A DNA stretch of 63,265 nt, counting the filler. It is 4 parts of 4 records of this genome, joined end to end, with 100 filler letters (N's around TTAATTAATTAA, not from the genome) between each part and the next. Parts side by side here need not be neighbours in the genome. Positions count along the whole stretch, not along the records: positions 43,188 to 63,265 come from SRR22947725_1396; 3 more parts are not named here. One strand, given 5' to 3'. The translations under genes and the position numbers were made by a program. Within the stretch, counting starts at the first letter, position 1. Every line of letters starts with the position of its first letter. This document shows positions 1 to 63,265 of this stretch, one piece after another. The notes under the pieces were generated by a model that did not search any database, had not been told where the DNA came from, and saw only the letters and a list, made by a program, of their open reading frames with translations.

Positions 1-317
1 TTACTCATTATGTGATGGTGCTTTGTCGGCGGCATTACATCATCGTGATCTGCCCCCAATACGGTCGTTGTATAAAGAGTACTTTCATCAGGCTTCCCAG
101 CGACAACTACGGCATCGCCTCCCGCACCTTTAAGTAATTGCTCATGAGTATCAATGCGCAATTTACCTTTATCTTTTGTTTCCTGATGGCAACTCACACA
201 GTTAAATTCCAACACAGGCTTAACATCTCTTAAGAAATCAACGGAACCATCGACTTCACCATAAGCTGACTGTAAAGACCACAAGGCCCCTAGCGACAAA
301 GCAACTTTTTTTATCAT
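1..317 (-). CDS. Exported planctomycete-type cytochrome c domain protein, 3'-truncated by window edge (not in ORF track)
   Basis: Manual translation from ATG at 317: MIKKVALSLGALWSLQSAYGEVDGSVDFLRDVKPVLEFNCVSCHQETKDKGKLRIDT...VVAGKPDESTLY...VMPP; signal peptide, CxxCH and DF..DVKP.L / G.P..S.L / MPP pattern of PSCyt1-type domains. Confidence 0.8.
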   Translation of the reverse strand, partial: MIKKVALSLGALWSLQSAYGEVDGSVDFLRDVKPVLEFNCVSCHQETKDKGKLRIDTHEQLLKGAGGDAVVVAGKPDESTLYTTTVLGADHDDVMPPTKHHHIMS

Positions 318-330
318 ACACTTCTCTTAT

Positions 331-1341
331 CTATTTTTTCTTAAACTTAAGCTCAGGAAATCCCGAGCTCTTAAAAATTTCTAATTGATCATTCTCTACT
401 TTCTGAACTAAAGCTTCAACACCATCAATACTTTCTACTAACTCTAAACCTTTAACTGGTCCTAAGACCGTCACTGCCGATGCCAAGGCATCTGCAGATT
501 CACAATCTTCTGCAATAATGGTAACACGACACCTATTCGTCATCCCCAGTCCTGTCTTAGGGTTGATGATATGCGAATAACGCTTTCCATCAATTTCAAC
601 AAACTGAGTCGTATCACCGGAAGTCGCAACAGCTCCTTCCCCTAACTCTACAAAAATTTTCTTTTCCTCTCCATCTGACAAAAAAACTTCCCAAAGATCA
701 TTTGGCGAAGCTGTCATGGCGATATCTCCACTTGCATCAACTAATGCATGACTTAGTCCATGTGATAAAATCACCTTTAAAGCTTCATCAGCGGCATAAC
801 CTTTGGCTATGCCGCCAAGATCTAAGCGCATTCCCGGTGCTTTCAAAGTAACACTCTGCTGCTCATGATCGAAAACCATCTTGTCCATACCTACCTTATT
901 CGCAGCTTTATCCATAGATCTCGCAGCGGGAAGCTTTTTTATGACACGAACTTTCCGCCACAAAAAGAAATAAGGACCTGCAGTTACATCAAAAGCGCCG
1001 TCACTTAATTGATGAAATTTTAATGAGTTATTGAGGATATACCACATATCGTTACTGACCTTAAATGGCAGACCTCCACCTGAAGATTTCGACAACTTCC
1101 AGAGCTCACTATCGACGATATAATCACTAAAACATTGATTGAGCTCTTCAACTCTAGCAACTGCTGCTTTAACTGCTTTTTCTGCCTGCTCTTCGGTATC
1201 TGCATAAATAAAATACTTAAACTCAACTCCCATTTGCCTTTCACTAAAGGCAAAGCGCTTTGATTCCTTAGTCTGACAGCTACACAAAAAATAGCTAAAC
1301 GCCAAAATGCTTAATAAATATGTACTCTGCAATAGCTTCAT
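331..1341 (-). CDS. apbE: FAD:protein FMN transferase (ApbE family lipoprotein)
   Basis: GAFDVTAGP, LDLGGIAKGYAAD, AVATSGD, RYSHIINPKTG, ADALAS motifs; lipobox-like LCSC; start moved to ATG 1341 (MKLLQ). Confidence 0.92.
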   Translation of the reverse strand: MKLLQSTYLLSILAFSYFLCSCQTKESKRFAFSERQMGVEFKYFIYADTEEQAEKAVKAAVARVEELNQCFSDYIVDSELWKLSKSSGGGLPFKVSNDMWYILNNSLKFHQLSDGAFDVTAGPYFFLWRKVRVIKKLPAARSMDKAANKVGMDKMVFDHEQQSVTLKAPGMRLDLGGIAKGYAADEALKVILSHGLSHALVDASGDIAMTASPNDLWEVFLSDGEEKKIFVELGEGAVATSGDTTQFVEIDGKRYSHIINPKTGLGMTNRCRVTIIAEDCESADALASAVTVLGPVKGLELVESIDGVEALVQKVENDQLEIFKSSGFPELKFKKK

Positions 1342-1422
1342 AGAGGTTCCATTGATTTGAAAAGAGTTAACGCAAGTGCCAGGATAAAATGACAAACCGC
1401 ACGAATTTCATTCAAAAAATAC

Positions 1423-1459
1423 AAAAAAAATGCCGCATACACAATGTATGCGGCATTTT
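1423..1459 (-). terminator. Intrinsic terminator downstream of ferredoxin
   Basis: Perfect inverted repeat aaaatgccgcataca-caa-tgtatgcggcatttt, with a U-run on the minus strand. Confidence 0.8.
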
Positions 1460-1477
1460 AAAAACTTAATTTGAAAA

Positions 1478-1726
1478 TTATCCGTCGAGACCGATAGAGC
1501 TCACTGGACAATCTTCTAATTGCTCTTGGCAAAGTGCAATTTCATCATCACCTTCAGGCTGCTTAAAAATAAAAGCGTTACCATCATCATCTTCTTCGAA
1601 GAACTCAGGAGCTGAGCCATAGCAAAGTCCACAAGCGATACAACCCTCACCTTCTGAATCATCTGGGTCAGTACAGTACCAAGCCCCGGCGATGTTATCT
1701 TTATGTTTTTCGTTTTTATTAGCCAT
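1478..1726 (-). CDS. Single-cluster ferredoxin
   Basis: CIACGLC...APEFF...CPVSSI; small acidic protein. Confidence 0.88.
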   Translation of the reverse strand: MANKNEKHKDNIAGAWYCTDPDDSEGEGCIACGLCYGSAPEFFEEDDDGNAFIFKQPEGDDEIALCQEQLEDCPVSSIGLDG

Positions 1727-1912
1727 ATTAAAACCTCATGTGTAAAAAGACAAAAATTAGAATGGTTCCATATAAAGCTTATTTCACAATTTTCAATTGT
1801 TTGCTTAAATTTTTCGTTAAAAGTTAGTGACAAAATATGCCAGTTGAAAATTCATCTCAAAGAAGATACAATTTAGATGATTTTTAACCCTGATCACATA
1901 TATGGATAATTT

Positions 1913-2944
1913 ATGAAAGTTTCTCTTACGTATCTAATGACTCTTGCTCTTATCATTCTTCTCAATGGATGTAAAACGCCTACACAAGAAATCAAACATT
2001 ACGAACTTGATGCTGTTGTCAAAGCAGCACAAGAGAAAGGCATAAACGCTATAATCCATGGAGCAGACCACAAAAGAAAATTATATGTTATCTCATGGTC
2101 CAACCCTAAATCTTTCTTCAACCGTTATAACTTTTCAATAGCTCCAACAGATAAAGCAACCAGCCTGCTTTTCAAAGAACTAAATCGCGGCGATAGAGTT
2201 TTCGTCCAAGGCAAAAGTCAAATTAATGCTGGGCAACCCCATATTTACACAAAAAAACTGACGATTACTAAAAAATACGACCCACAAGTTAAACACCCCG
2301 CTGGCCAATTTACCAGAAAAACAAAACTCCCTGGGACACTAGCAGAGCAAAAACGCGAGGTTTTTTACATTCACGCCATAGCCAATAAAGGCAAGATTCT
2401 CGTTCTTGAGCATGGAGACACCATCGTCCCTATGATAGTCAAAAATAATAAGCTCTGTGAAAAATTGTATCGCGGTGATTATGTCGACCTCGCCTACACA
2501 ATAAGTCAATCTGACAACCCTCATCAACCCACTCATCTAGAACTCAACGAAAAGGACAATAAGCCCGTTAAAGTTATTGATTCCATTGTAGACCTTCACG
2601 AAAAGGAAATTAACTACACCGGCAGACTCGTCCTTTTCCCTAAAAGCCCAACCATTAATAGAAATATTTTTGCCATAGAAGTTACTTGGAAAGACCCGAC
2701 TAAAGCGGCCCGTTACTTCACCCTCATCCCCCCTAGTTTCGAAGGAGATGAGTTTAAGAACATACTTAAAAAGTTACAAGATTCTTGGGACAAACACCCC
2801 AAAGAAGTTTTTAAAAGCCGCAACAAGTTCATTCACCAGAAACTAAAAGTTACAGTGAAAGGCAAAGGGAATGTCATCTCAGAAAACCAGGCTAATCCTC
2901 AAATCCTTACGACTACTGATGACATCCACATTTCAGAAGATTAA
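1913..2944 (+). CDS. Hypothetical lipoprotein with internally repeated beta-rich modules
   Basis: Lipobox LNGC; repeated IH(G/A)...L(N/Y)RGD(R/Y)V...QP(T)H motif. Confidence 0.6.
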   Translation: MKVSLTYLMTLALIILLNGCKTPTQEIKHYELDAVVKAAQEKGINAIIHGADHKRKLYVISWSNPKSFFNRYNFSIAPTDKATSLLFKELNRGDRVFVQGKSQINAGQPHIYTKKLTITKKYDPQVKHPAGQFTRKTKLPGTLAEQKREVFYIHAIANKGKILVLEHGDTIVPMIVKNNKLCEKLYRGDYVDLAYTISQSDNPHQPTHLELNEKDNKPVKVIDSIVDLHEKEINYTGRLVLFPKSPTINRNIFAIEVTWKDPTKAARYFTLIPPSFEGDEFKNILKKLQDSWDKHPKEVFKSRNKFIHQKLKVTVKGKGNVISENQANPQILTTTDDIHISED

Positions 2945-4417
2945 TCAGCGCGGCATTATATAATTAAAACCAGAAAAGCTCTGGCCTTTCTCTTGTAGAA
3001 AGCCCTTCACTGCTTGACGACTATTAATCTGAATCTCGACGAACGCAACTTCCTTATTCTTGATAAGTTGACGTATATAAGGGAAACGGCCACCGCCACC
3101 AGCTGCCACCCTGCTGTTAATCGCCAGTCTATAGGAATTTTGTTCTTTTAAATCTAAGGATATCAATTCTCCCTGTTTATCAAGAATTAGCTTAAATCCA
3201 TACGGTTGATTGAAGTGAGGCTTTCCAAAGTACTCCATCTGCTCACGCATAATAGCCAATAACTGCTCTCTGGAAACCTGAAGTTGAAAAATATTATTCT
3301 CATAAGGAATGAGCTCAAAGAGATCTTCCTGAATAACTCTTCCCTCTAGGCTTTTATTTGAAAATTTGCCGTGAATAGCGATATCTGATTTCGAAGCATA
3401 GGTAAGAGCTGCACCAATTAAGGCAGCAGTCTGATTTTGCTTACCTGACTTACCCGAAATCAAGGGTACACCAGGTCCCTCTATAACAAGAGCCTCTTTA
3501 TAATCTTTAATTTTAGCTTGCCACTTTTGAGTTATACCTACTGCTCCTTGGTCAATAAGCTTCTCCTTTTCGACATCGATCAACCACGATGACAAGCGTG
3601 GCTTATGTCGACCATTTTTATCTAAGGTACACTCTACGACTCCCAAATGGGACGCATGAAAACCTGCTTGACAATAATACGTCCCATATATACTTCGTCC
3701 TGGATAAAACTGATGAGTATGTCCGCCTAACACAAGATCGAGTTGCGGGAATAAGCGAGTCACTTCGCGGATTTCATTTACTCCACGACTCTCAGAAAAA
3801 TTAAAGCCATGATGAAGAGCTAGGACAATCATATGCGGCCTTTGTAATTGTACTTCTTTAAGAATAGCGGGAAGGACGTCCACCACCTTTTGAACTTCAT
3901 AACCATCAAAATCTGCGCCAATAAACCAGTGCCTTAGAAAGCTAGCCTGCATACCAATAACTGCAATCTTCACCCCCTGTTTATTATAAATCTTATAGGC
4001 ATCAAAAGATCTTTTATAAGGGCTTTTCATGACAAAATTACCACTCAGAACCGGTACCCTGGTTAAATCCAGTAATTCATTCAATCTCTTGAGACCAAAG
4101 TCGAGCTCATGGTTACCAATAGCCCAAGCATCGTATTTTAGATAATTGATGTAATCCACAGCTATCTCGCCCTTGGTCGCCACAGCTGCCACCGAACCTT
4201 GAATCGTATCCCCACAATCGATAAGAAGCGTCGCTTCATTTCCCCATTGCTGTCGACACCGCTTTATTGAGCCGGCTAGTTTCTGCCAGCCCCCCTTATG
4301 TGTATTTATCTGACAATGGATGTCTGTAGTATGTAAAATTCGTATCTTTACTTCTTCTGCCACTAAGGCTCCAGAAAAAAGAAGAAAAAACACCGCCCTT
4401 TTGCAAAAATGTGCCAC
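2945..4417 (-). CDS. Bifunctional metallophosphatase / 5'-nucleotidase
   Basis: ILHTTDIH, IDCGDTIQGS, IGNHELDFG, LGGHTH, PYEN motifs; signal peptide. Confidence 0.88.
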   Translation of the reverse strand: MAHFCKRAVFFLLFSGALVAEEVKIRILHTTDIHCQINTHKGGWQKLAGSIKRCRQQWGNEATLLIDCGDTIQGSVAAVATKGEIAVDYINYLKYDAWAIGNHELDFGLKRLNELLDLTRVPVLSGNFVMKSPYKRSFDAYKIYNKQGVKIAVIGMQASFLRHWFIGADFDGYEVQKVVDVLPAILKEVQLQRPHMIVLALHHGFNFSESRGVNEIREVTRLFPQLDLVLGGHTHQFYPGRSIYGTYYCQAGFHASHLGVVECTLDKNGRHKPRLSSWLIDVEKEKLIDQGAVGITQKWQAKIKDYKEALVIEGPGVPLISGKSGKQNQTAALIGAALTYASKSDIAIHGKFSNKSLEGRVIQEDLFELIPYENNIFQLQVSREQLLAIMREQMEYFGKPHFNQPYGFKLILDKQGELISLDLKEQNSYRLAINSRVAAGGGGRFPYIRQLIKNKEVAFVEIQINSRQAVKGFLQEKGQSFSGFNYIMPR

Positions 4418-4488
4418 TTGAAAGTTCCCTTGTATTGCCTTATTTCACTTCACAGTTTATATAAAGTCATAAGCAATTCAAGGTTACT

Positions 4489-5649
4489 ATGTCTGGAAGT
4501 CACACTAAAGAAAAAATAACCGTTTTAGGCGTCGGCACCGGCGGCTGTCGCATTGCTGCGGAATTAATGTCTACGACCTCGGCACAAAGCATACACTCTA
4601 TACTCATTGATACTGATGAAAAAGCCCTCTCCAACTTTTATGATTATGAAACATTACTCATTGGCAGTGACTGGACTGATAAACAAGGCTGTGGCGGAGA
4701 AATGGCACGAGGCGAAAAAGCCGCAAGTTCTAGTTCTGCTGACCTCGATAAAATCATCAGTGAATGCGAATTATTGATCGTGGTATCTCCCTTGGGAGGT
4801 GGTACTGGTAGTGGTGCAACTACTGTCATTGCTAATACTGCCAGGCGCCTCAAAGTTCGCTCCTTATTTTTTATCACCAGACCTTTTTCGTTTGAAGGCA
4901 ACTTAAGATTTAAGAATGCAGAAAAAAGTCATAAATCTCTTATCAAAACTGCTGATGCCGTTATTTGTCTTGAAAATGATATTCTCTTCCAAAACCTAAG
5001 TGGCAATATCAGCAGTGATTTTAAAGAAGCCGACAAAACACTTGCGGAGTGTATTGGCGGCATCTCTGAGATGCTTTTCACCGAAGGTTTAATCACAATT
5101 GAGTTTTCGCACATTAAGCAATTACTCAAAAAGCGCAATGCTTATTGCCACATAGGCATTGGTCAAGCTAGTGGACCCAACAAAAATAAACTAGCAATCG
5201 AAGAACTATTGGGCTCACCAACTCTAGGCGGTACAGAAACTCTCACGTCTTGTAATACTGCCATAGTGACTTTATTAGCTGGTCCCGACCTATCTATGAG
5301 CGACATCAACCTCTGCATCAGCCAAATCAAAGAATTATTTGATGAGAATTGTGAAGTTAACGTTGGCGTCGCTACTTCAAGCGAACGAGAAGACTTCTTG
5401 CAAGTCACGGTGTTAACCATAAAAGATCATAAAACCAAACCTAGCCCCAATTTTGCAGGTGCCAAAGCAGCGCCTAAGAAGAGCAAAATCAAGAAAGAAG
5501 CTACTGTCTACAATATTCAAGGCGAACTTCCCCTGCAGGAATTAACCAGTGGAATTTTTGAGAATTCAACTCCCTCAATGCACCATGGCCAAAACCTCGA
5601 TATACCAACCTACCTAAGACAAGGCTTAACACTGGACAGCGGAGACTAA
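4489..5649 (+). CDS. ftsZ: Cell division protein FtsZ (divergent)
   Basis: Tubulin signature LGGGTGSG, IDTD, TRPFSFEG, C-terminal core peptide LDIPTYLR. Confidence 0.85.
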   Translation: MSGSHTKEKITVLGVGTGGCRIAAELMSTTSAQSIHSILIDTDEKALSNFYDYETLLIGSDWTDKQGCGGEMARGEKAASSSSADLDKIISECELLIVVSPLGGGTGSGATTVIANTARRLKVRSLFFITRPFSFEGNLRFKNAEKSHKSLIKTADAVICLENDILFQNLSGNISSDFKEADKTLAECIGGISEMLFTEGLITIEFSHIKQLLKKRNAYCHIGIGQASGPNKNKLAIEELLGSPTLGGTETLTSCNTAIVTLLAGPDLSMSDINLCISQIKELFDENCEVNVGVATSSEREDFLQVTVLTIKDHKTKPSPNFAGAKAAPKKSKIKKEATVYNIQGELPLQELTSGIFENSTPSMHHGQNLDIPTYLRQGLTLDSGD

Positions 5650-5650
5650 C

Positions 5651-6631
5651 TTGAGACTTCTTTTTGCTGTTATCCTCAGCGCTATACTCTTCTATTCTTG
5701 TACACCCGAAGAAAAAAAGAAAGCTGTCGAAAAAATATCCCTCCCAAACCTACCGACTGTTAATGGCGAAGAAGCTATGAAGCTTGTTGAAAAACAAATT
5801 GCTTTGGGCCCCAGAACTCTTAACTCTAAAGCCGCCAAAGACTGCGCCTGGTACATCGCCGATTTTGCCGAACAACTGGGTTACAAAGTCAAAATAGATA
5901 CCTGGACTGAAGGGACTGGAGCTAACAGTAAAGTGTTTCGAAATGTAATCTGTACACGTGCAGGAACAGGGCAACAATACGTTATTTGTGGAAGTCACTA
6001 TGATACTAAAACTATCAAAGAATTCCCAAACTTCACAGGAGCCAATGATGGAGCTTCTTCAACTGGGCTCCTCATGCAACTTATGAAAGAAATAACGCAA
6101 AGCCCTTTATGGAAATCTAACTGTGAAATACGCTTTGTCTTCTTTGATGGAGAGGAAGCACTTGTTGAATACACTGATACCGATGGCCTCAATGGAAGTC
6201 GCCGCTACGCACGACAACTCTATATGCAAAATGAACACCTGCAGTGCCGAGCCATGCTGCTTATGGATATGATTGGTGACAAGGACCTCAAACTGACGAT
6301 CCCTCTAAACTCTGATAAAAAATTATTAGATAAAACTTTTATTATTGCCGAAAAGCTAAACTTAAAACAGCATGTTAATACATTGAACTCAGGCTATTTT
6401 CACGACGATCACGTACCTTTCATAAATATGGGCATACCGTCAATTGACTTCATTGATTTTGAGTATGGTCCAGAAAGTGATAGCAGTTCTGGTGGTGCTT
6501 TTTGGCATACCGATCAAGATACTATTGATAAGTTAAGTGCAGATTCTCTGACAAAAGTTGGCAATTTATTCACACATGTGTTATATAATGTGAGTAACAA
6601 CCCAATTTCAGGTCAGGATAATGAAAAGTAA
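5651..6631 (+). CDS. M28 family peptidase / glutaminyl-cyclase-like lipoprotein
   Basis: SHYDT, GANDGASSTG, FFDGEE, DMIGD, DDH.PF, WHT..D; lipobox FYSC. Confidence 0.85.
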   Translation: MRLLFAVILSAILFYSCTPEEKKKAVEKISLPNLPTVNGEEAMKLVEKQIALGPRTLNSKAAKDCAWYIADFAEQLGYKVKIDTWTEGTGANSKVFRNVICTRAGTGQQYVICGSHYDTKTIKEFPNFTGANDGASSTGLLMQLMKEITQSPLWKSNCEIRFVFFDGEEALVEYTDTDGLNGSRRYARQLYMQNEHLQCRAMLLMDMIGDKDLKLTIPLNSDKKLLDKTFIIAEKLNLKQHVNTLNSGYFHDDHVPFINMGIPSIDFIDFEYGPESDSSSGGAFWHTDQDTIDKLSADSLTKVGNLFTHVLYNVSNNPISGQDNEK

Positions 6632-7499
6632 AACACTCATCGCTTACGAAAATTTTGTGAGTAGCTTTATTGAACTCCACAAAAATGCCAGCCAAATAGA
6701 GCTAGGCCAATTCTCCCCTTCGCCCAAAGCAGATAAAACGCCTGAATTAAAAGTATTACTGTTCTCTCCACACCCTGATGATGAATGTGTAATTGGAGCT
6801 CTTCCTCTTAGACTAAAACAAGAGCTAAATGCACAGGTCATCAACATCGCTGTAACTCTCGGAAGTAACAAAGAGCGACAAAGCGGCCGTCTTCAAGAAG
6901 TTCGCAATGCCTGCACTACCCTTGGCTTTGATCTCATCATACCTAAACAAAGTGGTCTTGAAAATATCAGCCTCAAAGCAAAAGAAGAGGCGCCCATAGA
7001 TTGGCAAAACAACGTTCAGGTTATTAAGGATATTCTTCTTAATGAGCAGCCAGACATGGTTCTTTTCCCCCACAACAACGATTATAATTCGACTCATATC
7101 GGTGTTAATGCCTTGCTCAAAGATGCTTTAAATGAAATCGTCTCAGTTGATAGTAGCTTCCAAACTATCGTCATCGAAACTGAATTTTGGCAAATGATGG
7201 ATAGCCCTAACCTTATGATCGGTCTCAATATAGAAGATGAGGCCAAACTCATTTATGCCTTGTCTGCTCATACTGGTGAAGTTGAGCGTAACCCTTATCA
7301 TATAAATCACCCAGCCCGCATGCTCGATAATATCACACGCGGAGCAGAAGTTGTCGGTGGCCAAGGTGAATCCGCACCAAAAATGGATTTTGCGATGATA
7401 TATAGACATTCAACAGTCAGTCAGGGTAAAATAACTGTGACTCCTAAAAAAAGGTGCTTTGCTACAGACGAAAACCTCAGTCGCCTTTTCACGTCATAG
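6621..7499 (+). CDS. PIG-L/LmbE family deacetylase
   Basis: SPHPDDE motif plus D..STH segment. Confidence 0.85.
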   Translation: MKSKTLIAYENFVSSFIELHKNASQIELGQFSPSPKADKTPELKVLLFSPHPDDECVIGALPLRLKQELNAQVINIAVTLGSNKERQSGRLQEVRNACTTLGFDLIIPKQSGLENISLKAKEEAPIDWQNNVQVIKDILLNEQPDMVLFPHNNDYNSTHIGVNALLKDALNEIVSVDSSFQTIVIETEFWQMMDSPNLMIGLNIEDEAKLIYALSAHTGEVERNPYHINHPARMLDNITRGAEVVGGQGESAPKMDFAMIYRHSTVSQGKITVTPKKRCFATDENLSRLFTS

Positions 7500-10400
7500 C
7501 TTCTTAAGTATTTTAATAATTTGATCAAGTAAGGCATTGACCGTCCCTTCTTCTAACACAGGAACTTTCCCATTTAAGCGTCGGTAGCCATCTTCATCCT
7601 CAAAATAAAGTCGGTCACCTCGAGAAGACACCGCATGAATACGCTTCAATTGAGCTCGGACGCGAATCTCAAGGTATTTCATGTAGAGCGACACCTGTAT
7701 GGGAAAACGCCCGAAACGATCGCGAACTTCCTGTGAGAAAAGTTTAAGCGTCTTCAAAGAGTCGACTTTCGCAGTGCGTTGATATAGCTCCAGCCGCATA
7801 GATTCTGAATCGATATAATCAGGAGGAATGCAAGCTGACTTTCCAGACTCTAACATACCAATTGGCAAAAAATCCAGTGAGACATGAGTTACTGTAAAAT
7901 TCTCATTTTTGTTCTCTAAACGCGATACGGACTTCTTCAAAAGCTTGCAGTACATTTCAAAACCAACAGCCGCAATATGCCCACTTTGCTCTTTACCAAG
8001 GAGATTACCGGCACCTCTTATTTCCAAATCTCTTAAAGCCAACTTAAAGCCAGCCCCTAAATGCGTGTAGCGCCTTATCGCTGCTAAACGCTGACGAGCG
8101 GTATCCATAAGCAAGCCATCTCCTGGCAAGAGCAAATAACAATAAGCTTGGTGATGATACCTCCCGACACGCCCCCTCAATTGATAGAGTTCCGCGAGGC
8201 CAAAACGATCGGCTCGATCGATAATCATTGTATTCGCATAGGGATTATCAACGCCAGATTCAATTATAGTGGTCGACACCAGAACATTAAATTTTTTATC
8301 AATAAACCGAGACATCACACTTTCCAGCTCACTATCTTTCATCTGCCCGTGGCCAAAGATAACTTTTGCCTCAGGAACCAACTGCTGAATTTGAAAAGCT
8401 TTTTTCTCAATCGTCTGGACGCGATTATGCAAAAAATAAACCTGCCCGCCTCGTTCTATCTCCCGTTCAATCGCTAACTTAATCGTCTCATTATCCTCTT
8501 TAGCAACAATGGTCTTAACTGGTTTGCGCTCTACCGGTGGTGTCATTATCGTACTAAAGTCTCGTAAGCCAGCCAAAGAAAAATACAAAGTCCGCGGAAT
8601 AGGCGTCGCAGTCATAGTCAATATATCAACAGTAGAGCGCATCCGCTTAAGTTGCTCTTTACTCTCAACACCAAAACGCTGCTCTTCATCTACGACCACT
8701 AAACCTAAGCGATCAAATAAGATATCTTTCTGCAAGAGTCTATGGGTACCAATCACTATATCGCAAGCACCGGTCGCCATATCATCCAAAGCTTGTCGTT
8801 GCTCTTTAGCGGTTATAAATCTGCAAAGTAAACGAACATCTACAGGATAATCCGCCATCCGTTGACTAAATGTCCTAAAGTGCTGCTGAGCCAAAACAGT
8901 CGTCGGCACAATAATGGCGACCTGTCGCCCGTCCATAACTGATTTAAACGCCGCTCTCAATGCCACTTCAGTCTTACCGAAGCCAACATCTCCACAAATC
9001 AGGCGATCCATCGGCTGAGAGCTCTCCATATCTTTCTTGACGGCTTCAATGGCCTTTTTTTGGTCTTCAGTTTCTTCATAAGGGAAGGCTTCTTCAAACA
9101 TCATTTGCCATTCGTTATCCGGAGCGCATAAATGACCTTTCGCGAATTTCCGCACTGCTTGAAAACGCAATAATTCTGCTGCAAGGTCTCCAGCCGCACC
9201 TTCCGCTTTGCCTCGCGCATTTTTCCAGGCCGAGCCGCCTATGCGAGTTAATTTTGGGATCCCTTTACGACCGCCGATATAACGACTGACCATATGCGAA
9301 GAGTCCAAAGGCACGTATAAGCGCTTTTCTTCAGCAAACTCCAGGGTCATCACTTCTGTATATAAGCCTTCGCGCTCTTGTGTCTCTATACCGATGTAAC
9401 GACAGATACCATGAGAAAAGTGCACCGCATAATCACCTGGACTAATCTCTGGCTCTGCTTCTAAAAAAGCCTCTAAAGCCTGCTGCCTAGCCGAACGGCT
9501 ACGACGAGTCGTCACACTTCGCCCAAAAATTTCGTTTTCACTTAAAATCACAAGCTTATTTTGCTCTGAAATAAAACCACAGGCTAAAGCAGCATCATCT
9601 AAATGAATAAATTTCTTATTTATACCAGTGGCTGTTTCTAACAATTGCTCAAAACGTTGACGATTGCCCTTACTTCCGCAAAAAATGCAAACTTCAAAAC
9701 CTTGCTGAGTCCAGTCCTCTAACTGTTCAATAACAAACTTCTGTAAAAAAGCAGATAAAGAACCATGAATTTCTGGCATATTATTTCTAAACAAAGGCGC
9801 CAAAGCTTGAATGGGCAAGGAATTTTCTACCTCATAATGAAGGCTGATAACTCGACGACTTTTAGCAAATAACAAATCGAGCTCTTCTTCTGGAAAGTAT
9901 TGCCGTACATGCGCGGTTATTTTCTCTGGCTCTAAAATGACTAAATCGTAATCGGGACAATAATCGAGCAAGTGACCGGTCTCTTTTTCATCCGCTGCTC
10001 GAGGAACCACTTTCATGGACTCTACCTCAACTAAAGAGCATTGAGTCATTGGATCAAACGTTCTTATAGATTCAATTTCATCGCCAAAAAACTCAATCCG
10101 ATGCGCCTCTTTATAAAGAGGTGAGAATATATCCACTATGCCACCACGGCGAGCGAACTCTCCTTGCAAACTAACCTGGTATTCATTATCATAATCTAGG
10201 TCGACTAAAAGAGAGGCTAAACTTTCTGGAGTGTACTTTTCTGAACCGACAGGCAATTCTATAGCGGCGCTATTGAACTTCTTCTTTTCTGCTACAGATC
10301 CGACAAAACCTGCAGTCGTCGTAATAATCAGTTGGCCCTGTTCTTTTTCCAATAAAGTCCCCAAAACAGCATTGCGCTCACAATCGTTATCAGGCTGATA

Positions 10401-10664
10401 TAAACCACTACCCGAAGCATATTCTGGAAACTCCAAAAAAGTCCTAGCTTCACCAGAAAGAGCTAAAAGCTGGTTTAAATCGTCAATAACCCTATCTAAT
10501 TCTACGGGATTTTCGACAACAACGACAACACCTTCCGCGCTCGCCAGAATCGCACTAAATATATAAAGTGCAGAGAGTTCCATATCTGAAAAATTGATAT
10601 TTTCATCAACTTCGGACTTGAGCTCTGACAATAATTTTGTTATTTTTTTATTAAAAGGCGACAT
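7494..10664 (-). CDS. mfd: Transcription-repair coupling factor
   Basis: [66 protein letters not shown]. Confidence 0.97.
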   Translation of the reverse strand: [1056 protein letters not shown]

Positions 10665-10792
10665 ACAAATAAAATGGGTTTGACTGATAGAAGTGATGCC
10701 CTATATTATTGGCCCTTTTCATATATAAGTAAATATGATTAAAATAAATAATTGTTGGAAATGATTCAGAATTCATAAATGGAGACAGCTTA

Positions 10793-10987
10793 GTGCCATC
10801 TGAAGTACAGACTAAAAGAGGCGAGCCAATCGATAAGGCTCTTAGAAGACTTAAAAAGAAACTAGACCGTGAAGGTGTTCTTAGAGAACTCCGCAACAGA
10901 CGCCACTACGAAAAGCCAAGTGAAATCAAGCGTCGCGAAGATAAGAGACTGGCTAAGCGCATTGCTAAAGAAAGACATCTTCGTTAG
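10793..10987 (+). CDS. rpsU: 30S ribosomal protein S21
   Basis: [10 protein letters not shown]...[12 protein letters not shown] start with GGAG upstream. Confidence 0.95.
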
Positions 10988-11040
10988 TCCCAGACTAACC
11001 TTTAGCTGAGTCAAGTCCAACACTTGCTTTAAGATTTCTA

Positions 11041-11072
11041 CCGAATCCCATATATTTGGGGTTCGGCTTTTT
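11041..11072 (+). terminator. Intrinsic terminator after rpsU
   Basis: ccgaatccca-tatatt-tggggttcgg stem (one G-U pair) followed by cttttt. Confidence 0.7.
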
Positions 11073-11076
11073 GTGT

Positions 11077-12144
11077 TTATGAAGTTCCACCAGATATAGC
11101 TTTAACAAAAAGCTCCAAGTAACGCCAAACCCCACTACCGCCATTAAGTGTAACAGCCCAATCTGAAATAAAAAATAATAAAGCTACTGCGACCATACTG
11201 TAGGAATAATAAGTAAAAACTTTACTTTTTTTCTTCCTCGCCTTTAGTCGCTGAAGAGCCCTCGCACGTCTCTTCTTATCCAAACTATAAGACTTTTTAT
11301 TTCCGGACTTAGATCTACCTGCTAACAAAGCCTCTATTTCGGCTATAATCTCCCCCCAATTAGCAAATCTATTCTGCGGGGACTTCTCAAGTAATTTACT
11401 TACAAACTCAGATACTGCCGCTGGCATCTTAGCATACACTCCGACATCTATAACCGCCTTACCTAAGTGCTGCTGCAAAATCAACCGATAATCATTACCC
11501 TCAAAAACAGGCTTACCTGAAAGCATATGGTAAAGAGTCGCTCCGAAACTATAGATATCTGCCCTAAAGTCACCGACCTGCCAAGTTCCATTAATAACTT
11601 CTGGAGCTGCATAATAAGGCGTTAGCATAATATCCTGATTCTTGACTTCACCCCCCAAACAAGCCAAACCTAAATCTGCCAGCTTCACTTCGCCCTTATG
11701 AGTAATAACAATATTAGCCGGCTTTATATCTCCATGTGTCAGCGCACGAGTTCGGACACCATAATCAAGAGCTTCGGCAATCTTCTTTAACCACTCTAAA
11801 CTTTGTCTCCAAGGCAGCTTTCCATGCTCTTTAATCTTCATTGAGACATCTTCGCCTTCGACCAACTCCATAGAAAAATAAAAATGGTCCGAATCGGCAT
11901 GACCGACATCATAAGCTCTTATAATATTGGGATGAGTTAATTGAGCTACTGTCTGAGCTTCGTGAAAAAACATATCTACATAGGATTTATCACGCGCTAA
12001 CTCTTCAGACAAAACCTTTAAAGCCACAGCTCGCTTCAAGCTCTCCTGAATGGCATAAAAAACCTTCCCCGTATTACCGTGCCCTATTTCACAAATTAGT
12101 TCGTACCCGCCCAATTGAATCTTATCAATAACATCCGTCGTCAT
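11077..12144 (-). CDS. Hanks-type Ser/Thr kinase (non-RD) with C-terminal TM anchor
   Basis: IGHGNTGKV, VALK, HGDIKPAN, DLG, YAAPE, DIYSFG; basic linker then hydrophobic helix. Confidence 0.9.
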   Translation of the reverse strand: MTTDVIDKIQLGGYELICEIGHGNTGKVFYAIQESLKRAVALKVLSEELARDKSYVDMFFHEAQTVAQLTHPNIIRAYDVGHADSDHFYFSMELVEGEDVSMKIKEHGKLPWRQSLEWLKKIAEALDYGVRTRALTHGDIKPANIVITHKGEVKLADLGLACLGGEVKNQDIMLTPYYAAPEVINGTWQVGDFRADIYSFGATLYHMLSGKPVFEGNDYRLILQQHLGKAVIDVGVYAKMPAAVSEFVSKLLEKSPQNRFANWGEIIAEIEALLAGRSKSGNKKSYSLDKKRRARALQRLKARKKKSKVFTYYSYSMVAVALLFFISDWAVTLNGGSGVWRYLELFVKAISGGTS

Positions 12145-12327
12145 ACGCCACCTCAATTCTGTTCCATCAAAAAGGATACGGAATTAAAGCCCTAACTCTT
12201 ACAGATTTGCAACAGAAAACACCAACTAAATGAACTTTTTAGACTTTCTTTCACTTTTCTGTAAACTCTTACGAGAGAAGATGCTTCGCCACAAGATTAT
12301 TTCCTTTTATCGACAGCTCTCAAGGAC

Positions 12328-13182
12328 TTAGAGAAGGTCTTTTTGAACAATCTGCCCAGGAAGCGTTGTTGCCTTAGGCCAAACTTTTCGGCCAGGATAA
12401 AAAGAAGTATTTATCCCAGTATGAACACCGTCACCTATAACGACACCAAATTTTCGACGGCCAGTATCCACCAGCTCACCATCTACGACCGACCTGTGAT
12501 TTGAACCATCATGTCTTAAATTAGACGTTGTTGTTCCTGCACCTAAATTGACGCCAGAGCCCAAAACGGAATCGCCTACATAAGATAAATGTCCAACATT
12601 TGTCTTATTCATTATAAGGCAATTTTTTATTTCGACAGACTGACCGATATGACAATTATCGCCGATAAAAGTATTGCCGCGAATATAGCAATTCGGACCG
12701 ATCTTACAATTGTCACCAATTATGACATTACCCTCAATAAAGACTCCAGGTAATATGCGTGTGCCTTCACCAACAATAATATGCCCTTGAGCTTCTGCTG
12801 CGGCACTCATCTCGCCATTAATTTCCGATTCTGTTAAACCAGAAATTAATTGCTCATTAACCTTTAATAAATCCCAAGAATAAACCACTTCAAATGAACC
12901 TACAGCTTCACGATCATCCTCTAATTGGGACAAATCTTCTTTAGTAAAAGAAGCTAAAACAACAGTTCCACTGACTAACTTATCCAATTCCATTATATTC
13001 GCGACATCCTTAATGGAAATCCAAGCATTAGAGCGAACATAAAGTGTTTTTGTTAACTTAAGGGTCGATAAAATCTCTTCTTGCCATTGCCGAAACGTCT
13101 TGCCTGCGACTAAACAATCCATCAAAGGTTTATCAGTTGTTAAGGGAGCAGCCTTATCCTCAAAATTAACAAACTCTATCAT
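12328..13182 (-). CDS. GlmU-like hexapeptide acetyltransferase with reduced N-terminal domain
   Basis: Hexapeptide repeats, HLSYVGDSVLG, NLGAGT, RRKFGVVIGD; coupled to glmM. Confidence 0.8.
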   Translation of the reverse strand: MIEFVNFEDKAAPLTTDKPLMDCLVAGKTFRQWQEEILSTLKLTKTLYVRSNAWISIKDVANIMELDKLVSGTVVLASFTKEDLSQLEDDREAVGSFEVVYSWDLLKVNEQLISGLTESEINGEMSAAAEAQGHIIVGEGTRILPGVFIEGNVIIGDNCKIGPNCYIRGNTFIGDNCHIGQSVEIKNCLIMNKTNVGHLSYVGDSVLGSGVNLGAGTTTSNLRHDGSNHRSVVDGELVDTGRRKFGVVIGDGVHTGINTSFYPGRKVWPKATTLPGQIVQKDLL

Positions 13183-14528
13183 TAACCAAGCTCCTGCTTA
13201 ATAGCCGCGACAAACTCATCTGTCCAGAAATCAACATCTCCCTGGCTCTCGGCTTCAATTAAAACACGGAGCTTACTCTCTGTACCGGAATAACGCAGCA
13301 CACAACGGCCTGTATTCCCCAGCCCCGCCTCACACTCCTTCAAAGTCTTTTGAACTAGGTCTAGAGACTCCAAAGGTGGCTTACTACTAACTGGCAAATT
13401 CGTCAATTGCTGCGGAAAAACATCCATGCACTCTGCTAATTGAGCCAAGGTTTTTCCCGTGCGCTTCATAAGACATAGCACCATGAGACCACCAAGAGCG
13501 CCATCCCCTGTCGAAGCAAAATCTTTAAATATAATATGGCCGGACTGTTCTCCACCTAATACAAAGTTGCCCTCGCGCATGGCCTCTATAACATATCGAT
13601 CACCCACACCAGTCACAACAACATTAATCCCTGCGGCTTCCATAGCTTTATGCAAACCAAGGTTTGTCATTGAAGTAACGACAACCGTATTATTCTTTAG
13701 CTCACCACGCTCTTTCAAGTCCAAAGCACACATGGCAATGATTTTGTCGCCATCAACAATATTGCCTTTTGCGTCACAAAAAATAACCCGGTCTGCATCG
13801 CCATCAAAAGCAATACCACAATCTGCGTTATGAGCCCTCACTAAAGAAGACATCTTTTCTGGATACAAAGCACCACATTCTAAATTGATATTTAAGCCAT
13901 CTGGAGAAGTATTCACTTTAACCACTTCAACACCAAGCTCTTTAAATATTAGGGGATTCAAAAAGTAACCCGCCCCATTCGCACAATCCAAAACGACTTT
14001 AAGTCCCCTTAAATTCTGAGAATCAATACTAGATTTAGTTTTTTCAATATAGCGGCCACCAGCATCATCTATACGATATGCCTTACCCATCTTACTTGGG
14101 TCTTCAGGATTAATATCCTCATCAGACAATAAAATATCCTCAATTTTTTGCTCGACGTCATCAGGTAATTTAAAACCCGATCCATCAAAAATTTTGATAC
14201 CATTATCTTCTGCCGGATTATGTGATGCCGTAATCATAATACCGACATCAGCAATCATTGACTTTGCTAAAAGTGCAACTGCAGGAGTCGGCATAGGGCC
14301 AACCATATAGACATCCATGCCCATACTAATCATACCACTAGTCAAAGCCGTCTCAAGCATATAACCTGAGAGCCGAGTATCCTTACCGATTATAGCTAAA
14401 GTCTTTCCTTTACCCTTAGCTCCAAATGCAGCAGCAATGGCTTTACCAAGGCGTAATGCCAGATCTGGATTAATAGGGTAGACATTTGCCTTGCCGCGAA
14501 TTCCATCTGTACCAAAAAGTTTTCCCAT
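13182..14528 (-). CDS. glmM: Phosphoglucosamine mutase
   Basis: LFGTDGIRG, ITASHNP, FDGDADR, GGEQSGH, RYSGTE. Confidence 0.96.
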   Translation of the reverse strand: MGKLFGTDGIRGKANVYPINPDLALRLGKAIAAAFGAKGKGKTLAIIGKDTRLSGYMLETALTSGMISMGMDVYMVGPMPTPAVALLAKSMIADVGIMITASHNPAEDNGIKIFDGSGFKLPDDVEQKIEDILLSDEDINPEDPSKMGKAYRIDDAGGRYIEKTKSSIDSQNLRGLKVVLDCANGAGYFLNPLIFKELGVEVVKVNTSPDGLNINLECGALYPEKMSSLVRAHNADCGIAFDGDADRVIFCDAKGNIVDGDKIIAMCALDLKERGELKNNTVVVTSMTNLGLHKAMEAAGINVVVTGVGDRYVIEAMREGNFVLGGEQSGHIIFKDFASTGDGALGGLMVLCLMKRTGKTLAQLAECMDVFPQQLTNLPVSSKPPLESLDLVQKTLKECEAGLGNTGRCVLRYSGTESKLRVLIEAESQGDVDFWTDEFVAAIKQELG

Positions 14529-14538
14529 AAATCTAAAC

Positions 14539-14916
14539 CTACCTAAATGAAGCGTTATCTAAAGGCTCTACTCTGAAATGGAAGTCCACTTTACGACCTC
14601 CAACATCTAAAGAAATCATCGTATTGAGACGAGTTAAGAGTAAACGATAAGGTATTTTCACTTCTCCATTAAGAGTCGTCACCCCAACATTACAGTCACC
14701 CAATATTTCTTCTGCATCCTGAACTGCTAATAATAATTTTCGCAACTTTTCTAGCTTAGAAATAAAAGCATCATCTTTGAATTCATATTGCCGGTGACAG
14801 CAAGGGCACTTTAGCAAGCCCTTATCTTCCTTGAGCTGCATAAGGTTAAATTGAATTACTTCAGTACAGTCATCTTCCATACAACTGAAGTCTATAATAG
14901 CTCTCATCTTGTTCAT
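14539..14916 (-). CDS. Small hypothetical protein with putative Zn-binding Cys pairs
   Basis: CMEDDC...CPCC; 10 bp upstream of glmM on the same strand. Confidence 0.6.
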   Translation of the reverse strand: MNKMRAIIDFSCMEDDCTEVIQFNLMQLKEDKGLLKCPCCHRQYEFKDDAFISKLEKLRKLLLAVQDAEEILGDCNVGVTTLNGEVKIPYRLLLTRLNTMISLDVGGRKVDFHFRVEPLDNASFR

Positions 14917-14997
14917 TTAGCAGAAATCCTCAACAATTGATTTTTTGCTAAACAAATTCGTTCCCTTTCAAGATTTTTCCACAAAAAGAATCACTTT

Positions 14998-15681
14998 TCA
15001 ATCAAAGTCTAGCCTAGAAGTTGGCCGGCTTGCCTGGAAACGCATTTCCATTCGACGCTGATGTAAATTTGATCGTTGAAACAAAGAAAACATAAGGTAC
15101 ATCAAACTCACCACAATAAAAACAACTGCTCCACCCATATTATTGACAATTTCCGAGACCAAATCTTCCGGATAGAACTTTAAGCGCTCTGGTAAAACAA
15201 TAGAATCTACCAATTGTACCAGCTCTCTTTCTGAGGAGCCCATTGATTCACCATGAGCCAATTGCTTATGAAACGCTAAACAACCAAATGAAGTCAATTT
15301 CATCTTTGAAAGTAAAAGGCTACCATCCTTCTTTTTCCAATGCATCGATAATACATAAGATTCAGGGTCATAATTTATCTTAACGAGATCACCAGTCTCA
15401 TATAGTCCTTCTTCTTCTTGCCAGTGTTTAGCAAACACCTCGAGTTTATCTGGAAGTCCTCTTAAATGCCACTGAGCCCACTTACGGTTACGGTAAAGCT
15501 GAACAAATAACTTTGGTTCCGAATCATCCCACAAGAAATACTCACGAAAGTCGGTGCGAACCGAAACTTTACGGAGCCAATCGTCAGGAACATCATAACG
15601 AATATAGTCATCTCCGTAAGAAATCACTTCTCCATGCAGGGGTAATACCGTCAGTAAAAAATATATAATTAAATACTTCAT
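14998..15681 (-). CDS. Hypothetical exported protein with C-terminal TM
   Basis: N-terminal signal peptide; hydrophobic helix AVVFIVVSLMYLMFSLF. Confidence 0.55.
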   Translation of the reverse strand: MKYLIIYFLLTVLPLHGEVISYGDDYIRYDVPDDWLRKVSVRTDFREYFLWDDSEPKLFVQLYRNRKWAQWHLRGLPDKLEVFAKHWQEEEGLYETGDLVKINYDPESYVLSMHWKKKDGSLLLSKMKLTSFGCLAFHKQLAHGESMGSSERELVQLVDSIVLPERLKFYPEDLVSEIVNNMGGAVVFIVVSLMYLMFSLFQRSNLHQRRMEMRFQASRPTSRLDFD

Positions 15682-15833
15682 AAATGATTAAAAACGCAAA
15701 TGATATGCCAGCCTCAAAAACTCATATTAATTAAATGCCCAAAAAAAGCTCAATATTTTCATTAAAAGGACTGTATTAATCAGTTTTTTTTCATAAAATA
15801 AAGCTCAATTCTTAACTGTAAATTTCGGTTTAT

Positions 15834-16868
15834 ATGGAAATCTCTTTTAGATGCCCCTCATGTAGAGTAAAATTAGGCGTCGAAGTCAAGTATGCAGGCA
15901 GATCTATGTACTGCCCAAGATGTGAAGAAAAGGTCACTATACCCAATGCGGGTTTAGGCACTTGGACGACTCTTGGCGAATACCGCCTCCAAAAGGTTGT
16001 CGGTGAAGGTACTACTGGCTCTGTATACTTAGCTCAAGACCGGAATATGGAGCGTGAAGTAGCAGTCAAAGTCTTTAAGCCAGAGTTAACTAACGACCCG
16101 ATTTTTCTAAAGAAATTTCTTCATGAAATAAAAATTATTGCACGATTAGCACACCCCAATATTGTTACGGCCTACAAAGCCGGCCAAGATCACCAATATC
16201 ATTACCTTGTTATGGAGTACATCTCTGGCGGTACACTTGAGGATAGGGTTATCCGCCACGGTCACATAGATGAAAAGGATGCCCTCAAAATAACTTTATT
16301 GACTGCTCAAGCCCTCGATTATGCCTGGCATAAAGAAAAACTACTCCACCTTGATCTAAAGCCTGAGAATCTCATGCTCGACCAAAATGGCAGAGTTAAA
16401 ATTACCGACCTCGGTATCGCCAGATGCCTCAAAGACTTTGATTATGAGCATAACAATGAAATAACCGGCACACCAGCATTCATGAGCCCAGAACAAGCTT
16501 CAGGACAACACCCTCTCGATATCCGATCCGACCTCTTTTCTTTGGGAGGCACCCTCTACTTCATGCTGACTGGTGAGATGCCTTTTGGCACCGCGGATGT
16601 CAAAGAAACAATTAACAGAGTTAAGCAACAGAAGCTTACCAACCCTCAAGAGCATAACAACTTAATCTCTGACAATACCGTTCGCCTTATTAATAAAATG
16701 ATGGCCAAAGATAGAAGTTTTCGCCATCAGACTTGGGGTGAGCTCATACAACAACTCAAAGAAGAGTTAAAATCTGAGCCCCATGACAAGAAGCTTACTA
16801 TTCGCAAGCACCCTACAGAGCCACGCATTCGCTTAAAAACTTCAAAGCAAAAGAATGACAGCAACTGA
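15834..16868 (+). CDS. Zn-ribbon Ser/Thr kinase (soluble, non-RD)
   Basis: CPSC..CPRC N-terminus; VGEGTTGSV, VAVK, HLDLKPEN, DLG, GTPAFMSPEQ. Confidence 0.9.
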   Translation: MEISFRCPSCRVKLGVEVKYAGRSMYCPRCEEKVTIPNAGLGTWTTLGEYRLQKVVGEGTTGSVYLAQDRNMEREVAVKVFKPELTNDPIFLKKFLHEIKIIARLAHPNIVTAYKAGQDHQYHYLVMEYISGGTLEDRVIRHGHIDEKDALKITLLTAQALDYAWHKEKLLHLDLKPENLMLDQNGRVKITDLGIARCLKDFDYEHNNEITGTPAFMSPEQASGQHPLDIRSDLFSLGGTLYFMLTGEMPFGTADVKETINRVKQQKLTNPQEHNNLISDNTVRLINKMMAKDRSFRHQTWGELIQQLKEELKSEPHDKKLTIRKHPTEPRIRLKTSKQKNDSN

Positions 16869-16911
16869 TTTCTTAACTTTACACTTAGCGCTACCCGCAG
16901 TATCGTTACCT

Positions 16912-17523
16912 ATGGAAACGAAAGATACTAATAAAAATTTTGATCAAACAAAATACCATGAGCTAGAGATACTCAAAACTGTTGACGAAGATTCACAGCT
17001 AAACAATCGTAAGGCCGCCAACAAATTGGGCGTAAGTGTGAAATTGGCTCATACGACGCTCAACCGCATGGTTGAAAAGGGCTTACTTAACATAAAAAAA
17101 GAGAACTCTCGAAAGTGGCATTATTTCCTAACACCTCAAGGAATTCTTGAGAAAGCGAAATTAACTGTATCTTTTTTTGAATTTTCTATGCAGTTTTACA
17201 AAGAGGCACGAAAGCTGAGTGCTATGTTATGTAGAAAACTATCAGAGGAACAACAAAAGCGCGTCGTTTTGCTAGGGCATGGAGAATTAGCAGAGATCAC
17301 CTATCTTGGTATCCAGGAATGGAATCTTGATTTGGTAGATGTCATTTCAATCGACAATGAAGAAAAGAATTTCATGGGGCTAACAACAAAATCTATTAAC
17401 GAAAGTATCGCTGATCACGATGCTATGATTATTTGTACTTATGACCCAAGCCGACCAACTGGTGCACACTTCTTGCCTGATGGTGTTGTAAGTAACGACA
17501 AAATGCAATGGATTTTCCAATAG
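16912..17523 (+). CDS. MarR-type winged-helix regulator (EPS-associated type) with Rossmann-like C-terminus
   Basis: NRKAANKLGVSV...YFLTPQGILEKAKLT; VVLLGHGELAEI; start moved to ATG 16912. Confidence 0.75.
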   Translation: METKDTNKNFDQTKYHELEILKTVDEDSQLNNRKAANKLGVSVKLAHTTLNRMVEKGLLNIKKENSRKWHYFLTPQGILEKAKLTVSFFEFSMQFYKEARKLSAMLCRKLSEEQQKRVVLLGHGELAEITYLGIQEWNLDLVDVISIDNEEKNFMGLTTKSINESIADHDAMIICTYDPSRPTGAHFLPDGVVSNDKMQWIFQ

Positions 17524-17556
17524 ATAATAATTAACTTTGATGACTTTGGATAAAAT

Positions 17557-18951
17557 ATGACAGCTCTAATAATTGACGATGATCCAATAATACTGGAAAC
17601 AATTCCAGATTTACTAGAACTACTCGATTTTGACACTCAAGCTTTTAAGAATCCACTCGAAGGCCTCAAATATGTTGAAACTGAAAGACCAGAGCTCATC
17701 TTCTGTGACTTAAGTATGCCTCAAATGAGTGGGCTCGATGTCCTCAAAAAAGCCAAAGAACTTCACCCTGATGCAATTTTCATAGTCATGACTGGCTTCG
17801 CCAGTATAGAATCCGCCGTAAATGCCATGCGCATGGGAGCGGCAGATTACATACAAAAGCCTTTCACCATGGACCATCTTAGACTAATAGTCAAAAGAGC
17901 TCTTATGGAAAAACAACTGAGACAAGAAAATCGCGAACTAAAAGCAAAATTAACTGACAGATATAAATTTGACCATGTAATTGGCAAAAGTGCTGCCATG
18001 CAAAAAATATTTGCTCAAATTGAAAAAGTCGCGCCCACCAATGCGAGTGTTCTCATTCACGGAGAAAGCGGTACTGGCAAGGAAATGATTGCCAGAGCAA
18101 TACACGCGTATTCCCTCCGTAAAGAGAACCCTTTTGTCGGAGTCGACTGCGTCTCCATCCCAACCCACTTATTAGAAAGTGAACTCTTCGGCTATGAAAA
18201 AGGGGCCTTTACTGGAGCCAATGGCCGACGTTCCGGACTTTTTGAGTCTGCCGAAAAAGGCACATTCTTTATGGATGAAGTAACAGAAATCGACTATGAC
18301 GTTCAAGCAAAATTATTAAGAGTTCTGCAAGAAAGACAATTTCGAAGAGTTGGCGGCAGAGACTTAATCAATGTGGATACACGAGTATTAGCCGCCACCA
18401 AAAGAGATCCTCTCCAAGCAGTTCATGATAGAATTTTTAGAGAAGACCTCTACTACAGACTCAACGTAATTCCAATTGAACTACCGTCACTAAGAGAACG
18501 CAAAGAAGATATCCCTCTTCTTGTACAGCACTTTATGAAGGGGTCAGCTGCACTGACAAATTCAACAGAACAGGTTAAGATTGAAAGCGATGCTCTTAAT
18601 GCGCTTATTGGCTACGACTGGCCAGGTAACATTCGCGAATTAAAAAATATCATTGAACGCTTGTGCATCATGGCTTCTGACAGCATTATCACACTTGAAG
18701 ATATTCCCAATGAAATTCGAGGAGCCAAAACTAATTTCACCATGGACATATCGTGGGGTGATGAACTTTCCTTTAAAGACGCCAAAGAAAGATGGGTTGA
18801 ACACTTCGAAAAAGACTTTCTCGAAAAAGCACTCAAAAAACATAGCGGCAACATTTCTAAAGCAGCGGAAAACTGTGGTGTTAACCGCCGAACATTTCAT
18901 CGCTTAATGAGCAAATATGAACTCGGAAACTTTCGAGATTACCGCAACTAA
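17557..18951 (+). CDS. Sigma-54-dependent response regulator (NtrC/AtoC family)
   Basis: Receiver (DDD, CDLSMP, KPF), GESGTGKE, GAFTGA, FREDLYYRL, Fis-type HTH. Confidence 0.95.
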   Translation: MTALIIDDDPIILETIPDLLELLDFDTQAFKNPLEGLKYVETERPELIFCDLSMPQMSGLDVLKKAKELHPDAIFIVMTGFASIESAVNAMRMGAADYIQKPFTMDHLRLIVKRALMEKQLRQENRELKAKLTDRYKFDHVIGKSAAMQKIFAQIEKVAPTNASVLIHGESGTGKEMIARAIHAYSLRKENPFVGVDCVSIPTHLLESELFGYEKGAFTGANGRRSGLFESAEKGTFFMDEVTEIDYDVQAKLLRVLQERQFRRVGGRDLINVDTRVLAATKRDPLQAVHDRIFREDLYYRLNVIPIELPSLRERKEDIPLLVQHFMKGSAALTNSTEQVKIESDALNALIGYDWPGNIRELKNIIERLCIMASDSIITLEDIPNEIRGAKTNFTMDISWGDELSFKDAKERWVEHFEKDFLEKALKKHSGNISKAAENCGVNRRTFHRLMSKYELGNFRDYRN

Positions 18952-19049
18952 ACACCCATAGCTCAAACTATTATAAATTTAAGTTATTTTTATATGTAGC
19001 ATTCTCCCAAAATGATGAAATTTTAGGGGGAAATATATGGAGGTAATTT

Positions 19050-19616
19050 ATGAAATTTTTCTTAATAGGCGCTGCTGGATTTTTACTTTTTCTATTTATC
19101 GGTGGATGCGGCACAATAATGCTACACAACGGCTTAGTCACAGCCGAAGAAAGTGTAGATGAAAAATGGGCTGAAATAGACAATATGCTCAAACGCAGAG
19201 CTGACCTTATACCCAACTTAGTAGAAACCGTTAAAGGCTTTGCCGCTCAAGAAAAAGAAATTTTTATCGCAGTCGCCGAAGCACGTTCAAAACTAATTGG
19301 TGCGAAAGGAACTAAAGATAAAGCCAATGCTGCAGGAATGATGAATTCAGCACTTTCTAGGCTTCTCGCTATTTCTGAGAGGTATCCAGACCTAAAGTCC
19401 AACCAGAACTTCCTTCGGCTCCAAGATGAATTAGCCGGCACTGAAAACCGCATAGCAGTTGCAAGAACTCGCTATAACGATTCGGTCAAATCTTTTAATA
19501 GCAAAATTAGAAAGTTCCCCCACTCAATGATTGCAGGCTTCAAAGGCATGACCAAAAAAGACTACTTTGAAATCATCAACGAAGCTGATAAAGAAACACC
19601 TAGCGTAAAATTCTAA
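19050..19616 (+). CDS. lemA: LemA family protein
   Basis: RRADLIPNLVETVKG, ERYPDLKSNQNFLRLQDELAGTENRI. Confidence 0.93.
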   Translation: MKFFLIGAAGFLLFLFIGGCGTIMLHNGLVTAEESVDEKWAEIDNMLKRRADLIPNLVETVKGFAAQEKEIFIAVAEARSKLIGAKGTKDKANAAGMMNSALSRLLAISERYPDLKSNQNFLRLQDELAGTENRIAVARTRYNDSVKSFNSKIRKFPHSMIAGFKGMTKKDYFEIINEADKETPSVKF

Positions 19617-20047
19617 TGGCTAAATTCCTAACCCCACTAGTCAAAAAAACGCTATCTCTAGCTATTGCTCAAGCGGAGAAAATCACTTCTGCTGAAATTG
19701 CTGTATGTGTTTGCAAGAAAAGTAAAGGTGACACATACGCCGCAGCTCAAGAATTCTTTAACAAAAAAGAACTCTACAAAACCAAAGAGCGAAATGCCGT
19801 ATTAATCTTCTTAGCCTACAACGACAAAAAATTAGCCATCTTGGGTGATGAGGGCATAAATAATAAAGTCCCTGATAATTTCTGGAATGATACCATAATA
19901 CTGATTACCCAGCAATTTAAAAAAGGTGACTTTTCAGAGGGGCTCAAACAAGGAATCGATAAAATCGGCCAAGAACTAGCACAATACTTTCCATGGGACG
20001 AAAATGATGAAAATGAGATTGATAATGAAATACATATCCAAGACTAG
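19616..20047 (+). CDS. TPM domain protein
   Basis: AEKITSAEI.V, TKERNAVLIF, AILGDEGIN; lemA context. Confidence 0.85.
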   Translation: MAKFLTPLVKKTLSLAIAQAEKITSAEIAVCVCKKSKGDTYAAAQEFFNKKELYKTKERNAVLIFLAYNDKKLAILGDEGINNKVPDNFWNDTIILITQQFKKGDFSEGLKQGIDKIGQELAQYFPWDENDENEIDNEIHIQD

Positions 20048-20765
20048 TATATTCCTCTTATTATTCTCTGTACTAATCACTAGTGCAACGGCTCAAACTA
20101 TCATCGACAAACCCGCCAAAGTCATGGACTATGGCAAACTCTATTCAAAGCATGAGAAAAACCTCCTAAAACTACTCCTTGGCCAGTTTCAGAAAAAAAC
20201 CAAGGCCGAAATGTTTATCCTCACAGTTGAAAAGCTCGACAAGGAAACAATTGATGACATAGGCATACGCTTAATCGATCACTGGAATAAAAAAGATCTC
20301 GCCCCAGGAGATAAAGAAAGAGATGATGGACTCTTATTCATTATATCAAAAAAAGATCGCAAGATGCGACTCGAAGTCGGCCAAGGCCTTGAAGGTAAAA
20401 TCACCGACCATAAAGCCGGAAATATCATACGGCTCCTCCCTGAATATTTCAAAAAAGGTGATTTCTATGGAGGGACTGCCAAGGTAATTGAAGAATCCGC
20501 AAAAATCATCAACGGCAGCACACTCTCCTACCCCAAAGACACATCCCAAAGTAGTCAAAGCAAAAAAGAGAAGAAGCGAAGTCCCCTATTCGTTATCTTT
20601 ATAATTCTCCTGATAATATCATCATTCTTCAATAATCGACGTGGAGGCGGCATTTACATTAGGACAGGAGGTTTCTCTGGTGGATTCTCTGGTGGCGGTG
20701 GTGGCGGATTCTCCGGTGGTGGAGGTGGCGGGTTCTCTGGTGGAGGTGCTTCAGGAGGCTGGTAA
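20025..20765 (+). CDS. TPM domain (YgcG-like) membrane protein with Gly-rich tail
   Basis: DDGLLFIISKKDRKMRLEVGQGLEG..TD; TM; GGFSGGG...GGASGGW tail. Confidence 0.88.
   Translation: MKYISKTSIFLLLFSVLITSATAQTIIDKPAKVMDYGKLYSKHEKNLLKLLLGQFQKKTKAEMFILTVEKLDKETIDDIGIRLIDHWNKKDLAPGDKERDDGLLFIISKKDRKMRLEVGQGLEGKITDHKAGNIIRLLPEYFKKGDFYGGTAKVIEESAKIINGSTLSYPKDTSQSSQSKKEKKRSPLFVIFIILLIISSFFNNRRGGGIYIRTGGFSGGFSGGGGGGFSGGGGGGFSGGGASGGW
20667..20762 (+). repeat. Low-complexity GGFSGG coding repeat
   Basis: Four GGFSGG units (ttctc(t/c)ggtgg) within the TPM protein tail. Confidence 0.75.
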
Positions 20766-21266
20766 CTAATCTAAATTCTTTTGATTATCTTCTGGCATAT
20801 CAAAAGTCTCTTTTTGCTGAGGCTGATCATCCTTGTATTGAGTTTGTCTATCAAAAGGTTCCGCTCCAGGCATGTTCGAATGAAAACTAAAATGACTCGC
20901 CCCGCTAAAACTCTTACCCTTGACAATTTTTGACAAAAGAGGGCTAATTAACCTTCTCACTGGAGGCACAAGCAAAAGAAAGCCAAATACATCAGTCAAA
21001 AAGCCAGGAGTAATAAGCACTACAGCTGCAACCAAAATCATTAATCCTTCAAGAATCGGATGACCTGGCATTTTTCCCTGGGACAATTCTCGCTGAAATA
21101 ATAGTAAATGCTCTCGCCCTTGCTGCTTGGCTATACTTATTCCTAGAAAGCCTGTGAACAATACCATCAGCAAAAGGTTGGGGTAGCCAATGCGCTCCGC
21201 AACTTCTTTCATCAAGAAAACTTCTGCAATAGTCGTTAAAACAAAAAATAATAAGAATTTAGACAT
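20766..21266 (-). CDS. fxsA: FxsA family membrane protein
   Basis: LITPGFLTDVFGFLLLVPPVR. Confidence 0.88.
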   Translation of the reverse strand: MSKFLLFFVLTTIAEVFLMKEVAERIGYPNLLLMVLFTGFLGISIAKQQGREHLLLFQRELSQGKMPGHPILEGLMILVAAVVLITPGFLTDVFGFLLLVPPVRRLISPLLSKIVKGKSFSGASHFSFHSNMPGAEPFDRQTQYKDDQPQQKETFDMPEDNQKNLD

Positions 21267-21382
21267 CTGTTTTAAAAATACTTAAATTGTATGTTAATCA
21301 TTTGAGCTTAATATATGCAAAGGAACTTGCAAGTCTATGGCTAAAATAAGTATCATACATTTAAATAACTCAGGGAATATTT

Positions 21383-22765
21383 GTGCGTTTTCAATGCAGT
21401 CATTGTGATCAAATTGTATCAGTAAGTGATTCGGACATCGGATCTGTTGTTAGCTGTGGGCACTGTAACGCCCAGGATAGAGTCCCAAATGGACGTTTTT
21501 CACCAAGAATTGTCATCAACGATTACGTTATCATTAAAAAAATTGGCGTTGGACGACTTGCCTCCGTTTACCTCGCACATCAAATCACACTTGACAGAAA
21601 AGTTGCCCTAAAAATCCTTTCACAAGAACTTGCTGATGACAGTGACTTCATTATTGACTTTTTTAAAGAAGCCCGAAGCGCTGGACGCCTCAATCACCCT
21701 AACATTGTGCAAGCCTACGCCGTAAATGAAGAGGATGGCATTTACTACCTTGTCATGGAGTACATTGAAGGTAAGAACCTAAAAGAAATCATCGAGGAAG
21801 AAGGATCATTATCCTATGAGTACTCATTGAGAATAATCCATCAAATTGCTGAAGCCCTTTCATTTATCTGGAAGAATCACAAAATCTGCCATGAGAATGT
21901 TAAACCGGAAAACATCCTTCTGACCCAAACGAAAGCTGCCAAGCTTAGTGATACCGGCCTATCTAAGGCTTCGAGAAGATTAGATTCTTCTACACCTTAT
22001 ATATGTCCAGAAAAGATATTAAGCTCCAAAAGCGACATTCGTTCAGACCTCTATAGCCTAGGTATCACCTTCTATGAAATGCTTACCGGCTTCCCTCCTT
22101 TCGAAGGAAGTAAAGAAGAGATCCGTAAGCAACATCTCAAAGCTACTCCTCCTCCCCTAAAAGACTTTCGACAAGATGTCCCCGAAAGCTATGTCCGAAT
22201 TATTGATAAACTACTAGCAAAGCATCCGGATGATCGCTACCAAAATCCCGATGGCCTACTTAATGATATTAAATTAGCACGTGTTGCCAAAAGCGAAAAA
22301 AATATTCGCAAAGTCGAAAAAGAAAAACAAAAAAGAAATTTAAAGGCCGCAAATGCGAGTGTCAGCTCTAAAAATAGCTTCCTACAAATGAGCATTGTCC
22401 TAAATATCATTTTACTTGTAACTATTCTTTTACTTATGTCTGGCCAAACACAAGTTTCTGTAGTACCCCAGAAAGAAGAAGTCAGTAATGACCAAATTCT
22501 GATTTACCATCAAATAGCCACTGACATGAATACGGGTGATTTAACTCAGCAAAGATCAGAAAGTATACTAGAAGAAATCAATGAGTTTCTTAATCGCTTT
22601 CCTGACAGTCCCCACCTCCCTATTGCTATGCATTGGAAGAATAATTTAGAAGAAGCCATCATTCGATCAAAAAGATTTGAAGCTTGGGATAAAGAGCATA
22701 CTGAAGCTAAAGAAACCAAGAAGCTTTCAAACATTGCTGAAAGAGAATTAAAGAAAAAGAAATAA
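21383..22765 (+). CDS. Zn-ribbon Ser/Thr pseudokinase with TM and extracytoplasmic domain
   Basis: CSHC..CGHC; VALK intact, but HENVKPEN (no catalytic Asp), DTG and GVGRLA; TM IVLNIILLVTILLLM. Confidence 0.8.
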   Translation: MRFQCSHCDQIVSVSDSDIGSVVSCGHCNAQDRVPNGRFSPRIVINDYVIIKKIGVGRLASVYLAHQITLDRKVALKILSQELADDSDFIIDFFKEARSAGRLNHPNIVQAYAVNEEDGIYYLVMEYIEGKNLKEIIEEEGSLSYEYSLRIIHQIAEALSFIWKNHKICHENVKPENILLTQTKAAKLSDTGLSKASRRLDSSTPYICPEKILSSKSDIRSDLYSLGITFYEMLTGFPPFEGSKEEIRKQHLKATPPPLKDFRQDVPESYVRIIDKLLAKHPDDRYQNPDGLLNDIKLARVAKSEKNIRKVEKEKQKRNLKAANASVSSKNSFLQMSIVLNIILLVTILLLMSGQTQVSVVPQKEEVSNDQILIYHQIATDMNTGDLTQQRSESILEEINEFLNRFPDSPHLPIAMHWKNNLEEAIIRSKRFEAWDKEHTEAKETKKLSNIAERELKKKK

Positions 22766-22922
22766 ACCGTACCTTTATTATCTGAGAAGATCCAAATATG
22801 GTTTTTTCTCAAATTTGATAAATTAAATCAAAAAGGTATTTTTTTTGAAATTAACACTATCCCTTTAGGGTTTAAGTGTTAGAGTTTTAGCAATTTTTAA
22901 CTGATGGGTAAAGGCAAATATC

Positions 22923-24236
22923 GTGCGATTCCAATGTATTCATTGCCATGGACTTGTAGCTATTGATGATAGCGAGCAAGGTGAACATGTAGGTTGCGGT
23001 CACTGTGACGAAGTCGTTCAGGTTCCCGACTCTAAATTTGCGCCACAGGGCGTAATCGACGATTTTGTCATTGAAAACATGCTTGGCCGTGGTGGCATGG
23101 GTATAGTTTACAAAGCTCATCAGATGTCTCTCGACAGACCAGTCGCGCTAAAGATTCTAATGAACCAATACGCGACTGATAATGACTTCATCATTGACTT
23201 CATTCGTGAAGCAAGAGCAGCAGCTCGCCTAAACCACCCATATATCGTTCAAGCTTACGCCGTCGGTCAAGATGAAAGTACATACTTTTTAGCGATGGAA
23301 TATGTTGAAGGTCAAACCATGAAACAAATCATGGATGTTGATCGTACAGTTCCTCTCGAATTCGCCCTAAATGTCACAGCCCAAGTTGGTGAAGCTTTAG
23401 GCTTTGCTTGGAGCGAACAGAAACTCATTCACAGAGACATCAAGCCTGATAATATCATGATCACTGCAGATAATGTTGCTAAGCTCATGGACCTAGGTCT
23501 CTCTCGTTTTGATAATGACAAATTAGCTGATACCGAAGACGAAGATGAAGTTATGGGCACTCCTCAGTACATATGTCCAGAACAGCTGATTGGTATGCCA
23601 ATGGATGTCCGTGGTGATCTTTATAGCCTTGGTGCAACTCTCTACCATGCGATCACTGGCGAATTCCCTTTCAATGGTAGAAATGCTGCTGAAATTGCCA
23701 AAAAGCATTTACAAGAACCACTGACTCCGGCAAATGTCCATAACCCAAGTATTCCACCATCTGTCTGTAAGCTTATTGAGAAAATGATGGCAAAGCATCC
23801 CGATGACCGTCATGCATCGACAGCTGATCTAATTAAAGAAATCAATCAGATCAAAAATAGCTTGACTGGCTCAAAGAGAACCCCAAAATCAAAATCTCAG
23901 CCAATCAAGATTAAGCCAGGCACGAAAAGTAAAGGACCAACAAAGTCCCCAACGGCATCTGCTAAAAATAAAGCAGGAGGTCGCTCCGGATCATTCAAAA
24001 AATCTAGAACGAGCTCAAAAGGACCATCAACTACCAATAAAAATAAAACTGTTACACGCAACACCAAGCGAACTGTATCTTCTCGTAATCTTGGAGAAAC
24101 AAAGCGCGCCTCTAACAGAAATAGCAAAATGCCCGCAGAAGGAAAATACAGTAATACAGAAAACTCCGCCATGAAATTTGGGGCCATTGGAGTTTTTGTT
24201 GTATTCATCGTTATGGCAATTGTCGTCTCTCTGTAA
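22923..24236 (+). CDS. Zn-ribbon Ser/Thr kinase (RD type) with basic Ser/Thr-rich tail and terminal TM
   Basis: CIHC..CGHC; LGRGGMGIV, VALK, HRDIKPDN, DLG, GTPQYICPEQ. Confidence 0.92.
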   Translation: MRFQCIHCHGLVAIDDSEQGEHVGCGHCDEVVQVPDSKFAPQGVIDDFVIENMLGRGGMGIVYKAHQMSLDRPVALKILMNQYATDNDFIIDFIREARAAARLNHPYIVQAYAVGQDESTYFLAMEYVEGQTMKQIMDVDRTVPLEFALNVTAQVGEALGFAWSEQKLIHRDIKPDNIMITADNVAKLMDLGLSRFDNDKLADTEDEDEVMGTPQYICPEQLIGMPMDVRGDLYSLGATLYHAITGEFPFNGRNAAEIAKKHLQEPLTPANVHNPSIPPSVCKLIEKMMAKHPDDRHASTADLIKEINQIKNSLTGSKRTPKSKSQPIKIKPGTKSKGPTKSPTASAKNKAGGRSGSFKKSRTSSKGPSTTNKNKTVTRNTKRTVSSRNLGETKRASNRNSKMPAEGKYSNTENSAMKFGAIGVFVVFIVMAIVVSL

Positions 24237-24243
24237 TCACTAA

Positions 24244-25056
24244 ATGAAAATACTTCATTTCTCCGATATCCACACTGGCGGCAAGTTCTCGTCCATCAAA
24301 GCTCTTTTTGATAAGCGAATTATTGGTACACTCAACTACAAGTTGCGCCGCAAAAGACATGTCCATTGGGAACGCCTGGAAAGGGCTATAGATATCATAA
24401 AAGAAGAAAAGCCTGATTACGTAATTAATACCGGTGACATAAGCTCTGTAAGCGAACCGGCAGAATTTGCGGAAGCACTCGAACGACTGAAACCTCTTAT
24501 CGAAGACCAGTCTTTTAAGTTCTTAAACATACCTGGGAATCACGATTACTACACCCATAACAACAATTGTCTACAAAGTCGCAATAGTACCTTCCTCCAA
24601 CTCAACAGAGGGCTACACAAACTAGAAGACTTCCCCCTTAAGATTGAAGAAGACGACGCCACCTTTATTCTCGTTGATGAAAGTCGACCGAATCCTGGCA
24701 CTTTATCTAGTGGAATCCTAAAAGAAAGCTCACTTAAAAAGATCTCTAATTGGACTGAAAAAGCCCAACAAAAACCAATCATTTTCCTCGGCCATTACCC
24801 CCTCCTCGATAAGCTGGGTCAACCCCTAGCGGAAAGGCGCTGCCTCGAAAACTCAGAAGCTCTTCTTGAGATATTGGAAAATGGGAAAATTAACGTTACC
24901 TTATGCGGGCACATTCACTCTGCCTTTAGTAGAACACACAGTTCAGGCTCTATGGAAGTATGTGCAGGCTCCCTTACTATCGGGGGAAAGATGAATAAAT
25001 TAGAATATGATAAATCGACTAAGAAGTTCACACAAAGCTGGATCGATTTAAGATAA
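24244..25056 (+). CDS. Calcineurin-like metallophosphoesterase (CpdA/Icc-like)
   Basis: HFSDIH, TGD, PGNHD, GHYP, CGHIH. Confidence 0.88.
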   Translation: MKILHFSDIHTGGKFSSIKALFDKRIIGTLNYKLRRKRHVHWERLERAIDIIKEEKPDYVINTGDISSVSEPAEFAEALERLKPLIEDQSFKFLNIPGNHDYYTHNNNCLQSRNSTFLQLNRGLHKLEDFPLKIEEDDATFILVDESRPNPGTLSSGILKESSLKKISNWTEKAQQKPIIFLGHYPLLDKLGQPLAERRCLENSEALLEILENGKINVTLCGHIHSAFSRTHSSGSMEVCAGSLTIGGKMNKLEYDKSTKKFTQSWIDLR

Positions 25057-25068
25057 AAAAAGTTTTTT

Positions 25069-26580
25069 ATGTACTACCCAAAGCTAAAAGAAGTAAAAGA
25101 CCTGGCCCAGCAAGGAAATTACATCCCTATCTACTGCGAAGTTCTCGCTGATATGGAAACTCCAGTTTCTGCCTTCCACAAAATTGCCTATGACGAACAA
25201 GGCAACAAACAACCTTATGCATTTTTACTAGAAAGTGTCGAAGGCGGTGAAAAAATTGGCCGTTTTTCATTTCTTGGGTGCGACCCTATTTATCTCTTCA
25301 AACAAAATGGCCCAAAAGCTGAAATTACTCATAATGGAACAGTCATCGAAGAAATGGAAGGTGATTGCGCTTTCACAGGTCTACAAAAGTTCCTCAAGAA
25401 ATTTAAACAAGTTAAGATTGAAGGCCTCGCACCTTTCAATGGAGGCGCCGTTGGTTACGCCTCTTTTGAAACAATCGAACAGATAGAACCCAAAGTTAAA
25501 TGCCAGAAAGAAGATGGCCTTGATGTACCAGATGCTATTTTTCAAATTACCGATAGCCTCATTGCCTTTGATCGCGTCAAACATACAATGCAAATAATTA
25601 GCCATGTCGATTTAACCAATGGCGAGGATATTGACGCTGCTTATCAAAAAGCTACTGATAAAATAGACGGCATCCTGAATAAGCTCCATAAACAACCAAA
25701 CCTTCCGCCACTCAGAGCCCTAAAAACTGGGGAGCCCCTCTCTTGCACATCAAACATGAGCAAAGATGAATTCAAATCAATGGTTAAAACTGCCAAAGAC
25801 TACATCTTAGACGGTGATATAATCCAGGTTGTTCTATCCCAGAGATTTGAAGCCGATCTTGATCTATCCCCACTACAAGTTCATAGAGCACTAAGAACAA
25901 TCAATCCATCACCATACATGTACTGCCTTCACTTGGGGGATGACTTTTCAATCACCGGCACATCACCAGAAATACATGCTCGCTGTATAGATAAAGAAAT
26001 TACCGTACGACCAATTGCCGGCACCAGAGTTCGAGGCAAAGACGCCGCTGAAGACCAAGCCCTAGCTGACGAATTATTAGCGGACCCAAAAGAAAGAGCC
26101 GAACACATCATGCTCGTAGACCTTGCTCGTAATGACGTTGGCCGCATCTCAGAAACAGGCTCTATTGAAATCCCTGACCTTATGACAATTGAAAAATACA
26201 GCCATGTCATGCATATTGTCTCTGATGTTACTGGTAGGCTGAAAGAAGACCTACCAAGCAGTGAAACTATGAGCTCTACATTCCCAGCAGGAACTGTGTC
26301 TGGAGCCCCAAAAATTCGCGCTATGCAAATTATTGCCGAACTAGAAAAAAGCAGACGTGGGCCTTATGCAGGAACCATTGCTTATTTTTCTTTTGATGGC
26401 AATATCGACTCGTGTATCACCATTCGCACAGTCATTATGAAAGATAAAAAAGCTTATATACAGGCAGGTGCCGGAGTCGTTGCAGACTCAGACCCTGAAT
26501 TTGAATTTGAAGAAACTCGCAATAAGGCAAGAGCCATGATGGTAGCCTTAGGCGCAGCTAAAGAAATGTCACAGTTTTGA
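25069..26580 (+). CDS. trpE: Anthranilate synthase component I
   Basis: FLLESVEGGE, NPSPYM, PIAGT, KERAEHIMLVDLARND, FPAGTVSGAPK. Confidence 0.93.
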   Translation: MYYPKLKEVKDLAQQGNYIPIYCEVLADMETPVSAFHKIAYDEQGNKQPYAFLLESVEGGEKIGRFSFLGCDPIYLFKQNGPKAEITHNGTVIEEMEGDCAFTGLQKFLKKFKQVKIEGLAPFNGGAVGYASFETIEQIEPKVKCQKEDGLDVPDAIFQITDSLIAFDRVKHTMQIISHVDLTNGEDIDAAYQKATDKIDGILNKLHKQPNLPPLRALKTGEPLSCTSNMSKDEFKSMVKTAKDYILDGDIIQVVLSQRFEADLDLSPLQVHRALRTINPSPYMYCLHLGDDFSITGTSPEIHARCIDKEITVRPIAGTRVRGKDAAEDQALADELLADPKERAEHIMLVDLARNDVGRISETGSIEIPDLMTIEKYSHVMHIVSDVTGRLKEDLPSSETMSSTFPAGTVSGAPKIRAMQIIAELEKSRRGPYAGTIAYFSFDGNIDSCITIRTVIMKDKKAYIQAGAGVVADSDPEFEFEETRNKARAMMVALGAAKEMSQF

Positions 26581-26587
26581 GGAAATA

Positions 26588-27598
26588 ATGAAAATCGACT
26601 GGAATAACCTCGGCTTTGAATATATGGACACCAAATGCCATGTTCGCTACACTTACAAAAACGGCCAATGGGATAATGGCGAAATCGTCAATGATCCACA
26701 TCTAAACCTACATATTGGAGCTACAAGCCTTCATTATGGGCAGGCCTGCTTTGAAGGCCTTAAAGCTTTCCGTGGACAAGACGGTAAAGTTCGCATTTTT
26801 CGACCAGATGAAAATTCTAAAAGAATGAATTCGTCTGCACGCCGCACCCTTATGGCTGAAGTACCAGAAGATATTTTTATCAAGGCCATAAAAACTGCAG
26901 TAAAAGAAAATGAAGAATACATCCCTCCTTACGAATCAGATGGTGCTCTCTACATAAGACCACTTCTCATCGGCTCTGGCCCAAGAATAGGTATACAACC
27001 TTCTGAAGAATACACATTCATCGTCTTGGTAATACCAGTCGGCAACTATTACAAAGGTGGACTCAAGCCCGTAGATGGTATTATTGTCGATGGTTATGAT
27101 AGAAGTGCACCTGGTGGTACAGGCAATGTCAAAGTTGCCGGAAATTATGCCTCTAGCTTAGAGCCAGGTAAAATCGCCAAAGATAAAGGCTTCCCCATCA
27201 ACCTTTACCTAGACTCGAAAGAACACAAATATATAGACGAGTTTGGCACCTCTAACTTCATTGCCATCAAAGGTAATACATACATCACGCCAGAGTCAGA
27301 AACTATACTACCGAGCATTACCAACAAAAGCCTGATGACCATTGCCGAAGACATGGGCATGAATACAGAAAGAAGACCTGTAGAATTCACAGAAGTACCA
27401 GATTTTGATGCCGTAGGAGCCTGTGGCACCGCCGTAGTTATTACTCCTGTCGATAAGATTTATCACGGTAATGAAGTAGCTCAAATTGGTGACGGCACCG
27501 TCCATAGTAAACTCCACGAACTCTATGATAAGATGACTGCCATTCAGCGTGGTACTACTGAAGATCTCCACAATTGGTGCGTCGTCCTCGATGACTAA
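26588..27598 (+). CDS. ilvE: Branched-chain amino acid aminotransferase
   Basis: LHYGQACFEGLKA, LYIRP, KVAGNY, ILPSIT, CGTAVVITPV. Confidence 0.94.
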   Translation: MKIDWNNLGFEYMDTKCHVRYTYKNGQWDNGEIVNDPHLNLHIGATSLHYGQACFEGLKAFRGQDGKVRIFRPDENSKRMNSSARRTLMAEVPEDIFIKAIKTAVKENEEYIPPYESDGALYIRPLLIGSGPRIGIQPSEEYTFIVLVIPVGNYYKGGLKPVDGIIVDGYDRSAPGGTGNVKVAGNYASSLEPGKIAKDKGFPINLYLDSKEHKYIDEFGTSNFIAIKGNTYITPESETILPSITNKSLMTIAEDMGMNTERRPVEFTEVPDFDAVGACGTAVVITPVDKIYHGNEVAQIGDGTVHSKLHELYDKMTAIQRGTTEDLHNWCVVLDD

Positions 27599-28370
27599 TC
27601 ACAAACTTGATTACAAAACCCCAGAAACGAGCTCACGCTCTTTTTGGGATATTTTATTCAGACCATTTAACCTATATTTTTATTCACGCTCTATACACTC
27701 CATAGTTAGCTGCGCCAAATACATGAAGCGCGATGACTACTATGACTATTTTATCAAGCACTGTGGCAAAATCTTAGAAGGTGTAGAAGCGACTGGTGCC
27801 AAAGTGGAAATCTCTGGATTAGAGAACGTCCCCAAAGAACCATGCGTCATTATCGGCAATCACATGAGTACCCTTGAAACCATTAGCTTGGGCCACTCCC
27901 TAAGAGATAGAACACAAATATCTTTTGTCATTAAAGAAAGCCTCATGAAATACCCCTATTTTAGAGATATCCTTCAACGGCTTGAGTGCATAACGGTAAC
28001 TCGCACCAATCCTATCCACGACTTAAAGAAAATACTTAGAGAAGGTCCTGCTTTACTCGAAAAAGGACGATCTATAGTAGTATTTCCTCAACACACTCGT
28101 GGGCAATATGACCCTAGTGATTTTAGCTCTATTGGCTGCAAGCTTGCCAAAAGAGCCAAAGTTCCAGTCGTTCCTCTAGCGCTCGACACTCGATTATGGG
28201 GTAAAGGAAAAATCGTCTCAGATCTTGGGCCGGTCAATCGCGACATTCCCGTACGCTACTCATTTGGAGAAGCAATGGTCATTGATAAAAATGAAAAAGA
28301 AATTCACGCAAAATGCCTAGACTTCATAGGTAGTAGATTGCAAGAATGGAATGCCTATTCACCCCAATAA
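27591..28370 (+). CDS. plsC: Lysophospholipid acyltransferase (PlsC family)
   Basis: NHMSTLE, FVIKESL, VVFPQHTR; start moved to ATG 27591. Confidence 0.8.
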   Translation: MTNHKLDYKTPETSSRSFWDILFRPFNLYFYSRSIHSIVSCAKYMKRDDYYDYFIKHCGKILEGVEATGAKVEISGLENVPKEPCVIIGNHMSTLETISLGHSLRDRTQISFVIKESLMKYPYFRDILQRLECITVTRTNPIHDLKKILREGPALLEKGRSIVVFPQHTRGQYDPSDFSSIGCKLAKRAKVPVVPLALDTRLWGKGKIVSDLGPVNRDIPVRYSFGEAMVIDKNEKEIHAKCLDFIGSRLQEWNAYSPQ

Positions 28371-28371
28371 A

Positions 28372-28644
28372 TTATTTATCCGGGTAATCATAAATCACTT
28401 CAAAAGCTTCCGCTAAAGCCGTAACTGCATCTAGTTCATCTTCTCCGCTCGCTTCGACAGTAACACTATCACCACAATGTAGAGCTAAAGTAATAATCTC
28501 GATCATACTTTTTAAATTAGCTGATCCACCACTGCCCTTAGCTACCAAATCAGACTTATACTTCATAGCCACTCTGACAATTGCACTGGACGGTCGACAA
28601 TGAATGCCATTTACATTTTTAACTTCTACAGTTCTAGCTTCCAT
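28372..28644 (-). CDS. ptsH: Phosphocarrier protein HPr
   Basis: NVNGIHCRPS (His15 equivalent), NLKSMIEI (Ser46 equivalent), GEDE; start ATG 28644. Confidence 0.88.
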   Translation of the reverse strand: MEARTVEVKNVNGIHCRPSSAIVRVAMKYKSDLVAKGSGGSANLKSMIEIITLALHCGDSVTVEASGEDELDAVTALAEAFEVIYDYPDK

Positions 28645-28809
28645 TTTACTTCCATTTTTTGTGCTTGATCTTAGTATTAAACAGGTTAAAAAACGCATTT
28701 CCAGCCACACAAAGAGAAAAGCTTATTTTTCTCCTAATTTTCCGTTAAAAATCGGTTTGATTAATTCAAAACATAGGGAATAGTTTAAGCACTTTTTGAG
28801 ATAAAAGAA

Positions 28810-28839
28810 TCCGCGATAGCTCAGTTGGTAGAGCAGGTG
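28810..28839 (+). tRNA. 5' fragment of a tRNA (probably tRNA-Asn), truncated at contig end
   Basis: TCCGCGA TA GCTC AGTTGGTA GAGC A GGTG: acceptor 5' strand and D-arm; anticodon not in the sequence, identity inferred from the TCC start. Confidence 0.7.
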
Positions 28840-28939
28840 NNNNNNNNNNNNNNNNNNNNNNNNNNNNNNNNNNNNNNNNNNNNTTAATTAATTAANNNNN
28901 NNNNNNNNNNNNNNNNNNNNNNNNNNNNNNNNNNNNNNN
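28840..28939. other. Artificial contig spacer
   Basis: 44 N + TTAATTAATTAA + 44 N. Confidence 0.98.
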
Positions 28940-29477
28940 GTGAATGAAAAACTTTTCCTAAACCATGCCCTGTGAAATCTCTAACAACTGAGAGGCCATT
29001 TTTTTCAGCATGTGATTGAATGGCATAACCTATATCTCCAGTTGTGCTTCCAGGTTTGACGGTTTCTATTCCTAGCCACAAACATTCATATGTAATTTTA
29101 GTAAGAAACCTAGCTTTTTTACTAGGCTCACCAACAAAAAACATTCTACTTGTATCTCCATACCAACCATTAAGAATGACTGTTATGTCTATGTTTAAAA
29201 TATCACCGTTATCTAAAATTTTTTCTCCTGGTATTCCATGACAAACTACGTGGTTTACTGAAATACAAGTTGATTTAGGAAATCCTTTATAATTTAGTGG
29301 TGCAGGAATAGCGTTATTCTTTAATATAAATTCGTGACACAGATCATTTAAATAACCAGTACTAACATTAGGTTTTACATAATCGGTAATATAATCTAAC
29401 ACCTCTGCTGCAAGCTTACCTGCATCATGCATTTTTGAAAATGAATCTTTACTGTGCAGCTCAATATGGTTATTCAT
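28940..29477 (-). CDS. map: Type I methionine aminopeptidase, 3'-truncated
   Basis: CISVNHVVCHGIP, NIDIT, GDTSRM, FTGHGLG..FH. Confidence 0.95.
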
Positions 29478-29562
29478 TAAGTCCAACTAAAATATTCGTG
29501 ATAATTTGTTTTAATTATATACTTATACGTACAATAATATTTTTTTTTAAGGATTACTATAC

Positions 29563-30336
29563 ATGATTTCAACTGCAGGCCTAATAATAATAGGCGATGA
29601 AATATTATCAGGAAGAACTAAAGATACAAACATTAATTGGATAGCTTCAGAATTAAATAACGTGGGAATTAGATTAATTGAGGCAAGAATAATTGCAGAC
29701 GACATGGATACGATTGTTAAAACAATTCAAACATTTTCTAAAAAATTCACTTATGTATTTTCTTGTGGAGGAATTGGTCCTACTCATGACGATATAACCA
29801 CAGAAGCAGTTGCCAAGGCTTTTAATAAAAAATTAGAAAAAAACAGTGAAGCTATGAGAAGGTTAAAAGTACATTATGAAGGTACTAATATAGACTTCAA
29901 TGAGGCAAGGCAGAAAATGGCAATAATTCCAACAAATTCAACATTAATTGATAACCCAGTTTCTGCAGCACCTGGTTATAAAATTGAAAATTTATTTGTC
30001 TTTGCGGGGGTACCAAAAATAATGCAAGGAATGTTTCATACTATTTTAAACGAATTAACTGGAGGTAAAAAGCTTTTATCAAAGACTGTATCAAGTAATA
30101 TTGGTGAAGGTTTAATTGCAAAAGATTTAGAAAAAATAGAAAATGATTTTGTAGGTGTTAAAATTGGTTCTTATCCATATTTTAAACCCGGTAGTTTTGG
30201 TACATCAATAGTTTTAAGATCTGAAAATACAACGCAACTTAACAAAGCATCTGAAGCAGTATTGTCTGTTGTGATTAAACTTGGTGGTAAAGGAAAAATT
30301 TTTGAAGAAGGTCAAGTTGACGAAAGAAATCTCTGA
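29563..30336 (+). CDS. CinA-like molybdopterin-binding domain protein
   Basis: IIGDEILSGRTKDTN, GGIGPTHDDIT, AGVPKIM, IGSYP. Confidence 0.88.
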   Translation: MISTAGLIIIGDEILSGRTKDTNINWIASELNNVGIRLIEARIIADDMDTIVKTIQTFSKKFTYVFSCGGIGPTHDDITTEAVAKAFNKKLEKNSEAMRRLKVHYEGTNIDFNEARQKMAIIPTNSTLIDNPVSAAPGYKIENLFVFAGVPKIMQGMFHTILNELTGGKKLLSKTVSSNIGEGLIAKDLEKIENDFVGVKIGSYPYFKPGSFGTSIVLRSENTTQLNKASEAVLSVVIKLGGKGKIFEEGQVDERNL

Positions 30337-30340
30337 AGAT

Positions 30341-31060
30341 TTATTTAGAAGAGGGGATAGAACTTTTAGTAACTTTTTTTACATTTAATTTTTTCTTTTT
30401 TAGCAAACTTATTAAAATCACTCCTGATATAAAACCAGCTATATGTGCTGCATATGCTACTCCACCCGATCCTAGCTCATTTCCGCTGAAGCTAATAAAT
30501 TGTAATATTATCCATCCTCCCAGAACAATAAACGCTCTTATTTTAAATATTTTGAAAAATATAATAAACCAAAAGAAGACTTTTATTTTAGCATTTGGGA
30601 ATAAAACAAGGTATGCACCTAAAACACCAGCTATAGCTCCAGATGCACCAACCATAGGTATAGTAGACATAGGATCTAAAAACGCTTGAGCAAAAGCTGC
30701 ACAAGTACCAGTAAAAAAATAAAAAAATACAAATTTTTTTCTACCCAATGTTTCTTCAACATTATCTCCAAAAATGTATAAGTAGGTCATGTTGCCAATA
30801 AGGTGCATCCATCCACCATGAAGAAACATAGAAGTTATAATTGATAAGATAGGAGGAATTACTTTTAGTGAATCAGATAATTCAGAATAACCAAATATTA
30901 ATGCTGGAACCATTCCAAATGTTAAGAAAACTTGATCTTGTATGAAACCGTCTTCAAAAGTGTAAATCAGAAAAGCTAAAGAACATAATAAGATTATAGT
31001 CCAGCTTATTAGTGGCTTTTGTTTTGTTGGGTTTTCGTCTGCAAAAGGAAAAAAAAACAT
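30341..31060 (-). CDS. Rhomboid intramembrane serine protease
   Basis: MFLHGGWMHLIGNM, GASGAIAG, VAYAAHIAGF. Confidence 0.92.
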   Translation of the reverse strand: MFFFPFADENPTKQKPLISWTIILLCSLAFLIYTFEDGFIQDQVFLTFGMVPALIFGYSELSDSLKVIPPILSIITSMFLHGGWMHLIGNMTYLYIFGDNVEETLGRKKFVFFYFFTGTCAAFAQAFLDPMSTIPMVGASGAIAGVLGAYLVLFPNAKIKVFFWFIIFFKIFKIRAFIVLGGWIILQFISFSGNELGSGGVAYAAHIAGFISGVILISLLKKKKLNVKKVTKSSIPSSK

Positions 31061-31063
31061 TAA

Positions 31064-31906
31064 TTAAAATTCTATATTGTCAATTAATCTTGTTTTATTA
31101 ATTGTAGCAGAAACTAGAAACACTTTTTTTCCAGTAAAATTGCTATCTTTAACGGTATTAAGCTGGCTATCCCTAAGTTCAAAATAGTCAAAGATTAGGT
31201 TTTTTGATTTTAAAAATTTTTGTGCGTCTTTGATGATTTTTTCAGTATTTATTTTATTATTGTAAGATATTACACTTTGTTGAAGGCTTTTATACAAACT
31301 AGATGCTAATTTCAATTCTTGTTCTGACAAATAATTATTTCTTGAAGATAATGCAAGTCCACTTTGTGATCTAATTATAGGAGCTGTTAGTAATTCTAAA
31401 TTAGGATAAAGTGACTTTGCCATTTTTTTTATTAATATTTGTTGTTGATAGTCTTTAGCTCCAAAAATAGCTATATCAGGATTTATTAATTCAAATATTC
31501 TATTAACTACTGTTAAAACTCCATCAAAATGACCAGGTCTTATTTTCCCGCATAGATCTTTACCTAAAACACCAGAATCTATATTTTTTATTTCACCAGG
31601 GGGCGGAAAAACTTCATCCTTATTAACTGGCATAAACAAAACGTCACATTGTTCTTTTTCAAGTTTTTCAATGTCTAATTCATGAGTTTTTGGATATTTA
31701 TCAAAATCTTCGTTGTTGCCAAATTGTAGTGGATTAATAAATATTGTAGTTATTGTTTTTGATGATTTTAATTTTGCGAGTTTAATCAAAGATAAATGGC
31801 CGTCATGTAAGTTGCCCATTGTAGGTATTAAAGCCAATTTACCAGGTCTGTTCGATAAATTTTTTAGAGTGTCTTTAAGTTCAACTTTTGTACGGGCAAT
31901 AATCAT
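31064..31906 (-). CDS. panC: Pantoate--beta-alanine ligase
   Basis: PTMGNLHDGH, NPLQF, RPGHFDGV, FGAKDYQQ, LALSSRN, RLIDN. Confidence 0.95.
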   Translation of the reverse strand: MIIARTKVELKDTLKNLSNRPGKLALIPTMGNLHDGHLSLIKLAKLKSSKTITTIFINPLQFGNNEDFDKYPKTHELDIEKLEKEQCDVLFMPVNKDEVFPPPGEIKNIDSGVLGKDLCGKIRPGHFDGVLTVVNRIFELINPDIAIFGAKDYQQQILIKKMAKSLYPNLELLTAPIIRSQSGLALSSRNNYLSEQELKLASSLYKSLQQSVISYNNKINTEKIIKDAQKFLKSKNLIFDYFELRDSQLNTVKDSNFTGKKVFLVSATINKTRLIDNIEF

Positions 31907-31953
31907 TAATATAATGGCCTATGTACTTTACTTGTATTTATTAACAAATTATA

Positions 31954-32040
31954 TGGTACGAGCGGGGGGACTTGAACCCCCACGTCCTTATCGGACTCTG
32001 GATTTTAAGTCCAGTGCGTCTACCATTCCGCCACGCTCGC
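31954..32040 (-). tRNA. tRNA-Leu(UAA)
   Basis: GCGAGCGTGGCGGAATGGTAGACGCA CTGGA CTTAAAA TCCAG, long variable arm, GGGGGTTCAAGTCCCCC, CCA end. Confidence 0.95.
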
Positions 32041-32147
32041 AAAACCATATTGTTGTTGTCTAACTTAGGTTTGTAGCTAAGGCAAGTTTTTTATGGCATT
32101 TAATCTCAATTTTTATATAGTTTGATTTATACAAACTGGAGAATAAA

Positions 32148-33248
32148 ATGACTAAAAATAAACTAGGAAGTGAAATAAAAGGAGAGGAATATCTAGTACT
32201 GCATGAATTTGCAAAAAAGGCTAAAGAAAAACTTTCAAAAGAGACTTGGGATTATTTAATTGGAGCAGCTGAAACCGAAACTACTTTTAAAAGAAATAGA
32301 TATGCTCTTGATAGTTTAGCTTTTAGACCCAGAGTTTTAAGAGACGTAGAAAAAGTAAAATTATCCTCAAAATTATTTGGTCATGAATTAAGAATACCTA
32401 TTATTTTAGCGCCAATAGGCTCTATGCAAGATTTTGTTGAGGGTGCTGGAGAAGCCCCTACAAAAGCTGCTTCTGAATTTGGAGTAATGCATATGATTAG
32501 TTCAACTTGTATGCCAGGCTTTGAACAGGTAGCTAAAAGTGTTAACTATCCAAAGTTATTTCAATTATATGTTAGAGGAGATCAAAGTTGGGTTGATGAT
32601 AATATTAAAAAAGCCATTGACTTAAACTATGCAGGTATTTGTTTAACAGTAGATTTAGATGCTTATGGGAGAAGAGAAAGAGATTTAGCTAAAAGATATA
32701 GAACCACATCTCGACAATCAGCCTCAGGTTTTGAACACCAAATGCGTTTTTCTTGGAAAGATATTGATAGAATAAAAACTTATTGTGATTTACCAATAAT
32801 TATAAAAGGAATAGTAACAAAAGAAGATGCTATTCTTGCAGTTGAGCACGGAGTCGAGGTTATTTACGTATCAAATCATGGTGGTAGACAATTAGATTTT
32901 GGATTAGGTGGTTTAAAAGTACTACCTGAAATAGTAGATGCGGTTGGCAAAAATGCAACTATCTTTTTTGATGGTGGTATAATGAGAGGTACTGATGTAG
33001 TAAAGGCATTGTCTTTAGGAGCAGATGTGGTTGGCATTGGAAGACTTCAAGGATTGGCTGCAGCGGCTGGAGGTTCAAAAGCTATTTATAGAATGTTAGA
33101 GTTGCTAGAATTAGAAATTATAACTTGTCTAAGATTATTAGGTGTAAATGATATTACTGATCTAAATAGTGATATTTTAACTAAAGACGATTCATTTGGT
33201 ACTTTAGATGCGTTAAGTGCTTTTCCATTAATTAACGAAGGTTATTGA
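32148..33248 (+). CDS. FMN-dependent alpha-hydroxy acid oxidase/dehydrogenase
   Basis: FRPRVL, FQLY, LTVD, IIKGI, SNHGGRQLD, DGGI.RGTDVVKAL. Confidence 0.92.
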   Translation: MTKNKLGSEIKGEEYLVLHEFAKKAKEKLSKETWDYLIGAAETETTFKRNRYALDSLAFRPRVLRDVEKVKLSSKLFGHELRIPIILAPIGSMQDFVEGAGEAPTKAASEFGVMHMISSTCMPGFEQVAKSVNYPKLFQLYVRGDQSWVDDNIKKAIDLNYAGICLTVDLDAYGRRERDLAKRYRTTSRQSASGFEHQMRFSWKDIDRIKTYCDLPIIIKGIVTKEDAILAVEHGVEVIYVSNHGGRQLDFGLGGLKVLPEIVDAVGKNATIFFDGGIMRGTDVVKALSLGADVVGIGRLQGLAAAAGGSKAIYRMLELLELEIITCLRLLGVNDITDLNSDILTKDDSFGTLDALSAFPLINEGY

Positions 33249-33865
33249 TTTATTTGAAATAGGATTTGATTAAATTTTTTCAAAAATTTTTCAGCTATAG
33301 TATTTGGTGATAGTGGGACTATTTCTTGATTTGTATGTTTTAAATCAGGTTTTTTCAAAATTTGCATAGCTTCTTCCTCTCTATAACCTCCAACCGAAAT
33401 TGCTTCATACCACGCTAATGCTTTATCTATTTTTTTTATTTTTAGTTCTATAGTTTTAGGGATTTTAGCAGGAAGACCAAATCTGATATATATTGCTTTC
33501 ATTAGATTTTCTTCAACTTCACGGTAACTATTATTTAGTGCATATTTGAAAGGAGTTATAAGGTCACCTATTACGTACTCTGGTGAGTCATGAAGTAGAG
33601 CTGCCAATCTCCACTTATTTTTTAAGCTAGGATATTCAAAAGTAAATAACTCCTCAACTAAAATAGAATGCTGGGCTACTGAATAAGCATGCACGCCTGT
33701 TGTCTGACCATTCCATCTAGTTACCCTTGATAATCCTAATGCAATGTCTTCTATTTCTATGTCAAGTGGTGAAGGGGACAATATATCTAACTTTCGCCCA
33801 GATAACATTCTTTGCCAAGCCCTATTATTTTTATCTTTAAAAATTCTAATAATTCCTCGTAACAA
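33242..33865 (-). CDS. HD-domain hydrolase (YfbR-like)
   Basis: RAWQRMLSGR.LD.L.PSPLDIEIEDIA, RWNGQT, YSVAQHS, LLHD.PEYVIGD; start uncertain (TTG 33865 chosen). Confidence 0.85.
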   Translation of the reverse strand: MLRGIIRIFKDKNNRAWQRMLSGRKLDILSPSPLDIEIEDIALGLSRVTRWNGQTTGVHAYSVAQHSILVEELFTFEYPSLKNKWRLAALLHDSPEYVIGDLITPFKYALNNSYREVEENLMKAIYIRFGLPAKIPKTIELKIKKIDKALAWYEAISVGGYREEEAMQILKKPDLKHTNQEIVPLSPNTIAEKFLKKFNQILFQINQ

Positions 33866-33916
33866 ATTTATTGATTTATTATATATAAAATATAAAAAGA
33901 ATAAATAATAACCTAA

Positions 33917-34630
33917 ATGGAAAATGTCTTGGATTTTTATCAAGCTCAACATAAATATAGGCAAAAACAATTAAAGTTTGTATTTAGTTCTATTTTAAAG
34001 TTAATTTTTATTTTATTTATTTTTTTGACTGGATGGTGGTTTGGTAATAATGATAACCTAATACTCATTCAAGAGAATGAAAGAATTTTAAATGAATTCA
34101 ACCAAACAAAAAATAATCTTGAAAGAAAATTAACAGATATTAGGCTAAAATTAAAAGAAGCAAATCTGACCTTAAGTACACAAATTATAAAAGATAAAAA
34201 AACAGATATAGGTGAAAAAGCAAAGCAAGTGCTTGCTTCTAGTTTAGCTAAAGGGATACCTGAAAAGACTATAATTAATAACTTAATATTGCTAAGTAAA
34301 AATAAGGTTTGTGGTAATTCTCAGAATGTAGAATTAGCTGTTTCAACACAATCTTTTGTACCTCCTAAAAATACATTATCATTGTTATCAGGCAGCTTAA
34401 AAATTAAAGCTGAAGGTAATATTTTTCAGGATTTCAGTGATAACCCAAATTTTAATGTGTCTAAACCTGTCAGAGTTACATTAATTTACTTGGGTAACAA
34501 TGACATAATTGAAGGAAAACTTCCTTTAAAAAAAGCTATTTTTGCGGACAAATTTTCTGTAAATCTTGAGATTTTAAAGTCTAAAGTAAGAGGAGCCGTA
34601 ATAGTACGTTACAAAACTTGTAAAATTTAG
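33917..34630 (+). CDS. Hypothetical bitopic membrane protein with coiled coil
   Basis: N-terminal TM then heptad-rich segment. Confidence 0.55.
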   Translation: MENVLDFYQAQHKYRQKQLKFVFSSILKLIFILFIFLTGWWFGNNDNLILIQENERILNEFNQTKNNLERKLTDIRLKLKEANLTLSTQIIKDKKTDIGEKAKQVLASSLAKGIPEKTIINNLILLSKNKVCGNSQNVELAVSTQSFVPPKNTLSLLSGSLKIKAEGNIFQDFSDNPNFNVSKPVRVTLIYLGNNDIIEGKLPLKKAIFADKFSVNLEILKSKVRGAVIVRYKTCKI

Positions 34631-34698
34631 AAGAATATAACTATCAATCCTAATAAAATTATAATTAAAAAAAGAACTGCGAGATTTAAACATGGCAT

Positions 34699-34798
34699 NN
34701 NNNNNNNNNNNNNNNNNNNNNNNNNNNNNNNNNNNNNNNNNNTTAATTAATTAANNNNNNNNNNNNNNNNNNNNNNNNNNNNNNNNNNNNNNNNNNNN
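34699..34798. other. Artificial contig spacer
   Basis: 44 N + TTAATTAATTAA + 44 N. Confidence 0.98.
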
Positions 34799-34974
34799 AC
34801 GATCTGGATTTTGCATTAAAATTAATGACAAAATATAACGCACTCGAAGATACACATAATGATGCTAAATTTTGGGCTGAAAAAGCGAAAAAATCCATTT
34901 CTATTTTACCCAAAAGCAAATTGAGAAATATTTTAACAGAATTGCCAGACTTTGTAGTTAACAGATTATCTTAG
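34799..34974 (+). CDS. ispB: 3' end of polyprenyl diphosphate synthase (not in ORF track)
   Basis: DLDFALKLMTKYNALEDT...WAEKAKKSISILP...LTELPDFVVNRLS*; convergent with ispE as in Rhodobacteraceae. Confidence 0.7.
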
Positions 34975-35807
34975 CCCATTATCACTGGCTGAACCCACCA
35001 TTTCGGGTTCTCCAGAGATATCTTTTTAGCTGCTTTCTGCGCAAGTTCAAAGCTTTGAAACAAGCCAAAACATGTACCTCCAGATCCTGACATTCTTGAA
35101 AGTTCTGACCCACAAGAATTTAATACATCCAAAACATTTTTAATATTTGGAACTAGTTCAATTGCCGGGTTTTCTAAGTCATTTCGTAGATTACTCAAAA
35201 AATGAATTGTTTCTATAAATGATAATTTGTTTTTAGGTAAGCTGCCAATATCTTGGTTATATTTTGATTTTAAAGTTTTAAAAATTCTTAAAGTTGAAAC
35301 TTTATCACCAGAATTTATTAATACCGCTGATAATTTTGGAAAAATCTCAATATCAGTTAATATTTCACCAATTCCTTGCATTCTTTGATTTGTAGACTTT
35401 ATACAAACAGGAACATCTGCACCAAGAGCTAATCCATTGTCGATTGGTAAAGAGGTGTTCCATAATTGAGCAAGGCCGCGCAAAGTAGCTGCTGCATCAG
35501 CTGATCCACCACCAATTCCTGCTGATACAGGTAAATTTTTTCTCAGAAAGATTTCTGCACCCTTCGATAAATCTAAAACTTTTGCAGCGTTGAATATGAT
35601 ATTTTCCGAAATTGGAATACTATTTAAATCTTCACTGAAACGACCATCTAAAATTATTTCTAAATTTTGGTTACGCTTAAAAGTGAGTTCATCACCACAA
35701 TCTGCAAACACTACAAGACTATCAAGCAAATGGTAGCCGTCCGTATTTTGGCCAGTTACATGTAAACAGAGGTTTATTTTAGCTTTTGCGATTTGCGTAT
35801 TAAACAC
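34971..35807 (-). CDS. ispE: 4-diphosphocytidyl-2-C-methyl-D-erythritol kinase
   Basis: AKINLCLHV, YHLLDSL, PVSAGIGGGSADAAA, LGADVP, RMSGSG. Confidence 0.95.
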   Translation of the reverse strand: MFNTQIAKAKINLCLHVTGQNTDGYHLLDSLVVFADCGDELTFKRNQNLEIILDGRFSEDLNSIPISENIIFNAAKVLDLSKGAEIFLRKNLPVSAGIGGGSADAAATLRGLAQLWNTSLPIDNGLALGADVPVCIKSTNQRMQGIGEILTDIEIFPKLSAVLINSGDKVSTLRIFKTLKSKYNQDIGSLPKNKLSFIETIHFLSNLRNDLENPAIELVPNIKNVLDVLNSCGSELSRMSGSGGTCFGLFQSFELAQKAAKKISLENPKWWVQPVIMG

Positions 35808-35813
35808 CTGATT

Positions 35814-37484
35814 TTACTTTTTCTTTTCTTCAGCTTGAACTTTATCCAAGCCAATATCTAATTTCTTTCTTATTCTTATTAGCTCTTTTTCTTCAGGATC
35901 AAAAGAAATTGCACGCTTCCATTGAAACCTTGCTTCTCTTTTTCTACCAACTTTCCAATAGACGTCACCTAAGTGATCATTAACAATTGGGTCATCAGGC
36001 ATCAGCTCTACCGCACGTTCCATTGGATGGATAGCATCTTCAAAATTACCTAAAGTAAACAAACTCCAGCCCAAACTATCAATAATAAATCCACTATTTG
36101 GTCGTGCAGCGACAGCTTTTTCGATCATTTCTCGAGCTTCTTGAAGATTTTTATTTTTTTCGACTAATGAATATCCCAGGTAATTTAAAATTAAAGGCTG
36201 ATTTGGTGATAGATCTAATGCCTTTCTAAAATTCATTTCAGCCCGCGGCCAATTACCTAATCGTTCATTACAAATACCTAGAGAATAAAATAAAAACCAA
36301 TGACTCGAATTGGGTTTTCCTATTAAACTTTGAGTTTTATCGTATGCACTCCGTGCTAAAGTAAACTTTTTTTGGCCTCTATAAGCATCTCCCAGAGACA
36401 TTAATACTCTGGTGCTATCTTTATAATCAACTGATAATTTCTTCAAAGCATCAATTGCTAAATCTGGTTCATCTGCAGCAATTAAAGTTTCAACACGTCC
36501 AATTTCAGCACTTAAATATAAACCATTATCTTTTTGTATTTTTTCGTAATTTTCGATTGCTAAATCAAATTGTTTTTGATCTCGTAATAATTCGGAAGTT
36601 AATAATATCGTTTCTGCATTATTAGGCCGTAAATTCTGTGCTAATCTTCCATATAGTAAACTAGTTTGATCATTCTCTGAACCATTTAAAGCAAATGCCA
36701 ATGTGAATAATACTTCAGCAATACCCTGTTTTGCAGAAGTTACGTAATTGTATGTTGATGAACCATTTTGAATCTTTTGGCGAAGTATATCTAATTCTTT
36801 ATCCTGACCTTTTAAGGCCATATTATCTATAAGCTCTAAGGCCTCTTTTTCTTTTGACAATTCAGCCATTATTTGAGCATGCGCAATCAAACTTCCACGC
36901 GTTAAACGTAACGAACCATTTGCATTACCTGAAAGTATTTTATCAGCTGTTTCAAAATCACCAACAGCAGCTAGAGCTAAAGCTTTATGATACTGGCCAA
37001 ATAATCTCAGCGTAGAGTTACTCTTCATTTTATCAAAAGTTTTTAAAACAGAACTCATCTTCCCACGTCCAAGTTCAGTCCAACCATTTAAGAGTCCAAA
37101 TAATAACTCAGTATAATTTTCTTCATTTCTTTTTAGTATTTTGTGAGCTAAGCCATATCTTTCATTTTTGATGTGATCTGCAAATATGAGTAAATCAGCA
37201 AGTTGGTTATTATTAGAATTTGAAGTAATTTCTTTAGCATAGTTAGTTGCTGTGCGTACGTCACCCATTGATAAATTAGACAACATTGCATTATATTTTA
37301 CATACTGATTTTGAGGATCTAATAATAGTGTTTCAGCAAAGTATTTTGATGCAGCAACATAATCTCCACGCATTGCCGCATTAGAACCCGCCAAATAAGA
37401 TCCTGCTAAACTTTTTGAATGCGCAACAGACGCACAAAATCCTATAGTTATAGAAATGACGCAAAAAGCTGTTTTAAGTATCAT
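35814..37484 (-). CDS. Exported tetratricopeptide repeat protein
   Basis: GSYLA, LNYLGYS, DSLGW, DHLGDVYW..GR.REA.FQW; upstream of ispE. Confidence 0.88.
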   Translation of the reverse strand: MILKTAFCVISITIGFCASVAHSKSLAGSYLAGSNAAMRGDYVAASKYFAETLLLDPQNQYVKYNAMLSNLSMGDVRTATNYAKEITSNSNNNQLADLLIFADHIKNERYGLAHKILKRNEENYTELLFGLLNGWTELGRGKMSSVLKTFDKMKSNSTLRLFGQYHKALALAAVGDFETADKILSGNANGSLRLTRGSLIAHAQIMAELSKEKEALELIDNMALKGQDKELDILRQKIQNGSSTYNYVTSAKQGIAEVLFTLAFALNGSENDQTSLLYGRLAQNLRPNNAETILLTSELLRDQKQFDLAIENYEKIQKDNGLYLSAEIGRVETLIAADEPDLAIDALKKLSVDYKDSTRVLMSLGDAYRGQKKFTLARSAYDKTQSLIGKPNSSHWFLFYSLGICNERLGNWPRAEMNFRKALDLSPNQPLILNYLGYSLVEKNKNLQEAREMIEKAVAARPNSGFIIDSLGWSLFTLGNFEDAIHPMERAVELMPDDPIVNDHLGDVYWKVGRKREARFQWKRAISFDPEEKELIRIRKKLDIGLDKVQAEEKKK

Positions 37485-37583
37485 AGTAATTTTAACCTAA
37501 GGTAATATAATCTAATGCTACCCAATGGATTAGATGTCTGCAATGTACCATTATGATTTTATTATCAAAAAATTTTAATAAAA

Positions 37584-39236
37584 TTACATATTAGGATAAT
37601 TAGGCCCGTCTCCACCTTGTGGTGTTACCCATGTTATGTTTTGGCTTGGATCTTTAATATCACAGGTTTTACAATGTACACAATTTTGTGAATTGATTTG
37701 GAATTTAGGATTAGAGCCGTTGTCGTCTCGTATAATTTCATAAACACCCGCTGGACAATATCTTTGAGCAGGTTCTGAATATAACGGCAAATTCGTATCT
37801 ACTGGTATAGAAGAATCAGCAAGTTTTAGATGAACCGGTTGACCTTCTGCATGGTTAGTTCCAGAGAAACTTACATTTGTTAATCTGTCAAAACTTAATT
37901 TTCCATCTGGCTTCGGGTATTCAATTTGAGGATAGTCAGCAGCTTTGCCTGTACTATCTGCATCTGTTTTCCCATGTTTTACTGTCCCAAAAATGCTAAA
38001 CTTTAAAATAGTTTGGCACCACATATCAAAACCACCCAAAATAACTCCTAAGAATGACCCATATTTTGCACGCAATGGAGCAACATTTCTTACTATACTT
38101 AAATCTTTGCCAACAGGACCAGTTTTTAACATTTTATCATAATCTACTAACACATCTCCCGCTCGCCCAGCCTTTATAGCCGCAACAACAGCTTCAGCTG
38201 CATGCTGACCAGAATACATTGCATTATGATTCCCTTTAATTCTGGGTAAATTTACAAGTCCTGCAGAACATCCTAGCAACGCTCCTCCTGGAAAAACCGT
38301 ATCAGGAATTGACTGAAAACCACCTTTTGTAACAGCACGTGCACCATATGAAATTCTCTTTCCTCCCTCTAGTACTTTAGCTATTTTTGGGTGATGTTTC
38401 CAACGTTGGAATTCCATATATGGAAAAAGATGTGGATTTTTATAATTAAGATCAACAATAAAACCCACATAAACTTGATTATTTTCTAAATGGTACATGA
38501 AAGATCCACCACTATCTTTTGACATTGGCCAGCCCATTGTGTGAGTTACTTCACCTTCATTATGATTTTCCGGCTTAACTTCCCATATTTCTTTCATACC
38601 AAGACCAAATTTTGGAACATCGCTTTTGGCATCTAATTTATATTTTGAGATCACTTCTTTTGACAGACTGCCACGAACACCCTCTGATAAAAGTACATAT
38701 TTACCATGAAGTTCCATGCCTGGCTCATAACCAGCACCTTCAGTACCGTCTGCATTCTTGCCAAATTCTCCCGCAACAACCCCTTTCACTTCTCCATCCT
38801 CACCGTAAACCAATTCAGAGCATGACATACCTGGGAAAATTTCCACTCCAATACTTTCAGCTTGTTCTGCCATCCAACGGCATACATTTCCCATCGAGAC
38901 GATATAGTTTCCATGATTGTTCATAAGTGGCGGCATTAAAAAATTTGGTATTTTAGATGCTTTTGTCTCTGTTAAATTTAAAAATATATCTTCTTTAACT
39001 TCTACTTTGATTGGCGCACCTTTTTCTTTCCAATCAGGTATCAAAGCATTTAATGCACTTGGATCAAGTACAGCACCAGATAAAATATGAGCACCAACTT
39101 CAGAACCTTTTTCCAAAACAACGACATCTAAATTAGAATCTAATTGTTTAATTTTTATAGCAGCTGATAATCCTGCCGGCCCTGCACCAACAATTACTAC
39201 ATCATATGGCATGCTTTCGCGTTCAGTATTGCTCAT
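37584..39236 (-). CDS. Electron transfer flavoprotein-ubiquinone oxidoreductase
   Basis: GAGPAGL, GAHILSGA, YCPAGVYE, NCVHCKTCDIKDP. Confidence 0.96.
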   Translation of the reverse strand: MSNTERESMPYDVVIVGAGPAGLSAAIKIKQLDSNLDVVVLEKGSEVGAHILSGAVLDPSALNALIPDWKEKGAPIKVEVKEDIFLNLTETKASKIPNFLMPPLMNNHGNYIVSMGNVCRWMAEQAESIGVEIFPGMSCSELVYGEDGEVKGVVAGEFGKNADGTEGAGYEPGMELHGKYVLLSEGVRGSLSKEVISKYKLDAKSDVPKFGLGMKEIWEVKPENHNEGEVTHTMGWPMSKDSGGSFMYHLENNQVYVGFIVDLNYKNPHLFPYMEFQRWKHHPKIAKVLEGGKRISYGARAVTKGGFQSIPDTVFPGGALLGCSAGLVNLPRIKGNHNAMYSGQHAAEAVVAAIKAGRAGDVLVDYDKMLKTGPVGKDLSIVRNVAPLRAKYGSFLGVILGGFDMWCQTILKFSIFGTVKHGKTDADSTGKAADYPQIEYPKPDGKLSFDRLTNVSFSGTNHAEGQPVHLKLADSSIPVDTNLPLYSEPAQRYCPAGVYEIIRDDNGSNPKFQINSQNCVHCKTCDIKDPSQNITWVTPQGGDGPNYPNM

Positions 39237-39412
39237 TTTTCCCCCAGAGAGATCTAAAGTGATTATTTTCTATAACTTTATAGATCAAAAATTAAGTTAT
39301 CGACAACCACAACACGACATAAGTTTTACTTACACGACTTCATAAAGACAACTTGCGTGTTCCTGCACATGAATTTATGGTTAAATCTTGTAATAAACTA
39401 AAGAGTTCGACA

Positions 39413-39883
39413 ATGGACAAGATACCTATGACGCCCGCTGGCTTTAAGTCAGCTGATAATGAGTTAAAACAACTAAAATCCGTAGATCGGCCATCAGTTA
39501 TTAAAGCTATTGCTGAAGCTCGTGAACACGGTGACCTTTCAGAAAATGCTGAATACCACTCAGCACGTGAGCTTCAATCTCATATTGAAGGTCGAATCAA
39601 AGAATTAGAAGCAATTATTAGTTTGGCTCAAATTATAGATGTATCTAAACTCTCAGGTAACGTAAAATTTGGAGCCACAGTACACTTAGTAGATGAGGAC
39701 ACTGATGCAGAACGAACATTGCAAATTGTTGGAGAGCATGAAGCCAATATCGAAAATAATCAAATTAATATGAATTCACCCATTGCTCGTGCACTCATTG
39801 GCAAAGAAGAAGGAGATAGCGTTGAAGTGCGAACTCCTGGTGGTGTTAAAAGTTATGAAATTTTATCTGTAAAATTTATCTAA
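39413..39883 (+). CDS. greA: Transcription elongation factor GreA
   Basis: [24 protein letters not shown]; start ATG 39413. Confidence 0.96.
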
Positions 39884-39885
39884 TT

Positions 39886-41133
39886 TTAAAAGGGAATATA
39901 TTTTACTGTATTCCCTTTTTCTACGTTTTCTGTGTTATGATCTAATGCTACTAAACCTTCTGCCCAAGATAACCCAGATATTCTACCTGACCCTTCAGAT
40001 TTGAAAATTTCAGCGTGCCCATCAATATTTAGCCTAGCACGCAGATACTCAGTACGCCCTGGTTTTTTATTTTTTGAAAAAGCAGCTGGCACATTATAGC
40101 TAATAGGTTTGCGCCAACCCGATCCTGCTAAAAAACTAAAGGCAGGATATGCAAAAATATGGGCACAAACCATTGCGGCAACTGGATTACCAGGCAAACC
40201 TAGAATGGGTGTATTACTCCACAATGCAAGTGCCAATGGGCGCCCAGGTTTCAAAGCAATACGCCATGTTTGCAAGTTAGCTTTTTGCACTAATAGCTTA
40301 GATATATGATCCTCATCTCCAGCTGATGCTCCACCTGTAGTTAAAATGATATCTGCAATTTTTGCCGCTTTATTTAAAACAGTCTCAATTAAATCTTCAT
40401 TATCTCCAACAATCCCAAAATCAAGGACAGTGTATCCCCATCTTTCTATTTGGGCTATTAGCATTGGCCTATTTGCATCCACGATTTGTGACTTGTGGCT
40501 ATCATTGCCTAATTCAACTAACTCATCACCCGTTGTCATGATTGCAACTTTGAGTTGATCATAAACCTTAATTGTTTTTATTCCACTTGATGCTAAAACC
40601 CCCAAATCTGCTGGGCATACTCTTTTACCTTTTTGCAAAACAATTGAACCTGCTGAAATATCCTCACCTTGAGGACGAATATTTGCATATTTTTTTAATC
40701 CTGGATTAAAATAGATAATATTTTGAATTTTGTTCACATCTTCATCAAGAATTACGGTATCAACACCTTCTGGTATTTGAGCACCAGTTAATACACGCAC
40801 TGCAGTACCGTCGGGCACTTTACCAGAAAAAGGGCTTCCCGCAGCTGAACGCCCAGAAATTAACTCCAATGCGATCTCACTTTTGCTTGATATGGTGTCC
40901 AATGCAAATCCGTATCCATCAACTGCTGAATTAGCAAACGGAGGATGATTAGTTGCAGCCAATACATCTTCAGCTAAAACTCTTCCAAAACCTTTGTTTA
41001 CTGGAATTATTGAAGTATTTTTCATTTTTTTTAAACTTTGGTGAAGCTTTTCCAAGGCCTTATCAACAGGTGTCCAGTGAACGCCCCTGGGCATAACAAA
41101 ACAATCATCTCTTAATGGAGGTGCTTTTGTCAT
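39886..41133 (-). CDS. moeA: Molybdopterin molybdotransferase
   Basis: PPFANSAVDGYG, TGDEL, TTGGASAGDEDH, KPGRP, LPGNPVAA. Confidence 0.94.
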   Translation of the reverse strand: MTKAPPLRDDCFVMPRGVHWTPVDKALEKLHQSLKKMKNTSIIPVNKGFGRVLAEDVLAATNHPPFANSAVDGYGFALDTISSKSEIALELISGRSAAGSPFSGKVPDGTAVRVLTGAQIPEGVDTVILDEDVNKIQNIIYFNPGLKKYANIRPQGEDISAGSIVLQKGKRVCPADLGVLASSGIKTIKVYDQLKVAIMTTGDELVELGNDSHKSQIVDANRPMLIAQIERWGYTVLDFGIVGDNEDLIETVLNKAAKIADIILTTGGASAGDEDHISKLLVQKANLQTWRIALKPGRPLALALWSNTPILGLPGNPVAAMVCAHIFAYPAFSFLAGSGWRKPISYNVPAAFSKNKKPGRTEYLRARLNIDGHAEIFKSEGSGRISGLSWAEGLVALDHNTENVEKGNTVKYIPF

Positions 41134-41627
41134 TTTAAACCTTGATGCTCCAATATAAAATCAGCAATTCCAATTGTATCATTTAAATCAATATATGGAA
41201 TACTGGCATTATCTATGGGAACATCAGATGCAATTAAACGTACAGAATTATCAGATTTATAAATGAAATTTTCATTATTTTCTGCTCTATGGCATTCCAA
41301 TTTAGAATGTTGTTCTTTTTTGAATCCCTCAACTAAAATCAGGTCTACTGGTTTCATCATTGTTATTAGTTCAGCAAAACTTGGCTCTGGCTCACCTCTT
41401 AATTCGTGCATTAATGCCCATCTATTATTGGATGACAGCATAACCTCTGATGCTCCAGCTTGACGGTGTCTAAAACTATCTCGGCCTTGATGATCAATAT
41501 CGAAAGAATGGTGCGCATGTTTTAAAGTAGATATTTTAAAACCTCGATTAGTCATTTCAGAAACCAAACGTTCCATTAATCCAGTTTTCCCAGAATCCTT
41601 CCATCCAATGACACCAAAAATATTCAT
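41130..41627 (-). CDS. mobB: Molybdopterin-guanine dinucleotide biosynthesis protein B
   Basis: GWKDSGKT, KHAHHSFD, DSFRHR.AGA, LVEGFK. Confidence 0.94.
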   Translation of the reverse strand: MNIFGVIGWKDSGKTGLMERLVSEMTNRGFKISTLKHAHHSFDIDHQGRDSFRHRQAGASEVMLSSNNRWALMHELRGEPEPSFAELITMMKPVDLILVEGFKKEQHSKLECHRAENNENFIYKSDNSVRLIASDVPIDNASIPYIDLNDTIGIADFILEHQGLK

Positions 41628-42232
41628 TTTATTTCTCTATTTATAATTAGTTCAGCACTCAGCATATCTGAAGGAGTATTAATGTTAAAAAATGGATCAT
41701 AAATTTTATTTTCCCATCCAACAGATTTCCATTTATTTCTTTTTACAAAAGCCATTACCTTTCGGACATCTCCTAAAAGAGCAGTCTTTAAATTTGAACG
41801 TAAATTTACATCCCAAAGACCAAAAGTAGGGTGTAAGTTTTTTTGATCAATTTCAGATATTGTTTTAGCAATAGTTATATCACAATTCTGATCAAATAGT
41901 TTATCTTTTAAATCTAAGGGGAAAAATGGAGTATCTGCAGCCGCAGTGACAATGTGTGTAAAATTATGGCCTAGCGCATAATCCATTCCAGATAAAATAC
42001 CTGCAAGCGGCCCTAAATATCCATCTAAAGGATCAGGTATTACAGGAAAGTTAAATTGTTCGTATTTATTGAGACCTCGATTAACGTTTATTACCAAACC
42101 ATCCACCTGATTCTCTAAACGGTCTATTGCATGCTTAATCAATGGAGAACCCGATAAATCAAGCAATGCTTTGTCTTGACCAGCCATTCGCGTCGATAAA
42201 CCACCTGCAAGTATAACGCCAAGTACCTTCAT
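41624..42232 (-). CDS. mobA: Molybdenum cofactor guanylyltransferase
   Basis: LAGGLSTRM..DK, GPLAGIL, ADTPFFP, FFNINTP. Confidence 0.93.
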   Translation of the reverse strand: MKVLGVILAGGLSTRMAGQDKALLDLSGSPLIKHAIDRLENQVDGLVINVNRGLNKYEQFNFPVIPDPLDGYLGPLAGILSGMDYALGHNFTHIVTAAADTPFFPLDLKDKLFDQNCDITIAKTISEIDQKNLHPTFGLWDVNLRSNLKTALLGDVRKVMAFVKRNKWKSVGWENKIYDPFFNINTPSDMLSAELIINREIK

Positions 42233-43065
42233 TCAAAATCATAGATCAGGCGATCTTTTCCAGCTAAACACATAAATCTTTTTCCTCGTAGACGCCCAAT
42301 TAATGTTAGGCCTACTTGATTTGCTATTTCCACACCCCACGCAGTAAACCCAGATCGTGAGACTAAAACAGGGATACCCATTAAAGCGCATTTAATTACC
42401 ATTTCAGATGTCAAACGCCCGGTTGTGTATAAAGCTTTATCTTTACCAGATTCATTATTTGAATAAATCCACCCTGCAATTTTATCAACAGCATTGTGGC
42501 GACCAACATCTTCCATATAAACGAGTGGTTTATTTTTACAGCAAAGTACAGTTCCATGTATCGCACCAGCTTTTAAATATAAACTTGGTGTCTGATTAAT
42601 AATATTAGATAATTCATAAAGCCATGATACTTTGAATTCCACATTTGGTAATTTAAGATTTTCCAAACCTTCCATCATATCTCCAAATACAGTCCCGACA
42701 GCGCATCCAGATGTACGCGTTTTCTTTTTTAATTTTTCTTCATAGATGGTTTTTCCATCAGTTCTAACAACAACAGTTTGTAGCTCATCATCATAATCAA
42801 TTCCCAGGATGTTTTCATTATCTGTCAACATTCCCTGGTTCTTCAGGAAACCTAGCGCCAAGTATTGAGGATAATCACCAATTGTCATAGCAGTTACAAT
42901 TTCTTGGCCATTTAAAAAAATTGTTAATGGCTGCTCTTCGACAACATTGATTTCACAAGCCTGACCATTCTGATCAAAACCATTTACTAACTGAGTTAGA
43001 CCCATGAGTTGATCATTTGGCTGTAAAATATAATCCTTGAAAGTATTTGACAATTGCAGCTCCAA
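42229..43065 (-). CDS. fdhD: Formate dehydrogenase accessory sulfurtransferase (start near contig edge, uncertain)
   Basis: TSGCAVG, GAIHG, EDVGRHNAVDK, TGRLTSEMV. Confidence 0.93.
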   Translation of the reverse strand: MELQLSNTFKDYILQPNDQLMGLTQLVNGFDQNGQACEINVVEEQPLTIFLNGQEIVTAMTIGDYPQYLALGFLKNQGMLTDNENILGIDYDDELQTVVVRTDGKTIYEEKLKKKTRTSGCAVGTVFGDMMEGLENLKLPNVEFKVSWLYELSNIINQTPSLYLKAGAIHGTVLCCKNKPLVYMEDVGRHNAVDKIAGWIYSNNESGKDKALYTTGRLTSEMVIKCALMGIPVLVSRSGFTAWGVEIANQVGLTLIGRLRGKRFMCLAGKDRLIYDFE

Positions 43066-43087
43066 TATTATTGAAATACATAAACTT

Positions 43088-43187
43088 NNNNNNNNNNNNN
43101 NNNNNNNNNNNNNNNNNNNNNNNNNNNNNNNTTAATTAATTAANNNNNNNNNNNNNNNNNNNNNNNNNNNNNNNNNNNNNNNNNNNN
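43088..43187. other. Artificial contig spacer
   Basis: 44 N + TTAATTAATTAA + 44 N. Confidence 0.98.
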
Positions 43188-43245
43188 ACATATAAGTTGC
43201 CCTAAAGTTGTGTTGTAGTAAATCGGGCAAAGGCCCGATTTTTTT
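43188..43245 (+). promoter_or_regulatory. Candidate attenuator in the leader of the aro operon
   Basis: Terminator aaatcgggc-aaag-gcccgattt plus U-run (43220-43245); alternative pairing ttgccc (43197-43202) with gggcaa (43225-43230); SD aggag follows. Confidence 0.6.
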
Positions 43246-43259
43246 ATTTAGGAGAAAAA

Positions 43260-44276
43260 ATGATAATCGTTATGAAACAAGCAGCTTCTGAAGAAGATGT
43301 AGAAAAGGTTAAAAGTAAAGCTATTGAGCAGGGGCACGAGCCTTTAACAATCTTCGGAGTTGAAAGAACAGTTGTTGCCGTAAGTGGCAAAGTAATCGAA
43401 GACAACAGAGCAATCATGAGGTTATTAGATAATGTTCAAGAAGTGATTCCTATCGGTAGACCTTACAAGCTTGCTAGTAGGAGCTACAAAGAAGAAAGTA
43501 CTCAAATTAAGATTAAAAATTTAGTAGTTGGTGGTACTGAACTAGCTCTTATTGCCGGTCCAGATAGTGCTGAAACAAGAGCTCAGACACTAGAAACAGC
43601 GGAAGCTGTTGTAGCAGCAGGTGGTAACGGACTGCGAGGAGGTGCTTTTAAGCCACGAACCTCTCCATATAGCTTCCAAGGACTTGGTGAAGATGGTTTA
43701 AAGATGCTTAAAGAAGCATCAGAAGTTAACAACCTTCCATTATTTAGTGAGATTATGGATTCTCAACATTTATCTATGATGGAAAACTATGTTGATGTTC
43801 TTCAGGTTGGCGCTAGAAATATGCAAAATTTCAAACTATTAGAAGCTGTAGGGGAGTCAAAATTACCTGTACTTCTCAAAAGAGGTATGAGTGCAACCTT
43901 AGAAGAGCTTCTTCTAGCTTCCGAGTATATTTTAACTGGGGGTAACGAAAATGTGATGTTGTGTGAAAGAGGAATCAGAACCTATGAAACTGCAACAAGA
44001 AATACTTTTGATGTAAACGCAATTCCATTTTTAAAGATGAACTCACATCTTCCTGTAATAGCTGATCCCAGCCACGCAACTGGGGATAGTAAATTAGTTG
44101 AGCCAGTTGCTTTAGCTGCTATTGCTGCAGGAGCGGATGGTCTTTTAATAGAGATTCACCCTAGACCAGATGAAGCTCTTTGCGATGGCCCTCAGGCGAT
44201 AGTACCAACACAATTGAATGAGCTAAGTAAAAAAGTTAGTGCTATTGCTAATGTGGTAGGAAGAACGCTCAATTAG
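43260..44276 (+). CDS. aroF: DAHP synthase, type I-beta with N-terminal regulatory domain
   Basis: RGGAFKPRTSPYSFQGLG, QVGARNMQNF, LCERGIR, ADPSHATG. Confidence 0.93.
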   Translation: MIIVMKQAASEEDVEKVKSKAIEQGHEPLTIFGVERTVVAVSGKVIEDNRAIMRLLDNVQEVIPIGRPYKLASRSYKEESTQIKIKNLVVGGTELALIAGPDSAETRAQTLETAEAVVAAGGNGLRGGAFKPRTSPYSFQGLGEDGLKMLKEASEVNNLPLFSEIMDSQHLSMMENYVDVLQVGARNMQNFKLLEAVGESKLPVLLKRGMSATLEELLLASEYILTGGNENVMLCERGIRTYETATRNTFDVNAIPFLKMNSHLPVIADPSHATGDSKLVEPVALAAIAAGADGLLIEIHPRPDEALCDGPQAIVPTQLNELSKKVSAIANVVGRTLN

Positions 44277-44278
44277 AT

Positions 44279-45109
44279 ATGAAGTCAGTCAGAGTTATTG
44301 GATTAGGCCTAATGGGTACAAACTTAGGCCTTAAGTTATTAACTCAAGGTATAAAAGTATATGGTAATGATACAGATGAAGAATCTGTTAATAGAGCTTC
44401 CAGCTTGGGCTTTGATATAAATGGTTCCGAGGAGACTGTAGATTTAACAGTTCTTGCTATGCCAATAAATAGCATAGTATCATCTCTTAGCTCAAAAGAG
44501 TTAATAGTAAATACAAAAGCTATCGTTGATATAGGAGGAACAAAAGAAAAAATTTGTAATTTGATGGATAGTTATCAAATCCCATCAATTGGAGGCCATC
44601 CTATGTGCGGGGTTTCTGACAACAGTACTTGGAAGCCAAATCCTGATATATATAATGGTGCAACATTTTTACTATGTGAAACAAAATCAACCGATGCTGA
44701 TTCAAAAGAAATAGTAAAGAAAATGATAGAGTTATTAAGCTCTAAAGAAGTATGGATTGACAGGGTTCAGCACGATGAGATAATTTCAATTACTAGTCAC
44801 CTTCCTCACCTAATAAGCACAGCTCTAGTGGGAGTAGCAAAAGACAACTACGACATAGGCGAGATTATGGGAATGGCAGCTGGTGGCTTTGATGGTGCAA
44901 CTAGGTTAACACGGACTAATCCTGAGATGATTAGAGACATGTACGACACTAACTCTGAAAATATTAATACATTTCTCAAGCACTTTTTGGAAGAGCTAAT
45001 GGAATTAATAGATCTCCAGCAAAGAGATGAACTTTTAAACTATTTAAATAATTCAGTCGAATGGCGTAGGGCACTATCAGACAAATTCGGAGAAAGGCCA
45101 TTAAGTTGA
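44279..45109 (+). CDS. tyrA: Prephenate/arogenate dehydrogenase
   Basis: GLGLMG, DIGGTK, GGHPMCG, HD...ITSHLPH, TRL. Confidence 0.9.
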   Translation: MKSVRVIGLGLMGTNLGLKLLTQGIKVYGNDTDEESVNRASSLGFDINGSEETVDLTVLAMPINSIVSSLSSKELIVNTKAIVDIGGTKEKICNLMDSYQIPSIGGHPMCGVSDNSTWKPNPDIYNGATFLLCETKSTDADSKEIVKKMIELLSSKEVWIDRVQHDEIISITSHLPHLISTALVGVAKDNYDIGEIMGMAAGGFDGATRLTRTNPEMIRDMYDTNSENINTFLKHFLEELMELIDLQQRDELLNYLNNSVEWRRALSDKFGERPLS

Positions 45110-46380
45110 TAAATAATAAACTCTCCGGAGAAGTGACAATTATTGGTGATAAATCTATATCTCACAGAGCTATAATTTTTTGTTCATTAGCAGATGGAAT
45201 CTCAAGAATTTCAAACATACTTATTTCAGGTGACACAACTGCCACTATCGATATATTCCGTTGTCTAGGTGTAAATATTGATATTGTTGAAGGAAATTCT
45301 TTAATAATTCATGGGGTTGGACTGCAGGGTTTATCCAAACCAGATTCTAAATTAAATGCCAAAAGTTCAGGAACTACAGCAAGGCTGTTGACAGGCTTAC
45401 TATCAAGACAAAACTTTACATCAGAGTTAGTAGGAAGTAGTCAACTCACGAAAAGACCTATGGGTAGAGTGGTTGATTTACTAAATGAGAATGGCTCTAA
45501 TATATCTTCTAAGAATGGGTATTTACCAATAAATTTTAAAAAAGGTTTTAGCACTTTCCACTCAATCAACACAAAAGTTCCAAGCGCTCAAGTAAAAAGT
45601 GCGTTGTTAATTGCTTCACTATATCATCAAGAACCCACCGTTATTACAGAAGACATCCCAACAAGAGATCACTCTGAGAGAATGTTGGCCTATATGGGTA
45701 TAGGTATTGTAAGAATGGGTACATCCGTTACTGTCCCCCCCAATCAAAAAATTAAACCAGTCGAACTTGATATTCCATCTGACACATCGTCTGCTGCTTT
45801 TCTTATTGCGCTGGGTATTTTATCCTCTGAAAAAATAGTTTTAAGAAAAGTACTTATAAATGAGAGAAGAATAGGTTTTTTAAAAGTTTTAAAAAGAATG
45901 AACGCAAATATTGAAATAAACAACATAACTGAAATTGGTAATGAAATGGTTGGAGACATAAAGGTTTCAAAGTCAAACCTGGTTGCAACGCAAATAGAGC
46001 CTAGTGAAATTCCAGACCTTATTGATGAGATTCCGATTCTAACATTTATAGCTTCTCAAGCAGATGGCTTAACTACATTAAGAGGAGCAGAGGAGTTGAG
46101 AATAAAAGAATCAGATAGATTAGAAACAATGAAAGACTTCATAGAAGCTTTAAATGGAAAAATAAAAATGTATTCAGATGGATTCGACATTCTAGGAAAA
46201 CAAAACCTAGAAGCTGGAAGTATAAAAACAGAAGATGATCACAGGGTTTCTATGACAGCTCTCATAGCTAATATTTCACTTAATAAAAAAATTACCCCTG
46301 ACAATATTAAGTGTATTGATGATTCATATCCATCATTTTTTCAAGACCTTGCTCTTCTTGGAGGGGAGATTAATGAATAA
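45106..46380 (+). CDS. aroA: EPSP synthase
   Basis: DKSISHRA, SAQVKSA, RDHSERML, IDEIP, ELRIKESDR, DHR. Confidence 0.95.
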   Translation: MINNKLSGEVTIIGDKSISHRAIIFCSLADGISRISNILISGDTTATIDIFRCLGVNIDIVEGNSLIIHGVGLQGLSKPDSKLNAKSSGTTARLLTGLLSRQNFTSELVGSSQLTKRPMGRVVDLLNENGSNISSKNGYLPINFKKGFSTFHSINTKVPSAQVKSALLIASLYHQEPTVITEDIPTRDHSERMLAYMGIGIVRMGTSVTVPPNQKIKPVELDIPSDTSSAAFLIALGILSSEKIVLRKVLINERRIGFLKVLKRMNANIEINNITEIGNEMVGDIKVSKSNLVATQIEPSEIPDLIDEIPILTFIASQADGLTTLRGAEELRIKESDRLETMKDFIEALNGKIKMYSDGFDILGKQNLEAGSIKTEDDHRVSMTALIANISLNKKITPDNIKCIDDSYPSFFQDLALLGGEINE

Positions 46381-47161
46381 ATTAGGAATACTAGGATGGC
46401 CGTTAACTACAACCTATTCACCTCTGATACATAATAAATTATTTGAACTCTCTGGGTTGGAGGGAAGTTATCAAATAATTAAACAAGAAGAAATAAACTC
46501 TCAAATAATATCGGAAATAAATAATGACTTATTAGGCTACAACATCACAATCCCCCATAAAGAAAAAATTATATATCTTCAAAAGTCAGCGATACTAAGT
46601 GCAAGTGTCAAAGATATTGGGGCTTGTAATACGGTATTGAATAGAAACTCAAAAATATATTTATTCAACACTGATTTTTCAGGATTTAAAACATTTTTAA
46701 ACTTGATTCAATATGATTTTTGTAAAAAGTCTGTTTTGATACTTGGATCTGGAGGAAGCGCTAAAGCAATTGCTTACACATTAAAATTACAAAACATAAA
46801 TTATTTCATAGCGAGTAGGCATTCAAATGAAAATACTATTTCATATAATGAAATAGTTAAAATTGGCTCGGACATTGATTTAGTAATTAATACTACACCT
46901 GTAGGCATGCCTCCATTTAATCATGGAGAACTACCAATAAAGTGGAACAATTTACCTAATATAAAAACAGTAATCAATCTTGGGTATGGGTCTAAAAATA
47001 CCTTTCTAAATCAATTTGATGACTCCATTGCTAAATATGATGGATTGGGCATGCTTGTGTGCCAAGCTATAGAGTCATTTAATATATGGACCTCTGCAGG
47101 CTTAAATACAAGTAGAATTTATGGTGAAGTGATAAAGGAATTGGAAAATATAGATGATTAG
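46373..47161 (+). CDS. aroE: Shikimate dehydrogenase
   Basis: SPLIHN, NITIPHKE, NTD..G, LGSGGSA, NTTPVGM, GLGML..QA; start ATG 46373. Confidence 0.92.
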   Translation: MNKLGILGWPLTTTYSPLIHNKLFELSGLEGSYQIIKQEEINSQIISEINNDLLGYNITIPHKEKIIYLQKSAILSASVKDIGACNTVLNRNSKIYLFNTDFSGFKTFLNLIQYDFCKKSVLILGSGGSAKAIAYTLKLQNINYFIASRHSNENTISYNEIVKIGSDIDLVINTTPVGMPPFNHGELPIKWNNLPNIKTVINLGYGSKNTFLNQFDDSIAKYDGLGMLVCQAIESFNIWTSAGLNTSRIYGEVIKELENIDD

Positions 47162-48323
47162 ATATTTAACAGCGGGTGAAAGCCACGGTCCAGAGTTGAC
47201 AGGTATTTTAGAGGGTATACCAGCAGGGTTCAATGTTTCAAAAAAATATATAGATGACTTTTTACAGAGGAGACAAAAAGGACTTGGCTCTGGTGGCAGA
47301 ATGAATATTGAGCAAGATGAAGTTTTGATAACTTCGGGTATAGTCAACGGAGTGACTACTGGAGCACCAATTGCCATAAGAATCTTAAATAAAGACTGGA
47401 AAAATTGGAAAGATAAAGAAATTGAGCCATACATCGTTCCTAGGCCTGGACATGCTGATTTAGTAGGAACAGCAAAATACGATCATGAAGATATAAGATT
47501 TGTTCTAGAAAGAGCCAGTGCTAGAGAAACTGCAATGCGAGCAGCCATAGGGGCAATAACAGCAGAAATTCTTGAGTCACTTGGAATCAATATCGTAGGA
47601 TATGTTACTGCAATTGGAGATATTTCTTATCAAGGAGATCCAAAAGTGAAAATTGACAAACTAAAAGTTATGCATTCTGAAGTTGGCTGTCCTGATCCTG
47701 TAACAAGCAAAATGATGGAGGATAAGATTCTTTTAGCTAGAAAAAATAAAGATACTTTAGGTGGTGCTATAACTTGTATAGCTTCAGGGGTTCCAGCAAC
47801 TTTAGGAAGTTTTGTACATTGGGACAAAAAACTAGATGCAATATTAGCAAAGCAATTTATGTCTGTTCAAAGCGTAAAAGCAGTTGAAATTGGTAAGGGT
47901 GTTGAAGTGTCAAAAAAATATGGTACGGAAGTACAAGACCAGTACTCAATTGATGAAAAAAAAATAAATAAGATTTCAAATAACCTAGGAGGTTTTGAAG
48001 GGGGAATGTCTAACGGTGAAGATATTTACATTACTGCATACCTAAAACCAATTAGTACTACACTAACTCCCATAAATAGTATTGATTTGGTAACAAAAAC
48101 TGAAACTGAAACAGTTTATGAACGCTCAGATACCTGCGCAGTACCACGAGCAATACCAATTTTTGAAGCAGTTATGGCTTTTGAAGTTCTTAATAATTTA
48201 CTACTCAAAACAGGTGGTGACAACAAGAAAGAGGTTTTAAAAAACTACAATAACATTCCAAGTCTTGAAGTTGATGATTTCAACATGAAAAATGAAGTAT
48301 GGAATATGAATTATGAAAACTAA
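47154..48323 (+). CDS. aroC: Chorismate synthase
   Basis: TAGESHG, PRPGHADL, ERASARETA, GGFEGGMSNG, ERSD. Confidence 0.96.
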   Translation: MIRYLTAGESHGPELTGILEGIPAGFNVSKKYIDDFLQRRQKGLGSGGRMNIEQDEVLITSGIVNGVTTGAPIAIRILNKDWKNWKDKEIEPYIVPRPGHADLVGTAKYDHEDIRFVLERASARETAMRAAIGAITAEILESLGINIVGYVTAIGDISYQGDPKVKIDKLKVMHSEVGCPDPVTSKMMEDKILLARKNKDTLGGAITCIASGVPATLGSFVHWDKKLDAILAKQFMSVQSVKAVEIGKGVEVSKKYGTEVQDQYSIDEKKINKISNNLGGFEGGMSNGEDIYITAYLKPISTTLTPINSIDLVTKTETETVYERSDTCAVPRAIPIFEAVMAFEVLNNLLLKTGGDNKKEVLKNYNNIPSLEVDDFNMKNEVWNMNYEN

Positions 48324-48819
48324 CAAGACGGCTTACGTTGTTGGTTTCATGGGTTCTGGAAAGTCGTCTATTTTGAAAGTTATAAACCAATCGACAAATA
48401 TTAACACTGTTGATTTAGATGAACTAGTTGTAAAAGATAACGGAGAAAGCATTCTAAAAATATTTAGAAACCACGGTGAAGAATATTTTAGAAAAAAAGA
48501 AGAAGAGTCTTTTTATAAAATTAAGAATATGCCAGAAACAATAATATTTCTGGGCGGGGGCTCGCTAGTTACAGATTCAATCAGAACCACTATCCAACAA
48601 TCTGAAAATTCTTTTTACTTACAAAATTCATTTGATAATTTGTGGGAAAACATTAAAAACAGTGACAGACCATTAGTAACTACAGGAAAAAAAAATGTAA
48701 TGAAAATTTATAATGAAAGACTAGATAGTTACGAACAATGTAAAAATACTATAGATATGTCAAATAGTAGTTTAAAAGAAGCATCTAAGTTAATAGTGAG
48801 TCAGCTAGGGTGGATTTAA
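48313..48819 (+). CDS. aroK: Shikimate kinase
   Basis: GFMGSGKS, DLD, GEEYFR, LGGG, RPL. Confidence 0.92.
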   Translation: MKTNKTAYVVGFMGSGKSSILKVINQSTNINTVDLDELVVKDNGESILKIFRNHGEEYFRKKEEESFYKIKNMPETIIFLGGGSLVTDSIRTTIQQSENSFYLQNSFDNLWENIKNSDRPLVTTGKKNVMKIYNERLDSYEQCKNTIDMSNSSLKEASKLIVSQLGWI

Positions 48820-49829
48820 AATTGAATAATTCAAAAGTAGTGTATTTTGAAAACTTAAATGAATTAATAACATACTGTGGGGAAAAGACTAGCAATAACT
48901 CACACCATACGTTTATTGACAAGAATGTTTTATTAAAATTTCCGGTTTTTAAAGAAGCCGGTATGAATATGAGTCCTCTAGATATCAGCGAAGATGAGAA
49001 AAATTTAGCAACAGTTTCTAGTTTGTGGAATATTATGTTTGAAAAATCTCTCCAAAGAAGTTCTATCGTATTTTCCATCGGAGGAGGGGTGATTTCAGAT
49101 GAAGTTGGCTTTGCTGCCAGCACTTATAAAAGGGGGACCAAGCTAATAAACATTCCGACAACTCTTTTGTCAATGGTTGATGCTGCACATGGAGGTAAGA
49201 ATGGAATTAATAATGAATACGGAAAGAATCAAATAGGAACATTTATGATGCCAAACGAAGTATTAATTTGCAGTGAATTTTTGAATGAGCTGCCCGAAAA
49301 AGAAATAAAAACAGGTTTAATTGAGTTAATAAAAGCTGGCTTTTTGAAAAATCCTCAACTGGTTGAAAAAGTTTATGACGTAAACCTAAATCAAATTGAT
49401 ACAAGTCTTATAAGCACAGCAGTAGAAATTAAAAATGAAATTGTTAGCAAAGACTTCGCAGAGTCATCAGAGAGAATGTTATTAAATTTTGGACATACGA
49501 TTGGACACCTAATTGAGGTTGACTCTAATTATAATATTTCACATGGTGAAGCAGTTGCTATAGGAATGTTAAAGTCTATGAAAATCTCTGAAAATATTTT
49601 TGGACTAGATTCAAACGTAGCTGAAAAATTTGGATTTTTCTTAGAAAAATTAGAACTACATAAAGACTACAAATTTAATAGTGACACTGACCTCCTTAAA
49701 GAACTTTTAATAAATGATAAAAAAACGAATAATACTGAAATAAAGTATGTTCTTTTAAAAGATATTGGAGAGCCAATTTTGATTGATTATGACTTGATGG
49801 AATTACTAAATGAGATTACTAATGATTAA
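48810..49829 (+). CDS. aroB: 3-dehydroquinate synthase
   Basis: GGGVISD, PTTLLSMVDA..GGKNG, KNQIGTF, LNFGHT.GH, HGEAVAIG. Confidence 0.93.
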   Translation: MDLKLNNSKVVYFENLNELITYCGEKTSNNSHHTFIDKNVLLKFPVFKEAGMNMSPLDISEDEKNLATVSSLWNIMFEKSLQRSSIVFSIGGGVISDEVGFAASTYKRGTKLINIPTTLLSMVDAAHGGKNGINNEYGKNQIGTFMMPNEVLICSEFLNELPEKEIKTGLIELIKAGFLKNPQLVEKVYDVNLNQIDTSLISTAVEIKNEIVSKDFAESSERMLLNFGHTIGHLIEVDSNYNISHGEAVAIGMLKSMKISENIFGLDSNVAEKFGFFLEKLELHKDYKFNSDTDLLKELLINDKKTNNTEIKYVLLKDIGEPILIDYDLMELLNEITND

Positions 49830-50253
49830 AATCTTGATAATTAATGGTCCAAATCTTAATATGCTCGGATTAAGAGAGATAAACCAATATGGAAAAATAT
49901 CTTATGACGATTTATGCAACCTAATCAAAACACATTCAAAAAATAAAGTTCAAATCGAATTTTATCAATCAAATATTGAAGGAGAGATTGTGTCTAGAGT
50001 TCAAGAAATCATTGATCAAGATATAGATGCTTTAATTGTAAATCCTGGAGCCTACACTCATACAAGTATTGCAATTAGAGATGCATTAGCGATCTTGAAT
50101 ATTCCAAAAATAGAAGTACATTTATCAGACATTAACAGCCGGGAAAATTTCAGAAAGATAAATTTAATTACAGATTTATGTGAATTGAGTATTATCGGGA
50201 AAGGTGCCAACGGCTATATTGAGGCAATAGAGTATTTGTATGAAAAAAATTAA
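49822..50253 (+). CDS. aroQ: Type II 3-dehydroquinate dehydratase
   Basis: INGPNLNMLG.RE...YG, QSN.EG, NPGAYTHTSIAIRDA, EVHLS. Confidence 0.94.
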   Translation: MIKILIINGPNLNMLGLREINQYGKISYDDLCNLIKTHSKNKVQIEFYQSNIEGEIVSRVQEIIDQDIDALIVNPGAYTHTSIAIRDALAILNIPKIEVHLSDINSRENFRKINLITDLCELSIIGKGANGYIEAIEYLYEKN

Positions 50254-51058
50254 AAATATTTACTATCAGGGTTCCGAAGGATCTTATTCAGAATCTGTAT
50301 TAAGAAGCTATTTCCCACAGAATAGCTATATTCCTTGTCAAACATTTAAAGAAGTTGTTACACAGGCAGGGGATGAAAATTATGGCTTACTCCCAGTTGA
50401 AAACTCACTTGTAGGAACCGTAGTTGATTCATATGAGAACTTGATAGAAAGTGAATTATCAGTTTATGGAGAATTTAAGAAAAAGATAACTCATGCTCTC
50501 ATCGGGTTAAAAGACTCAAAAATAGAAATAATTGATAAGGTCATTTCGCACCCTCAAGCTCTTCAGCAGTGCAGTAACTATCTTCAGACCATAAATGTAG
50601 AGTTACAGCCTGTATTCGATACTGCCGGGAGTGTATTAAGTTTACTTGATGAAAACTCTAATACTACTGCTGGTATTGCTGGTGAGCACTTTGAAGATGA
50701 TGAAAGATTTAATATTTTGAAAAAAAATATTTCAAATCATGTAGAAAACTACACTCGTTTTTTTCTTATTGGAAACAATGATCCTTTTCTAGATGTAGTT
50801 AAAGAAAAAAGATCAGCAGTATTAATAGCTGACGATAAGCCTGGGTCTTTGTTAGCCTCATTAAAAATATTTGAAGAGACGAATGTTAATCTCACAAAAC
50901 TTGAATCGAGACCAATAATTGGCAGTCCATGGGAATATAAATTCTATGTTGACTATCAAAATTCAGTTGATGACATCGACATTAAGTTACAAAATAAACT
51001 GAAGGATGTTACAAAAAAATTTAAGATAATAGGAAAATACGGTACAGTTAATCTTTAA
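50240..51058 (+). CDS. pheA: Prephenate dehydratase with ACT domain (no chorismate mutase domain)
   Basis: PVENS..G, SHPQALQQC, NYTRF, NLTKLESRP. Confidence 0.93.
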   Translation: MKKIKNIYYQGSEGSYSESVLRSYFPQNSYIPCQTFKEVVTQAGDENYGLLPVENSLVGTVVDSYENLIESELSVYGEFKKKITHALIGLKDSKIEIIDKVISHPQALQQCSNYLQTINVELQPVFDTAGSVLSLLDENSNTTAGIAGEHFEDDERFNILKKNISNHVENYTRFFLIGNNDPFLDVVKEKRSAVLIADDKPGSLLASLKIFEETNVNLTKLESRPIIGSPWEYKFYVDYQNSVDDIDIKLQNKLKDVTKKFKIIGKYGTVNL

Positions 51059-52121
51059 ATTTCCAACTAGAACCAGATTCACTATCTTCGATTGCTATAT
51101 TCAGATTATCAAGTAAGTCACGAATCTCATCAGACTCGCTATATTTTTTTTCATTTCTAAATTTATTCCTTAACTCAATAATTCCTTGAACTGTACTATC
51201 GAAAAGTGTGGTGTAGGTCTGATTATTTTTCAATTCAAGATTTAATTTTGCTACTTCTTTTTTAAGTATGTTTAAATCAGTTTCATTACGCTTACCTTGC
51301 TTATTGCTTAAGTCAGTTTTTTCTGGCCTAGGGAGAATATCTTGTAAATCACCTAAAGGATACTCAATTCCTCCTCTAAAACTAGTTTGTCCCAACTTTG
51401 TAATTGTTGTAACCTCACCAATGCCTTGCACAGTAAAGGTCTTTTTAGATCCATCTATTACTAGGGCAGTATGTTCATCTATTCCCAATATATTCGTATA
51501 TTCAGAGGATAGAAGATTATTCAATCTGTTCCTTCCTATATAGCTACAACTAGTGTCATGATTCCCACCCTCCTGATTATTAAAATGTGGGACAATTGTA
51601 CAACTCAAACCATATAGATCTAATAAATTTAGACCTTTCTCCCAATAAGGATCCATACCAACTTTATATATCTCGTATACAGGAATTGACTTTTGCCCAA
51701 GGACAGAAGCTGCAGCACTTGAAAATACTGCATATTTTCCATTTCTAAGATGATTGGAAATAATGAGGGGAATTTCTGAATTTATCCATGTCTTAGATGC
51801 ATAGCTTGGACTACCTGGACCAGAAAATATGAAATTTGAATTTTTTAACTCTTCAAGCATTTCAAAATAATCAACAGAATCTATCGAGTCTTGAGTTCTT
51901 AAACTAGCTAGTTTGATATCGATTTGGACGCTTTTTTTAAAAAAAAGTTTTAATTTATCAACCAATACATCTGCATTTTCTTGAAAACCAAATGGAGTAT
52001 CAATTAAATATGCATTAACTTGGTTATCAATTTGCTTCACAAAATCTCTATGAACAGAGACAAGATTTGGACTTGTTTCTCCTGAGCCCATAATCGCAAT
52101 ACTGCCTTTAGCTACCTCCAT
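51048..52121 (-). CDS. Peptidase S51/cyanophycinase-like hydrolase fused to a CysRS-type C-terminal anticodon-binding domain
   Basis: MGSGE, FSGPGSP, FSSAAA, VPHF, LGIDEHTA; C-terminus ELRNKFRNEKKYSESDEIRDLL..L.I.IED...GSSW. Confidence 0.7.
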   Translation of the reverse strand: MEVAKGSIAIMGSGETSPNLVSVHRDFVKQIDNQVNAYLIDTPFGFQENADVLVDKLKLFFKKSVQIDIKLASLRTQDSIDSVDYFEMLEELKNSNFIFSGPGSPSYASKTWINSEIPLIISNHLRNGKYAVFSSAAASVLGQKSIPVYEIYKVGMDPYWEKGLNLLDLYGLSCTIVPHFNNQEGGNHDTSCSYIGRNRLNNLLSSEYTNILGIDEHTALVIDGSKKTFTVQGIGEVTTITKLGQTSFRGGIEYPLGDLQDILPRPEKTDLSNKQGKRNETDLNILKKEVAKLNLELKNNQTYTTLFDSTVQGIIELRNKFRNEKKYSESDEIRDLLDNLNIAIEDSESGSSWKFKD

Positions 52122-52173
52122 TTAATCTATTATAGGGATTTATTGAATCTTCTATAAAATGTATAATTAAACT

Positions 52174-53172
52174 ATGTTGAAGATTGTTATTAAGTTACTA
52201 GAAGTTTTTACTTTAGATTACATTCCAAGACTTCCTATATCTGTAAGAACAAGATTATTTTATATTATTCTTCCATTGAGAAAATATAGAGACAAAATTC
52301 GAATGAACAAACCAGTTAACCAAGTTACATATCAGGAGAGAGTTGAGTTTGCAAGAGTGTCAAGAGAAGGAATTAATTATTCCGGTATAAAACTAAATGA
52401 ATTCCATCCTGAAGTTGAGATTACAAAAATCACAAATGCGAAATTTAACACCCATAAACTTACTCCAAAGAATCCAAAAAGTGATGTTTATGGAATTTAT
52501 TTTCATGGAGGCGGTTATTACTCTGGAAGTGTAATCTCTCATAAAAATCTTCTATCTCAAATTACTGCTTCAACAAATATGGTGACATATATATTTGAGT
52601 ACAGACTTTCACCTGAAGCAGTTTTTCCAAGCGCTCATGATGATTCAAAAGAAATAGTCACATTTCTAGATAATCTTGAAGTAGGTAAAGATTCTATCTG
52701 GATTGGAGAGTCAGCTGGTGGTGGACTTGCTACTGGATTATGTGTGGATGACTCATTTAAACTAAGACCGAAGAAACTTATTTTGATGTCTCCCTGGCTT
52801 GATTTATCTAATAAGAATAAAGACAGAAATTATCTCAAAAATAAAGACATCCTAATTCTCCTTGATGGCATGCATATGATGGGAGAGTACTATGCAGGAG
52901 AACATGACCCTTCAAATCCAATTCTTTCTCCAGTTTTTGCTGATTTTAAAGAATTTCCAGATGTGTTAATTCAGGTTTGCTCCAACGAGCTACTTTATAA
53001 CGATGCAGTTGAATTTAGTAAAAAACTAGAGACCATAAATAGTAATTATGAATTACAGGTTTGGGATAACTTATGGCATGCTTGGCAATTTTTTCCTATA
53101 AAAGAAGCCGAAGATGCTCGAGAAAAAATAGTAAAGTTTGTTAACAGTGAGTCTTATTCCTCGTCTAAGTGA
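52174..53172 (+). CDS. Alpha/beta hydrolase (HSL-family esterase)
   Basis: FHGGGY, YRLSPE..FP, GESAGG, SPWLD, H.WQ. Confidence 0.88.
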   Translation: MLKIVIKLLEVFTLDYIPRLPISVRTRLFYIILPLRKYRDKIRMNKPVNQVTYQERVEFARVSREGINYSGIKLNEFHPEVEITKITNAKFNTHKLTPKNPKSDVYGIYFHGGGYYSGSVISHKNLLSQITASTNMVTYIFEYRLSPEAVFPSAHDDSKEIVTFLDNLEVGKDSIWIGESAGGGLATGLCVDDSFKLRPKKLILMSPWLDLSNKNKDRNYLKNKDILILLDGMHMMGEYYAGEHDPSNPILSPVFADFKEFPDVLIQVCSNELLYNDAVEFSKKLETINSNYELQVWDNLWHAWQFFPIKEAEDAREKIVKFVNSESYSSSK

Positions 53173-53900
53173 TGTAAAGCAAAGCCAAATGGAAGTTCTA
53201 AACGATTTTCTTTCATAATTTTATCGTTTGTAAGCAGTTCCTTGGTTACTCCATCCTGAGTTATAGATCCACCATTAACAACTATGCTTCGAGGACAGAT
53301 TTCTAGTGCCATTGGTAAATCATGTGTGACGAGTATTATTGAAATTTCCAGAGATAAAAGTATATCAATTAATTCTCTTCTTGATGAAGGATCAAGGTTA
53401 GAGCTAGGTTCATCAAGGACAAGTAATTGAGGTTTTGAAGCCAAAACACTAGCAATTGCAACTTTTCTTTTTTGGCCAAAACTTAAATGATGAGGTGCTT
53501 TATTTTGATATTTATTCATACCCACCATATTTAGCGCTTCGACGGCATTTTTCATACTAGCTTCATCTGAAAAGCCAAAATTTTTTGGTCCAAACATGAC
53601 ATCTTCTAAAACAGTAGGCATGAATAGCTGGTCATCGGGGTCTTGAAAAACAACACCAACTGTTTTTCTGATTTGAGCCAGATTATCTTCTATGAACTCC
53701 ATATTGTCTAACTTAATAGAACTGTCCATAGCTCCTAATATCCCATTTAAATGGAGAATCAAAGTAGTTTTGCCTGCCCCGTTTGGACCTAATATCCCTA
53801 ATGAGTCACCTTTATCAAGGTTAAAACTTATGCCATTTAGAGCTTTGTACCCATCAGGATATTCGTATGTTAAATTTGAAATTTCTAAATATTTACTCAT
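53154..53900 (-). CDS. cbiO: ECF transporter ATPase (Co/Ni type)
   Basis: GPNGAGKT, FQDPDDQLF, HHLSFGQK, LDEP. Confidence 0.9.
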   Translation of the reverse strand: MSKYLEISNLTYEYPDGYKALNGISFNLDKGDSLGILGPNGAGKTTLILHLNGILGAMDSSIKLDNMEFIEDNLAQIRKTVGVVFQDPDDQLFMPTVLEDVMFGPKNFGFSDEASMKNAVEALNMVGMNKYQNKAPHHLSFGQKRKVAIASVLASKPQLLVLDEPSSNLDPSSRRELIDILLSLEISIILVTHDLPMALEICPRSIVVNGGSITQDGVTKELLTNDKIMKENRLELPFGFALHHLDEE

Positions 53901-54664
53901 ATTTGTAGATCCATAATCAAAACTATTATTGATATAAGTGTGAGTAATACTAGGTAGTTTGAATTGTTATATTCTCTATCTTGGAGTTCAATGACTCCGT
54001 TAAATCCTCTTGAGATCATAGAGAGGTAAACCCTTTCTCCACGCTCATAACCCCTTATTAACATTGCTCCAGAAGCATAAGCGATTGGTAAAAGTGTCTT
54101 TATACCTTTTTCTATATAACCCCTAGATTGCATTGAAATTCTGACACGCTTAAATTCATCAATAAAAACATCTATATATCTTATAGAGAAGGACATTATT
54201 GCAATTATTATTGAAGGGAGTTTTAATTTTTGTAGACCGTATATAATTTCAATATTTGTTGTAACTGCAGTTAAAACAATTCCCATAGATACTCCAGCTG
54301 TAGCTTTAAAGAGAATTGCAGACATTTCCAGCAGACCTGTTTTATAAATATCTAAAGAAAAAAAAGTAAATACCGCATCATTATTACCACTGCTTAGAAA
54401 GGGGAGGAAGATAGCAAATAGTACAAATGGGATGTCGATGGTAAGACGTTTTAGATAAGTTTTAACTGGAATTCTGGAAAATTTAATTATAAGCAACACA
54501 ATGAGCGCATGAGAAATTATTTGAAAAGGATTTATAATTTTAGAAAAAGCAATAGAGACAACAATTAACAAAGTGGCGAGAATTTTAGATTGTGGGCTTA
54601 ATGTATAAAGTATTGATTCATCATGAAGGGAAAGATGGTGGGAGTGGGTTGTTTGCATATACAT
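53897..54664 (-). CDS. cbiQ: ECF transporter T component (Co/Ni type)
   Basis: RYI, MQSRG, RGERVY.SMISRG; ATGA overlap with cbiO. Confidence 0.88.
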   Translation of the reverse strand: MYMQTTHSHHLSLHDESILYTLSPQSKILATLLIVVSIAFSKIINPFQIISHALIVLLIIKFSRIPVKTYLKRLTIDIPFVLFAIFLPFLSSGNNDAVFTFFSLDIYKTGLLEMSAILFKATAGVSMGIVLTAVTTNIEIIYGLQKLKLPSIIIAIMSFSIRYIDVFIDEFKRVRISMQSRGYIEKGIKTLLPIAYASGAMLIRGYERGERVYLSMISRGFNGVIELQDREYNNSNYLVLLTLISIIVLIMDLQI

Positions 54665-54696
54665 ATCTTAATGCAAACAGTTTGCAAAAAGAATAA

Positions 54697-55107
54697 CTAT
54701 TTACAGTTTTCGCAGATTCCAGAGTAGATAAAATTATTGTTAATACTTTTAAATTTTGTTTCCTTCATTAATAATTTATTAATTTTTGTAAATGTTTCAA
54801 AGCTTATATCAATGATTCTTTCACAGCTCATACAAATTAAGTGCATGATATTCTCTTCATTTCGAAGGAAATAAATTCCTGAACCGTGTGCTCGGTGCAA
54901 GTGCGCTATTAATCCAATCTGTCCAAGTAATTCTAAAGTTCTATAAACTGTAGCAAGGTCAACTTCAGAGCTCTTCTTAGTTACTTTTTTGTACAATTCG
55001 TCAACCGTGAAGTGTGCATGCCCAGAATTTTCAAGAATTTCACAAATAAGCTCTCTTGATTTAGTAACCCTGTGACCCTTTTTCTTAATCTCGCCTATCA
55101 AGTTCAT
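54697..55107 (-). CDS. Fur-family metalloregulator
   Basis: RVTKSR, HFTVDELY, LATVYRTL, HLICMSC...CENC. Confidence 0.88.
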   Translation of the reverse strand: MNLIGEIKKKGHRVTKSRELICEILENSGHAHFTVDELYKKVTKKSSEVDLATVYRTLELLGQIGLIAHLHRAHGSGIYFLRNEENIMHLICMSCERIIDISFETFTKINKLLMKETKFKSINNNFIYSGICENCK

Positions 55108-55146
55108 ATTCAAAGTATAATTTACTTAACTACAAAAATTATTTAT

Positions 55147-55620
55147 ATGAAAAAATCAATTTTTAGAATACTCAATAGGTATAGCCTTATATATCTGCCA
55201 GTCGGTTGGATTGTTGGGTTGGCAATAATTTTTATAACATTTGAACCATTCGCTGTTCTTTATTTTTTAAGTTTTGTGGTTATTGGTGCTTTTTTTGGTT
55301 TATATTTATTTACTTCTAATAGGGGGCTGGTAATTGATGATCATAATTTTTCTGCAAGCAGGTTTACAATTATTGAGTTTTATTCAGACTATTGACTAGG
55401 TTGTAGTGCATCAAAATTCATAGTTAATGAGTTTAAAAAAAAGAAACCAGATATTCCTGTTGTTTCGGTGAATGCTTCAAAGAAGAATTACAATGACACA
55501 GTAGCAAAGTATAATTTGGAGTATACCCCAACCTATGTTCTTGTAGACAGAAATGCAGAATTGGTTTACAAAAGAGTTGGTAATTTTAAGTTAGAGAAGT
55601 TTGAATCCCTAACAACTTGA
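55147..55620 (+). CDS. Membrane-anchored thioredoxin-fold protein with in-frame UGA (UxxC); probable selenoprotein
   Basis: Read-through of TGA 55393-55395 gives ...IIEFYSDY-U-LGC-SASKFIVNEF...PVVSVN...KYNLEYTPTYVLVDRNAELVYKRVG..., 157 aa, ending flush against csaA. Confidence 0.8.
55414..55434 (+). promoter_or_regulatory. Candidate bacterial SECIS hairpin
   Basis: AAAUUCAU-AGUUA-AUGAGUUU (8 bp including one U-G); G at loop position 2; loop 26 nt after the UGA. Confidence 0.55.
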
Positions 55621-55956
55621 CTAAGCTATTTTATCTCCAATCGAAGCTTTGTCTTCTGGTGATATTAGATTGACTGTATTATCTTTTGAAATTGAGCCTA
55701 AAATTAAGCACTGACTTATAATTGGACCAATTTGTTTGTCTCCTAGGTTGATTACTGCGATACACTTTCTGCCAATTAAAGATTCTTTTTTGTAATTTGT
55801 AATTTGAGCACTTGTTTTTTTAATCCCAATATTCTCACCAAAATTTATCTCAAGAACGTAGGAGGGATTCATAGCTTCAGGAAAATCTTGTACGTCTATT
55901 ATTTCACCAACTCTTATATCAAGTGAAGCGAAATTATTTAAGTTTTCTTTAACCAT
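55621..55956 (-). CDS. csaA: tRNA-binding/chaperone protein CsaA
   Basis: LDIRVG.I, FPEA..PSY.L.INFG..IG.K.TSAQIT.Y, NLG.KQIG. Confidence 0.9.
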   Translation of the reverse strand: MVKENLNNFASLDIRVGEIIDVQDFPEAMNPSYVLEINFGENIGIKKTSAQITNYKKESLIGRKCIAVINLGDKQIGPIISQCLILGSISKDNTVNLISPEDKASIGDKIA

Positions 55957-55984
55957 AACTCAAAGTTAATTACATAATTAAATT

Positions 55985-56524
55985 ATGTCAAAAGTATTAC
56001 TTTTATCAGCTGGGTCCACCAACACGTCAGGTAATAAAAAAGCTGCTGAATACACTAAGAAGTATTTGAAGCAAAAAGAAATAGTATCCTATTTATATGA
56101 CGATTTATATAGTGAAATACCTTTTATACTAGAGGGTGGTTCAGAGCAACCAGAAAAAATAATACAAATTAGAGATACTTTAGTAAGTTGTAATCATTTA
56201 ATAATTTTTAGTCCAGTATTTAATGGTGGTTACGCTTCACATCTTAAAAATACTTTAGATTGGCTGTCATTAGCATTTGATGATTATAAATATAATGAAT
56301 TATTCAAAAACAAAAAAGCAGCAATTGTGTCTGCCGTCCTTGGAAAAGGTGGAAACTCATACAATGCCTACAGTTCACTTTCTTCTCAACTCGAAAATTA
56401 TGGATTGAAAGTTTTCAAAGATTTTTATCTATTTTCAGCCAATAACAACTTAGAACAAAGACTCAGAGAAAATACACAAATTAAGGAATTTAATAATTTT
56501 TTAGATGACTATTTAAAAAATTAG
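55985..56524 (+). CDS. NADPH-dependent FMN reductase family protein
   Basis: GS...S.N, SPVFNGGY...LKNTLDWLS. Confidence 0.82.
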   Translation: MSKVLLLSAGSTNTSGNKKAAEYTKKYLKQKEIVSYLYDDLYSEIPFILEGGSEQPEKIIQIRDTLVSCNHLIIFSPVFNGGYASHLKNTLDWLSLAFDDYKYNELFKNKKAAIVSAVLGKGGNSYNAYSSLSSQLENYGLKVFKDFYLFSANNNLEQRLRENTQIKEFNNFLDDYLKN

Positions 56525-57238
56525 TCGCTCATTCACCCTTTGATAAAGTAATTCTGTAAGTTCATCAACTTCATAATTTTGAATATCGGTAATCGGGTCT
56601 AATATTTCAATATCGATTTTTCCAGATTTCAACCACACACCACCCTTAACCATTAAATCATGGGCATTATGGGTTACAACAGGAACAATTGGTAAATTAA
56701 ATTGTTTAGCTATATGTGCTGCACCTTTTTTAAAAGGGAGTAAAGTTTTCTGATTACTCCTAGTTCCCTCAGGAAAAATCATAATAGAGTTTTTGTCATC
56801 AATGACTCTCTGGATTGAGTCATTGATTTTAGGAAGATTAATTTGAGCTCTCTTTCTATCAATTCTTGGAAGTCCAAGAAGTTTTAAAACACGGCTTAGG
56901 AGGGGAATTCTAAATAGTTCAGTTTTAGTAAGAAATCTAATTGAAACTGGAAGTGCTGTGATATGCGTAAAAATATCTAAAGTTGAGGGATGGTTTGAAA
57001 TTACAACATAACTTTTAGTAGTTTCTATCTTTTCAACTCCTGAAACTTTTAAGTTTATTCCAGCTACTTTAAGTCCAGACAGTCCAAAGAAGTTATAAAG
57101 CTTAGTTGCTAGGTATTTTCCATTTGGCAGAAATGAGACAAAAATAATTGTAATTAATAGCAAAATAAAAAACACTATGTAAAGAGGAAGTAATATAAAT
57201 GTCCTCAATCGATCTTTAGAAGAAAGCTGAACACTCAT
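56513..57238 (-). CDS. plsC: 1-acyl-sn-glycerol-3-phosphate acyltransferase
   Basis: SNHPSTLD, FLTKTEL, FPEGTRS, PFKKGA. Confidence 0.9.
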   Translation of the reverse strand: MSVQLSSKDRLRTFILLPLYIVFFILLLITIIFVSFLPNGKYLATKLYNFFGLSGLKVAGINLKVSGVEKIETTKSYVVISNHPSTLDIFTHITALPVSIRFLTKTELFRIPLLSRVLKLLGLPRIDRKRAQINLPKINDSIQRVIDDKNSIMIFPEGTRSNQKTLLPFKKGAAHIAKQFNLPIVPVVTHNAHDLMVKGGVWLKSGKIDIEILDPITDIQNYEVDELTELLYQRVNERLIF

Positions 57239-57285
57239 AAATATATGATATACAAGATTTTTATTTTTTTAGAGATTTTTAATTG

Positions 57286-57864
57286 TCACCTTAAATCAAA
57301 ATACGGAATTACTAACTGTACTACAGGTCCAATTGATACAGCTATTACTACTGAAGATAAGCCAACAGTACCTCCTAAAAGCCAGCCTAAACCTAAAGCC
57401 GTTACTTCAATTATGTTCCTAGCCATCCCAATTTTTAAACCCCTACTTTCAAGACCAACCATAACACCATCCCTAGGACCTGAACCCATATCTGCTCCAA
57501 CATAAATTGCTGTACCAGAACCAATGCAAATAATTCCTATAATTACAAGCACCCATTTAACAATTAAACTCTCAGAATCAATTCCGAGGCTAATTACTAG
57601 ATCTGCAACTGTGCCAATCCAGAAAATATCAACGAAAGTTGCAATTCCTGGTTTTTGCTTCAGGGGTATCCAAAGAAGGGTGACAAAAATTCCTGTAGCA
57701 ATTATTGCACTTCCAAAAGATAGGGTTGTATTCATTGAAATACCCTCATGAAACACACCCCAAGGTCCAAGGCCTAATCTAGAAGAAAAATTTAGAGCTA
57801 CACCGGTGCCAATTAGGGTTGTTCCAACAAATACTTGAATTAGTTTTCTTGAAGTTAAAGCCAT
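57286..57864 (-). CDS. YczE/YyaS/YitT family membrane protein
   Basis: LGLGPW.VFHEG, KPGIAT, GSGPRDG, LGG.VG. Confidence 0.85.
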   Translation of the reverse strand: MALTSRKLIQVFVGTTLIGTGVALNFSSRLGLGPWGVFHEGISMNTTLSFGSAIIATGIFVTLLWIPLKQKPGIATFVDIFWIGTVADLVISLGIDSESLIVKWVLVIIGIICIGSGTAIYVGADMGSGPRDGVMVGLESRGLKIGMARNIIEVTALGLGWLLGGTVGLSSVVIAVSIGPVVQLVIPYFDLR

Positions 57865-57914
57865 ATAACAATGTAACATTTATTTCTTGCAACGAAGAGT
57901 ACTACAATAAAAAT

Positions 57915-58622
57915 ATGAAAAAAATATTACCTTTTCTTTTATTGCTTTCTTTCTGTACCGCAGACAGCTCAGAGTCCTTGCTAGACATAGAAGACAGTCC
58001 TAATAGTTCTATGTCAGAGGAACCTGTTCAGACATCTACAAGTACATCTATTGAGGTAACTCAGCTTGAGTCCTTTGAAGAGGCAGTATATAAGGTGAAT
58101 AAAGAAATGAGCTCTGTTAGTTACTTAGCTCCAAAGCAGTTCTTAAATGCAAATCTAGAAATCGTTGAGGGAGTTACTAGAGAAATTTCTGGGGAATTCA
58201 GAATCACATTAGGTGACTGTGATTCTGCAGACTCTTGTCTGCAGGTTAGAGATTTAATTATATCTGCAGACTTAACTACGTTAAAAAGTGGTAGCAGCAT
58301 TAGAGATGGTGCAATTCAAAATAATTGGCTGGAGTCAAAACTCTTCCCCGAAGCAATTTATACAGTAGATGAAATTGTATTTCCTAACAACAACTTTGAT
58401 TCAAAAATAGATGAGACAATTGTTGGCATTTTAACTGTAAGAAATATTGAAGTAAATGTTCCTTTTTCAATAACTGCATACATGGAAAATGAGATTATAT
58501 ACGTCTCTGGTATTACTGAAATTGACACAACTTGGTTTGGATTTGATGCTCCAACTAAATTTAATGCTTGGGAGGTTCTAAATCCCATAGGTATAAAAAT
58601 ATCTATTGTTGCAGAAAAATAA
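57915..58622 (+). CDS. YceI-like lipoprotein
   Basis: Lipobox LSFC; DL.TLKSG...RD.....WLE...FP.A.Y, G.LTVR, FG...P; start ATG 57915. Confidence 0.78.
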   Translation: MKKILPFLLLLSFCTADSSESLLDIEDSPNSSMSEEPVQTSTSTSIEVTQLESFEEAVYKVNKEMSSVSYLAPKQFLNANLEIVEGVTREISGEFRITLGDCDSADSCLQVRDLIISADLTTLKSGSSIRDGAIQNNWLESKLFPEAIYTVDEIVFPNNNFDSKIDETIVGILTVRNIEVNVPFSITAYMENEIIYVSGITEIDTTWFGFDAPTKFNAWEVLNPIGIKISIVAEK

Positions 58623-59142
58623 AATATTGAAACTGAAACTTAAATACAAAGAATTAAACATACAAAACGAATCAAAGAAAGAAAACTATGCAGCAGTTGC
58701 TATTTTGATATACGATGAAAAAGAAATTTTATTTATCAAACGGTCCAACGACATGCCAACTCACAAAGGACATATAGCTTTTCCAGGAGGAAAAAAAGAA
58801 ATAGATGATCTTAGTATCGTAGATACTGCCACTAGGGAAGCATCCGAAGAGTTATTGATTTCAAGAACTGATGTCCAACCCTTTGGACAACTAGACCCAG
58901 TTGATACTATAGAATTTAAAAATAAAGTATATCCAATTTTATGTAGCCTTTCTAAATTACCTACATCCTACAACAAATCAGAAGTCCAATCTGTATTTCT
59001 TGTTCCAATAGAGGAATTAAGAGACACCAATAATTGGCGTTTTAGAGGTGTCTATCCCCAAGATTGGGTATTCAAAATTGAGCAAGAAACGTTGTGGGGA
59101 GCAACTGCAAAAATTACTAGGGAATTATTAAGTTTAAGCTAA
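58606..59142 (+). CDS. Nudix CoA pyrophosphatase (NudL-like)
   Basis: AAV.I, HKGHIAFPGGK...TATREASEE, LWGATA; start uncertain. Confidence 0.85.
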   Translation: MLQKNKILKLKLKYKELNIQNESKKENYAAVAILIYDEKEILFIKRSNDMPTHKGHIAFPGGKKEIDDLSIVDTATREASEELLISRTDVQPFGQLDPVDTIEFKNKVYPILCSLSKLPTSYNKSEVQSVFLVPIEELRDTNNWRFRGVYPQDWVFKIEQETLWGATAKITRELLSLS

Positions 59143-60021
59143 TCCCTTGGATTCTCCTTTTACAGCAATATAAAGAGATGCAAATATCATGATTAACGTA
59201 AAATAGAAAATATTATTCACTACTTCATCTAAGAAAATATAACCAAGAGAAATACCAAACAAAGGAACAACATAATCGACCAATGAAGTAAAAGTTGCGG
59301 ACAATCTTTTGATGGTATAGAAGAATAGGGAATAGTTAAATATATCAATAAACACAAGCCCCAACAGCTGATAAACCTCCATGAGGGATAATATTTGAAA
59401 TTTTCCTCCAAGAATAAAAAATAATATTATCGAAAGGATGCTTCCAAACAACCATTGAGTGAGTAAGTATGTTTTGGCTGGAATGTATTGAGAATCTTTT
59501 TTATTTGTTATATTCGCTATAGCTAGCCCCTGGACTCCAATCAAAGCTAAAGTACCTCCTAAAATTAAATTTCCATCGTTGGATAGTCCCGTAGCTCCAG
59601 AAGTAAAAAGTGCGGCAAGCCCAAGTAGACCAACTAGAACTGATACAATTTTTGTCCGAGTTATTTTTTCTTCTTTGTAGAAAAAATAGACCCAAAATAT
59701 AGTGAACATTGGTATGGTCGAAATGAAAATACTTTGTAAACCAGCAGAAATATTTTTTAACGCATAAATAAATGTCCAACCCGGAATAAATATTGCTAAG
59801 AAGCCTGTCCAACTTCCTTTTAAAAAAAACTCTAATTTAATTTCTGATTTAAATTCAGTAAAACAATAGAAGCTCAACAATAAAGTAACCAAAGTTATTC
59901 GTGCTGTCACAATATAAATTTCGTTTACTCCACCCAGCAACAAACTACGATTAAAAAGACCGTGAAATCCAAAGAGAAAGCCAATTAAAATAATATTTCT
60001 CAATCCCAAATAAGGAGACAT
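59134..60021 (-). CDS. EamA/DMT family transporter
   Basis: About 10 hydrophobic helices in two repeats; P.F...LG..FL.E. Confidence 0.82.
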   Translation of the reverse strand: MSPYLGLRNIILIGFLFGFHGLFNRSLLLGGVNEIYIVTARITLVTLLLSFYCFTEFKSEIKLEFFLKGSWTGFLAIFIPGWTFIYALKNISAGLQSIFISTIPMFTIFWVYFFYKEEKITRTKIVSVLVGLLGLAALFTSGATGLSNDGNLILGGTLALIGVQGLAIANITNKKDSQYIPAKTYLLTQWLFGSILSIILFFILGGKFQILSLMEVYQLLGLVFIDIFNYSLFFYTIKRLSATFTSLVDYVVPLFGISLGYIFLDEVVNNIFYFTLIMIFASLYIAVKGESKGLA

Positions 60022-60079
60022 AGAATATTGAGATTTGATAAGCTACTCCAACTTCATTTAAGTTATTAGAATAGCAGGT

Positions 60080-61051
60080 ATGAAAACAGTTTTTTCTGGA
60101 ATACAGCCAACAGGTAAAGTTCACCTTGGAAATTTTCTAGGTGCTATAAAGAATTGGGTCAGACTATCAAATGAAAAGAATAAAAATTACTTTTGTGTAG
60201 TTGATCTACACTCAGTTACTACACATCCAAACCCTAAAGATTTGAACTCCAATATTGAGCAAACACTTAAGTTGTTAGTAGCCGCGGGTATAAATTTAAA
60301 TAATTCTATAATCTATCCCCAAAGTAAAGTTCCACAGCATGCATATTTATCGTGGATACTCTCTAACTTTTGCCAGGTTGGTGAACTACAGAGGATGACA
60401 CAGTACAAAGAAAAAGCTGATAGTCTTGGTAGTCACTCTGGTATTTTCACTTACCCTGTTCTTATGGCTTCAGACATTTTGATTCATAAAGCCAATGAGG
60501 TACCAGTTGGAGATGACCAAACACAACACTTAGAACTCACAAGAAATATTGCTGAGAGATTTAATAATAATTATGGAAATGTATTCCCTTTGCCTGAAAA
60601 GTCTAGTGGAAAATCAGGTACGAGATTAATGTCTCTTAAGCATCCTGAAGATAAAATGTCGAAAAGTTCTGATGATATCAATGGAACAATATATTTTGAT
60701 GACAGTAGAGACACTATAATTAAAAAGTTTAAGTCCTCAGTAACAGATTCTTCTAATGTCGTAAAGTATGATACTGATAGCAAAAAAGGCATAAGTAATT
60801 TAATTGATATTTATGCATCTATAAAAGACATTTCACACCAAGAAGTTGAGAGACTATTTGAGAACTCACAATATGGAGAATTTAAAATTGCAGTAGGAGA
60901 GACTGTATCAGACTACTTATCTCCTATATATTCAAATTACCAAGAACTAGAGAAAGAAGATCTTTCTCAAGTTCTTGGTAATAATCTTGATCAGGCAAAT
61001 GATTCAGCACAAGAAACGATAAACGAAGTAAATAGTATTTTAGGTCTTTAA
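60080..61051 (+). CDS. trpS: Tryptophan--tRNA ligase
   Basis: SGIQPTG..HLGN, VVDLH, YPVLMASDIL, VPVGDDQ.QHLE, KMSKS. Confidence 0.96.
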   Translation: MKTVFSGIQPTGKVHLGNFLGAIKNWVRLSNEKNKNYFCVVDLHSVTTHPNPKDLNSNIEQTLKLLVAAGINLNNSIIYPQSKVPQHAYLSWILSNFCQVGELQRMTQYKEKADSLGSHSGIFTYPVLMASDILIHKANEVPVGDDQTQHLELTRNIAERFNNNYGNVFPLPEKSSGKSGTRLMSLKHPEDKMSKSSDDINGTIYFDDSRDTIIKKFKSSVTDSSNVVKYDTDSKKGISNLIDIYASIKDISHQEVERLFENSQYGEFKIAVGETVSDYLSPIYSNYQELEKEDLSQVLGNNLDQANDSAQETINEVNSILGL

Positions 61052-61055
61052 ACAG

Positions 61056-63191
61056 ATGCAAGAGATCGTACAGATTCCTGATAACTGGAATAATCTAGTA
61101 AACGAAAAGCAAAAAGAAGCTATTGAGCACACACACGGGCCGTTGTTGATAGTCGCAGGTGCAGGATCTGGAAAAACTAGAGTCTTAACCTACAGGTATG
61201 CTCATCTTGTTATGAGCCATTCAGTGAACTACTCAAATATACTTGCTATTACTTTTACAAATAAAGCTGCAAATGAGATGAAGGAAAGAATTAGTAAACT
61301 TTTAGATTTAGATATTTATCCTAAATGGATTTCCACATTTCATAGTTCCTGTGTAAAAATTTTACGAACCCACGGACATTTGATTGGATATAAAACAAAC
61401 TTTACTATTTACGATCAGTCCGACTCCTCAAAGCTTATTAGAAACTGTATGAGAGACAATGGTGTTGACTTAAAACAGTATTCGCCCAGAAGATTTCAAG
61501 CTAGCATATCTGGTTTAAAAAATATGAGAATAAGTCCTGGTGAGGCTATCGAATCAGCAGAAAGTTTCTTTGATGTAAAAGTTGCAGAAATATATTCATC
61601 TTATGAAAAAAAATTAATGCTTGCTAATAGTATGGATTTTGATGATCTTCTAATAAAAACTGTAGATTTACTTGAAACTAGCGAAGAAGCTCTCAATTAT
61701 TGGTCTTCAAAGTTTAAATATATTATGGTGGACGAATATCAAGATACAAACTTAGTTCAGTACAAACTCATAGAACTTTTATCTTCTAAACATAAAAACC
61801 TATGTGTGGTTGGTGATTCTGATCAGAGTATTTATGCCTTCAGGGGTGCAGATATAAGAAATATCCAAGAATTTGAAAAAGACTTTCAAAATGCAAAAAT
61901 TATTACTTTAGATAAAAATTATCGCTCTTCTCAAAAAATCTTAGATATAGCAAATGCTGTAATTTCTAATAATCCTAGAAGTCAGGATAAAAAATTATGG
62001 ACAGATAACTCTGAAGGACTAGATGTCAATGTTGTTGAGTTTAGTTCAGAGAGAGATGAAGCAAAATGGATAACTTCTGAAATAAAAGAAATATTAGCCA
62101 AAAACAAAAAAACTGAAATAGCTATTTTTTACAGGACTAATAATCAGTCACGAATATTTGAAGAGGAACTAAGAAGAAATAGTATCAACTATAAAGTTGT
62201 TGGAAATGTTAGATTTTATGACAGAAAAGAAATAAAAGATATATTGTCATATTTGAATTTTCTTGTAAATCCAGATGATTCGGTTTCTTTTGAGAGAGTA
62301 CTTAATGTACCTAAAAGGGGAATTGGTGAATCAACTCTCCAAAAATTAAGAGACTTTTCTAATAATAAAAATTCTTCAGTTTCAAATTCATTAGATAATT
62401 TAGAAGAGTTAGACTTTCTATCTGCAAGAGTATTGAACAAGCTTAAGGAATTTAAAGACCTAATTATTGATTTAAAATCTCATGCTATAAAGGGTCCTTC
62501 AGAAGCCATTATTAAAACGTTAGAGTTAACCGGGTATAAAAATCAACTTATCAAAGATGGAACACTGGAGTCTCAGATGAGAATTGAGAATCTAGACGAA
62601 TTAATTAATTCAGCATTTGAGTTTGAAAATCTTTATGAAGAAGATGTTGAAGATCCTTATGTAGTCCTCAGGGACTATCTTGAGTCGCTTGCTTTGTTTA
62701 CAAACACTGACAGCATTGAAGATGAAGACAAAGTTCTATTAATGACCTTGCATAATGCAAAAGGATTAGAATTTCCATATGTATTCATGACCGGGATGGA
62801 GGAAAACATATTCCCTAGTCAAAAATCAGAAAATGATTTTGAGATTCAAGAAGAACGCAGGTTGTGTTATGTGGGAATGACTCGTGCTGAAGAGAAACTT
62901 TTTTTAACCTACTCTCAAACGAGAACACTTTGGGGAGGAACTACATATAATTTAAAAAGTAGATTTTTAGATGAAGCTGAAAGCTATTTTAAAGAAATAA
63001 AAGTTAAGAATCTAAGCTCTCTCAATTCTTTAGCTCCTGATAATGGGAAAGTTGGGAATACAGTCACTCATGAAAAATATGGAAAAGGAATAATTGAAGA
63101 AATCTCTGGCAATGAAATTACAATTAATTTTGGAGAAGAATGGGGAGTTAAATACTTAGATGCTGAGTGGGCCCCTATTAAATTTGATTAA
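61056..63191 (+). CDS. pcrA: ATP-dependent DNA helicase PcrA/UvrD
   Basis: AGAGSGKT, TFTNKAA.EM, VDEYQD, GDSDQSIY.FRGA, HNAKGLEF, EERRL.YVGMTRA; C-terminal Tudor-like domain. Confidence 0.95.
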   Translation: MQEIVQIPDNWNNLVNEKQKEAIEHTHGPLLIVAGAGSGKTRVLTYRYAHLVMSHSVNYSNILAITFTNKAANEMKERISKLLDLDIYPKWISTFHSSCVKILRTHGHLIGYKTNFTIYDQSDSSKLIRNCMRDNGVDLKQYSPRRFQASISGLKNMRISPGEAIESAESFFDVKVAEIYSSYEKKLMLANSMDFDDLLIKTVDLLETSEEALNYWSSKFKYIMVDEYQDTNLVQYKLIELLSSKHKNLCVVGDSDQSIYAFRGADIRNIQEFEKDFQNAKIITLDKNYRSSQKILDIANAVISNNPRSQDKKLWTDNSEGLDVNVVEFSSERDEAKWITSEIKEILAKNKKTEIAIFYRTNNQSRIFEEELRRNSINYKVVGNVRFYDRKEIKDILSYLNFLVNPDDSVSFERVLNVPKRGIGESTLQKLRDFSNNKNSSVSNSLDNLEELDFLSARVLNKLKEFKDLIIDLKSHAIKGPSEAIIKTLELTGYKNQLIKDGTLESQMRIENLDELINSAFEFENLYEEDVEDPYVVLRDYLESLALFTNTDSIEDEDKVLLMTLHNAKGLEFPYVFMTGMEENIFPSQKSENDFEIQEERRLCYVGMTRAEEKLFLTYSQTRTLWGGTTYNLKSRFLDEAESYFKEIKVKNLSSLNSLAPDNGKVGNTVTHEKYGKGIIEEISGNEITINFGEEWGVKYLDAEWAPIKFD

Positions 63192-63243
63192 GAATCTTAC
63201 AGTGCATAAATTAGTGAACATTATATAATTTGTAGGTTAAATT

Positions 63244-63265
63244 ATGGATTTATTTGAATATCAAG
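63244..63265 (+). CDS. sucC: Start of succinyl-CoA synthetase beta subunit (truncated by window end)
   Basis: MDLFEYQ, the typical actinobacterial SucC N-terminus, just after pcrA; TATAAT at 63224-63229. Confidence 0.65.

Follow-up and report, generated by a model that had tools for sequence, protein, structure and literature searches.

A membrane-bound kinase homologue of a Lentisphaeraceae bacterium, here called K1, appears from its sequence to be a genuine conserved pseudokinase, kept under purifying selection but devoid of the catalytic base. It is encoded beside an active-type kinase (K2) and a metallophosphoesterase (MPE), which form an old, tightly coupled operon pair across the class; K1 adjoins them in one sublineage only, and the locus holds two units of different age. 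The explanation we lean towards joins these findings with a non-catalytic reading of K1.

The locus and its kinases

The window, that is, the whole stretch of 63,265 nt analysed, consists of four contigs separated by N spacers and derived from different organisms; only the piece at positions 1–28839 belongs to the organism carrying the locus. ORF calling placed K1 at 21383–22765, K2 at 22923–24236 and MPE at 24244–25056, all on the plus strand, with MPE starting 7 nt past the K2 stop, exactly as the initial annotation had reported. K1 and K2 share 45% identity over 311 aa (E 6e-99), the start MRFQC..C...CGHC and a GTG start codon, and their description as adjacent paralogues therefore stands. 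Both have the Hanks-type fold, scoring 159.5 (K1) and 160.1 bits (K2) against Pfam Pkinase (PF00069; cut-off 31.7). Two adjacent kinases are not rare here, because genomes of the family contain 50–143 kinase candidates each and the 29-kb contig encodes four kinases.

K1 is a conserved homologue that lacks the HRD aspartate

K1 (21383–22765, plus strand; 460 aa, GTG start; 22 orthologues) is a predicted bitopic membrane protein composed of a putative Zn ribbon, a Hanks-type domain, a transmembrane segment and a short helical ectodomain. Its catalytic loop reads HENVKPEN from residue 170 (21890–21913, plus strand), so that Asn172 occupies the position of the HRD Asp, as previously noted. All 22 orthologues, which are 50–81% identical, full-length or nearly so and open in frame, have Asn at this position and none has HRD; their loops follow H[E/G/D]N[IV]KPEN throughout (HEN in 19, HGN in two, HDN in one). 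Under our operational definition, a pseudokinase has lost one or more of three residues (VAIK Lys, HRD Asp, DFG Asp) consistently among its orthologues, and K1 qualifies through the HRD Asp. Counted from DxG to PE, the activation segment is likewise shortened as described, with 21 residues in K1 vs 31 in K2. Two further supposed losses fared less well: the DTG motif at residue 190 retains the metal-binding Asp and is no lost hallmark, and the G-loop GVGRLA, altered as it is, still has two of its three glycines.

An alignment of 20 K1 sequences showed a mean column identity of 71%, with K77, E96, N172, K174, N177 and D190 invariant. The VAIK Lys (in VALK at residue 74 of K1) was kept in 20/20 K1 sequences and in 16/16 of the wider clade, as was the DxG Asp. 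The clade thus keeps all the residues for holding ATP and Mg (VAIK Lys, C-helix Glu, catalytic-loop Lys and Asn, DxG Asp), and from these residues and the missing HRD Asp we infer that K1 binds ATP and is inactive. K1-like proteins from five other genomes of the family, with the transmembrane segment at the same position, carry HQN (G106, G108) or HLS/HLA (G111–G113), and the sister protein P0023 has HHRMIPDC; across the wider clade the HRD Asp position is therefore Asn, Ser, Ala or Arg. A quick tree of 74 rows grouped K1 and K1-like proteins in one clade (30 rows, SH-aLRT 96) separate from the K2 clade (12 rows, SH-aLRT 96), and did not resolve whether the two are sisters. Comparison of the window with the genomes G109 and G110 gave dN values of 0.21–0.22 for K1, 0.12–0.16 for K2, 0.27–0.28 for MPE and 0.27–0.35 for FxsA, with dS saturated or non-computable, and revealed no sign of decay in K1.

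At the N-terminus, a Zn-ribbon-like CxxC...CxxC (C5, C8, C25, C28; 21383–21490, plus strand) has C25 and C28 invariant and C5 and C8 present in at least 90% of the 20 sequences. Residues 2–33 form four short strands in the AF2 model (pLDDT 68–82), in which the N-lobe is of low confidence (residues 39–126, pLDDT <50), and the four Cys are also conserved in the K2-type set. Neither K1 nor K2 matched a Pfam Zn-ribbon family; precomputed matches to PF13717 and PF13719 exist for two homologues, P0152 and P0157.

Sensing and catalysis may be divided between K1 and K2

K1 has a single hydrophobic segment at residues 333–351 (22379–22435, plus strand; hydropathy 2.59 over 19 residues; same position in G109 and G110), followed by 109 residues. 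This putative extracytoplasmic module (22436–22762, plus strand; ~109 aa) was modelled as three helices at 369–459 (AF2, pLDDT 82–92). The transmembrane segment and helical outer domain of the initial annotation were thereby retained and its "TPR/BamD-like" label was dropped: the model contains only three helices, and residues 353–460 matched no Pfam family at cut-off (E up to 1), with no TPR-clan family among the matches listed. The ectodomain of the G109 orthologue matched the G112 protein (BLASTP 5.8e-8), which indicates that the K1 ectodomain is homologous to the membrane-proximal part of larger K1-like ectodomains.

K2 (22923–24236, plus strand; 437 aa, GTG start) is an active-type Ser/Thr kinase with a putative Zn ribbon, predicted to be tail-anchored, with HRDIKPDN, DLG and VALK at positions matching those of K1. 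A basic, Ser/Thr/Lys-rich linker at 310–415 (20 K, 19 S, 14 T and 10 N among 106 residues) leads to a transmembrane anchor at 419–437, the very end of the protein (24177–24233, plus strand; hydropathy 2.88). The catalytic residues and the C-terminal hydrophobic tail were present in 19/19 aligned K2-type sequences. The earlier picture of an intact kinase with a basic tail, a terminal membrane segment and no sensor thus agrees with our data. Ten MPE-linked kinases from other families instead have the transmembrane segment at 383–584 followed by 118–436 residues outside. K2 therefore appears to have lost, in Lentisphaeraceae, the 118–436-aa ectodomain that orthologues elsewhere carry. Members of the pseudokinase clade turned up in no other family. 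A K2 without ectodomain together with a family-restricted pseudokinase clade, a combination beyond what the initial annotation had noticed, is consistent with a division of labour between paralogues, one sensing and the other catalytic.

K2 is coupled to MPE, and K1 joins in one sublineage

The initial annotation proposed checking a co-conserved gene trio; the conserved unit proved to be the pair of K2 and MPE. In 8/8 family genomes these genes adjoin on the same strand, spaced anywhere between an overlap of 4 nt and a gap of 7 nt. They also adjoin in L024 (4-nt overlap), and of 20 genomes sampled from the class, 10 had a kinase next to MPE. K1 joins them in one sublineage only. It adjoins K2 in the window, G109 and G110, and five more K1/K2 pairs were inferred to be linked from longest contigs of identical length (66821, 72511, 68272, 65245 and 8226 bp). 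The K1-like gene lies apart from K2 in G106, G108, G111, G112 and G113, with a WaaP-like kinase, a GT4 glycosyltransferase and a methyltransferase as neighbours in G112 and with Ham1 and a 3D-domain protein in G106; none was found in G107 at E 1e-70. G109 and G110 preserve gene order over the whole region between K3 and HPr, and the adjacency there may be plain synteny. Between K1 and K2 (22766–22922, plus strand), the gap averages 77% column identity across the window, G109 and G110, although the flanking genes are saturated in dS. It contains a promoter-like site at 22815–22842 (9/12 match) and no terminator-like site. With such conservation and a site of this kind upstream, K2 and MPE are probably transcribed separately from K1.

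We also modelled the pair, using K2 1–315 and K1 1–305 with three controls. The complex scored 0.48 vs 0.00 for the best control, a result graded weak; the runs shared at least 95% of their contacts, with a partner pLDDT of at least 85. The mark was reached by 58/80 solved complexes and 2/110 mismatched pairs, and scores up to 0.60 that passed it came from 7/80 solved complexes and both of the passing mismatches, so 0.48 falls in a band where a pass is mostly wrong, except for pairings that were already likely. A true partner's close relatives pass this test as well. Solved structures of kinase-domain dimers exist, and the passing score may reflect likeness to them. For the annotated scheme of a sensor pseudokinase controlling a partner kinase, the two components hold up, K1 as a selected pseudokinase and K2 as an intact enzyme; the control itself is weakly suggested by adjacency in one sublineage and the predicted complex. 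K2 is the first candidate partner of K1, a pairing we regard as tentative and somewhat doubtful.

Alternatively, K1 may be a pseudokinase independent of K2, acting at the membrane as a scaffold or sensor for one of the many other kinases or for envelope/LPS-related proteins and standing beside K2 by lineage-specific accident. Restriction of the adjacency to one sublineage speaks for this, as do K1-like genes that follow WaaP-like and GT4 genes in G112/G113 and Ham1 in G106/G108, the 50–143 kinase candidates of each genome, the conserved upstream region and promoter-like site that K2–MPE has of its own, and a tree in which the K1 clade was not resolved as sister to K2. Yet the adjacency extends to the most divergent orthologue, P0019 (54% identical to K1 over the A1 alignment), which apparently shares the 8226-bp contig with the K2-type P0132; the complex score, weak as it is, exceeds its control; and the loss of the K2 ectodomain was seen in the one family where the pseudokinase clade was detected. 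We regard independence as a real possibility, short of the probable.

MPE resembles phosphodiesterases rather than protein phosphatases

MPE (24244–25056, plus strand; 270 aa) belongs to the calcineurin-like superfamily by its profile match (Pfam Metallophos PF00149, 77.4 bits; cut-off 21.5) and its motifs DxH, GD, GNH[DE], H and GHxH, and is a predicted cytoplasmic dimetal phosphoesterase of GpdQ/Rv0805-like type. No hydrophobic segment was found in it, and the metal ligands D8, H10, D65, N99, H100, H184, H223 and H225 were invariant in 11 sequences. Motifs I and II are separated by a family-specific basic insert, FDKRxIGxxNYxLRRK (conserved residues F22, K24, R25, G28, N31, Y32, R35 and R36), which is of low confidence in the structural model (pLDDT 87). 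In a Foldseek search, the closest structures among the matches listed were GpdQ (2dxl, E 3.6e-14), Rv0805 (2hyp, 9.7e-14) and Lmo2642, followed by purple acid phosphatases, Mre11 and SMPDL3; phmmer also related MPE to GpdQ (8.3e-6). Assignment to CpdA was rejected (NF008359/PRK11148, 36.6 bits vs a cut-off of 225), the two being alike in kind, and so was LpxH, to which there was no match; TIGR01854 was found in 0/5 family genomes, LpxI in 5/5 and LpxB in 5/5.

Bacterial Hanks kinases are as a rule encoded in operons with a phosphatase. MPE had been proposed as a possible "eraser", which would make it the cognate protein phosphatase of K2, like the PP2C enzymes beside PknB or PrkC. Its tight coupling to K2 in 8/8 family genomes (4-nt overlap to 7-nt gap), the kinase–MPE adjacency in 10/20 sampled class genomes and the intact set of metal ligands are all in keeping with that role. 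PPP phosphatases have the motifs GDxHG, GDxVDRG and GNHE; MPE differs from them with SDIHTGG, TGDISS and GNHD, its nearest structures are phosphodiesterases, and no PPP-type Ser/Thr phosphatase occurred among the 50 matches listed, so membership of the PPP family was rejected. Moreover, nearly all genomes of the class (334/351) carry MPE as a single-copy gene, and 9 of 19 informative sampled loci had no neighbouring kinase, which argues for a function independent of the kinase. The eraser proposal is weakened accordingly, and we judge it unlikely.

A non-catalytic role is favoured for K1

Some eukaryotic Asp-to-Asn pseudokinases, such as HER3 and JAK2 JH2, have been reported to keep a low activity, and K1 might similarly retain some despite the Asn at the base position, signalling by slow auto- or trans-phosphorylation. 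The nucleotide- and metal-binding residues K77, E96, K174, N177 and D190 are indeed invariant, and two orthologues have HGN, the motif of JAK JH2. Against this, sister subclades have Ser, Ala or Arg at the position, as if no particular chemistry were kept, and K1 has 10 residues fewer than K2 in the activation segment; we therefore think such activity improbable. That K1 is a decaying, functionless duplicate of K2 is scarcely credible: the catalytic Asp is gone and the activation segment is shorter, but 22 open-frame orthologues, 71% mean column identity, dN below that of MPE and FxsA (dS being saturated) and an old clade separate from K2 contradict decay.

In the non-catalytic reading, K1 would not phosphorylate and would act instead as a nucleotide-binding conformational partner: by pairing its kinase domain with that of an active Zn-ribbon kinase, it would relay to that kinase a cue from the periplasm or envelope. 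K2 in Lentisphaeraceae would be held at the inner membrane only by its last 19 residues. The substrate of MPE is most likely a phosphodiester or of nucleotide type, hydrolysed in the pathway in which K2 works, with MPE as either a target of K2 or an output; a role as the protein phosphatase of K2 is less likely. On a further proposal, which we consider speculative and distinctly unlikely as it stands, an ancestral receptor kinase of Lentisphaeria, made up of Zn ribbon, kinase, transmembrane segment and ectodomain and coupled to the class-wide MPE, was divided in Lentisphaeraceae between K2 and the K1 clade. K2 would have retained catalysis and the link to MPE with its ectodomain gone, the K1 clade would have retained the periplasmic module and an ATP-binding, base-less kinase domain, and K1 would switch K2 on or off by heterodimerisation.

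Comparison with known systems

Seven families of bacterial Ser/Thr pseudokinases have been catalogued: ActPs1–3 (including M. tuberculosis MviN), GLW, CP1, DYD and DLHK (PMC12599244; bioRxiv 10.1101/2025.01.12.632604). According to the preprint, the VAIK Lys is substituted in all seven, affecting 34% of CP1, 60% of DYD and every member of the other five, and most also lack the DFG Asp (bioRxiv 10.1101/2025.01.12.632604). MviN is assigned a scaffold role, and some family members are membrane proteins; the main texts, whose member lists are in supplements, do not mention Lentisphaer-, Planctomyc-, PVC or zinc (PMC12599244; bioRxiv 10.1101/2025.01.12.632604). K1 resembles these families, as described, in having a Hanks-type domain, a degraded catalytic motif and family-wide conservation. 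Its clade differs from their descriptions in keeping the Lys and the DxG Asp and losing the HRD Asp alone; with K77 invariant in 20/20 and 16/16 sequences, membership by the VAIK-Lys criterion was rejected, and K1 appears to lie outside the bacterial pseudokinase families so described.

Like PknB and PrkC, K2 and its orthologues join a cytoplasmic Hanks kinase through a flexible juxtamembrane linker to a single transmembrane segment, and a translationally coupled phosphoesterase gene follows downstream. The best NCBIfam model was PknB_PASTA_kin (NF033483), matched over the kinase part only (K2 306.1, K1 270.2 bits); with both below the 450-bit cut-off and without PASTA repeats, neither is a PknB/Stk1 PASTA kinase. 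K2 differs from PknB and PrkC by its putative N-terminal Zn ribbon and by a calcineurin-like MPE instead of PP2C, and in Lentisphaeraceae also by its tail anchor, with nothing outside the membrane. MPE matches GpdQ, Rv0805 and CpdA in fold and in all dimetal ligands, and departs from them in its 19% identity, conserved basic insert and kinase-linked gene.

Among eukaryotic receptors, HER3 is a pseudokinase, with Asn for the HRD Asp, that allosterically activates the paralogous kinases HER2 and EGFR; in plants, EFR and BAK1 reportedly form a pseudokinase co-receptor pair. K1 is HER3-like in that the HRD Asp is replaced while the Lys, Glu and DFG Asp are kept, the protein is single-pass with an outside domain, and an intact paralogue exists in the cell, though the two share no descent beyond the protein-kinase fold. 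Unlike the HER3 type, K1 and K2 are bacterial and have putative N-terminal Zn ribbons, K1 has an ectodomain of only ~109 aa that belongs to no known family, its candidate partner lacks any ectodomain, and binding is weakly predicted and activation hypothetical. If the divided-receptor proposal is true, K1 and K2 would represent the bacterial equivalent of a HER3/HER2-type pseudokinase–kinase receptor pair.

Provenance of the locus and choice of relatives

Rather than a single molecule, the window is a series of four contigs with spacers between them: runs of N at 28840–28939, 34699–34798 and 43088–43187 divide it, and GC content changes from about 0.40 to about 0.31 past 28 kb. In the last piece, the stretch tested (43188–45000) matches G001 (a genome of roughly 1.1 Mb) with 100% identity; no DNA match to G001 was found for 20000–28000. 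Because G001 matches the last piece and not the contig bearing the locus, relatives grouped around it (genomes of about 1 Mb, best identity to K1 37%) are kin of another piece and were set aside as kin of the K1 locus. The assembly behind the window seems to be a mixed bin. The first contig (GC about 0.40) is Lentisphaeraceae-like, and the proteins closest to K1 and K2 carry the NCBI labels 'Lentisphaeraceae bacterium' or 'Lentisphaerales bacterium'. Searching the class with K1 recovered orthologues in G109 and G110, whose family comprises eight genomes (G106–G113). Since only four candidates per genome were scored, this search could not demonstrate absence of K1 outside the family. Genome contigs scanned with the K1 alignment gave no K1 orthologue among the matches listed (best 47% identity), nor did metagenome contigs scanned with K1 (best 41%).

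K1 retains the kinase fold and lacks the catalytic base

An ORF check recovered the three genes as the initial annotation had described them: the Zn-ribbon membrane pseudokinase K1 (21383–22765, plus strand, 460 aa), its sister kinase K2 (22923–24236, plus strand, 437 aa) and the metallophosphoesterase MPE (24244–25056, plus strand, 270 aa). K1 and K2 score almost alike against the Pkinase profile (159.5 and 160.1 bits), share 45% identity across 311 residues and both open with CxxC-16-CxxC. Where K2 has HRDIKPDN, DLG and VALK, K1 has HENVKPEN, DTG and VALK; the segment from DxG to PE spans 21 residues in K1 against 31 in K2. A single hydrophobic segment (333–351) is followed in K1 by 109 residues. 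The statement that K1 is without catalytic hallmarks was right only in part: the HRD Asp is lost along with the HRD Arg, but DTG retains the metal-binding Asp and GVGRLA two of the glycines, so that the HRD Asp, with its Arg, is the only hallmark lost. The label 'TPR/BamD-like' for the ectodomain found no support in Pfam. An AF2 model of K1 had a poor N-lobe, from which we draw no biology because the complex model described below gave K1 a pLDDT of 85.

K1 belongs to a narrow, conserved pseudokinase clade

Protein searches yielded 22 K1 orthologues (P0001–P0022) at 50–81% identity. The proposed change of Asp to Asn at the catalytic-base position is conserved in 22 of 22 (HEN 19, HGN 2, HDN 1); none retains HRD, which had been named as a finding that would count against a pseudokinase. 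Across an alignment of 20 sequences with a mean column identity of 71%, N172, K77, E96, K174, N177 and D190 are invariant. Within the family, seven of the eight genomes encode a K1-like protein, the exception being G107, where none was found at E 1e-70. The catalytic motif is HEN in the G109 and G110 orthologues, HQN in the proteins of G106 and G108 (680–681 aa), and HLS or HLA in those of G111–G113 (695–722 aa). These five longer proteins have the TM segment at the same relative place and an ectodomain larger than that of K1, whose short ectodomain matches their membrane-proximal part. In P0023, the next relative, the catalytic loop reads HHRMIPDC.

A quick maximum-likelihood tree of 74 rows, from which the fragments P0018, P0020 and P0021 were excluded, placed the pseudokinases in one clade (30 rows, SH-aLRT 96) and K2 in a separate clade (12 rows, 96); this tree does not settle how the two clades are related, and branches within the pseudokinase clade are long. 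When 1.84 billion representatives were searched with a profile, the best 150 matches included just three members of the K1 clade (P0009, P0026 and P0241). Judged from these 150, the clade seems to be a narrow one, confined roughly to the family. Among the 137 new representatives, 50 carried an N-terminal CxxC...CxxC; a pattern located the catalytic loop in 46 of these, all 46 with the Asp kept, and found no loop in the other four.

Selection was judged from dN alone among the window, G109 and G110, dS being saturated. The dN of K1 (0.21–0.22) is near that of K2 (0.12–0.16), MPE (0.27–0.28) and FxsA (0.27–0.35), which indicates that K1 is under roughly the same constraint as the genes around it and speaks against the relaxed selection raised in the initial annotation. 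Taken at the sequence level, K1 is a member of a real pseudokinase family: a receptor-like membrane protein, well conserved, that has lost the catalytic base alone and kept the whole nucleotide pocket.

K2 and MPE form the older unit of the locus

MPE begins 7 nt past K2, as first reported, and the two genes, the old unit of the locus, adjoin on the same strand in all eight family genomes, with spacing that varies between a 4-nt overlap and a 7-nt gap. In L024, too, they adjoin, with a 4-nt overlap. The MPE family is marked by a basic insert, FDKRxIGxxNYxLRRK, which is conserved and lies between motifs I and II. It occurs in almost every genome of the class of G042 (351 genomes), mostly as a single copy: a profile built from 11 sequences matched 334 of 351 class genomes at E 1e-30, nearly all once and two of them twice. 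We sampled 20 of the 150 listed MPE places, 17 chosen for sufficient contig upstream and for spread across handles, and three for long open frames; L214 and L026 denote one place, counted once. A K2-like Zn-ribbon kinase (49–54% identity to K2) lies directly upstream on the same strand in 10 of the 20; nine have no such kinase there, and L221 ends at a contig edge. Two apparent kinase–MPE fusions (long open frames of 1074 and 663 aa) were rejected, their upstream parts being Arg-rich non-genic frames and MPE beginning at its usual MKIIHFSD.

All ten MPE-linked kinases of the sampled class genomes have a TM segment (at 383–584) followed by 118–436 residues, and these ectodomains are homologous to one another. 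By contrast, a hydrophobic tail ends 19 of 19 K2-type sequences in the alignment, with nothing beyond; in K2 itself it occupies 419–437, the very end, after a linker with 20 K, 19 S and 14 T among 106 residues. This difference argues that K2 in this family is a receptor kinase whose outside domain has been lost. K1-type and K2-type ectodomains gave no BLASTP match at E 0.01, and hhalign aligned them with a probability of 16–25% over 50 columns.

In MPE, the dimetal ligands are all invariant in the 11-sequence alignment and no hydrophobic segment was detected. The nearest structures to its AF2 model (pLDDT 87.3) are GpdQ, Rv0805 and Lmo2642, then purple acid phosphatases, Mre11 and SMPDL3, with no PPP phosphatase among the structure matches listed. 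NCBIfam matches all fell far below cut-offs, and ESM Atlas matches were 'calcineurin-like phosphoesterase' clusters only. A role as LpxH or LpxG was dismissed as needless because LpxI is present (LpxI and LpxB in five of five genomes, LpxH in none of five). The kinase–MPE pairing across the whole class is a separate finding, and suggests that Hanks kinases in Lentisphaeria have an output or partner enzyme not yet described.

The link between K1 and K2

K1 adjoins K2 in the window, G109 and G110, where the block K3–wHTH–NtrC–FxsA–K1–K2–MPE–TrpE–IlvE–PlsC–HPr is syntenic. Five more K1/K2 protein pairs have an identical value for longest contig, an equality which suggests, short of proof, that each pair shares a contig. 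In G106, G108 and G111–G113, the K1-like gene stands elsewhere, beside unrelated genes. The proposed conservation of the gene trio therefore stands for K2 and MPE, but not for K1 in these five genomes. In G112 (L126:6329–12080), and likewise in G113 (L128), a K1-like pseudokinase (HLS) lies within a same-strand string of a WaaP/Kdo-kinase-like gene, a GT4 glycosyltransferase, the pseudokinase, an overlapping methyltransferase and an aquaporin, which hints at an envelope or LPS link.

The K1–K2 spacer (157–164 nt; window 22766–22922, L124:9863–10025 and L125:9049–9212 in the relatives) is 77% conserved among three genomes in which synonymous sites are saturated. It holds a promoter-like site, although the scan ran near background (17 promoters found against 9.4 expected, four terminators against 3.0). 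Among its elements are TTGA[GT]A...TTTTTT and the near-palindrome GCTAAAGTTTTAGC, perfect in G109; TGATGGGTAAAGGC stands ahead of the start codon. K2–MPE probably has its own promoter, to judge from the spacer.

The complex prediction suggested at the outset, run on K2 1–315 and K1 1–305 with alignments for both, gave weak support to the pair (score 0.48, best of three controls 0.00), with at least 95% of contacts agreeing between runs and a partner pLDDT of at least 85. Of 80 solved complexes, 58 reached the mark, as did 2 of 110 mismatched pairs; those that reached it with a score of 0.60 or under were only 7 of the solved complexes but both of the mismatches. Structures of kinase-domain dimers have been solved, and cousins of a true partner pass too, so the predicted complex adds little to the case for pairing.

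Neighbouring genes and other kinases

Four kinases lie on this 29-kb contig. K3, a third Zn-ribbon kinase (15834–16868, 344 aa, HLDLKPEN, without TM), overlaps by 14 nt a winged-helix gene (16855–17523), and an NtrC-type sigma-54 activator (17557–18951) comes next; this trio is kept in G109 and G110. K4 (11077–12156, minus strand, 359 aa) is a Hanks kinase whose Pfam match shows no Zn ribbon where it begins. Between NtrC and FxsA the window carries a LemA–TPM–TPM cassette (19050–20765), with no match at the corresponding place in G109 and G110, where FxsA directly follows NtrC. The contig also encodes another metallophosphoesterase (2945–4417, minus strand), which is unrelated to MPE and ends in a 5'-nucleotidase C-terminal domain. 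PADLOC matches to PD-T4-6 and mad6 were discounted as generic kinase-domain matches in a neighbourhood without defence context. First-look searches with K1 returned 50–143 kinase candidates per genome in G106–G113, many relatives sharing the N-terminal MRFQC..C Zn-ribbon start; Zn-ribbon kinases seem to have undergone a large lineage-specific expansion here.

Proposed mechanism and comparison with known systems

The most likely reading is that K1 would bind nucleotide without catalysing phosphorylation and serve, in receptor-like fashion, as partner to an active Zn-ribbon kinase. Three things make K2 the first candidate: it adjoins K1 in the lineage of the window, G109 and G110; the complex signal is positive, if weak; and the anatomy of the two is putatively complementary, K1 offering a sensor without a base and K2 a base without a sensor. 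We advance K2 as the partner only tentatively, as a hypothesis with the balance somewhat against it, and consider a split receptor, with sensing and catalysis divided between the two, unlikely. In one lineage, the K1 clade sits beside a sister kinase stripped of its own sensor domain. If K1 and K2 work together, allosteric pseudokinase–kinase receptor pairs would have arisen in bacteria too, and the two would offer a small two-protein system for studying allosteric mechanism.

The literature matches listed include no bacterial pseudokinase–kinase receptor pair, and a search on Lentisphaera Ser/Thr kinases or the kinome returned nothing relevant. HER3 is a receptor-type pseudokinase, and the mode proposed for K1 would resemble that of HER3-type receptor pseudokinases in its working, with kinship limited to the fold. 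Bacterial pseudokinases, according to the main text of a review (PMC12599244), have been catalogued yet are almost untested; neither that main text nor that of a preprint (bioRxiv 10.1101/2025.01.12.632604) mentions Lentisphaerae, Planctomycetes, PVC or zinc. All seven bacterial pseudokinase families described in the main text of the preprint involve loss, by substitution, of the VAIK Lys that binds ATP, whereas the K1 clade keeps this Lys and so fits none of them.

Follow-up and report, generated by a model that had tools for sequence, protein, structure and literature searches.

The fusion gene and its surroundings

The window (the whole stretch of 63,265 nucleotides that was analysed) carries a gene on its minus strand at 51048-52121 that starts with ATG and encodes a protein of 357 amino acids. 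At its 3' end the gene shares 11 bp with a convergent gene for prephenate dehydratase. On the other side, a 52-bp AT-rich spacer separates it from a divergent gene for an HSL-type esterase, and both promoters are presumably located in this spacer. Contigs from 14 RNA-library runs cover the fusion gene, with DNA carry-over possible in these runs; the RNA-library contigs from two studies break at the spacer, a weak hint. The features of the locus are as follows.

51048-52121, minus strand: whole gene, 357 codons plus the stop codon at 51048-51050
51336-52121, minus strand: peptidase-S51/class-I glutamine-amidotransferase-like hydrolase domain, residues 1-262 (Pfam, AF2 and structure matches)
51717-51719, minus strand: Ser135, predicted nucleophile, second serine of FSSAAA, aligned with the SAG serine of PDB 6nqc
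51657-51683, minus strand: PVYEIYKVG, residues 147-155, invariant family-specific motif missing from the stand-alone 6nqc
51585-51587, minus strand: His179 of the predicted triad, in VPHF
51552-51581, minus strand: NNQEGGNHDT, residues 181-190, family-specific loop directly after the predicted catalytic histidine; the segment is deleted in 6nqc
51474-51476, minus strand: Glu216 of the predicted triad, in GIDEHT
51279-51335, minus strand: linker, residues 263-281, low confidence (pLDDT 59-81)
51153-51278, minus strand: long helix, residues 282-323 (AF2; CysRS profile and cysS model matches)
51051-51212, minus strand: CysRS-type C-terminal anticodon-binding domain (CysS_C), residues 304-357 (profile and structure matches)
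51120-51158, minus strand: R322, Y327, D331 and R334, counterparts of E. coli CysRS R427, W432, D436 and R439 by profile alignment
52122-52173, no strand: AT-rich spacer of 52 bp
52174-53172, plus strand: HSL-type esterase gene

The earlier note had described this gene as a fusion of an S51-like hydrolase with a CysRS anticodon-binding-like domain, and both halves were verified by profile and by structure. The AF2 model has a pLDDT of 93.2, with 93 for the hydrolase domain; the linker of low confidence is far longer in high-GC orthologues. Judged by eye, the N-terminus gives no clear sign of a signal peptide or of a hydrophobic segment, as would fit a substrate in the cytoplasm. The predicted homodimer score was 0.18, against a mark of 0.42.

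The N-terminal domain is a divergent S51 hydrolase

Residues 9-227 matched Pfam Peptidase_S51 (PF03575) with 27.9 bits (cut-off 23.9). At E<=0.01 this model recognised just 39 of 79 family members, which identifies the family as a divergent S51 branch. Structure searches confirmed the PepE/cyanophycinase fold of the domain. Six S51 structures matched the whole model with Z scores of 24.0 (6nqc), 22.4 (7uqv), 21.7 (3en0), 20.8 (7ffp), 17.0 and 16.8, and the next match fell to 7.7; Foldseek gave E values of 2e-14 to 7.6e-7 against S51 structures. The cyanophycinase equivalog (NCBIfam TIGR02069) was rejected at 26.6 bits against a cut-off of 126.6.

The motifs FSSAAA, VPHF and GIDEHT, read from the sequence in the earlier note, were confirmed in the N-terminal part, at residues 133, 177 and 213, respectively. 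Mapped by alignment with the corresponding motifs of 6nqc, they supply a predicted Ser135-His179-Glu216 triad that is intact and conserved: among 251 long members, the serine is present in 250, the histidine in all 251 and the glutamate in 248. The hydrolase domain is therefore not assigned to MccG (S51 clade V, microcin C immunity), which has Asp as the third residue; judging from its motifs, it is apparently active. Both PVYEIYKVG and NxEGGxHDT adjoin the predicted triad and were found in 269 of 269 aligned rows. Being invariant in the family yet missing from 6nqc, they suggest a substrate that differs from those of ordinary S51 peptidases.

The C-terminal module derives from cysteinyl-tRNA synthetase

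The segment from residue ~282 to residue 357 shares homology with the helical/anticodon-binding module at the C-terminus of CysRS. As a single sequence, the protein matched Pfam CysS_C (PF23493) over residues 308-351 with 13.7 bits, under the cut-off of 23, and retrieved the PDB CysRS chains 3tqo (E 1.2e-4) and 6ujd (E 1.9e-4). The signal was much stronger at the family level: a 79-member profile searched against PDB matched five CysRS sequences with E values of 2.6e-15 to 1.3e-11, over ~130 profile positions corresponding to E. coli CysRS 332-460, and 63 of the 79 members matched CysS_C at E<=0.01 (best 1.6e-11). This family-level match far exceeds chance.

In the structure comparisons, CysRS (3sp1_B) was the best non-S51 match of the whole model (Z 7.7, rmsd 1.6 Å over 48 residues, model residues 304-356). 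When the C-terminal piece was searched alone, CysRS again came first, both in Foldseek (1u0b_B, E 9.7e-3, rmsd 1.4 Å) and in VIA-align (3sp1_B, Z 8.1, rmsd 1.3 Å). The VIA-align runners-up were unrelated helical proteins less than 1 Z unit lower, and for so small a modelled domain the support from structure taken by itself is modest. The resemblance of the last ~50 residues to the CysRS C-terminus, which the earlier note had offered for checking by profile and structure, was thus recovered by both. On the profile alignment, the long helix 282-323 is a leftover of the CysRS helical-bundle region, with its end forming part of the anticodon-binding domain.

The protein is not a full CysRS. The NCBIfam cysS model (TIGR00435) scored 25.8 bits against a cut-off of 340; its positions 379-464 of 466 aligned with residues 271-354, and nothing before position 379 matched anywhere in the protein. 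The strings HIGH and KMSKS are not present in the 357 residues, in agreement with the earlier statement that the synthetase core is lacking.

A report on E. coli CysRS gives R427, W432, D436 and R439 as residues that contact the GCA anticodon (PMC13449415). Their counterparts are strongly retained among 222 aligned C-domains: the position of R322 has Arg in 220 and Lys in 2, that of Y327 is aromatic in 221, and those of D331 and R334 are Asp and Arg in 222/222. That these residues have been kept in several phyla speaks for continued selection on RNA reading.

Distribution of the fusion and genomic context

The fusion family is large and conserved. It was found in at least 572 species genomes, which belong to Actinomycetota, Chloroflexota, Dormibacterota and Desulfobacterales-type MAGs, and 307 clusters matched it at E<=1e-30. 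In the genus of the window, 23 of 25 streamlined genomes (0.7-1.1 Mb) carry the fusion; the frame is open and of equal length in these 23, with 51-100% identity, and one match (G211) has an in-frame TAA. Genome G001, used as a stand-in for the organism of the window, encodes an identical fusion protein together with a separate full cysS of 466 aa (433.9 bits) that has its own C-terminus; the fusion gene is therefore not a broken or split cysS. Word-limited searches for longer proteins retrieved no full CysRS-S51 fusion, which is weak evidence, and a literature search returned no description of an S51-CysRS fusion.

Two expectations of the earlier note fared less well. Annotation as cysS proved to be mostly unsupported: the entries encountered were called 'cyanophycinase-like exopeptidase' or 'hypothetical protein', and only a single Atlas cluster, a weak match with a score of 0.77, had been auto-named 'Cysteinyl-tRNA synthetase family protein'. 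A link to selenocysteine was not borne out either. Of the 201 Actinomycetota genomes sampled, 144 contain selD (TIGR00476), with 7/13 among those bearing the fusion compared with 137/188 among those free of it, so the two are not associated. A simple scan of the window for genes with an in-frame TGA gave four candidates, none convincing, and in the one that was translated the TGA precedes the probable start of the gene. The only tRNA encoded in the window is tRNA-Leu.

The only recurrent partner of the fusion is an alpha/beta hydrolase, encoded directly upstream in 37 of 80 loci. The two genes are translationally coupled in many loci and are fused in some relatives (P0306 and P0309). The partner is missing from the clade of the window (0/10 Actinomarina-type loci), and a search of G001 gave only 23-bit matches. 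The hydrolase is of a generic type and would suit the catabolism of small molecules or peptides no less than tRNA chemistry, a point against the reading preferred below. Relatives of ~1130-1224 aa combine the same two domains with a multi-pass membrane region and a SCO1/SenC thiol-oxidoreductase domain. The 10 Actinomarina-type loci share synteny that includes shikimate genes, pheA, the HSL esterase, CbiO/CbiQ and a Fur-like gene, and no conserved operon or co-directional partner was found across them. Genes for ZnuA and ABC proteins lie convergently downstream in 13 loci; this adjacency was judged to be synteny among relatives, and a zinc link was dismissed.

A role in mycothiol synthesis in place of MshC was also considered. 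The fusion itself is not MshC: the MshC model (TIGR03447) matched only the true cysS in G001, with 243.6 against 485.1 bits. Neither MshC nor MshD was found in G001, in which other contigs encode a deacetylase resembling MshB, with 178.5 bits against 224, as well as two GT4 enzymes, with 181 and 175 bits against 462.5. Within the Actinomycetota sample, the fusion occurs in 0/14 genomes with canonical MshC, and 9 of the 13 fusion-bearing genomes encode an additional CysRS paralogue that resembles MshC (391-432 bits). No mycothiol-type genes occur among the annotated recurrent neighbour clusters of the 80 loci. Replacement of MshC by the fusion was rejected as a general rule in Actinomycetota.

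A tRNA-Cys-directed enzyme as the preferred reading

The fusion protein probably acts on or through tRNA-Cys. The reading that we prefer, with a probability of roughly 0.45, is a serine acyl-hydrolase or acyl-transferase docked on tRNA-Cys. The protein would be an enzyme of two domains that works in the cytoplasm. Its C-terminal module would dock on the anticodon arm of tRNA-Cys and read G34-C35-A36 through the CysRS-type Arg/aromatic/Asp/Arg set. Ser135-His179-Glu216 of the S51 domain would then attack an acyl bond on the docked tRNA to form a seryl acyl-enzyme; the simplest candidate for this bond is the 3'-terminal aminoacyl ester. Resolution by water would amount to deacylation, that is, quality control or regulated discharge of tRNA-Cys; resolution by an acceptor amine or hydroxyl would amount to tRNA-dependent transfer. 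In this scheme we infer that tRNA-Cys is bound, that the substrate is an acyl-tRNA, and how the acyl-enzyme is resolved. The tRNA-targeted hydrolase proposed in the earlier note therefore stands in part: the conserved anticodon-contact residues make a tRNA-Cys-directed enzyme the most natural reading, whereas a trans-editing deacylase or peptidyl-tRNA esterase is one candidate role among several, as hydrolysis, acyl transfer and tRNA sensing agree equally well with the evidence.

Several considerations weigh against individual steps, and the S51 family offers one precedent in favour. The anticodon and the acceptor end of an L-shaped tRNA are ~75 Å apart, and the domains of this streamlined protein are tethered by only the 19-residue linker and one 42-residue helix; Ser135 may therefore not reach the acceptor end while the C-domain holds the anticodon. 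The conserved Arg and Asp could be structural, a consideration against tRNA reading. A deacylase would also discharge correct Cys-tRNA-Cys unless it selected the acyl group, and we know of no natural mischarged tRNA-Cys species in these organisms. Among S51 enzymes a precedent for aminoacyl-nucleotide bonds is provided by MccG, described as cleaving the isoaspartyl-nucleotide payload of microcin C; PepE, CphB and MccG are described as acting on aspartyl/isoaspartyl, not cysteinyl, bonds (PMC9239234).

The more specific proposal that Ser135 takes cysteine from Cys-tRNA-Cys as an acyl-enzyme and hands it to an acceptor amine or hydroxyl is a long shot, and the evidence does not favour transfer over hydrolysis. 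If true, the enzyme would be a tRNA-dependent aminoacyl transferase of a new kind, which makes a metabolite, low-molecular-weight thiol or lipid that bears cysteine and needs no ATP to do so. The frequently adjacent alpha/beta hydrolase would reverse or process the product as ErdH does for ErdS, and in the relatives fused to SCO1 and a membrane region the reaction would take place at the membrane.

Alternative explanations

The CysRS tail might no longer read tRNA-Cys and might instead serve in oligomerisation, protein docking or binding of another RNA, appended to an S51 hydrolase of ordinary type. We consider this unlikely, although of the alternatives it deserves the most weight. The C-domain is only ~50 residues long, its single-sequence CysS_C score stays below the cut-off, unrelated helical proteins match it nearly as well in structure, and a tRNA enzyme would hardly be expected to be tethered to a membrane region and SCO1/SenC, as happens in some relatives. 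It is countered by the anticodon-contact positions, kept in 220-222 of 222 members across phyla, and by the longer orthologues, which keep the CysRS helical-bundle region (E. coli 332-460) and thereby exceed the needs of a dimerisation tag. These same contacts, which agree with the substrate reading, agree equally well with an explanation to which we give slightly less credence, in which tRNA-Cys is a signal and not a substrate: the C-domain would bind tRNA-Cys, perhaps preferring the uncharged form, and would switch or localise an S51 peptidase/amidase according to cysteine supply. The enzyme would act on a small soluble substrate; candidates include dipeptides of the Asp type, conjugates with an isoaspartyl bond and peptides that contain Cys. 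The characterised S51 enzymes are described as using small aspartyl/isoaspartyl substrates (PMC9239234), the recurrent partner is another hydrolase of small-molecule type, coupled or fused, and in the predicted structure the short tether may not span the tRNA. The family-specific loops adjoining the triad, however, suggest a special substrate and not a generic dipeptide, and the partner hydrolase is lacking in the clade of the window. To our knowledge, no anticodon domain of an aaRS has been described as an allosteric sensor acting on a peptidase.

That the gene is a remnant or an artefact, such as a decayed paralogue of cysS or MshC or two misjoined genes, can be put aside almost entirely. 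Only the partial cysS match would suggest it. The frame stays open at equal length throughout the 23 genus genomes, the TAA in G211 aside; the large number of clusters, the confident AF2 model, the presence of the gene stretch in contigs of the 14 RNA-library runs and the complete cysS elsewhere in G001 all count against it.

Significance and comparison with known systems

Free-standing pieces of aaRSs have repeatedly proved to be new tRNA-dependent enzymes, including editing factors, amino-acid transferases and cofactor ligases. The present fusion joins a predicted reader of one tRNA's anticodon to a peptidase fold. It occurs in several phyla, and free-living marine organisms with some of the smallest genomes have retained it. 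Its substrate would reveal either a quality-control step for tRNA-Cys or an ATP-independent, non-protein use of Cys-tRNA. The proposal is directly testable with the four predicted RNA-contact residues and the one nucleophile.

The nearest solved structure to the N-domain is 6nqc ('peptidase from an acI-B1 Actinobacterium'/'cyanophycinase-like exopeptidase'), for which the literature search returned no published function. It aligns over 232 residues with an rmsd of 2.6 Å and 22% identity (Z 24.0; profile E 3.7e-12) and shares with the fusion the motif GSGE, the serine nucleophile, and the histidine and glutamate within PHFN and GIDExT, respectively. Unlike the fusion, it is a stand-alone protein of 259 aa that has no CysRS-like tail and neither the PVYEIYKVG motif nor the NxEGGxHDT loop. 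PepE, CphB/CphE and MccG have the fold in common with the fusion N-domain (Z 17-22) and, in contrast to it, carry no tRNA-binding domain. A Ser-His-acid triad is found in both PepE, where it is given as S120/H157/E192, and the fusion N-domain; the MccG clade is described as having Asp in third place, whereas the fusion family has Glu (PMC9239234). That paper surveys 3,097 S51 proteins, and its main text never uses the word 'cysteinyl'.

The CysRS C-terminal module is homologous to the last ~85 residues of the fusion (~130 in longer orthologues), which keep counterparts of CysRS R427, W432, D436, R439, D451 and W458. In contrast to CysRS, the fusion has no Rossmann catalytic core, HIGH, KMSKS or stem-contact domain. 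AlaX, YbaK and DTD are free-standing trans-editing factors. As far as we know, the factors of this type described so far arose from the editing domains of aaRSs and in most cases have no anticodon-binding domain; the catalytic domain of the fusion is, by contrast, a peptidase fold otherwise not linked to tRNA. A common logic links the fusion to these factors and to ErdS, described as AspRS joined to an aminoacyl-transferase domain, with the gene for a neighbouring hydrolase, ErdH, conserved at the locus. In the fusion, a synthetase-derived tRNA handle would steer a non-synthetase active site to one tRNA, and an alpha/beta hydrolase gene likewise lies directly upstream in 37/80 loci. ErdS keeps a whole synthetase and charges its own tRNA, whereas the fusion keeps the anticodon module only.

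An S51 hydrolase domain with a conserved catalytic triad

The three motifs that the earlier note had picked out are present in the fusion protein, with FSSAAA at residue 133, VPHF at 177 and GIDEHT at 213, and Pfam Peptidase_S51 matched residues 9-227 with 27.9 bits (cut-off 23.9). An AlphaFold2 model built from a 79-sequence alignment (mean pLDDT 93.2, pTM 0.86) was compared with 48,161 representative PDB chains. The six top structural matches of the whole model were all S51: the stand-alone peptidase 6nqc (Z 24.0), pseudo-CphB 7uqv (22.4), cyanophycinase 3en0 (21.7), dipeptidase E 7ffp (20.8), 3l4e (17.0) and 6a4t (16.8), after which Z fell to 7.7; Foldseek gave a concordant fold assignment. 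The 6nqc motifs that hold the nucleophile, the His and the Glu line up with Ser135, His179 and Glu216. Conservation was assessed in 269 sequences, the query and P0001-P0268, many of which are close relatives; among the 251 members of at least 330 residues, Ser135 was retained in 250, His179 in 251 and Glu216 in 248. Many other positions were likewise invariant, among them GSGE (12-15), F46, N49 and GPGSP (101-105). Two segments adjoining the triad, PVYEIYKVG (147-155) and NxEGGxHDT (182-190), occur in all 269 rows, whereas 6nqc has neither. The cyanophycinase equivalog model scored only 26.6 bits, far short of the required 126.6.

The nearest available genome (G001) also encodes a second, distant S51 paralogue without the CysRS-like tail (G001:C4:25482-25904; a 226-residue frame, E 2e-6, 26% identity to fusion residues 8-150).

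A C-terminal domain derived from CysRS

With the single sequence, CysS_C (Pfam) matched residues 308-351 at 13.7 bits, below the cut-off of 23, and PDB CysRS chains matched at E 1.2e-4 and 1.9e-4; these matches are weak, all pointing in the same direction. The synthetase core is missing, as the earlier note had stated: the cysS model matched only over positions 379-464 of 466, and the HIGH and KMSKS strings are absent. At the level of sequence profiles the CysRS match is unambiguous, the family profile recovering 8qhp (E 2.6e-15), 3tqo (5.2e-12) and E. coli 1li5/1u0b and 6ujd (1.3e-11), with CysS_C matched by 63 of 79 family members at E<=0.01. Longer orthologues match E. coli CysRS over residues ~332-460, so that the helical bundle is covered besides the terminal alpha/beta domain. 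The best non-S51 structural match of the whole model was CysRS 3sp1_B (Z 7.7, rmsd 1.6 Å over 48 residues, model 304-356). When residues 270-357 were folded separately (10-row alignment, pLDDT 79.5), the top match was 1u0b_B by Foldseek (E 9.7e-3, rmsd 1.4 Å) and 3sp1_B by VIA-align (Z 8.1, rmsd 1.3 Å), the sole match with Z>=8. Structural support alone is modest because generic helical matches trail within one Z unit; profile and predicted structure combined argue for CysRS homology of the tail.

The available text of a 2026 engineering paper takes R427, W432, D436 and R439 from PDB 1U0B as anticodon-binding positions of E. coli CysRS, with R427 hydrogen-bonding G34 (PMC13449415). Their counterparts in the profile alignment are R322, Y327, D331 and R334, and R423, D451 and W458 align to R318, D346 and W353. 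Among the 222 of 251 long members with an aligned C-domain, R318, D331 and R334 were conserved in 222, R322 in 220 (Lys in the other 2), an aromatic residue at 327 in 221, D346 in 221 and W353 in 215. By eye, the motif was visible in 18 of the 29 rows lacking an aligned C-domain, some of them cut short, and not in 11.

Distribution and relation to genuine cysS

A word-indexed search was saturated, with at least 7,996 matches at E<=0.001 among the 8,000 candidates scored. An exhaustive search of 50%-identity representatives gave 1,106 at E<=0.001, of which 307 reached E<=1e-30; the majority of these match the fusion in two stretches. With one genome per species, relatives are encoded by at least 572 stretches; the best 80 of these include Candidatus Actinomarina/OCS155, the clade of the window (50-74% identity), together with Acidimicrobiia, Ilumatobacteraceae, Nanopelagicales, Dormibacterota, Chloroflexota classes and Desulfobacterales/deltaproteobacterial MAGs. 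Within the genus of the window the gene is present in 23 of 25 genomes (0.7-1.1 Mb; 51-100% identity), once with an in-frame TAA (G211); it is missing from two genomes, of 80% and 87% completeness. In the 201-genome Actinomycetota sample, strong matches (E<=1.5e-49) occurred in 13 genomes, and the remaining 42 matches were mostly true CysRS C-termini or weak S51 paralogues. These tallies take in eight unpublished genomes (G002, G019, G049, G083, G089, G121, G149, G175), none of which is among the 13 carriers. The CysRS-like motif ends all 11 orthologue frames examined from the sample.

The two domains are each known, and databases already tag both on fusion proteins. Our literature search found no paper on the S51-CysS_C combination or on 6nqc, and the word 'cysteinyl' is absent from the main text, as available, of a 3,097-protein S51 survey (PMC9239234). 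Mis-annotation as cysS had been expected; the public names encountered were instead 'hypothetical protein' and 'cyanophycinase-like exopeptidase', although one weakly matching Atlas cluster was auto-named 'Cysteinyl-tRNA synthetase family protein'.

G001, a 1.1-Mb genome that is 92% complete and has 38% of the 31-letter words sampled from the window, encodes a protein identical to the fusion. A split or decayed cysS is ruled out, as the same contig carries a separate full-length cysS ~100 kb away (466 residues, 433.9 bits, model positions 1-463). Searches for longer forms found no whole CysRS joined to S51, which is weak evidence. Nor does the fusion simply stand in for MshC in Actinomycetota, and annotated neighbour clusters included no mycothiol-type neighbour.

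A second CysRS-like paralogue was observed in 28 of the 201 sampled genomes (e.g. G063:C1:1952404-1953492), with open frames mostly of 376-490 residues and a few much longer. It matches MshC model positions ~14-385 at 360-432 bits, under the cut-off of 485 and well over true CysRS (~280-316), and its scores suggest a divergent group of MshC-type ligases that the NCBIfam cut-off would leave without a name.

The speculative link to selenocysteine gained no support: the presence of selD does not follow that of the fusion, and the window yielded no convincing Sec gene. Outside the window, selD of G001 (G001:C12:57276-58202, 357.9 bits) contains one in-frame TGA, which makes selenocysteine use probable in this streamlined actinobacterial genus; the same TGA occurs in selD of many other sampled Actinomycetota.

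Genomic context and longer fusions

The gene and its surroundings in the window are as follows.

Features around the fusion gene
47154-51058, aroC-aroK-aroB-aroQ-pheA, co-directional run just downstream of the fusion gene's 3' end
50240-51058, convergent with the fusion gene, prephenate dehydratase gene, overlapping its 3' end by 11 bp
51048-52121, minus strand, fusion ORF, 357 codons, ATG start
52174-53172, divergent from the fusion gene, HSL-type esterase gene, beyond a 52-bp AT-rich spacer

The aroC, aroK, aroB and aroQ names rest on visual reading of the ORF translations alone, that of pheA on Pfam PDT. An ORF at each aro-run position was found again in 10 of 10 Actinomarina-type loci, as unannotated clusters. 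CbiO, CbiQ and a Fur-family regulator lie past the esterase gene. Contigs from 14 RNA-library runs in at least nine studies cover 50900-52300; in two studies they end at 52101-52108 and restart at 52205-52232, skipping the spacer. This gap (52101-52232) hints weakly at separate divergent transcripts, with DNA carry-over possible. G+C is 0.38-0.44 over positions 1-28000 versus 0.30-0.37 over 28001-63265.

Clustering the ORFs of the 80 best-matching loci revealed a sole recurrent partner, an alpha/beta hydrolase of ~290 residues (Abhydrolase_1/6). In 37 of these loci it is the gene immediately upstream, read from the same strand. The gap is -48 to +20 nt in 18 measurable loci, often a 4-bp overlap, and is hidden by over-long ORF calls in the remaining 19. 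By similarity the partner is a generic esterase- or dehalogenase-like protein, scoring below the cut-off of every specific family. It occurs in 0 of 10 Actinomarina-type loci, and its best matches in G001 score only 23 bits. Further recurring neighbours are heterogeneous (convergent ZnuA/ABC, luciferase-like, beta-lactamase-like, QueG, MFS, DUF2017, DegV, methylmalonyl-CoA mutase). Two single-member clusters, P0306 (674 residues) and P0309 (704 residues), have the alpha/beta hydrolase fused to S51-CysS_C. Proteins of five clusters (1133-1224 residues; P0310-P0315, metagenomic) carry S51 and CysS_C, then a Pro-rich linker, a region with some seven hydrophobic windows and, at the C-terminus, a SCO1/SenC domain with a CxxxC motif, an architecture linking the S51/CysRS-like module to a membrane thiol/copper protein.

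Possible function

Family S51 consists of serine hydrolases whose triad is Ser-His-Glu/Asp; in the available text of the survey, its member MccG is described as cutting an isoaspartyl-nucleotide (PMC9239234). The main identity elements of tRNA-Cys are described as the GCA anticodon and discriminator U73 (PMC9976931). We propose, with a probability of about 0.45, that the fusion is a direct acyl-tRNA-Cys enzyme, a hydrolase or a transferase. The CysRS-like tail would bind the anticodon arm of tRNA-Cys, leaving the S51 domain to attack an acyl bond on the docked tRNA; water or an acceptor would then resolve the attack. In the model, a 42-residue helix (282-323) could serve as a spacer and may let the triad reach the 3' end of the tRNA.

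The tail, for all its conserved contact positions, might have been re-used for another role, which we regard as rather unlikely. A peptidase that senses tRNA through the same tail would accommodate these positions as well as a direct enzyme does, and is a slightly more doubtful reading than the re-used tail. That the fusion is an artefact is hardly credible, and a small remainder of probability is assigned to no reading.

For a direct acyl-tRNA-Cys enzyme, ErdS offers a parallel: its locus keeps a hydrolase gene, as far as the available text describes it (PMC13219428), much as 37 of the 80 fusion loci keep an alpha/beta hydrolase. Without deciding for the transferase branch, this parallel makes it worth testing.

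Follow-up and report, generated by a model that had tools for sequence, protein, structure and literature searches.

A UGA codon that almost certainly encodes selenocysteine in a membrane-anchored thioredoxin-like protein of Candidatus Actinomarina

A gene in the window analysed here (the whole stretch of DNA, 63,265 nucleotides in length) carries an in-frame TGA that almost certainly encodes selenocysteine (Sec, U), placed in the active site of a thioredoxin-like enzyme with a membrane anchor. The host is Candidatus Actinomarina, an uncultured bacterium, which bears out the streamlined actinobacterium proposed in the initial annotation of this DNA. Members of this genus are among the smallest and most abundant free-living bacteria of the ocean, with a genome of about 1.1 Mb. 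The observations that carry the finding are a UGA conserved throughout the genus, the pairing of Sec with Cys at its column, coding constraint on both of its sides, a recognisable fold, a conserved hairpin downstream, and the decoding machinery of the lineage. We hold with high confidence, if short of certainty, that the reading is right as a whole: an Actinomarina selenoprotein gene whose product joins a two-helix tether to a thioredoxin fold with a ULGC motif, is decoded by means of SelB and the hairpin, and works as a thiol-disulfide oxidoreductase.

A thioredoxin-like gene on both sides of an in-frame TGA

On the plus strand, a single gene of 157 codons runs from the ATG at 55147 to the TGA at 55618-55620, with Sec at codon 83 (Table 1). 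Standard ORF calling ends it at 55395, at the in-frame TGA (55393-55395), beyond which 74 codons remain open before the terminal TGA. This layout, with the extended frame abutting csaA, had been described from the sequence alone, and its coordinates were confirmed. Gene callers had also been expected to split the gene; the public catalogue entries that we retrieved either cut it at residue 82 or mistranslate it with Trp.

Table 1. Features of the selenoprotein locus and its flanks, in window coordinates
Feature	Position	Strand	Basis
Fur-family regulator gene, divergent	54697..55107	-	PF01475, 99.5 bits
TATAAT, likely -10 promoter box, 26 nt 5' of the ATG	55116..55121	+	Upstream regions of orthologues compared side by side
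Predicted selenoprotein gene, complete, 157 codons and terminal TGA	55147..55620	+	Start and stop (codon 158) align in orthologues; Pfam Thioredoxin match spans the TGA
Predicted membrane helix 1, residues 13-31	55183..55239	+	AlphaFold model helix 13-31
Predicted membrane helix 2, residues 36-57	55252..55317	+	AlphaFold model helix 36-57
UGA, predicted U83, attacking residue of U-L-G-C (motif 55393-55404)	55393..55395	+	TGA in 55/55 genus orthologues; Cys in sister genus
SECIS-type hairpin, 7-bp stem (55415-21 with 55427-33), pentaloop AGUUA (55422-26)	55415..55433	+	Conserved pairing and synonymous constraint
T127-P128-T129, cis-proline loop	55525..55533	+	T127 and P128 invariant; align to the IPT/YPT loop of thioredoxins
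csaA-like gene (tRNA-binding domain), convergent, no spacer after the stop codon	55621..55956	-	PF01588, 50 bits

The gene was found in 55 of 64 Actinomarina genomes, at identities from 99 down to 47%. All 12 genomes of the genus that are at least 90% complete have it, and the nine without a match are 60-87% complete. Each orthologue contains exactly one in-frame TGA, at codon 83 in 52 of them, at codon 81 in two (which share a 2-residue deletion) and in the same alignment column in one fragment; across these 55 species-level genomes there are no other stops or frameshifts. Among the 54 orthologues whose terminal stop was seen, 53 end in TAA or TAG. The pN/pS ratio is 0.33 for the part that precedes the TGA and 0.37 for the part that follows; both halves are under purifying selection, which speaks against the downstream decay that had been raised as a possible refutation.

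The initial annotation had also suggested a search for homologues with TGA or Cys at the critical column. TGA occupies it in 55 of 55 orthologues of the genus, and Cys in the single homologue from the sister genus, where the one genome (G065) reads SIY-C-AGC. In that genome no selD and no selA over the cut-off were found, and its best match to tRNA-Sec is only a tRNA-Ser. At the UGA column, full-length relatives from further afield carry C-[VL]-[AG]-C; in one Actinomarina orthologue (G020), Phe replaces the resolving Cys. As to a sequencing error at the TGA, contigs from three RNA-library runs (three studies) and one DNA run, which count here as evidence of sequence and not of transcription, all have the TGA and the hairpin unchanged, so that four independent contigs give no variant at the TGA.

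Translated through the TGA, the protein includes the segment IIEFYSDY-U-LGC and, further on, TPTYVLVD. Pfam Thioredoxin (PF00085) matches residues 71-152, across the TGA with U read as C, at 28.7 bits against a cut-off of 23.5. When the protein was aligned to PDB chains with phmmer, U took the column of the first Cys in CGHC/CGPC, and TPT that of the cis-Pro loop; the alignment agrees with the earlier proposals that EFYSDY-U-LGC is the thioredoxin motif with UGA at the attacking Cys, and that TPTYVLVD is the cis-Pro strand. The AlphaFold model (pLDDT 87.5, pTM 0.80) consists of two N-terminal helices (Table 1) followed by a thioredoxin fold, the strands and helices of which extend over residues 73-156, and its best Foldseek matches are thioredoxins, with a target-normalised TM-score of about 0.75. 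The two modelled helices correspond to the anchor of about two transmembrane segments noticed at the outset. A family motif, N-x-Y-S (residues 10-13), precedes the first of them, and 37 sequences show no variation at its N10, Y12 and S13. None of the NCBIfam models was reached at its cut-off (the best, TIGR01068 for TrxA, gave 26.7 bits against 96.8), and the Redoxin profile scored 15.1 bits against a cut-off of 26.6, leaving the Redoxin/TlpA family unmatched.

The selenoprotein gene is more conserved than each of the four neighbouring genes with which it was compared. Both flanking genes keep their places: the Fur-family gene is adjacent in 29 of 29 orthologue loci that hold that flank, and the csaA-like gene likewise in 29 of 29. 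The TATAAT sequence, a likely promoter -10 element, sits within a conserved AAGTATAAT / AAGTATATT block in the upstream regions of the orthologues. The Fur-family gene likely starts at the ATG at 55107 rather than at the TTG at 55113; NCBIfam scores do not separate Fur from PerR for this neighbour (80 versus 74 bits, both under the cut-off), and it offers no functional lead.

The hairpin downstream of the UGA

A hairpin, AAAUUCAU-AGUUA-AUGAGUUU, spans positions 55414-55434. The initial annotation had described it with G at loop position 2, which stands, and had placed it 26 nt downstream of the UGA; that distance applies to the loop, and the stem begins after 18 nt. Nor does the helix hold at its full length, as its outermost A-U pair is kept in just 17 of 40 distinct orthologue sequences, and the conserved stem is therefore 7 bp long.

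In every one of the 40 distinct sequences all seven pairs are formed, the loop of the orthologues reads AGUUR, and RNAalifold recovers the same helix. Most stem positions are invariant and the covariation rests on one pair, which is UA in 32 sequences, UG in four and CG in four, a series that occurs in two separate clades. Over codons 89-95, where the hairpin lies, synonymous identity reaches 0.95, the maximum of the gene, whose mean is 0.59; pS there is 0.19 compared with 0.55-0.73 elsewhere in the gene. Part of this constraint could be owed to the conserved peptide KFIV(N/D)EF. The hairpin thus proved to be conserved, as had been left to be checked, with one covarying pair and at the synonymous-site minimum of the gene.

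The predicted folding energy is -4.7 kcal/mol in a 36-nt context and -6.5 in 54 nt, with a consensus folding term of -3.7; folding z-scores are -2.2 (36 nt) and -0.54 (76 nt). Hairpins of at least 6 bp with an AGUUR loop number two in the window, counting both strands, against 1.2 expected from shuffled sequence. By itself the hairpin is unremarkable, and what makes it distinctive is its place after a conserved TGA together with its conservation across species. The other AGUUR hairpin of the window, at 46408 on the minus strand, is antisense to two plus-strand genes, has no minus-strand ORF and was set aside as a chance match. We also rejected the 76-nt minimum free energy fold, in which the UGA region pairs with the 3' arm: it is no better than shuffles (z -0.54), and orthologues, in which AGU is changed to ACU, do not preserve the pairing.

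In the bacterial SECIS model as described in PMC13188914, the loop has 3-9 nt, the stem 4-16 bp, a G stands at the first or second loop position, and the spacing is 16-37 nt. The hairpin lies within all four ranges, having a 5-nt loop, 7 bp, G at position 2 and a spacing of 26 nt. The same description includes a minimum free energy of -7.5 kcal/mol or below (PMC13188914), which the hairpin does not reach in either context (-4.7 in 36 nt, -6.5 in 54 nt). We see in this value a soft search-program threshold and not a defining property; given the weak energy, scans of the bSECISearch type may miss the gene. Rfam searches of 55100-55700 returned no family near threshold, the best hits being to unrelated families at 13.5-15.4 bits. 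Set beside the fdhF-type SECIS of Escherichia coli (consensus as given in PMC13188914), the element is likewise an in-gene stem-loop 3' of the UGA with G and then U early in a small loop, but its AU-rich stem of 7 bp has no bulge and is much weaker (-4.7 kcal/mol), and its AGUUR loop is shared across the genus.

Decoding machinery and shared hairpin loops in the genus

Selenocysteine machinery was examined in the genome nearest to the window (G001, which shares 38% of sampled 31-mers with it) and across the genus. The nearest genome encodes a tRNA-Sec (75.3 bits, anticodon UCA), selA (365.7 bits) and selD (357.9 bits), the last with a UGA of its own at GSG-U-ACK. Beside selA lies a SelB of 556 aa, whose SelB-wing_3 domain exceeds the Pfam cut-off at 45.9 bits and whose score of 190 bits is below the curated NCBIfam cut-off of 242. 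All of selA, selB, selC and selD, for which a search had been recommended, were thus found in this nearest genome. A selD with one TGA is present in 62 of 64 genomes of the genus, and all 62 of the selD genes found carry the TGA.

We propose that SelB, most likely through its C-terminal winged-helix domain, would bind the hairpin and carry Sec-tRNA(Sec) to the UGA, which lies 26 nt upstream of the hairpin loop, so that selenocysteine would be inserted in place of termination. In the resulting protein, the two-helix N-terminal hairpin would tether a minimal thioredoxin fold with U-L-G-C. As a putative membrane-bound thiol-disulfide oxidoreductase, it would use Sec83 to attack an oxidised thiol or the disulfide of a substrate; the resulting intermediate would be resolved by Cys86 as a selenenylsulfide, and the protein then recycled by a reductant. 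The idea from which the analysis set out, that the lineage retains Sec decoding for a membrane redox protein, thus gains support from the UGA, the hairpin, the coding pattern and the machinery.

The same loop occurs in other Actinomarina selenoprotein genes. A gene for a ResA/TlpA-like lipoprotein has an AGUUR pentaloop on an unrelated stem, with the loop 16 nt after the UGA, and a SelW-like gene has an AGUUR loop 17 nt after the UGA; the spacing in these two genes, 16-17 nt, compares with 26 nt in the thioredoxin-like gene. Two hairpins follow the UGA of selD, one with 3-nt loops at 16 nt that shows strong covariation and has no G in the loop, and another with an RGUWY loop at 32 nt; either may be the functional element. 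Constructed on the hairpins of the thioredoxin-like and lipoprotein genes, a covariance model scored 28.8 bits on the target and at most 14 bits elsewhere in the window, and across five genomes it reached at least 25 bits only at those two genes. Eleven loci with lower scores (14.7-21.7 bits) were discarded, none having a credible in-frame TGA; at one of them, L174, the hairpin is similar to that of the target, but the surrounding frames are full of stops. The TauE/K07090 gene of the nearest genome was dropped as a SECIS comparator, its sole TGA being the terminal stop. The AGUUR pentaloop offers a concrete, testable SECIS signature for the genus.

Selenocysteine use in Actinomarina has already been reported, and the UxxC kind of protein is a familiar one. 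The 2026 preprint 'Actinomarina, resolved' describes in 84 complete genomes the machinery found here, with a selB that is divergent beside selC, selA and selD, and predicts about five selenoproteins per genome, SelD included (10.64898/2026.04.03.716425). The families given by name in its main text are selD, one of 78 aa and one of K07090, and the word 'thioredoxin' does not appear there. According to the same text, selD is a selenoprotein in about half of the genomes, against 62 of 62 here, and Rfam SECIS searches gave nothing significant (10.64898/2026.04.03.716425); the AGUUR signature was found where those searches with Rfam models had none. That a four-gene Sec pathway is kept in a genome of about 1.1 Mb for a handful of proteins shows the importance of these proteins.

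Alternative readings and relation to known redox proteins

The codon may be understood in other ways. The UGA could act mainly as a terminator or as a selenium-dependent switch, the main product being an 82-residue two-helix peptide and the full-length protein a minor or conditional one. The weakness of the hairpin (-4.7 kcal/mol) would suit this account, as would the invariant N-x-Y-S motif that the two-helix part has for itself, and Sec insertion in bacteria does compete with release factor 2. However, constraint downstream of the UGA equals constraint upstream (pN/pS 0.37 versus 0.33), the downstream half completes the very fold whose active site the UGA interrupts, and a truncated product would be left without the redox motif. 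We consider such a role improbable; it is in any case compatible with selenocysteine insertion and would not replace it. A broken gene, whether a pseudogene or two small genes, or an assembly error at the TGA, is already contradicted by the data, and we give it almost no credence. The end of the standard ORF call at 55395 speaks for it, but 55 species-level genomes, at identities of 47-99%, have the same TGA and no further stops or frameshifts, the downstream part is under purifying selection, and four independent contigs agree. Moreover, a start codon in the downstream frame of the window first comes 25 codons beyond the TGA, as a GTG, and dividing the gene at that point would break up the thioredoxin fold at its active site.

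Translation of the UGA as Trp or Gly instead of Sec, through a changed code or near-cognate read-through, is very unlikely. Public protein catalogues do hold full-length versions with W at position 83, but these W entries are table-4 gene calls, and one of them (P0002) overruns the true terminal TGA into the antisense strand of csaA. No sign of an alternative code emerged in the window, where TGA is used as a stop: 15 of the 63 ORFs of at least 120 aa end in TGA, and the frame beyond stays open for at most 44 codons. The ORF with those 44 open codons, at 13459, was rejected as a further candidate, since it has a Ser/Pro/Thr-rich translation that looks non-coding. Trp at the attacking position would also abolish CxxC chemistry, relatives have Cys there, and the nearest genome possesses a dedicated tRNA-Sec along with selA, selB and selD.

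As a selenoprotein, the Actinomarina product can be compared with several known groups. Thioredoxin-fold selenoproteins with a UxxC motif are a major class in ocean metagenomes and have been known since 2005-2008. They share with it the thioredoxin fold, Sec in place of the attacking Cys, an in-gene SECIS after the UGA, a marine origin and the existence of Cys homologues, whereas the two-helix anchor, the invariant N-x-Y-S and the ULGC motif set the Actinomarina protein apart. ResA, TlpA, DsbE and the C-terminal domain of DsbD are, like it, membrane-tethered redox proteins of thioredoxin fold, and there are weak matches to dsbE (15.7 bits, Actinomarina protein) and to DsbD (22.6-26.2 bits, its Cys relatives). 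Unlike ResA/TlpA/DsbE, it has two helices rather than one anchor and stays below the Redoxin cut-off, and the ResA/TlpA-like selenoprotein lipoprotein exists separately in the genome. A separate canonical TrxA (92 bits) is encoded in the nearest genome, and correct annotation of the gene described here alters the redox gene inventory of the lineage.

The genus has CcdA, from which proteins of the ResA/TlpA/DsbE type usually receive their electrons. ResB was found in none of three genomes that are 87-94% complete, and this query therefore lends no support to a part in system II cytochrome c maturation. One may picture a selenium thiol relay across the membrane, in which a cytoplasmic Sec-thioredoxin, flipped with respect to its exported Cys counterparts, would pass electrons through CcdA to the exported ResA/TlpA-like Sec-lipoprotein, a genus-specific AGUUR SECIS common to three redox genes would be read by the divergent SelB, and the variant loop of selD could rank the allocation of selenium; we regard this scheme as speculative and rather unlikely to hold in full.

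Proteins with two helices and a CxxC motif, labelled 'thiol-disulfide isomerase/thioredoxin' and found for example in Chloroflexota, match the Actinomarina protein over its full length at 24-29% identity. They are 157-183 aa long and have N-x-[YF]-S, two helices and then E-F-x-S-x-Y-C-x-x-C and T-P-T, with Cys in place of Sec. Arg and Lys abound in their inter-helix loop (of 17 examined, 13 have K+R 2-4), the N-terminus is mostly uncharged, and for such a charge pattern the domain is predicted to be exported. In the Actinomarinaceae proteins the pattern, and with it the predicted orientation, is reversed, and by the positive-inside rule we lean slightly towards a thioredoxin domain that faces the cytoplasm in Actinomarina. 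Two of the two-helix relatives (P0115 and P0196) have W at the UGA column and are, from their sequences, probably TGA/Sec forms of other lineages.

Reading frame, fold and conservation of the in-frame TGA

The target, a membrane-anchored thioredoxin-like gene of Candidatus Actinomarina, opens at an ATG at 55147, reaches an in-frame TGA at codon 83 and then stays open for 74 further codons to a TGA at 55618-55620. Its read-through product has 157 residues, and the Pfam Thioredoxin match (28.7 bits, cut-off 23.5) covers residues 71-152 and therefore spans the TGA. Searches of PDB chains with phmmer pair EFYSDY-U-LGC with EFYAPW-C-GHC and DFWAPW-C-GPC, and align TPT of the target to the cis-proline loop. 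An AlphaFold model made from 37 aligned sequences (mean pLDDT 87.5, pTM 0.80) has helices at residues 2-11, 13-31 and 36-57 and thioredoxin-fold strands and helices across residues 73-156, and its top Foldseek matches in PDB are ordinary thioredoxins (E 7e-7, target-normalised TM-score ~0.75). The initial annotation had described this gene accurately.

Coordinates of the target gene, related selenoprotein genes and the second AGUUR hairpin
Feature	Position	Strand	Remarks
Target gene	55147-55620	plus	motif U-L-G-C
In-frame TGA of target	55393-55395	plus	codon 83 (U83)
Target hairpin	55415-55433	plus	pentaloop AGUUR
csaA-like gene	55621-55956		convergent with target; abuts its final stop
ResA/TlpA-like lipoprotein-like gene (L118 / L124)	G001:C4:16507-16965	minus	FWADY-U-GIC; outside the window
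SelW/Rdx-like gene (L186)	G001:C12:28052-28267		78 codons; C-V-V-U; outside the window
Second AGUUR hairpin	46396-46420	minus
ORFs opposite second hairpin	45106-46380 and 46316-47161	plus	overlapping

Searches of 65 family genomes found the target in 55 of 64 same-genus genomes, including all 12 with a completeness of 90% or more; completeness is 60-87% in the nine genus genomes that gave no match. The genome nearest to the window (G001; 1.1 Mb, 92% complete), which shares 38% of sampled 31-mers with it, has a 99%-identical copy of the gene with the TGA in place. Exactly one in-frame TGA is present in each of the 55 genus copies, over a protein identity range from 99 down to 47%, and no further stop or frameshift was found in any of them. 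The TGA lies at codon 83 in 52 copies, and at codon 81 in two with a two-residue upstream deletion; in the remaining one, a 5′-truncated fragment, it occupies the same column of the alignment. Of 54 orthologues in which the terminal stop (codon 158) is seen, 53 end in TAA or TAG, and TGA serves as terminal stop only in G001 and the window. One orthologue (L070, G020:C29) reads U-L-G-F, the codon for the resolving Cys86 having changed from TGT to TTT (Phe); its genome is 72% complete, and the change may be genuine or stem from faulty assembly.

An alternative genetic code was rejected as the source of the extended frame, since TGA ends 15 of the 63 window ORFs of at least 120 aa; beyond these 15 stops the frame remains open for 44 codons at most. 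Full-length public-catalogue entries of the target (among P0002-P0046) do carry W at position 83, and one of them, P0002, also runs past the real terminal TGA, which marks these entries as table-4 gene calls; other entries in the set end at residue 82. The table-4 calls sit on short contigs. The initial annotation had named, as signs that its reading was wrong, TGT or TGC in reads, or Cys in all close homologues together with no conserved hairpin and a decaying downstream half. Contigs spanning 55000-55800 at ≥99% identity, from three RNA-library runs (three studies) and one DNA run, all keep the TGA and show no difference there or within the hairpin, although the RNA-library contigs do not prove transcription. 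After the sister-genus sequence, two fragments and two deletion-bearing sequences were dropped (leaving 50 distinct of 52 full-length sequences), mean pairwise pN/pS came to 0.33 before the TGA (codons 1-82) and 0.37 past it (codons 84-157), and both halves are under purifying selection. Across the orthologue loci compared, none of four neighbouring genes tested is as well conserved as the target protein; at the G051 locus (L026), it is 70% identical to the window copy and the four neighbours 48-64%. The target is almost certainly a genuine selenoprotein gene, as first proposed.

A weak hairpin with a shared pentaloop

Folded alone, the target hairpin is weak at -4.7 kcal/mol; its z-score is -2.2 within 36 nt, and within 76 nt it does not reach significance. 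It matches the consensus bacterial SECIS model given in a 2026 review (16-37 nt spacing, energy threshold -7.5 kcal/mol; PMC13188914) in loop size, stem length, loop G2 followed by U, and spacing (26 nt), and fails its energy threshold. Comparative support is strong. Synonymous codon identity averages 0.59 across the gene and peaks at 0.95 in the seven-codon window of codons 89-95, where AAA-TTC-ATA-GTT-RAT-GAR is almost frozen between freely variable neighbours and pS is 0.19 vs 0.55-0.73 elsewhere in the gene; a conserved peptide could be partly behind this constraint. The initial annotation had proposed looking for a covarying hairpin. Seven pairs (55415-21 with 55427-33) form in 40 of 40 distinct 54-nt sequences, and RNAalifold independently yields the same helix. 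At pair 55417/55431, 32 sequences have U-A, 4 have U-G and 4 have C-G; the C-G forms fall into two separate clades, one of which also holds U-G and U-A states. The other six pairs are near-invariant, and an outer eighth pair is kept in 17 of 40.

A listing of thioredoxin-fold genes in three genomes turned up, besides the target, one more that is interrupted by an in-frame TGA, the lipoprotein-like gene. It carries a single TGA in 55 of the 64 genomes of the genus, with Cys there instead in the sister genus (FWADYCPTC). Past its UGA lies GAGAGG-AGUUR-CCUCUC, with the loop starting 16 nt downstream and compensatory forms such as GACAGG/CCUGUC; its stem is unrelated to that of the target hairpin, whereas the pentaloop is identical. 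When 25 hairpins of the two genes were aligned together, 96% of cells paired. Changes on both sides were seen at 6 of 7 pairs and mostly reflect how the genes differ from each other. A covariance model built from this alignment gives the target 28.8 bits and no other place in the window more than 14 bits; across five genomes, it reaches at least 25 bits in these two genes only, and as they match by construction, the informative point is that nothing else does. No credible in-frame TGA was found at the eleven lower matches checked.

The same loop recurs in the SelW-like gene, probably the 78-aa family that the preprint on the genus, discussed below, leaves uncharacterised. The gene was located in five of five genomes with one TGA each. 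After this UGA comes UCGUGC-AGUU[A/G]-G[U/C]ACGA, whose loop opens 17 nt downstream. In selD (usable segments from 28 of 31 loci examined, L018 and L078-L107; 14 distinct sequences), the hairpin is UUGCNCA-RGUWY-UGN-(bulge)-GCAA with its loop 32 nt past the UGA, and an additional, earlier hairpin with 3-nt loops shows strong covariation. A pentaloop with G and U at positions 2 and 3 thus occurs in all four selenoprotein genes examined, as AGUUR in three, and this sharing is the strongest support for inferring that the target hairpin is the SelB recognition element. The only other AGUUR hairpin of at least 6 bp in the window is attributed to chance, being antisense to two overlapping ORFs with none on its own strand.

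Sec machinery, cysteine forms and prior reports

The search for selA, selB, selC and selD that the initial annotation suggested for the source bin was made in the nearest genome, G001, where all four were found. The tRNA-Sec scores 75.3 bits (cut-off 47; called tRNA-SeC with anticodon UCA by ARAGORN), selA 365.7 bits and selD 357.9 bits, the last with its own UGA at GSG-U-ACK. Directly after selA lies a 556-residue elongation factor that spans almost all of the SelB model at 190 bits, below the cut-off of 242, and carries a SelB-wing_3 domain above its own (45.9 bits, cut-off 23.2). We found selD in 62 of 64 genus genomes, each copy with the in-frame TGA (GxG-U-ACK); the preprint 'Actinomarina, resolved' gives selenoprotein selD for only about half of its genomes (10.64898/2026.04.03.716425).

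In the sole sister-genus genome compared (G065, 71% complete), the target homologue is 32% identical and has Cys at the TGA column (SIY-C-AGC), the other state expected at the outset. There selD was not found, selA did not exceed its cut-off (best match 19 bits) and the best tRNA-Sec match was one of three tRNA-Ser genes. A wider family emerged from 1.84 billion representative proteins searched. Its members are 157-183 residues long, share N-x-[YF]-S, a pair of helices and the motif E-F-x-S-x-Y-C-[VL]-[AG]-C, and are annotated at source only as 'thiol-disulfide isomerase/thioredoxin'; one is from Chloroflexota. Two distant members, P0115 and P0196, have W at the first CxxC position (YSDYW-VAC, YSDFW-VGC), and the cluster of one also contains 83-residue truncated forms, which suggests independent Sec forms in other lineages.

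According to the same preprint, 84 complete genomes encode selC, selA, selD and a divergent form of selB, deep-Sep predicts about five selenoproteins per genome, and the Rfam SECIS models failed; the word thioredoxin is absent from its main text, the family lists being in the supplements. UxxC families listed in the GOS study include Trx-like 1 (321 sequences), the marine-enriched Trx-like 3 (212 sequences) and GOS_C (PMC2398784), and the target may well be among those reads. A review table gives Thioredoxin PF00085 UxxC as an experimentally verified selenoprotein (PMC13188914). New here are the genus-wide SECIS loop signature on a weak AU-rich stem below the usual energy filter, the switch from Sec to Cys in the target and lipoprotein-like genes of a sister genus where Sec machinery was not found, and the charge inversion flanking the target's membrane helices.

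Function, membrane orientation and gene neighbourhood

Judging by its fold and motif, the protein would be a thiol-disulfide oxidoreductase that uses Sec83 for attack and Cys86 for resolution. All three genomes tested have CcdA, and no ResB was found in these three. Around the two membrane helices (window 55147-55320), Actinomarinaceae sequences examined have 3-5 Lys/Arg at the N-terminus and 0-1 in the inter-helix loop, whereas distant Cys forms (P0070-P0196) mostly have 0-2 at the N-terminus and, in 13 of 17, 2-4 in the loop. Under the positive-inside rule, a cytoplasmic orientation is predicted for the Actinomarina domain, an assignment we favour by a narrow margin, and an outward one for the distant Cys forms; the inversion predicts opposite orientations inside one protein family and is unexplained.

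A divergent Fur-family regulator and genes for CbiQ, csaA and an FMN reductase keep their positions in all orthologue loci with flanks (30 loci, two without one flank), and a conserved TATAAT-like box lies 26 nt 5′ of the target ATG. In the stretch 55105-55121 of the window, the Fur-family gene most likely starts at ATG 55107 (MNLIGE...), vs TTG 55113 in the ORF listing, and a conserved AAGTATAAT block sits immediately outside it.
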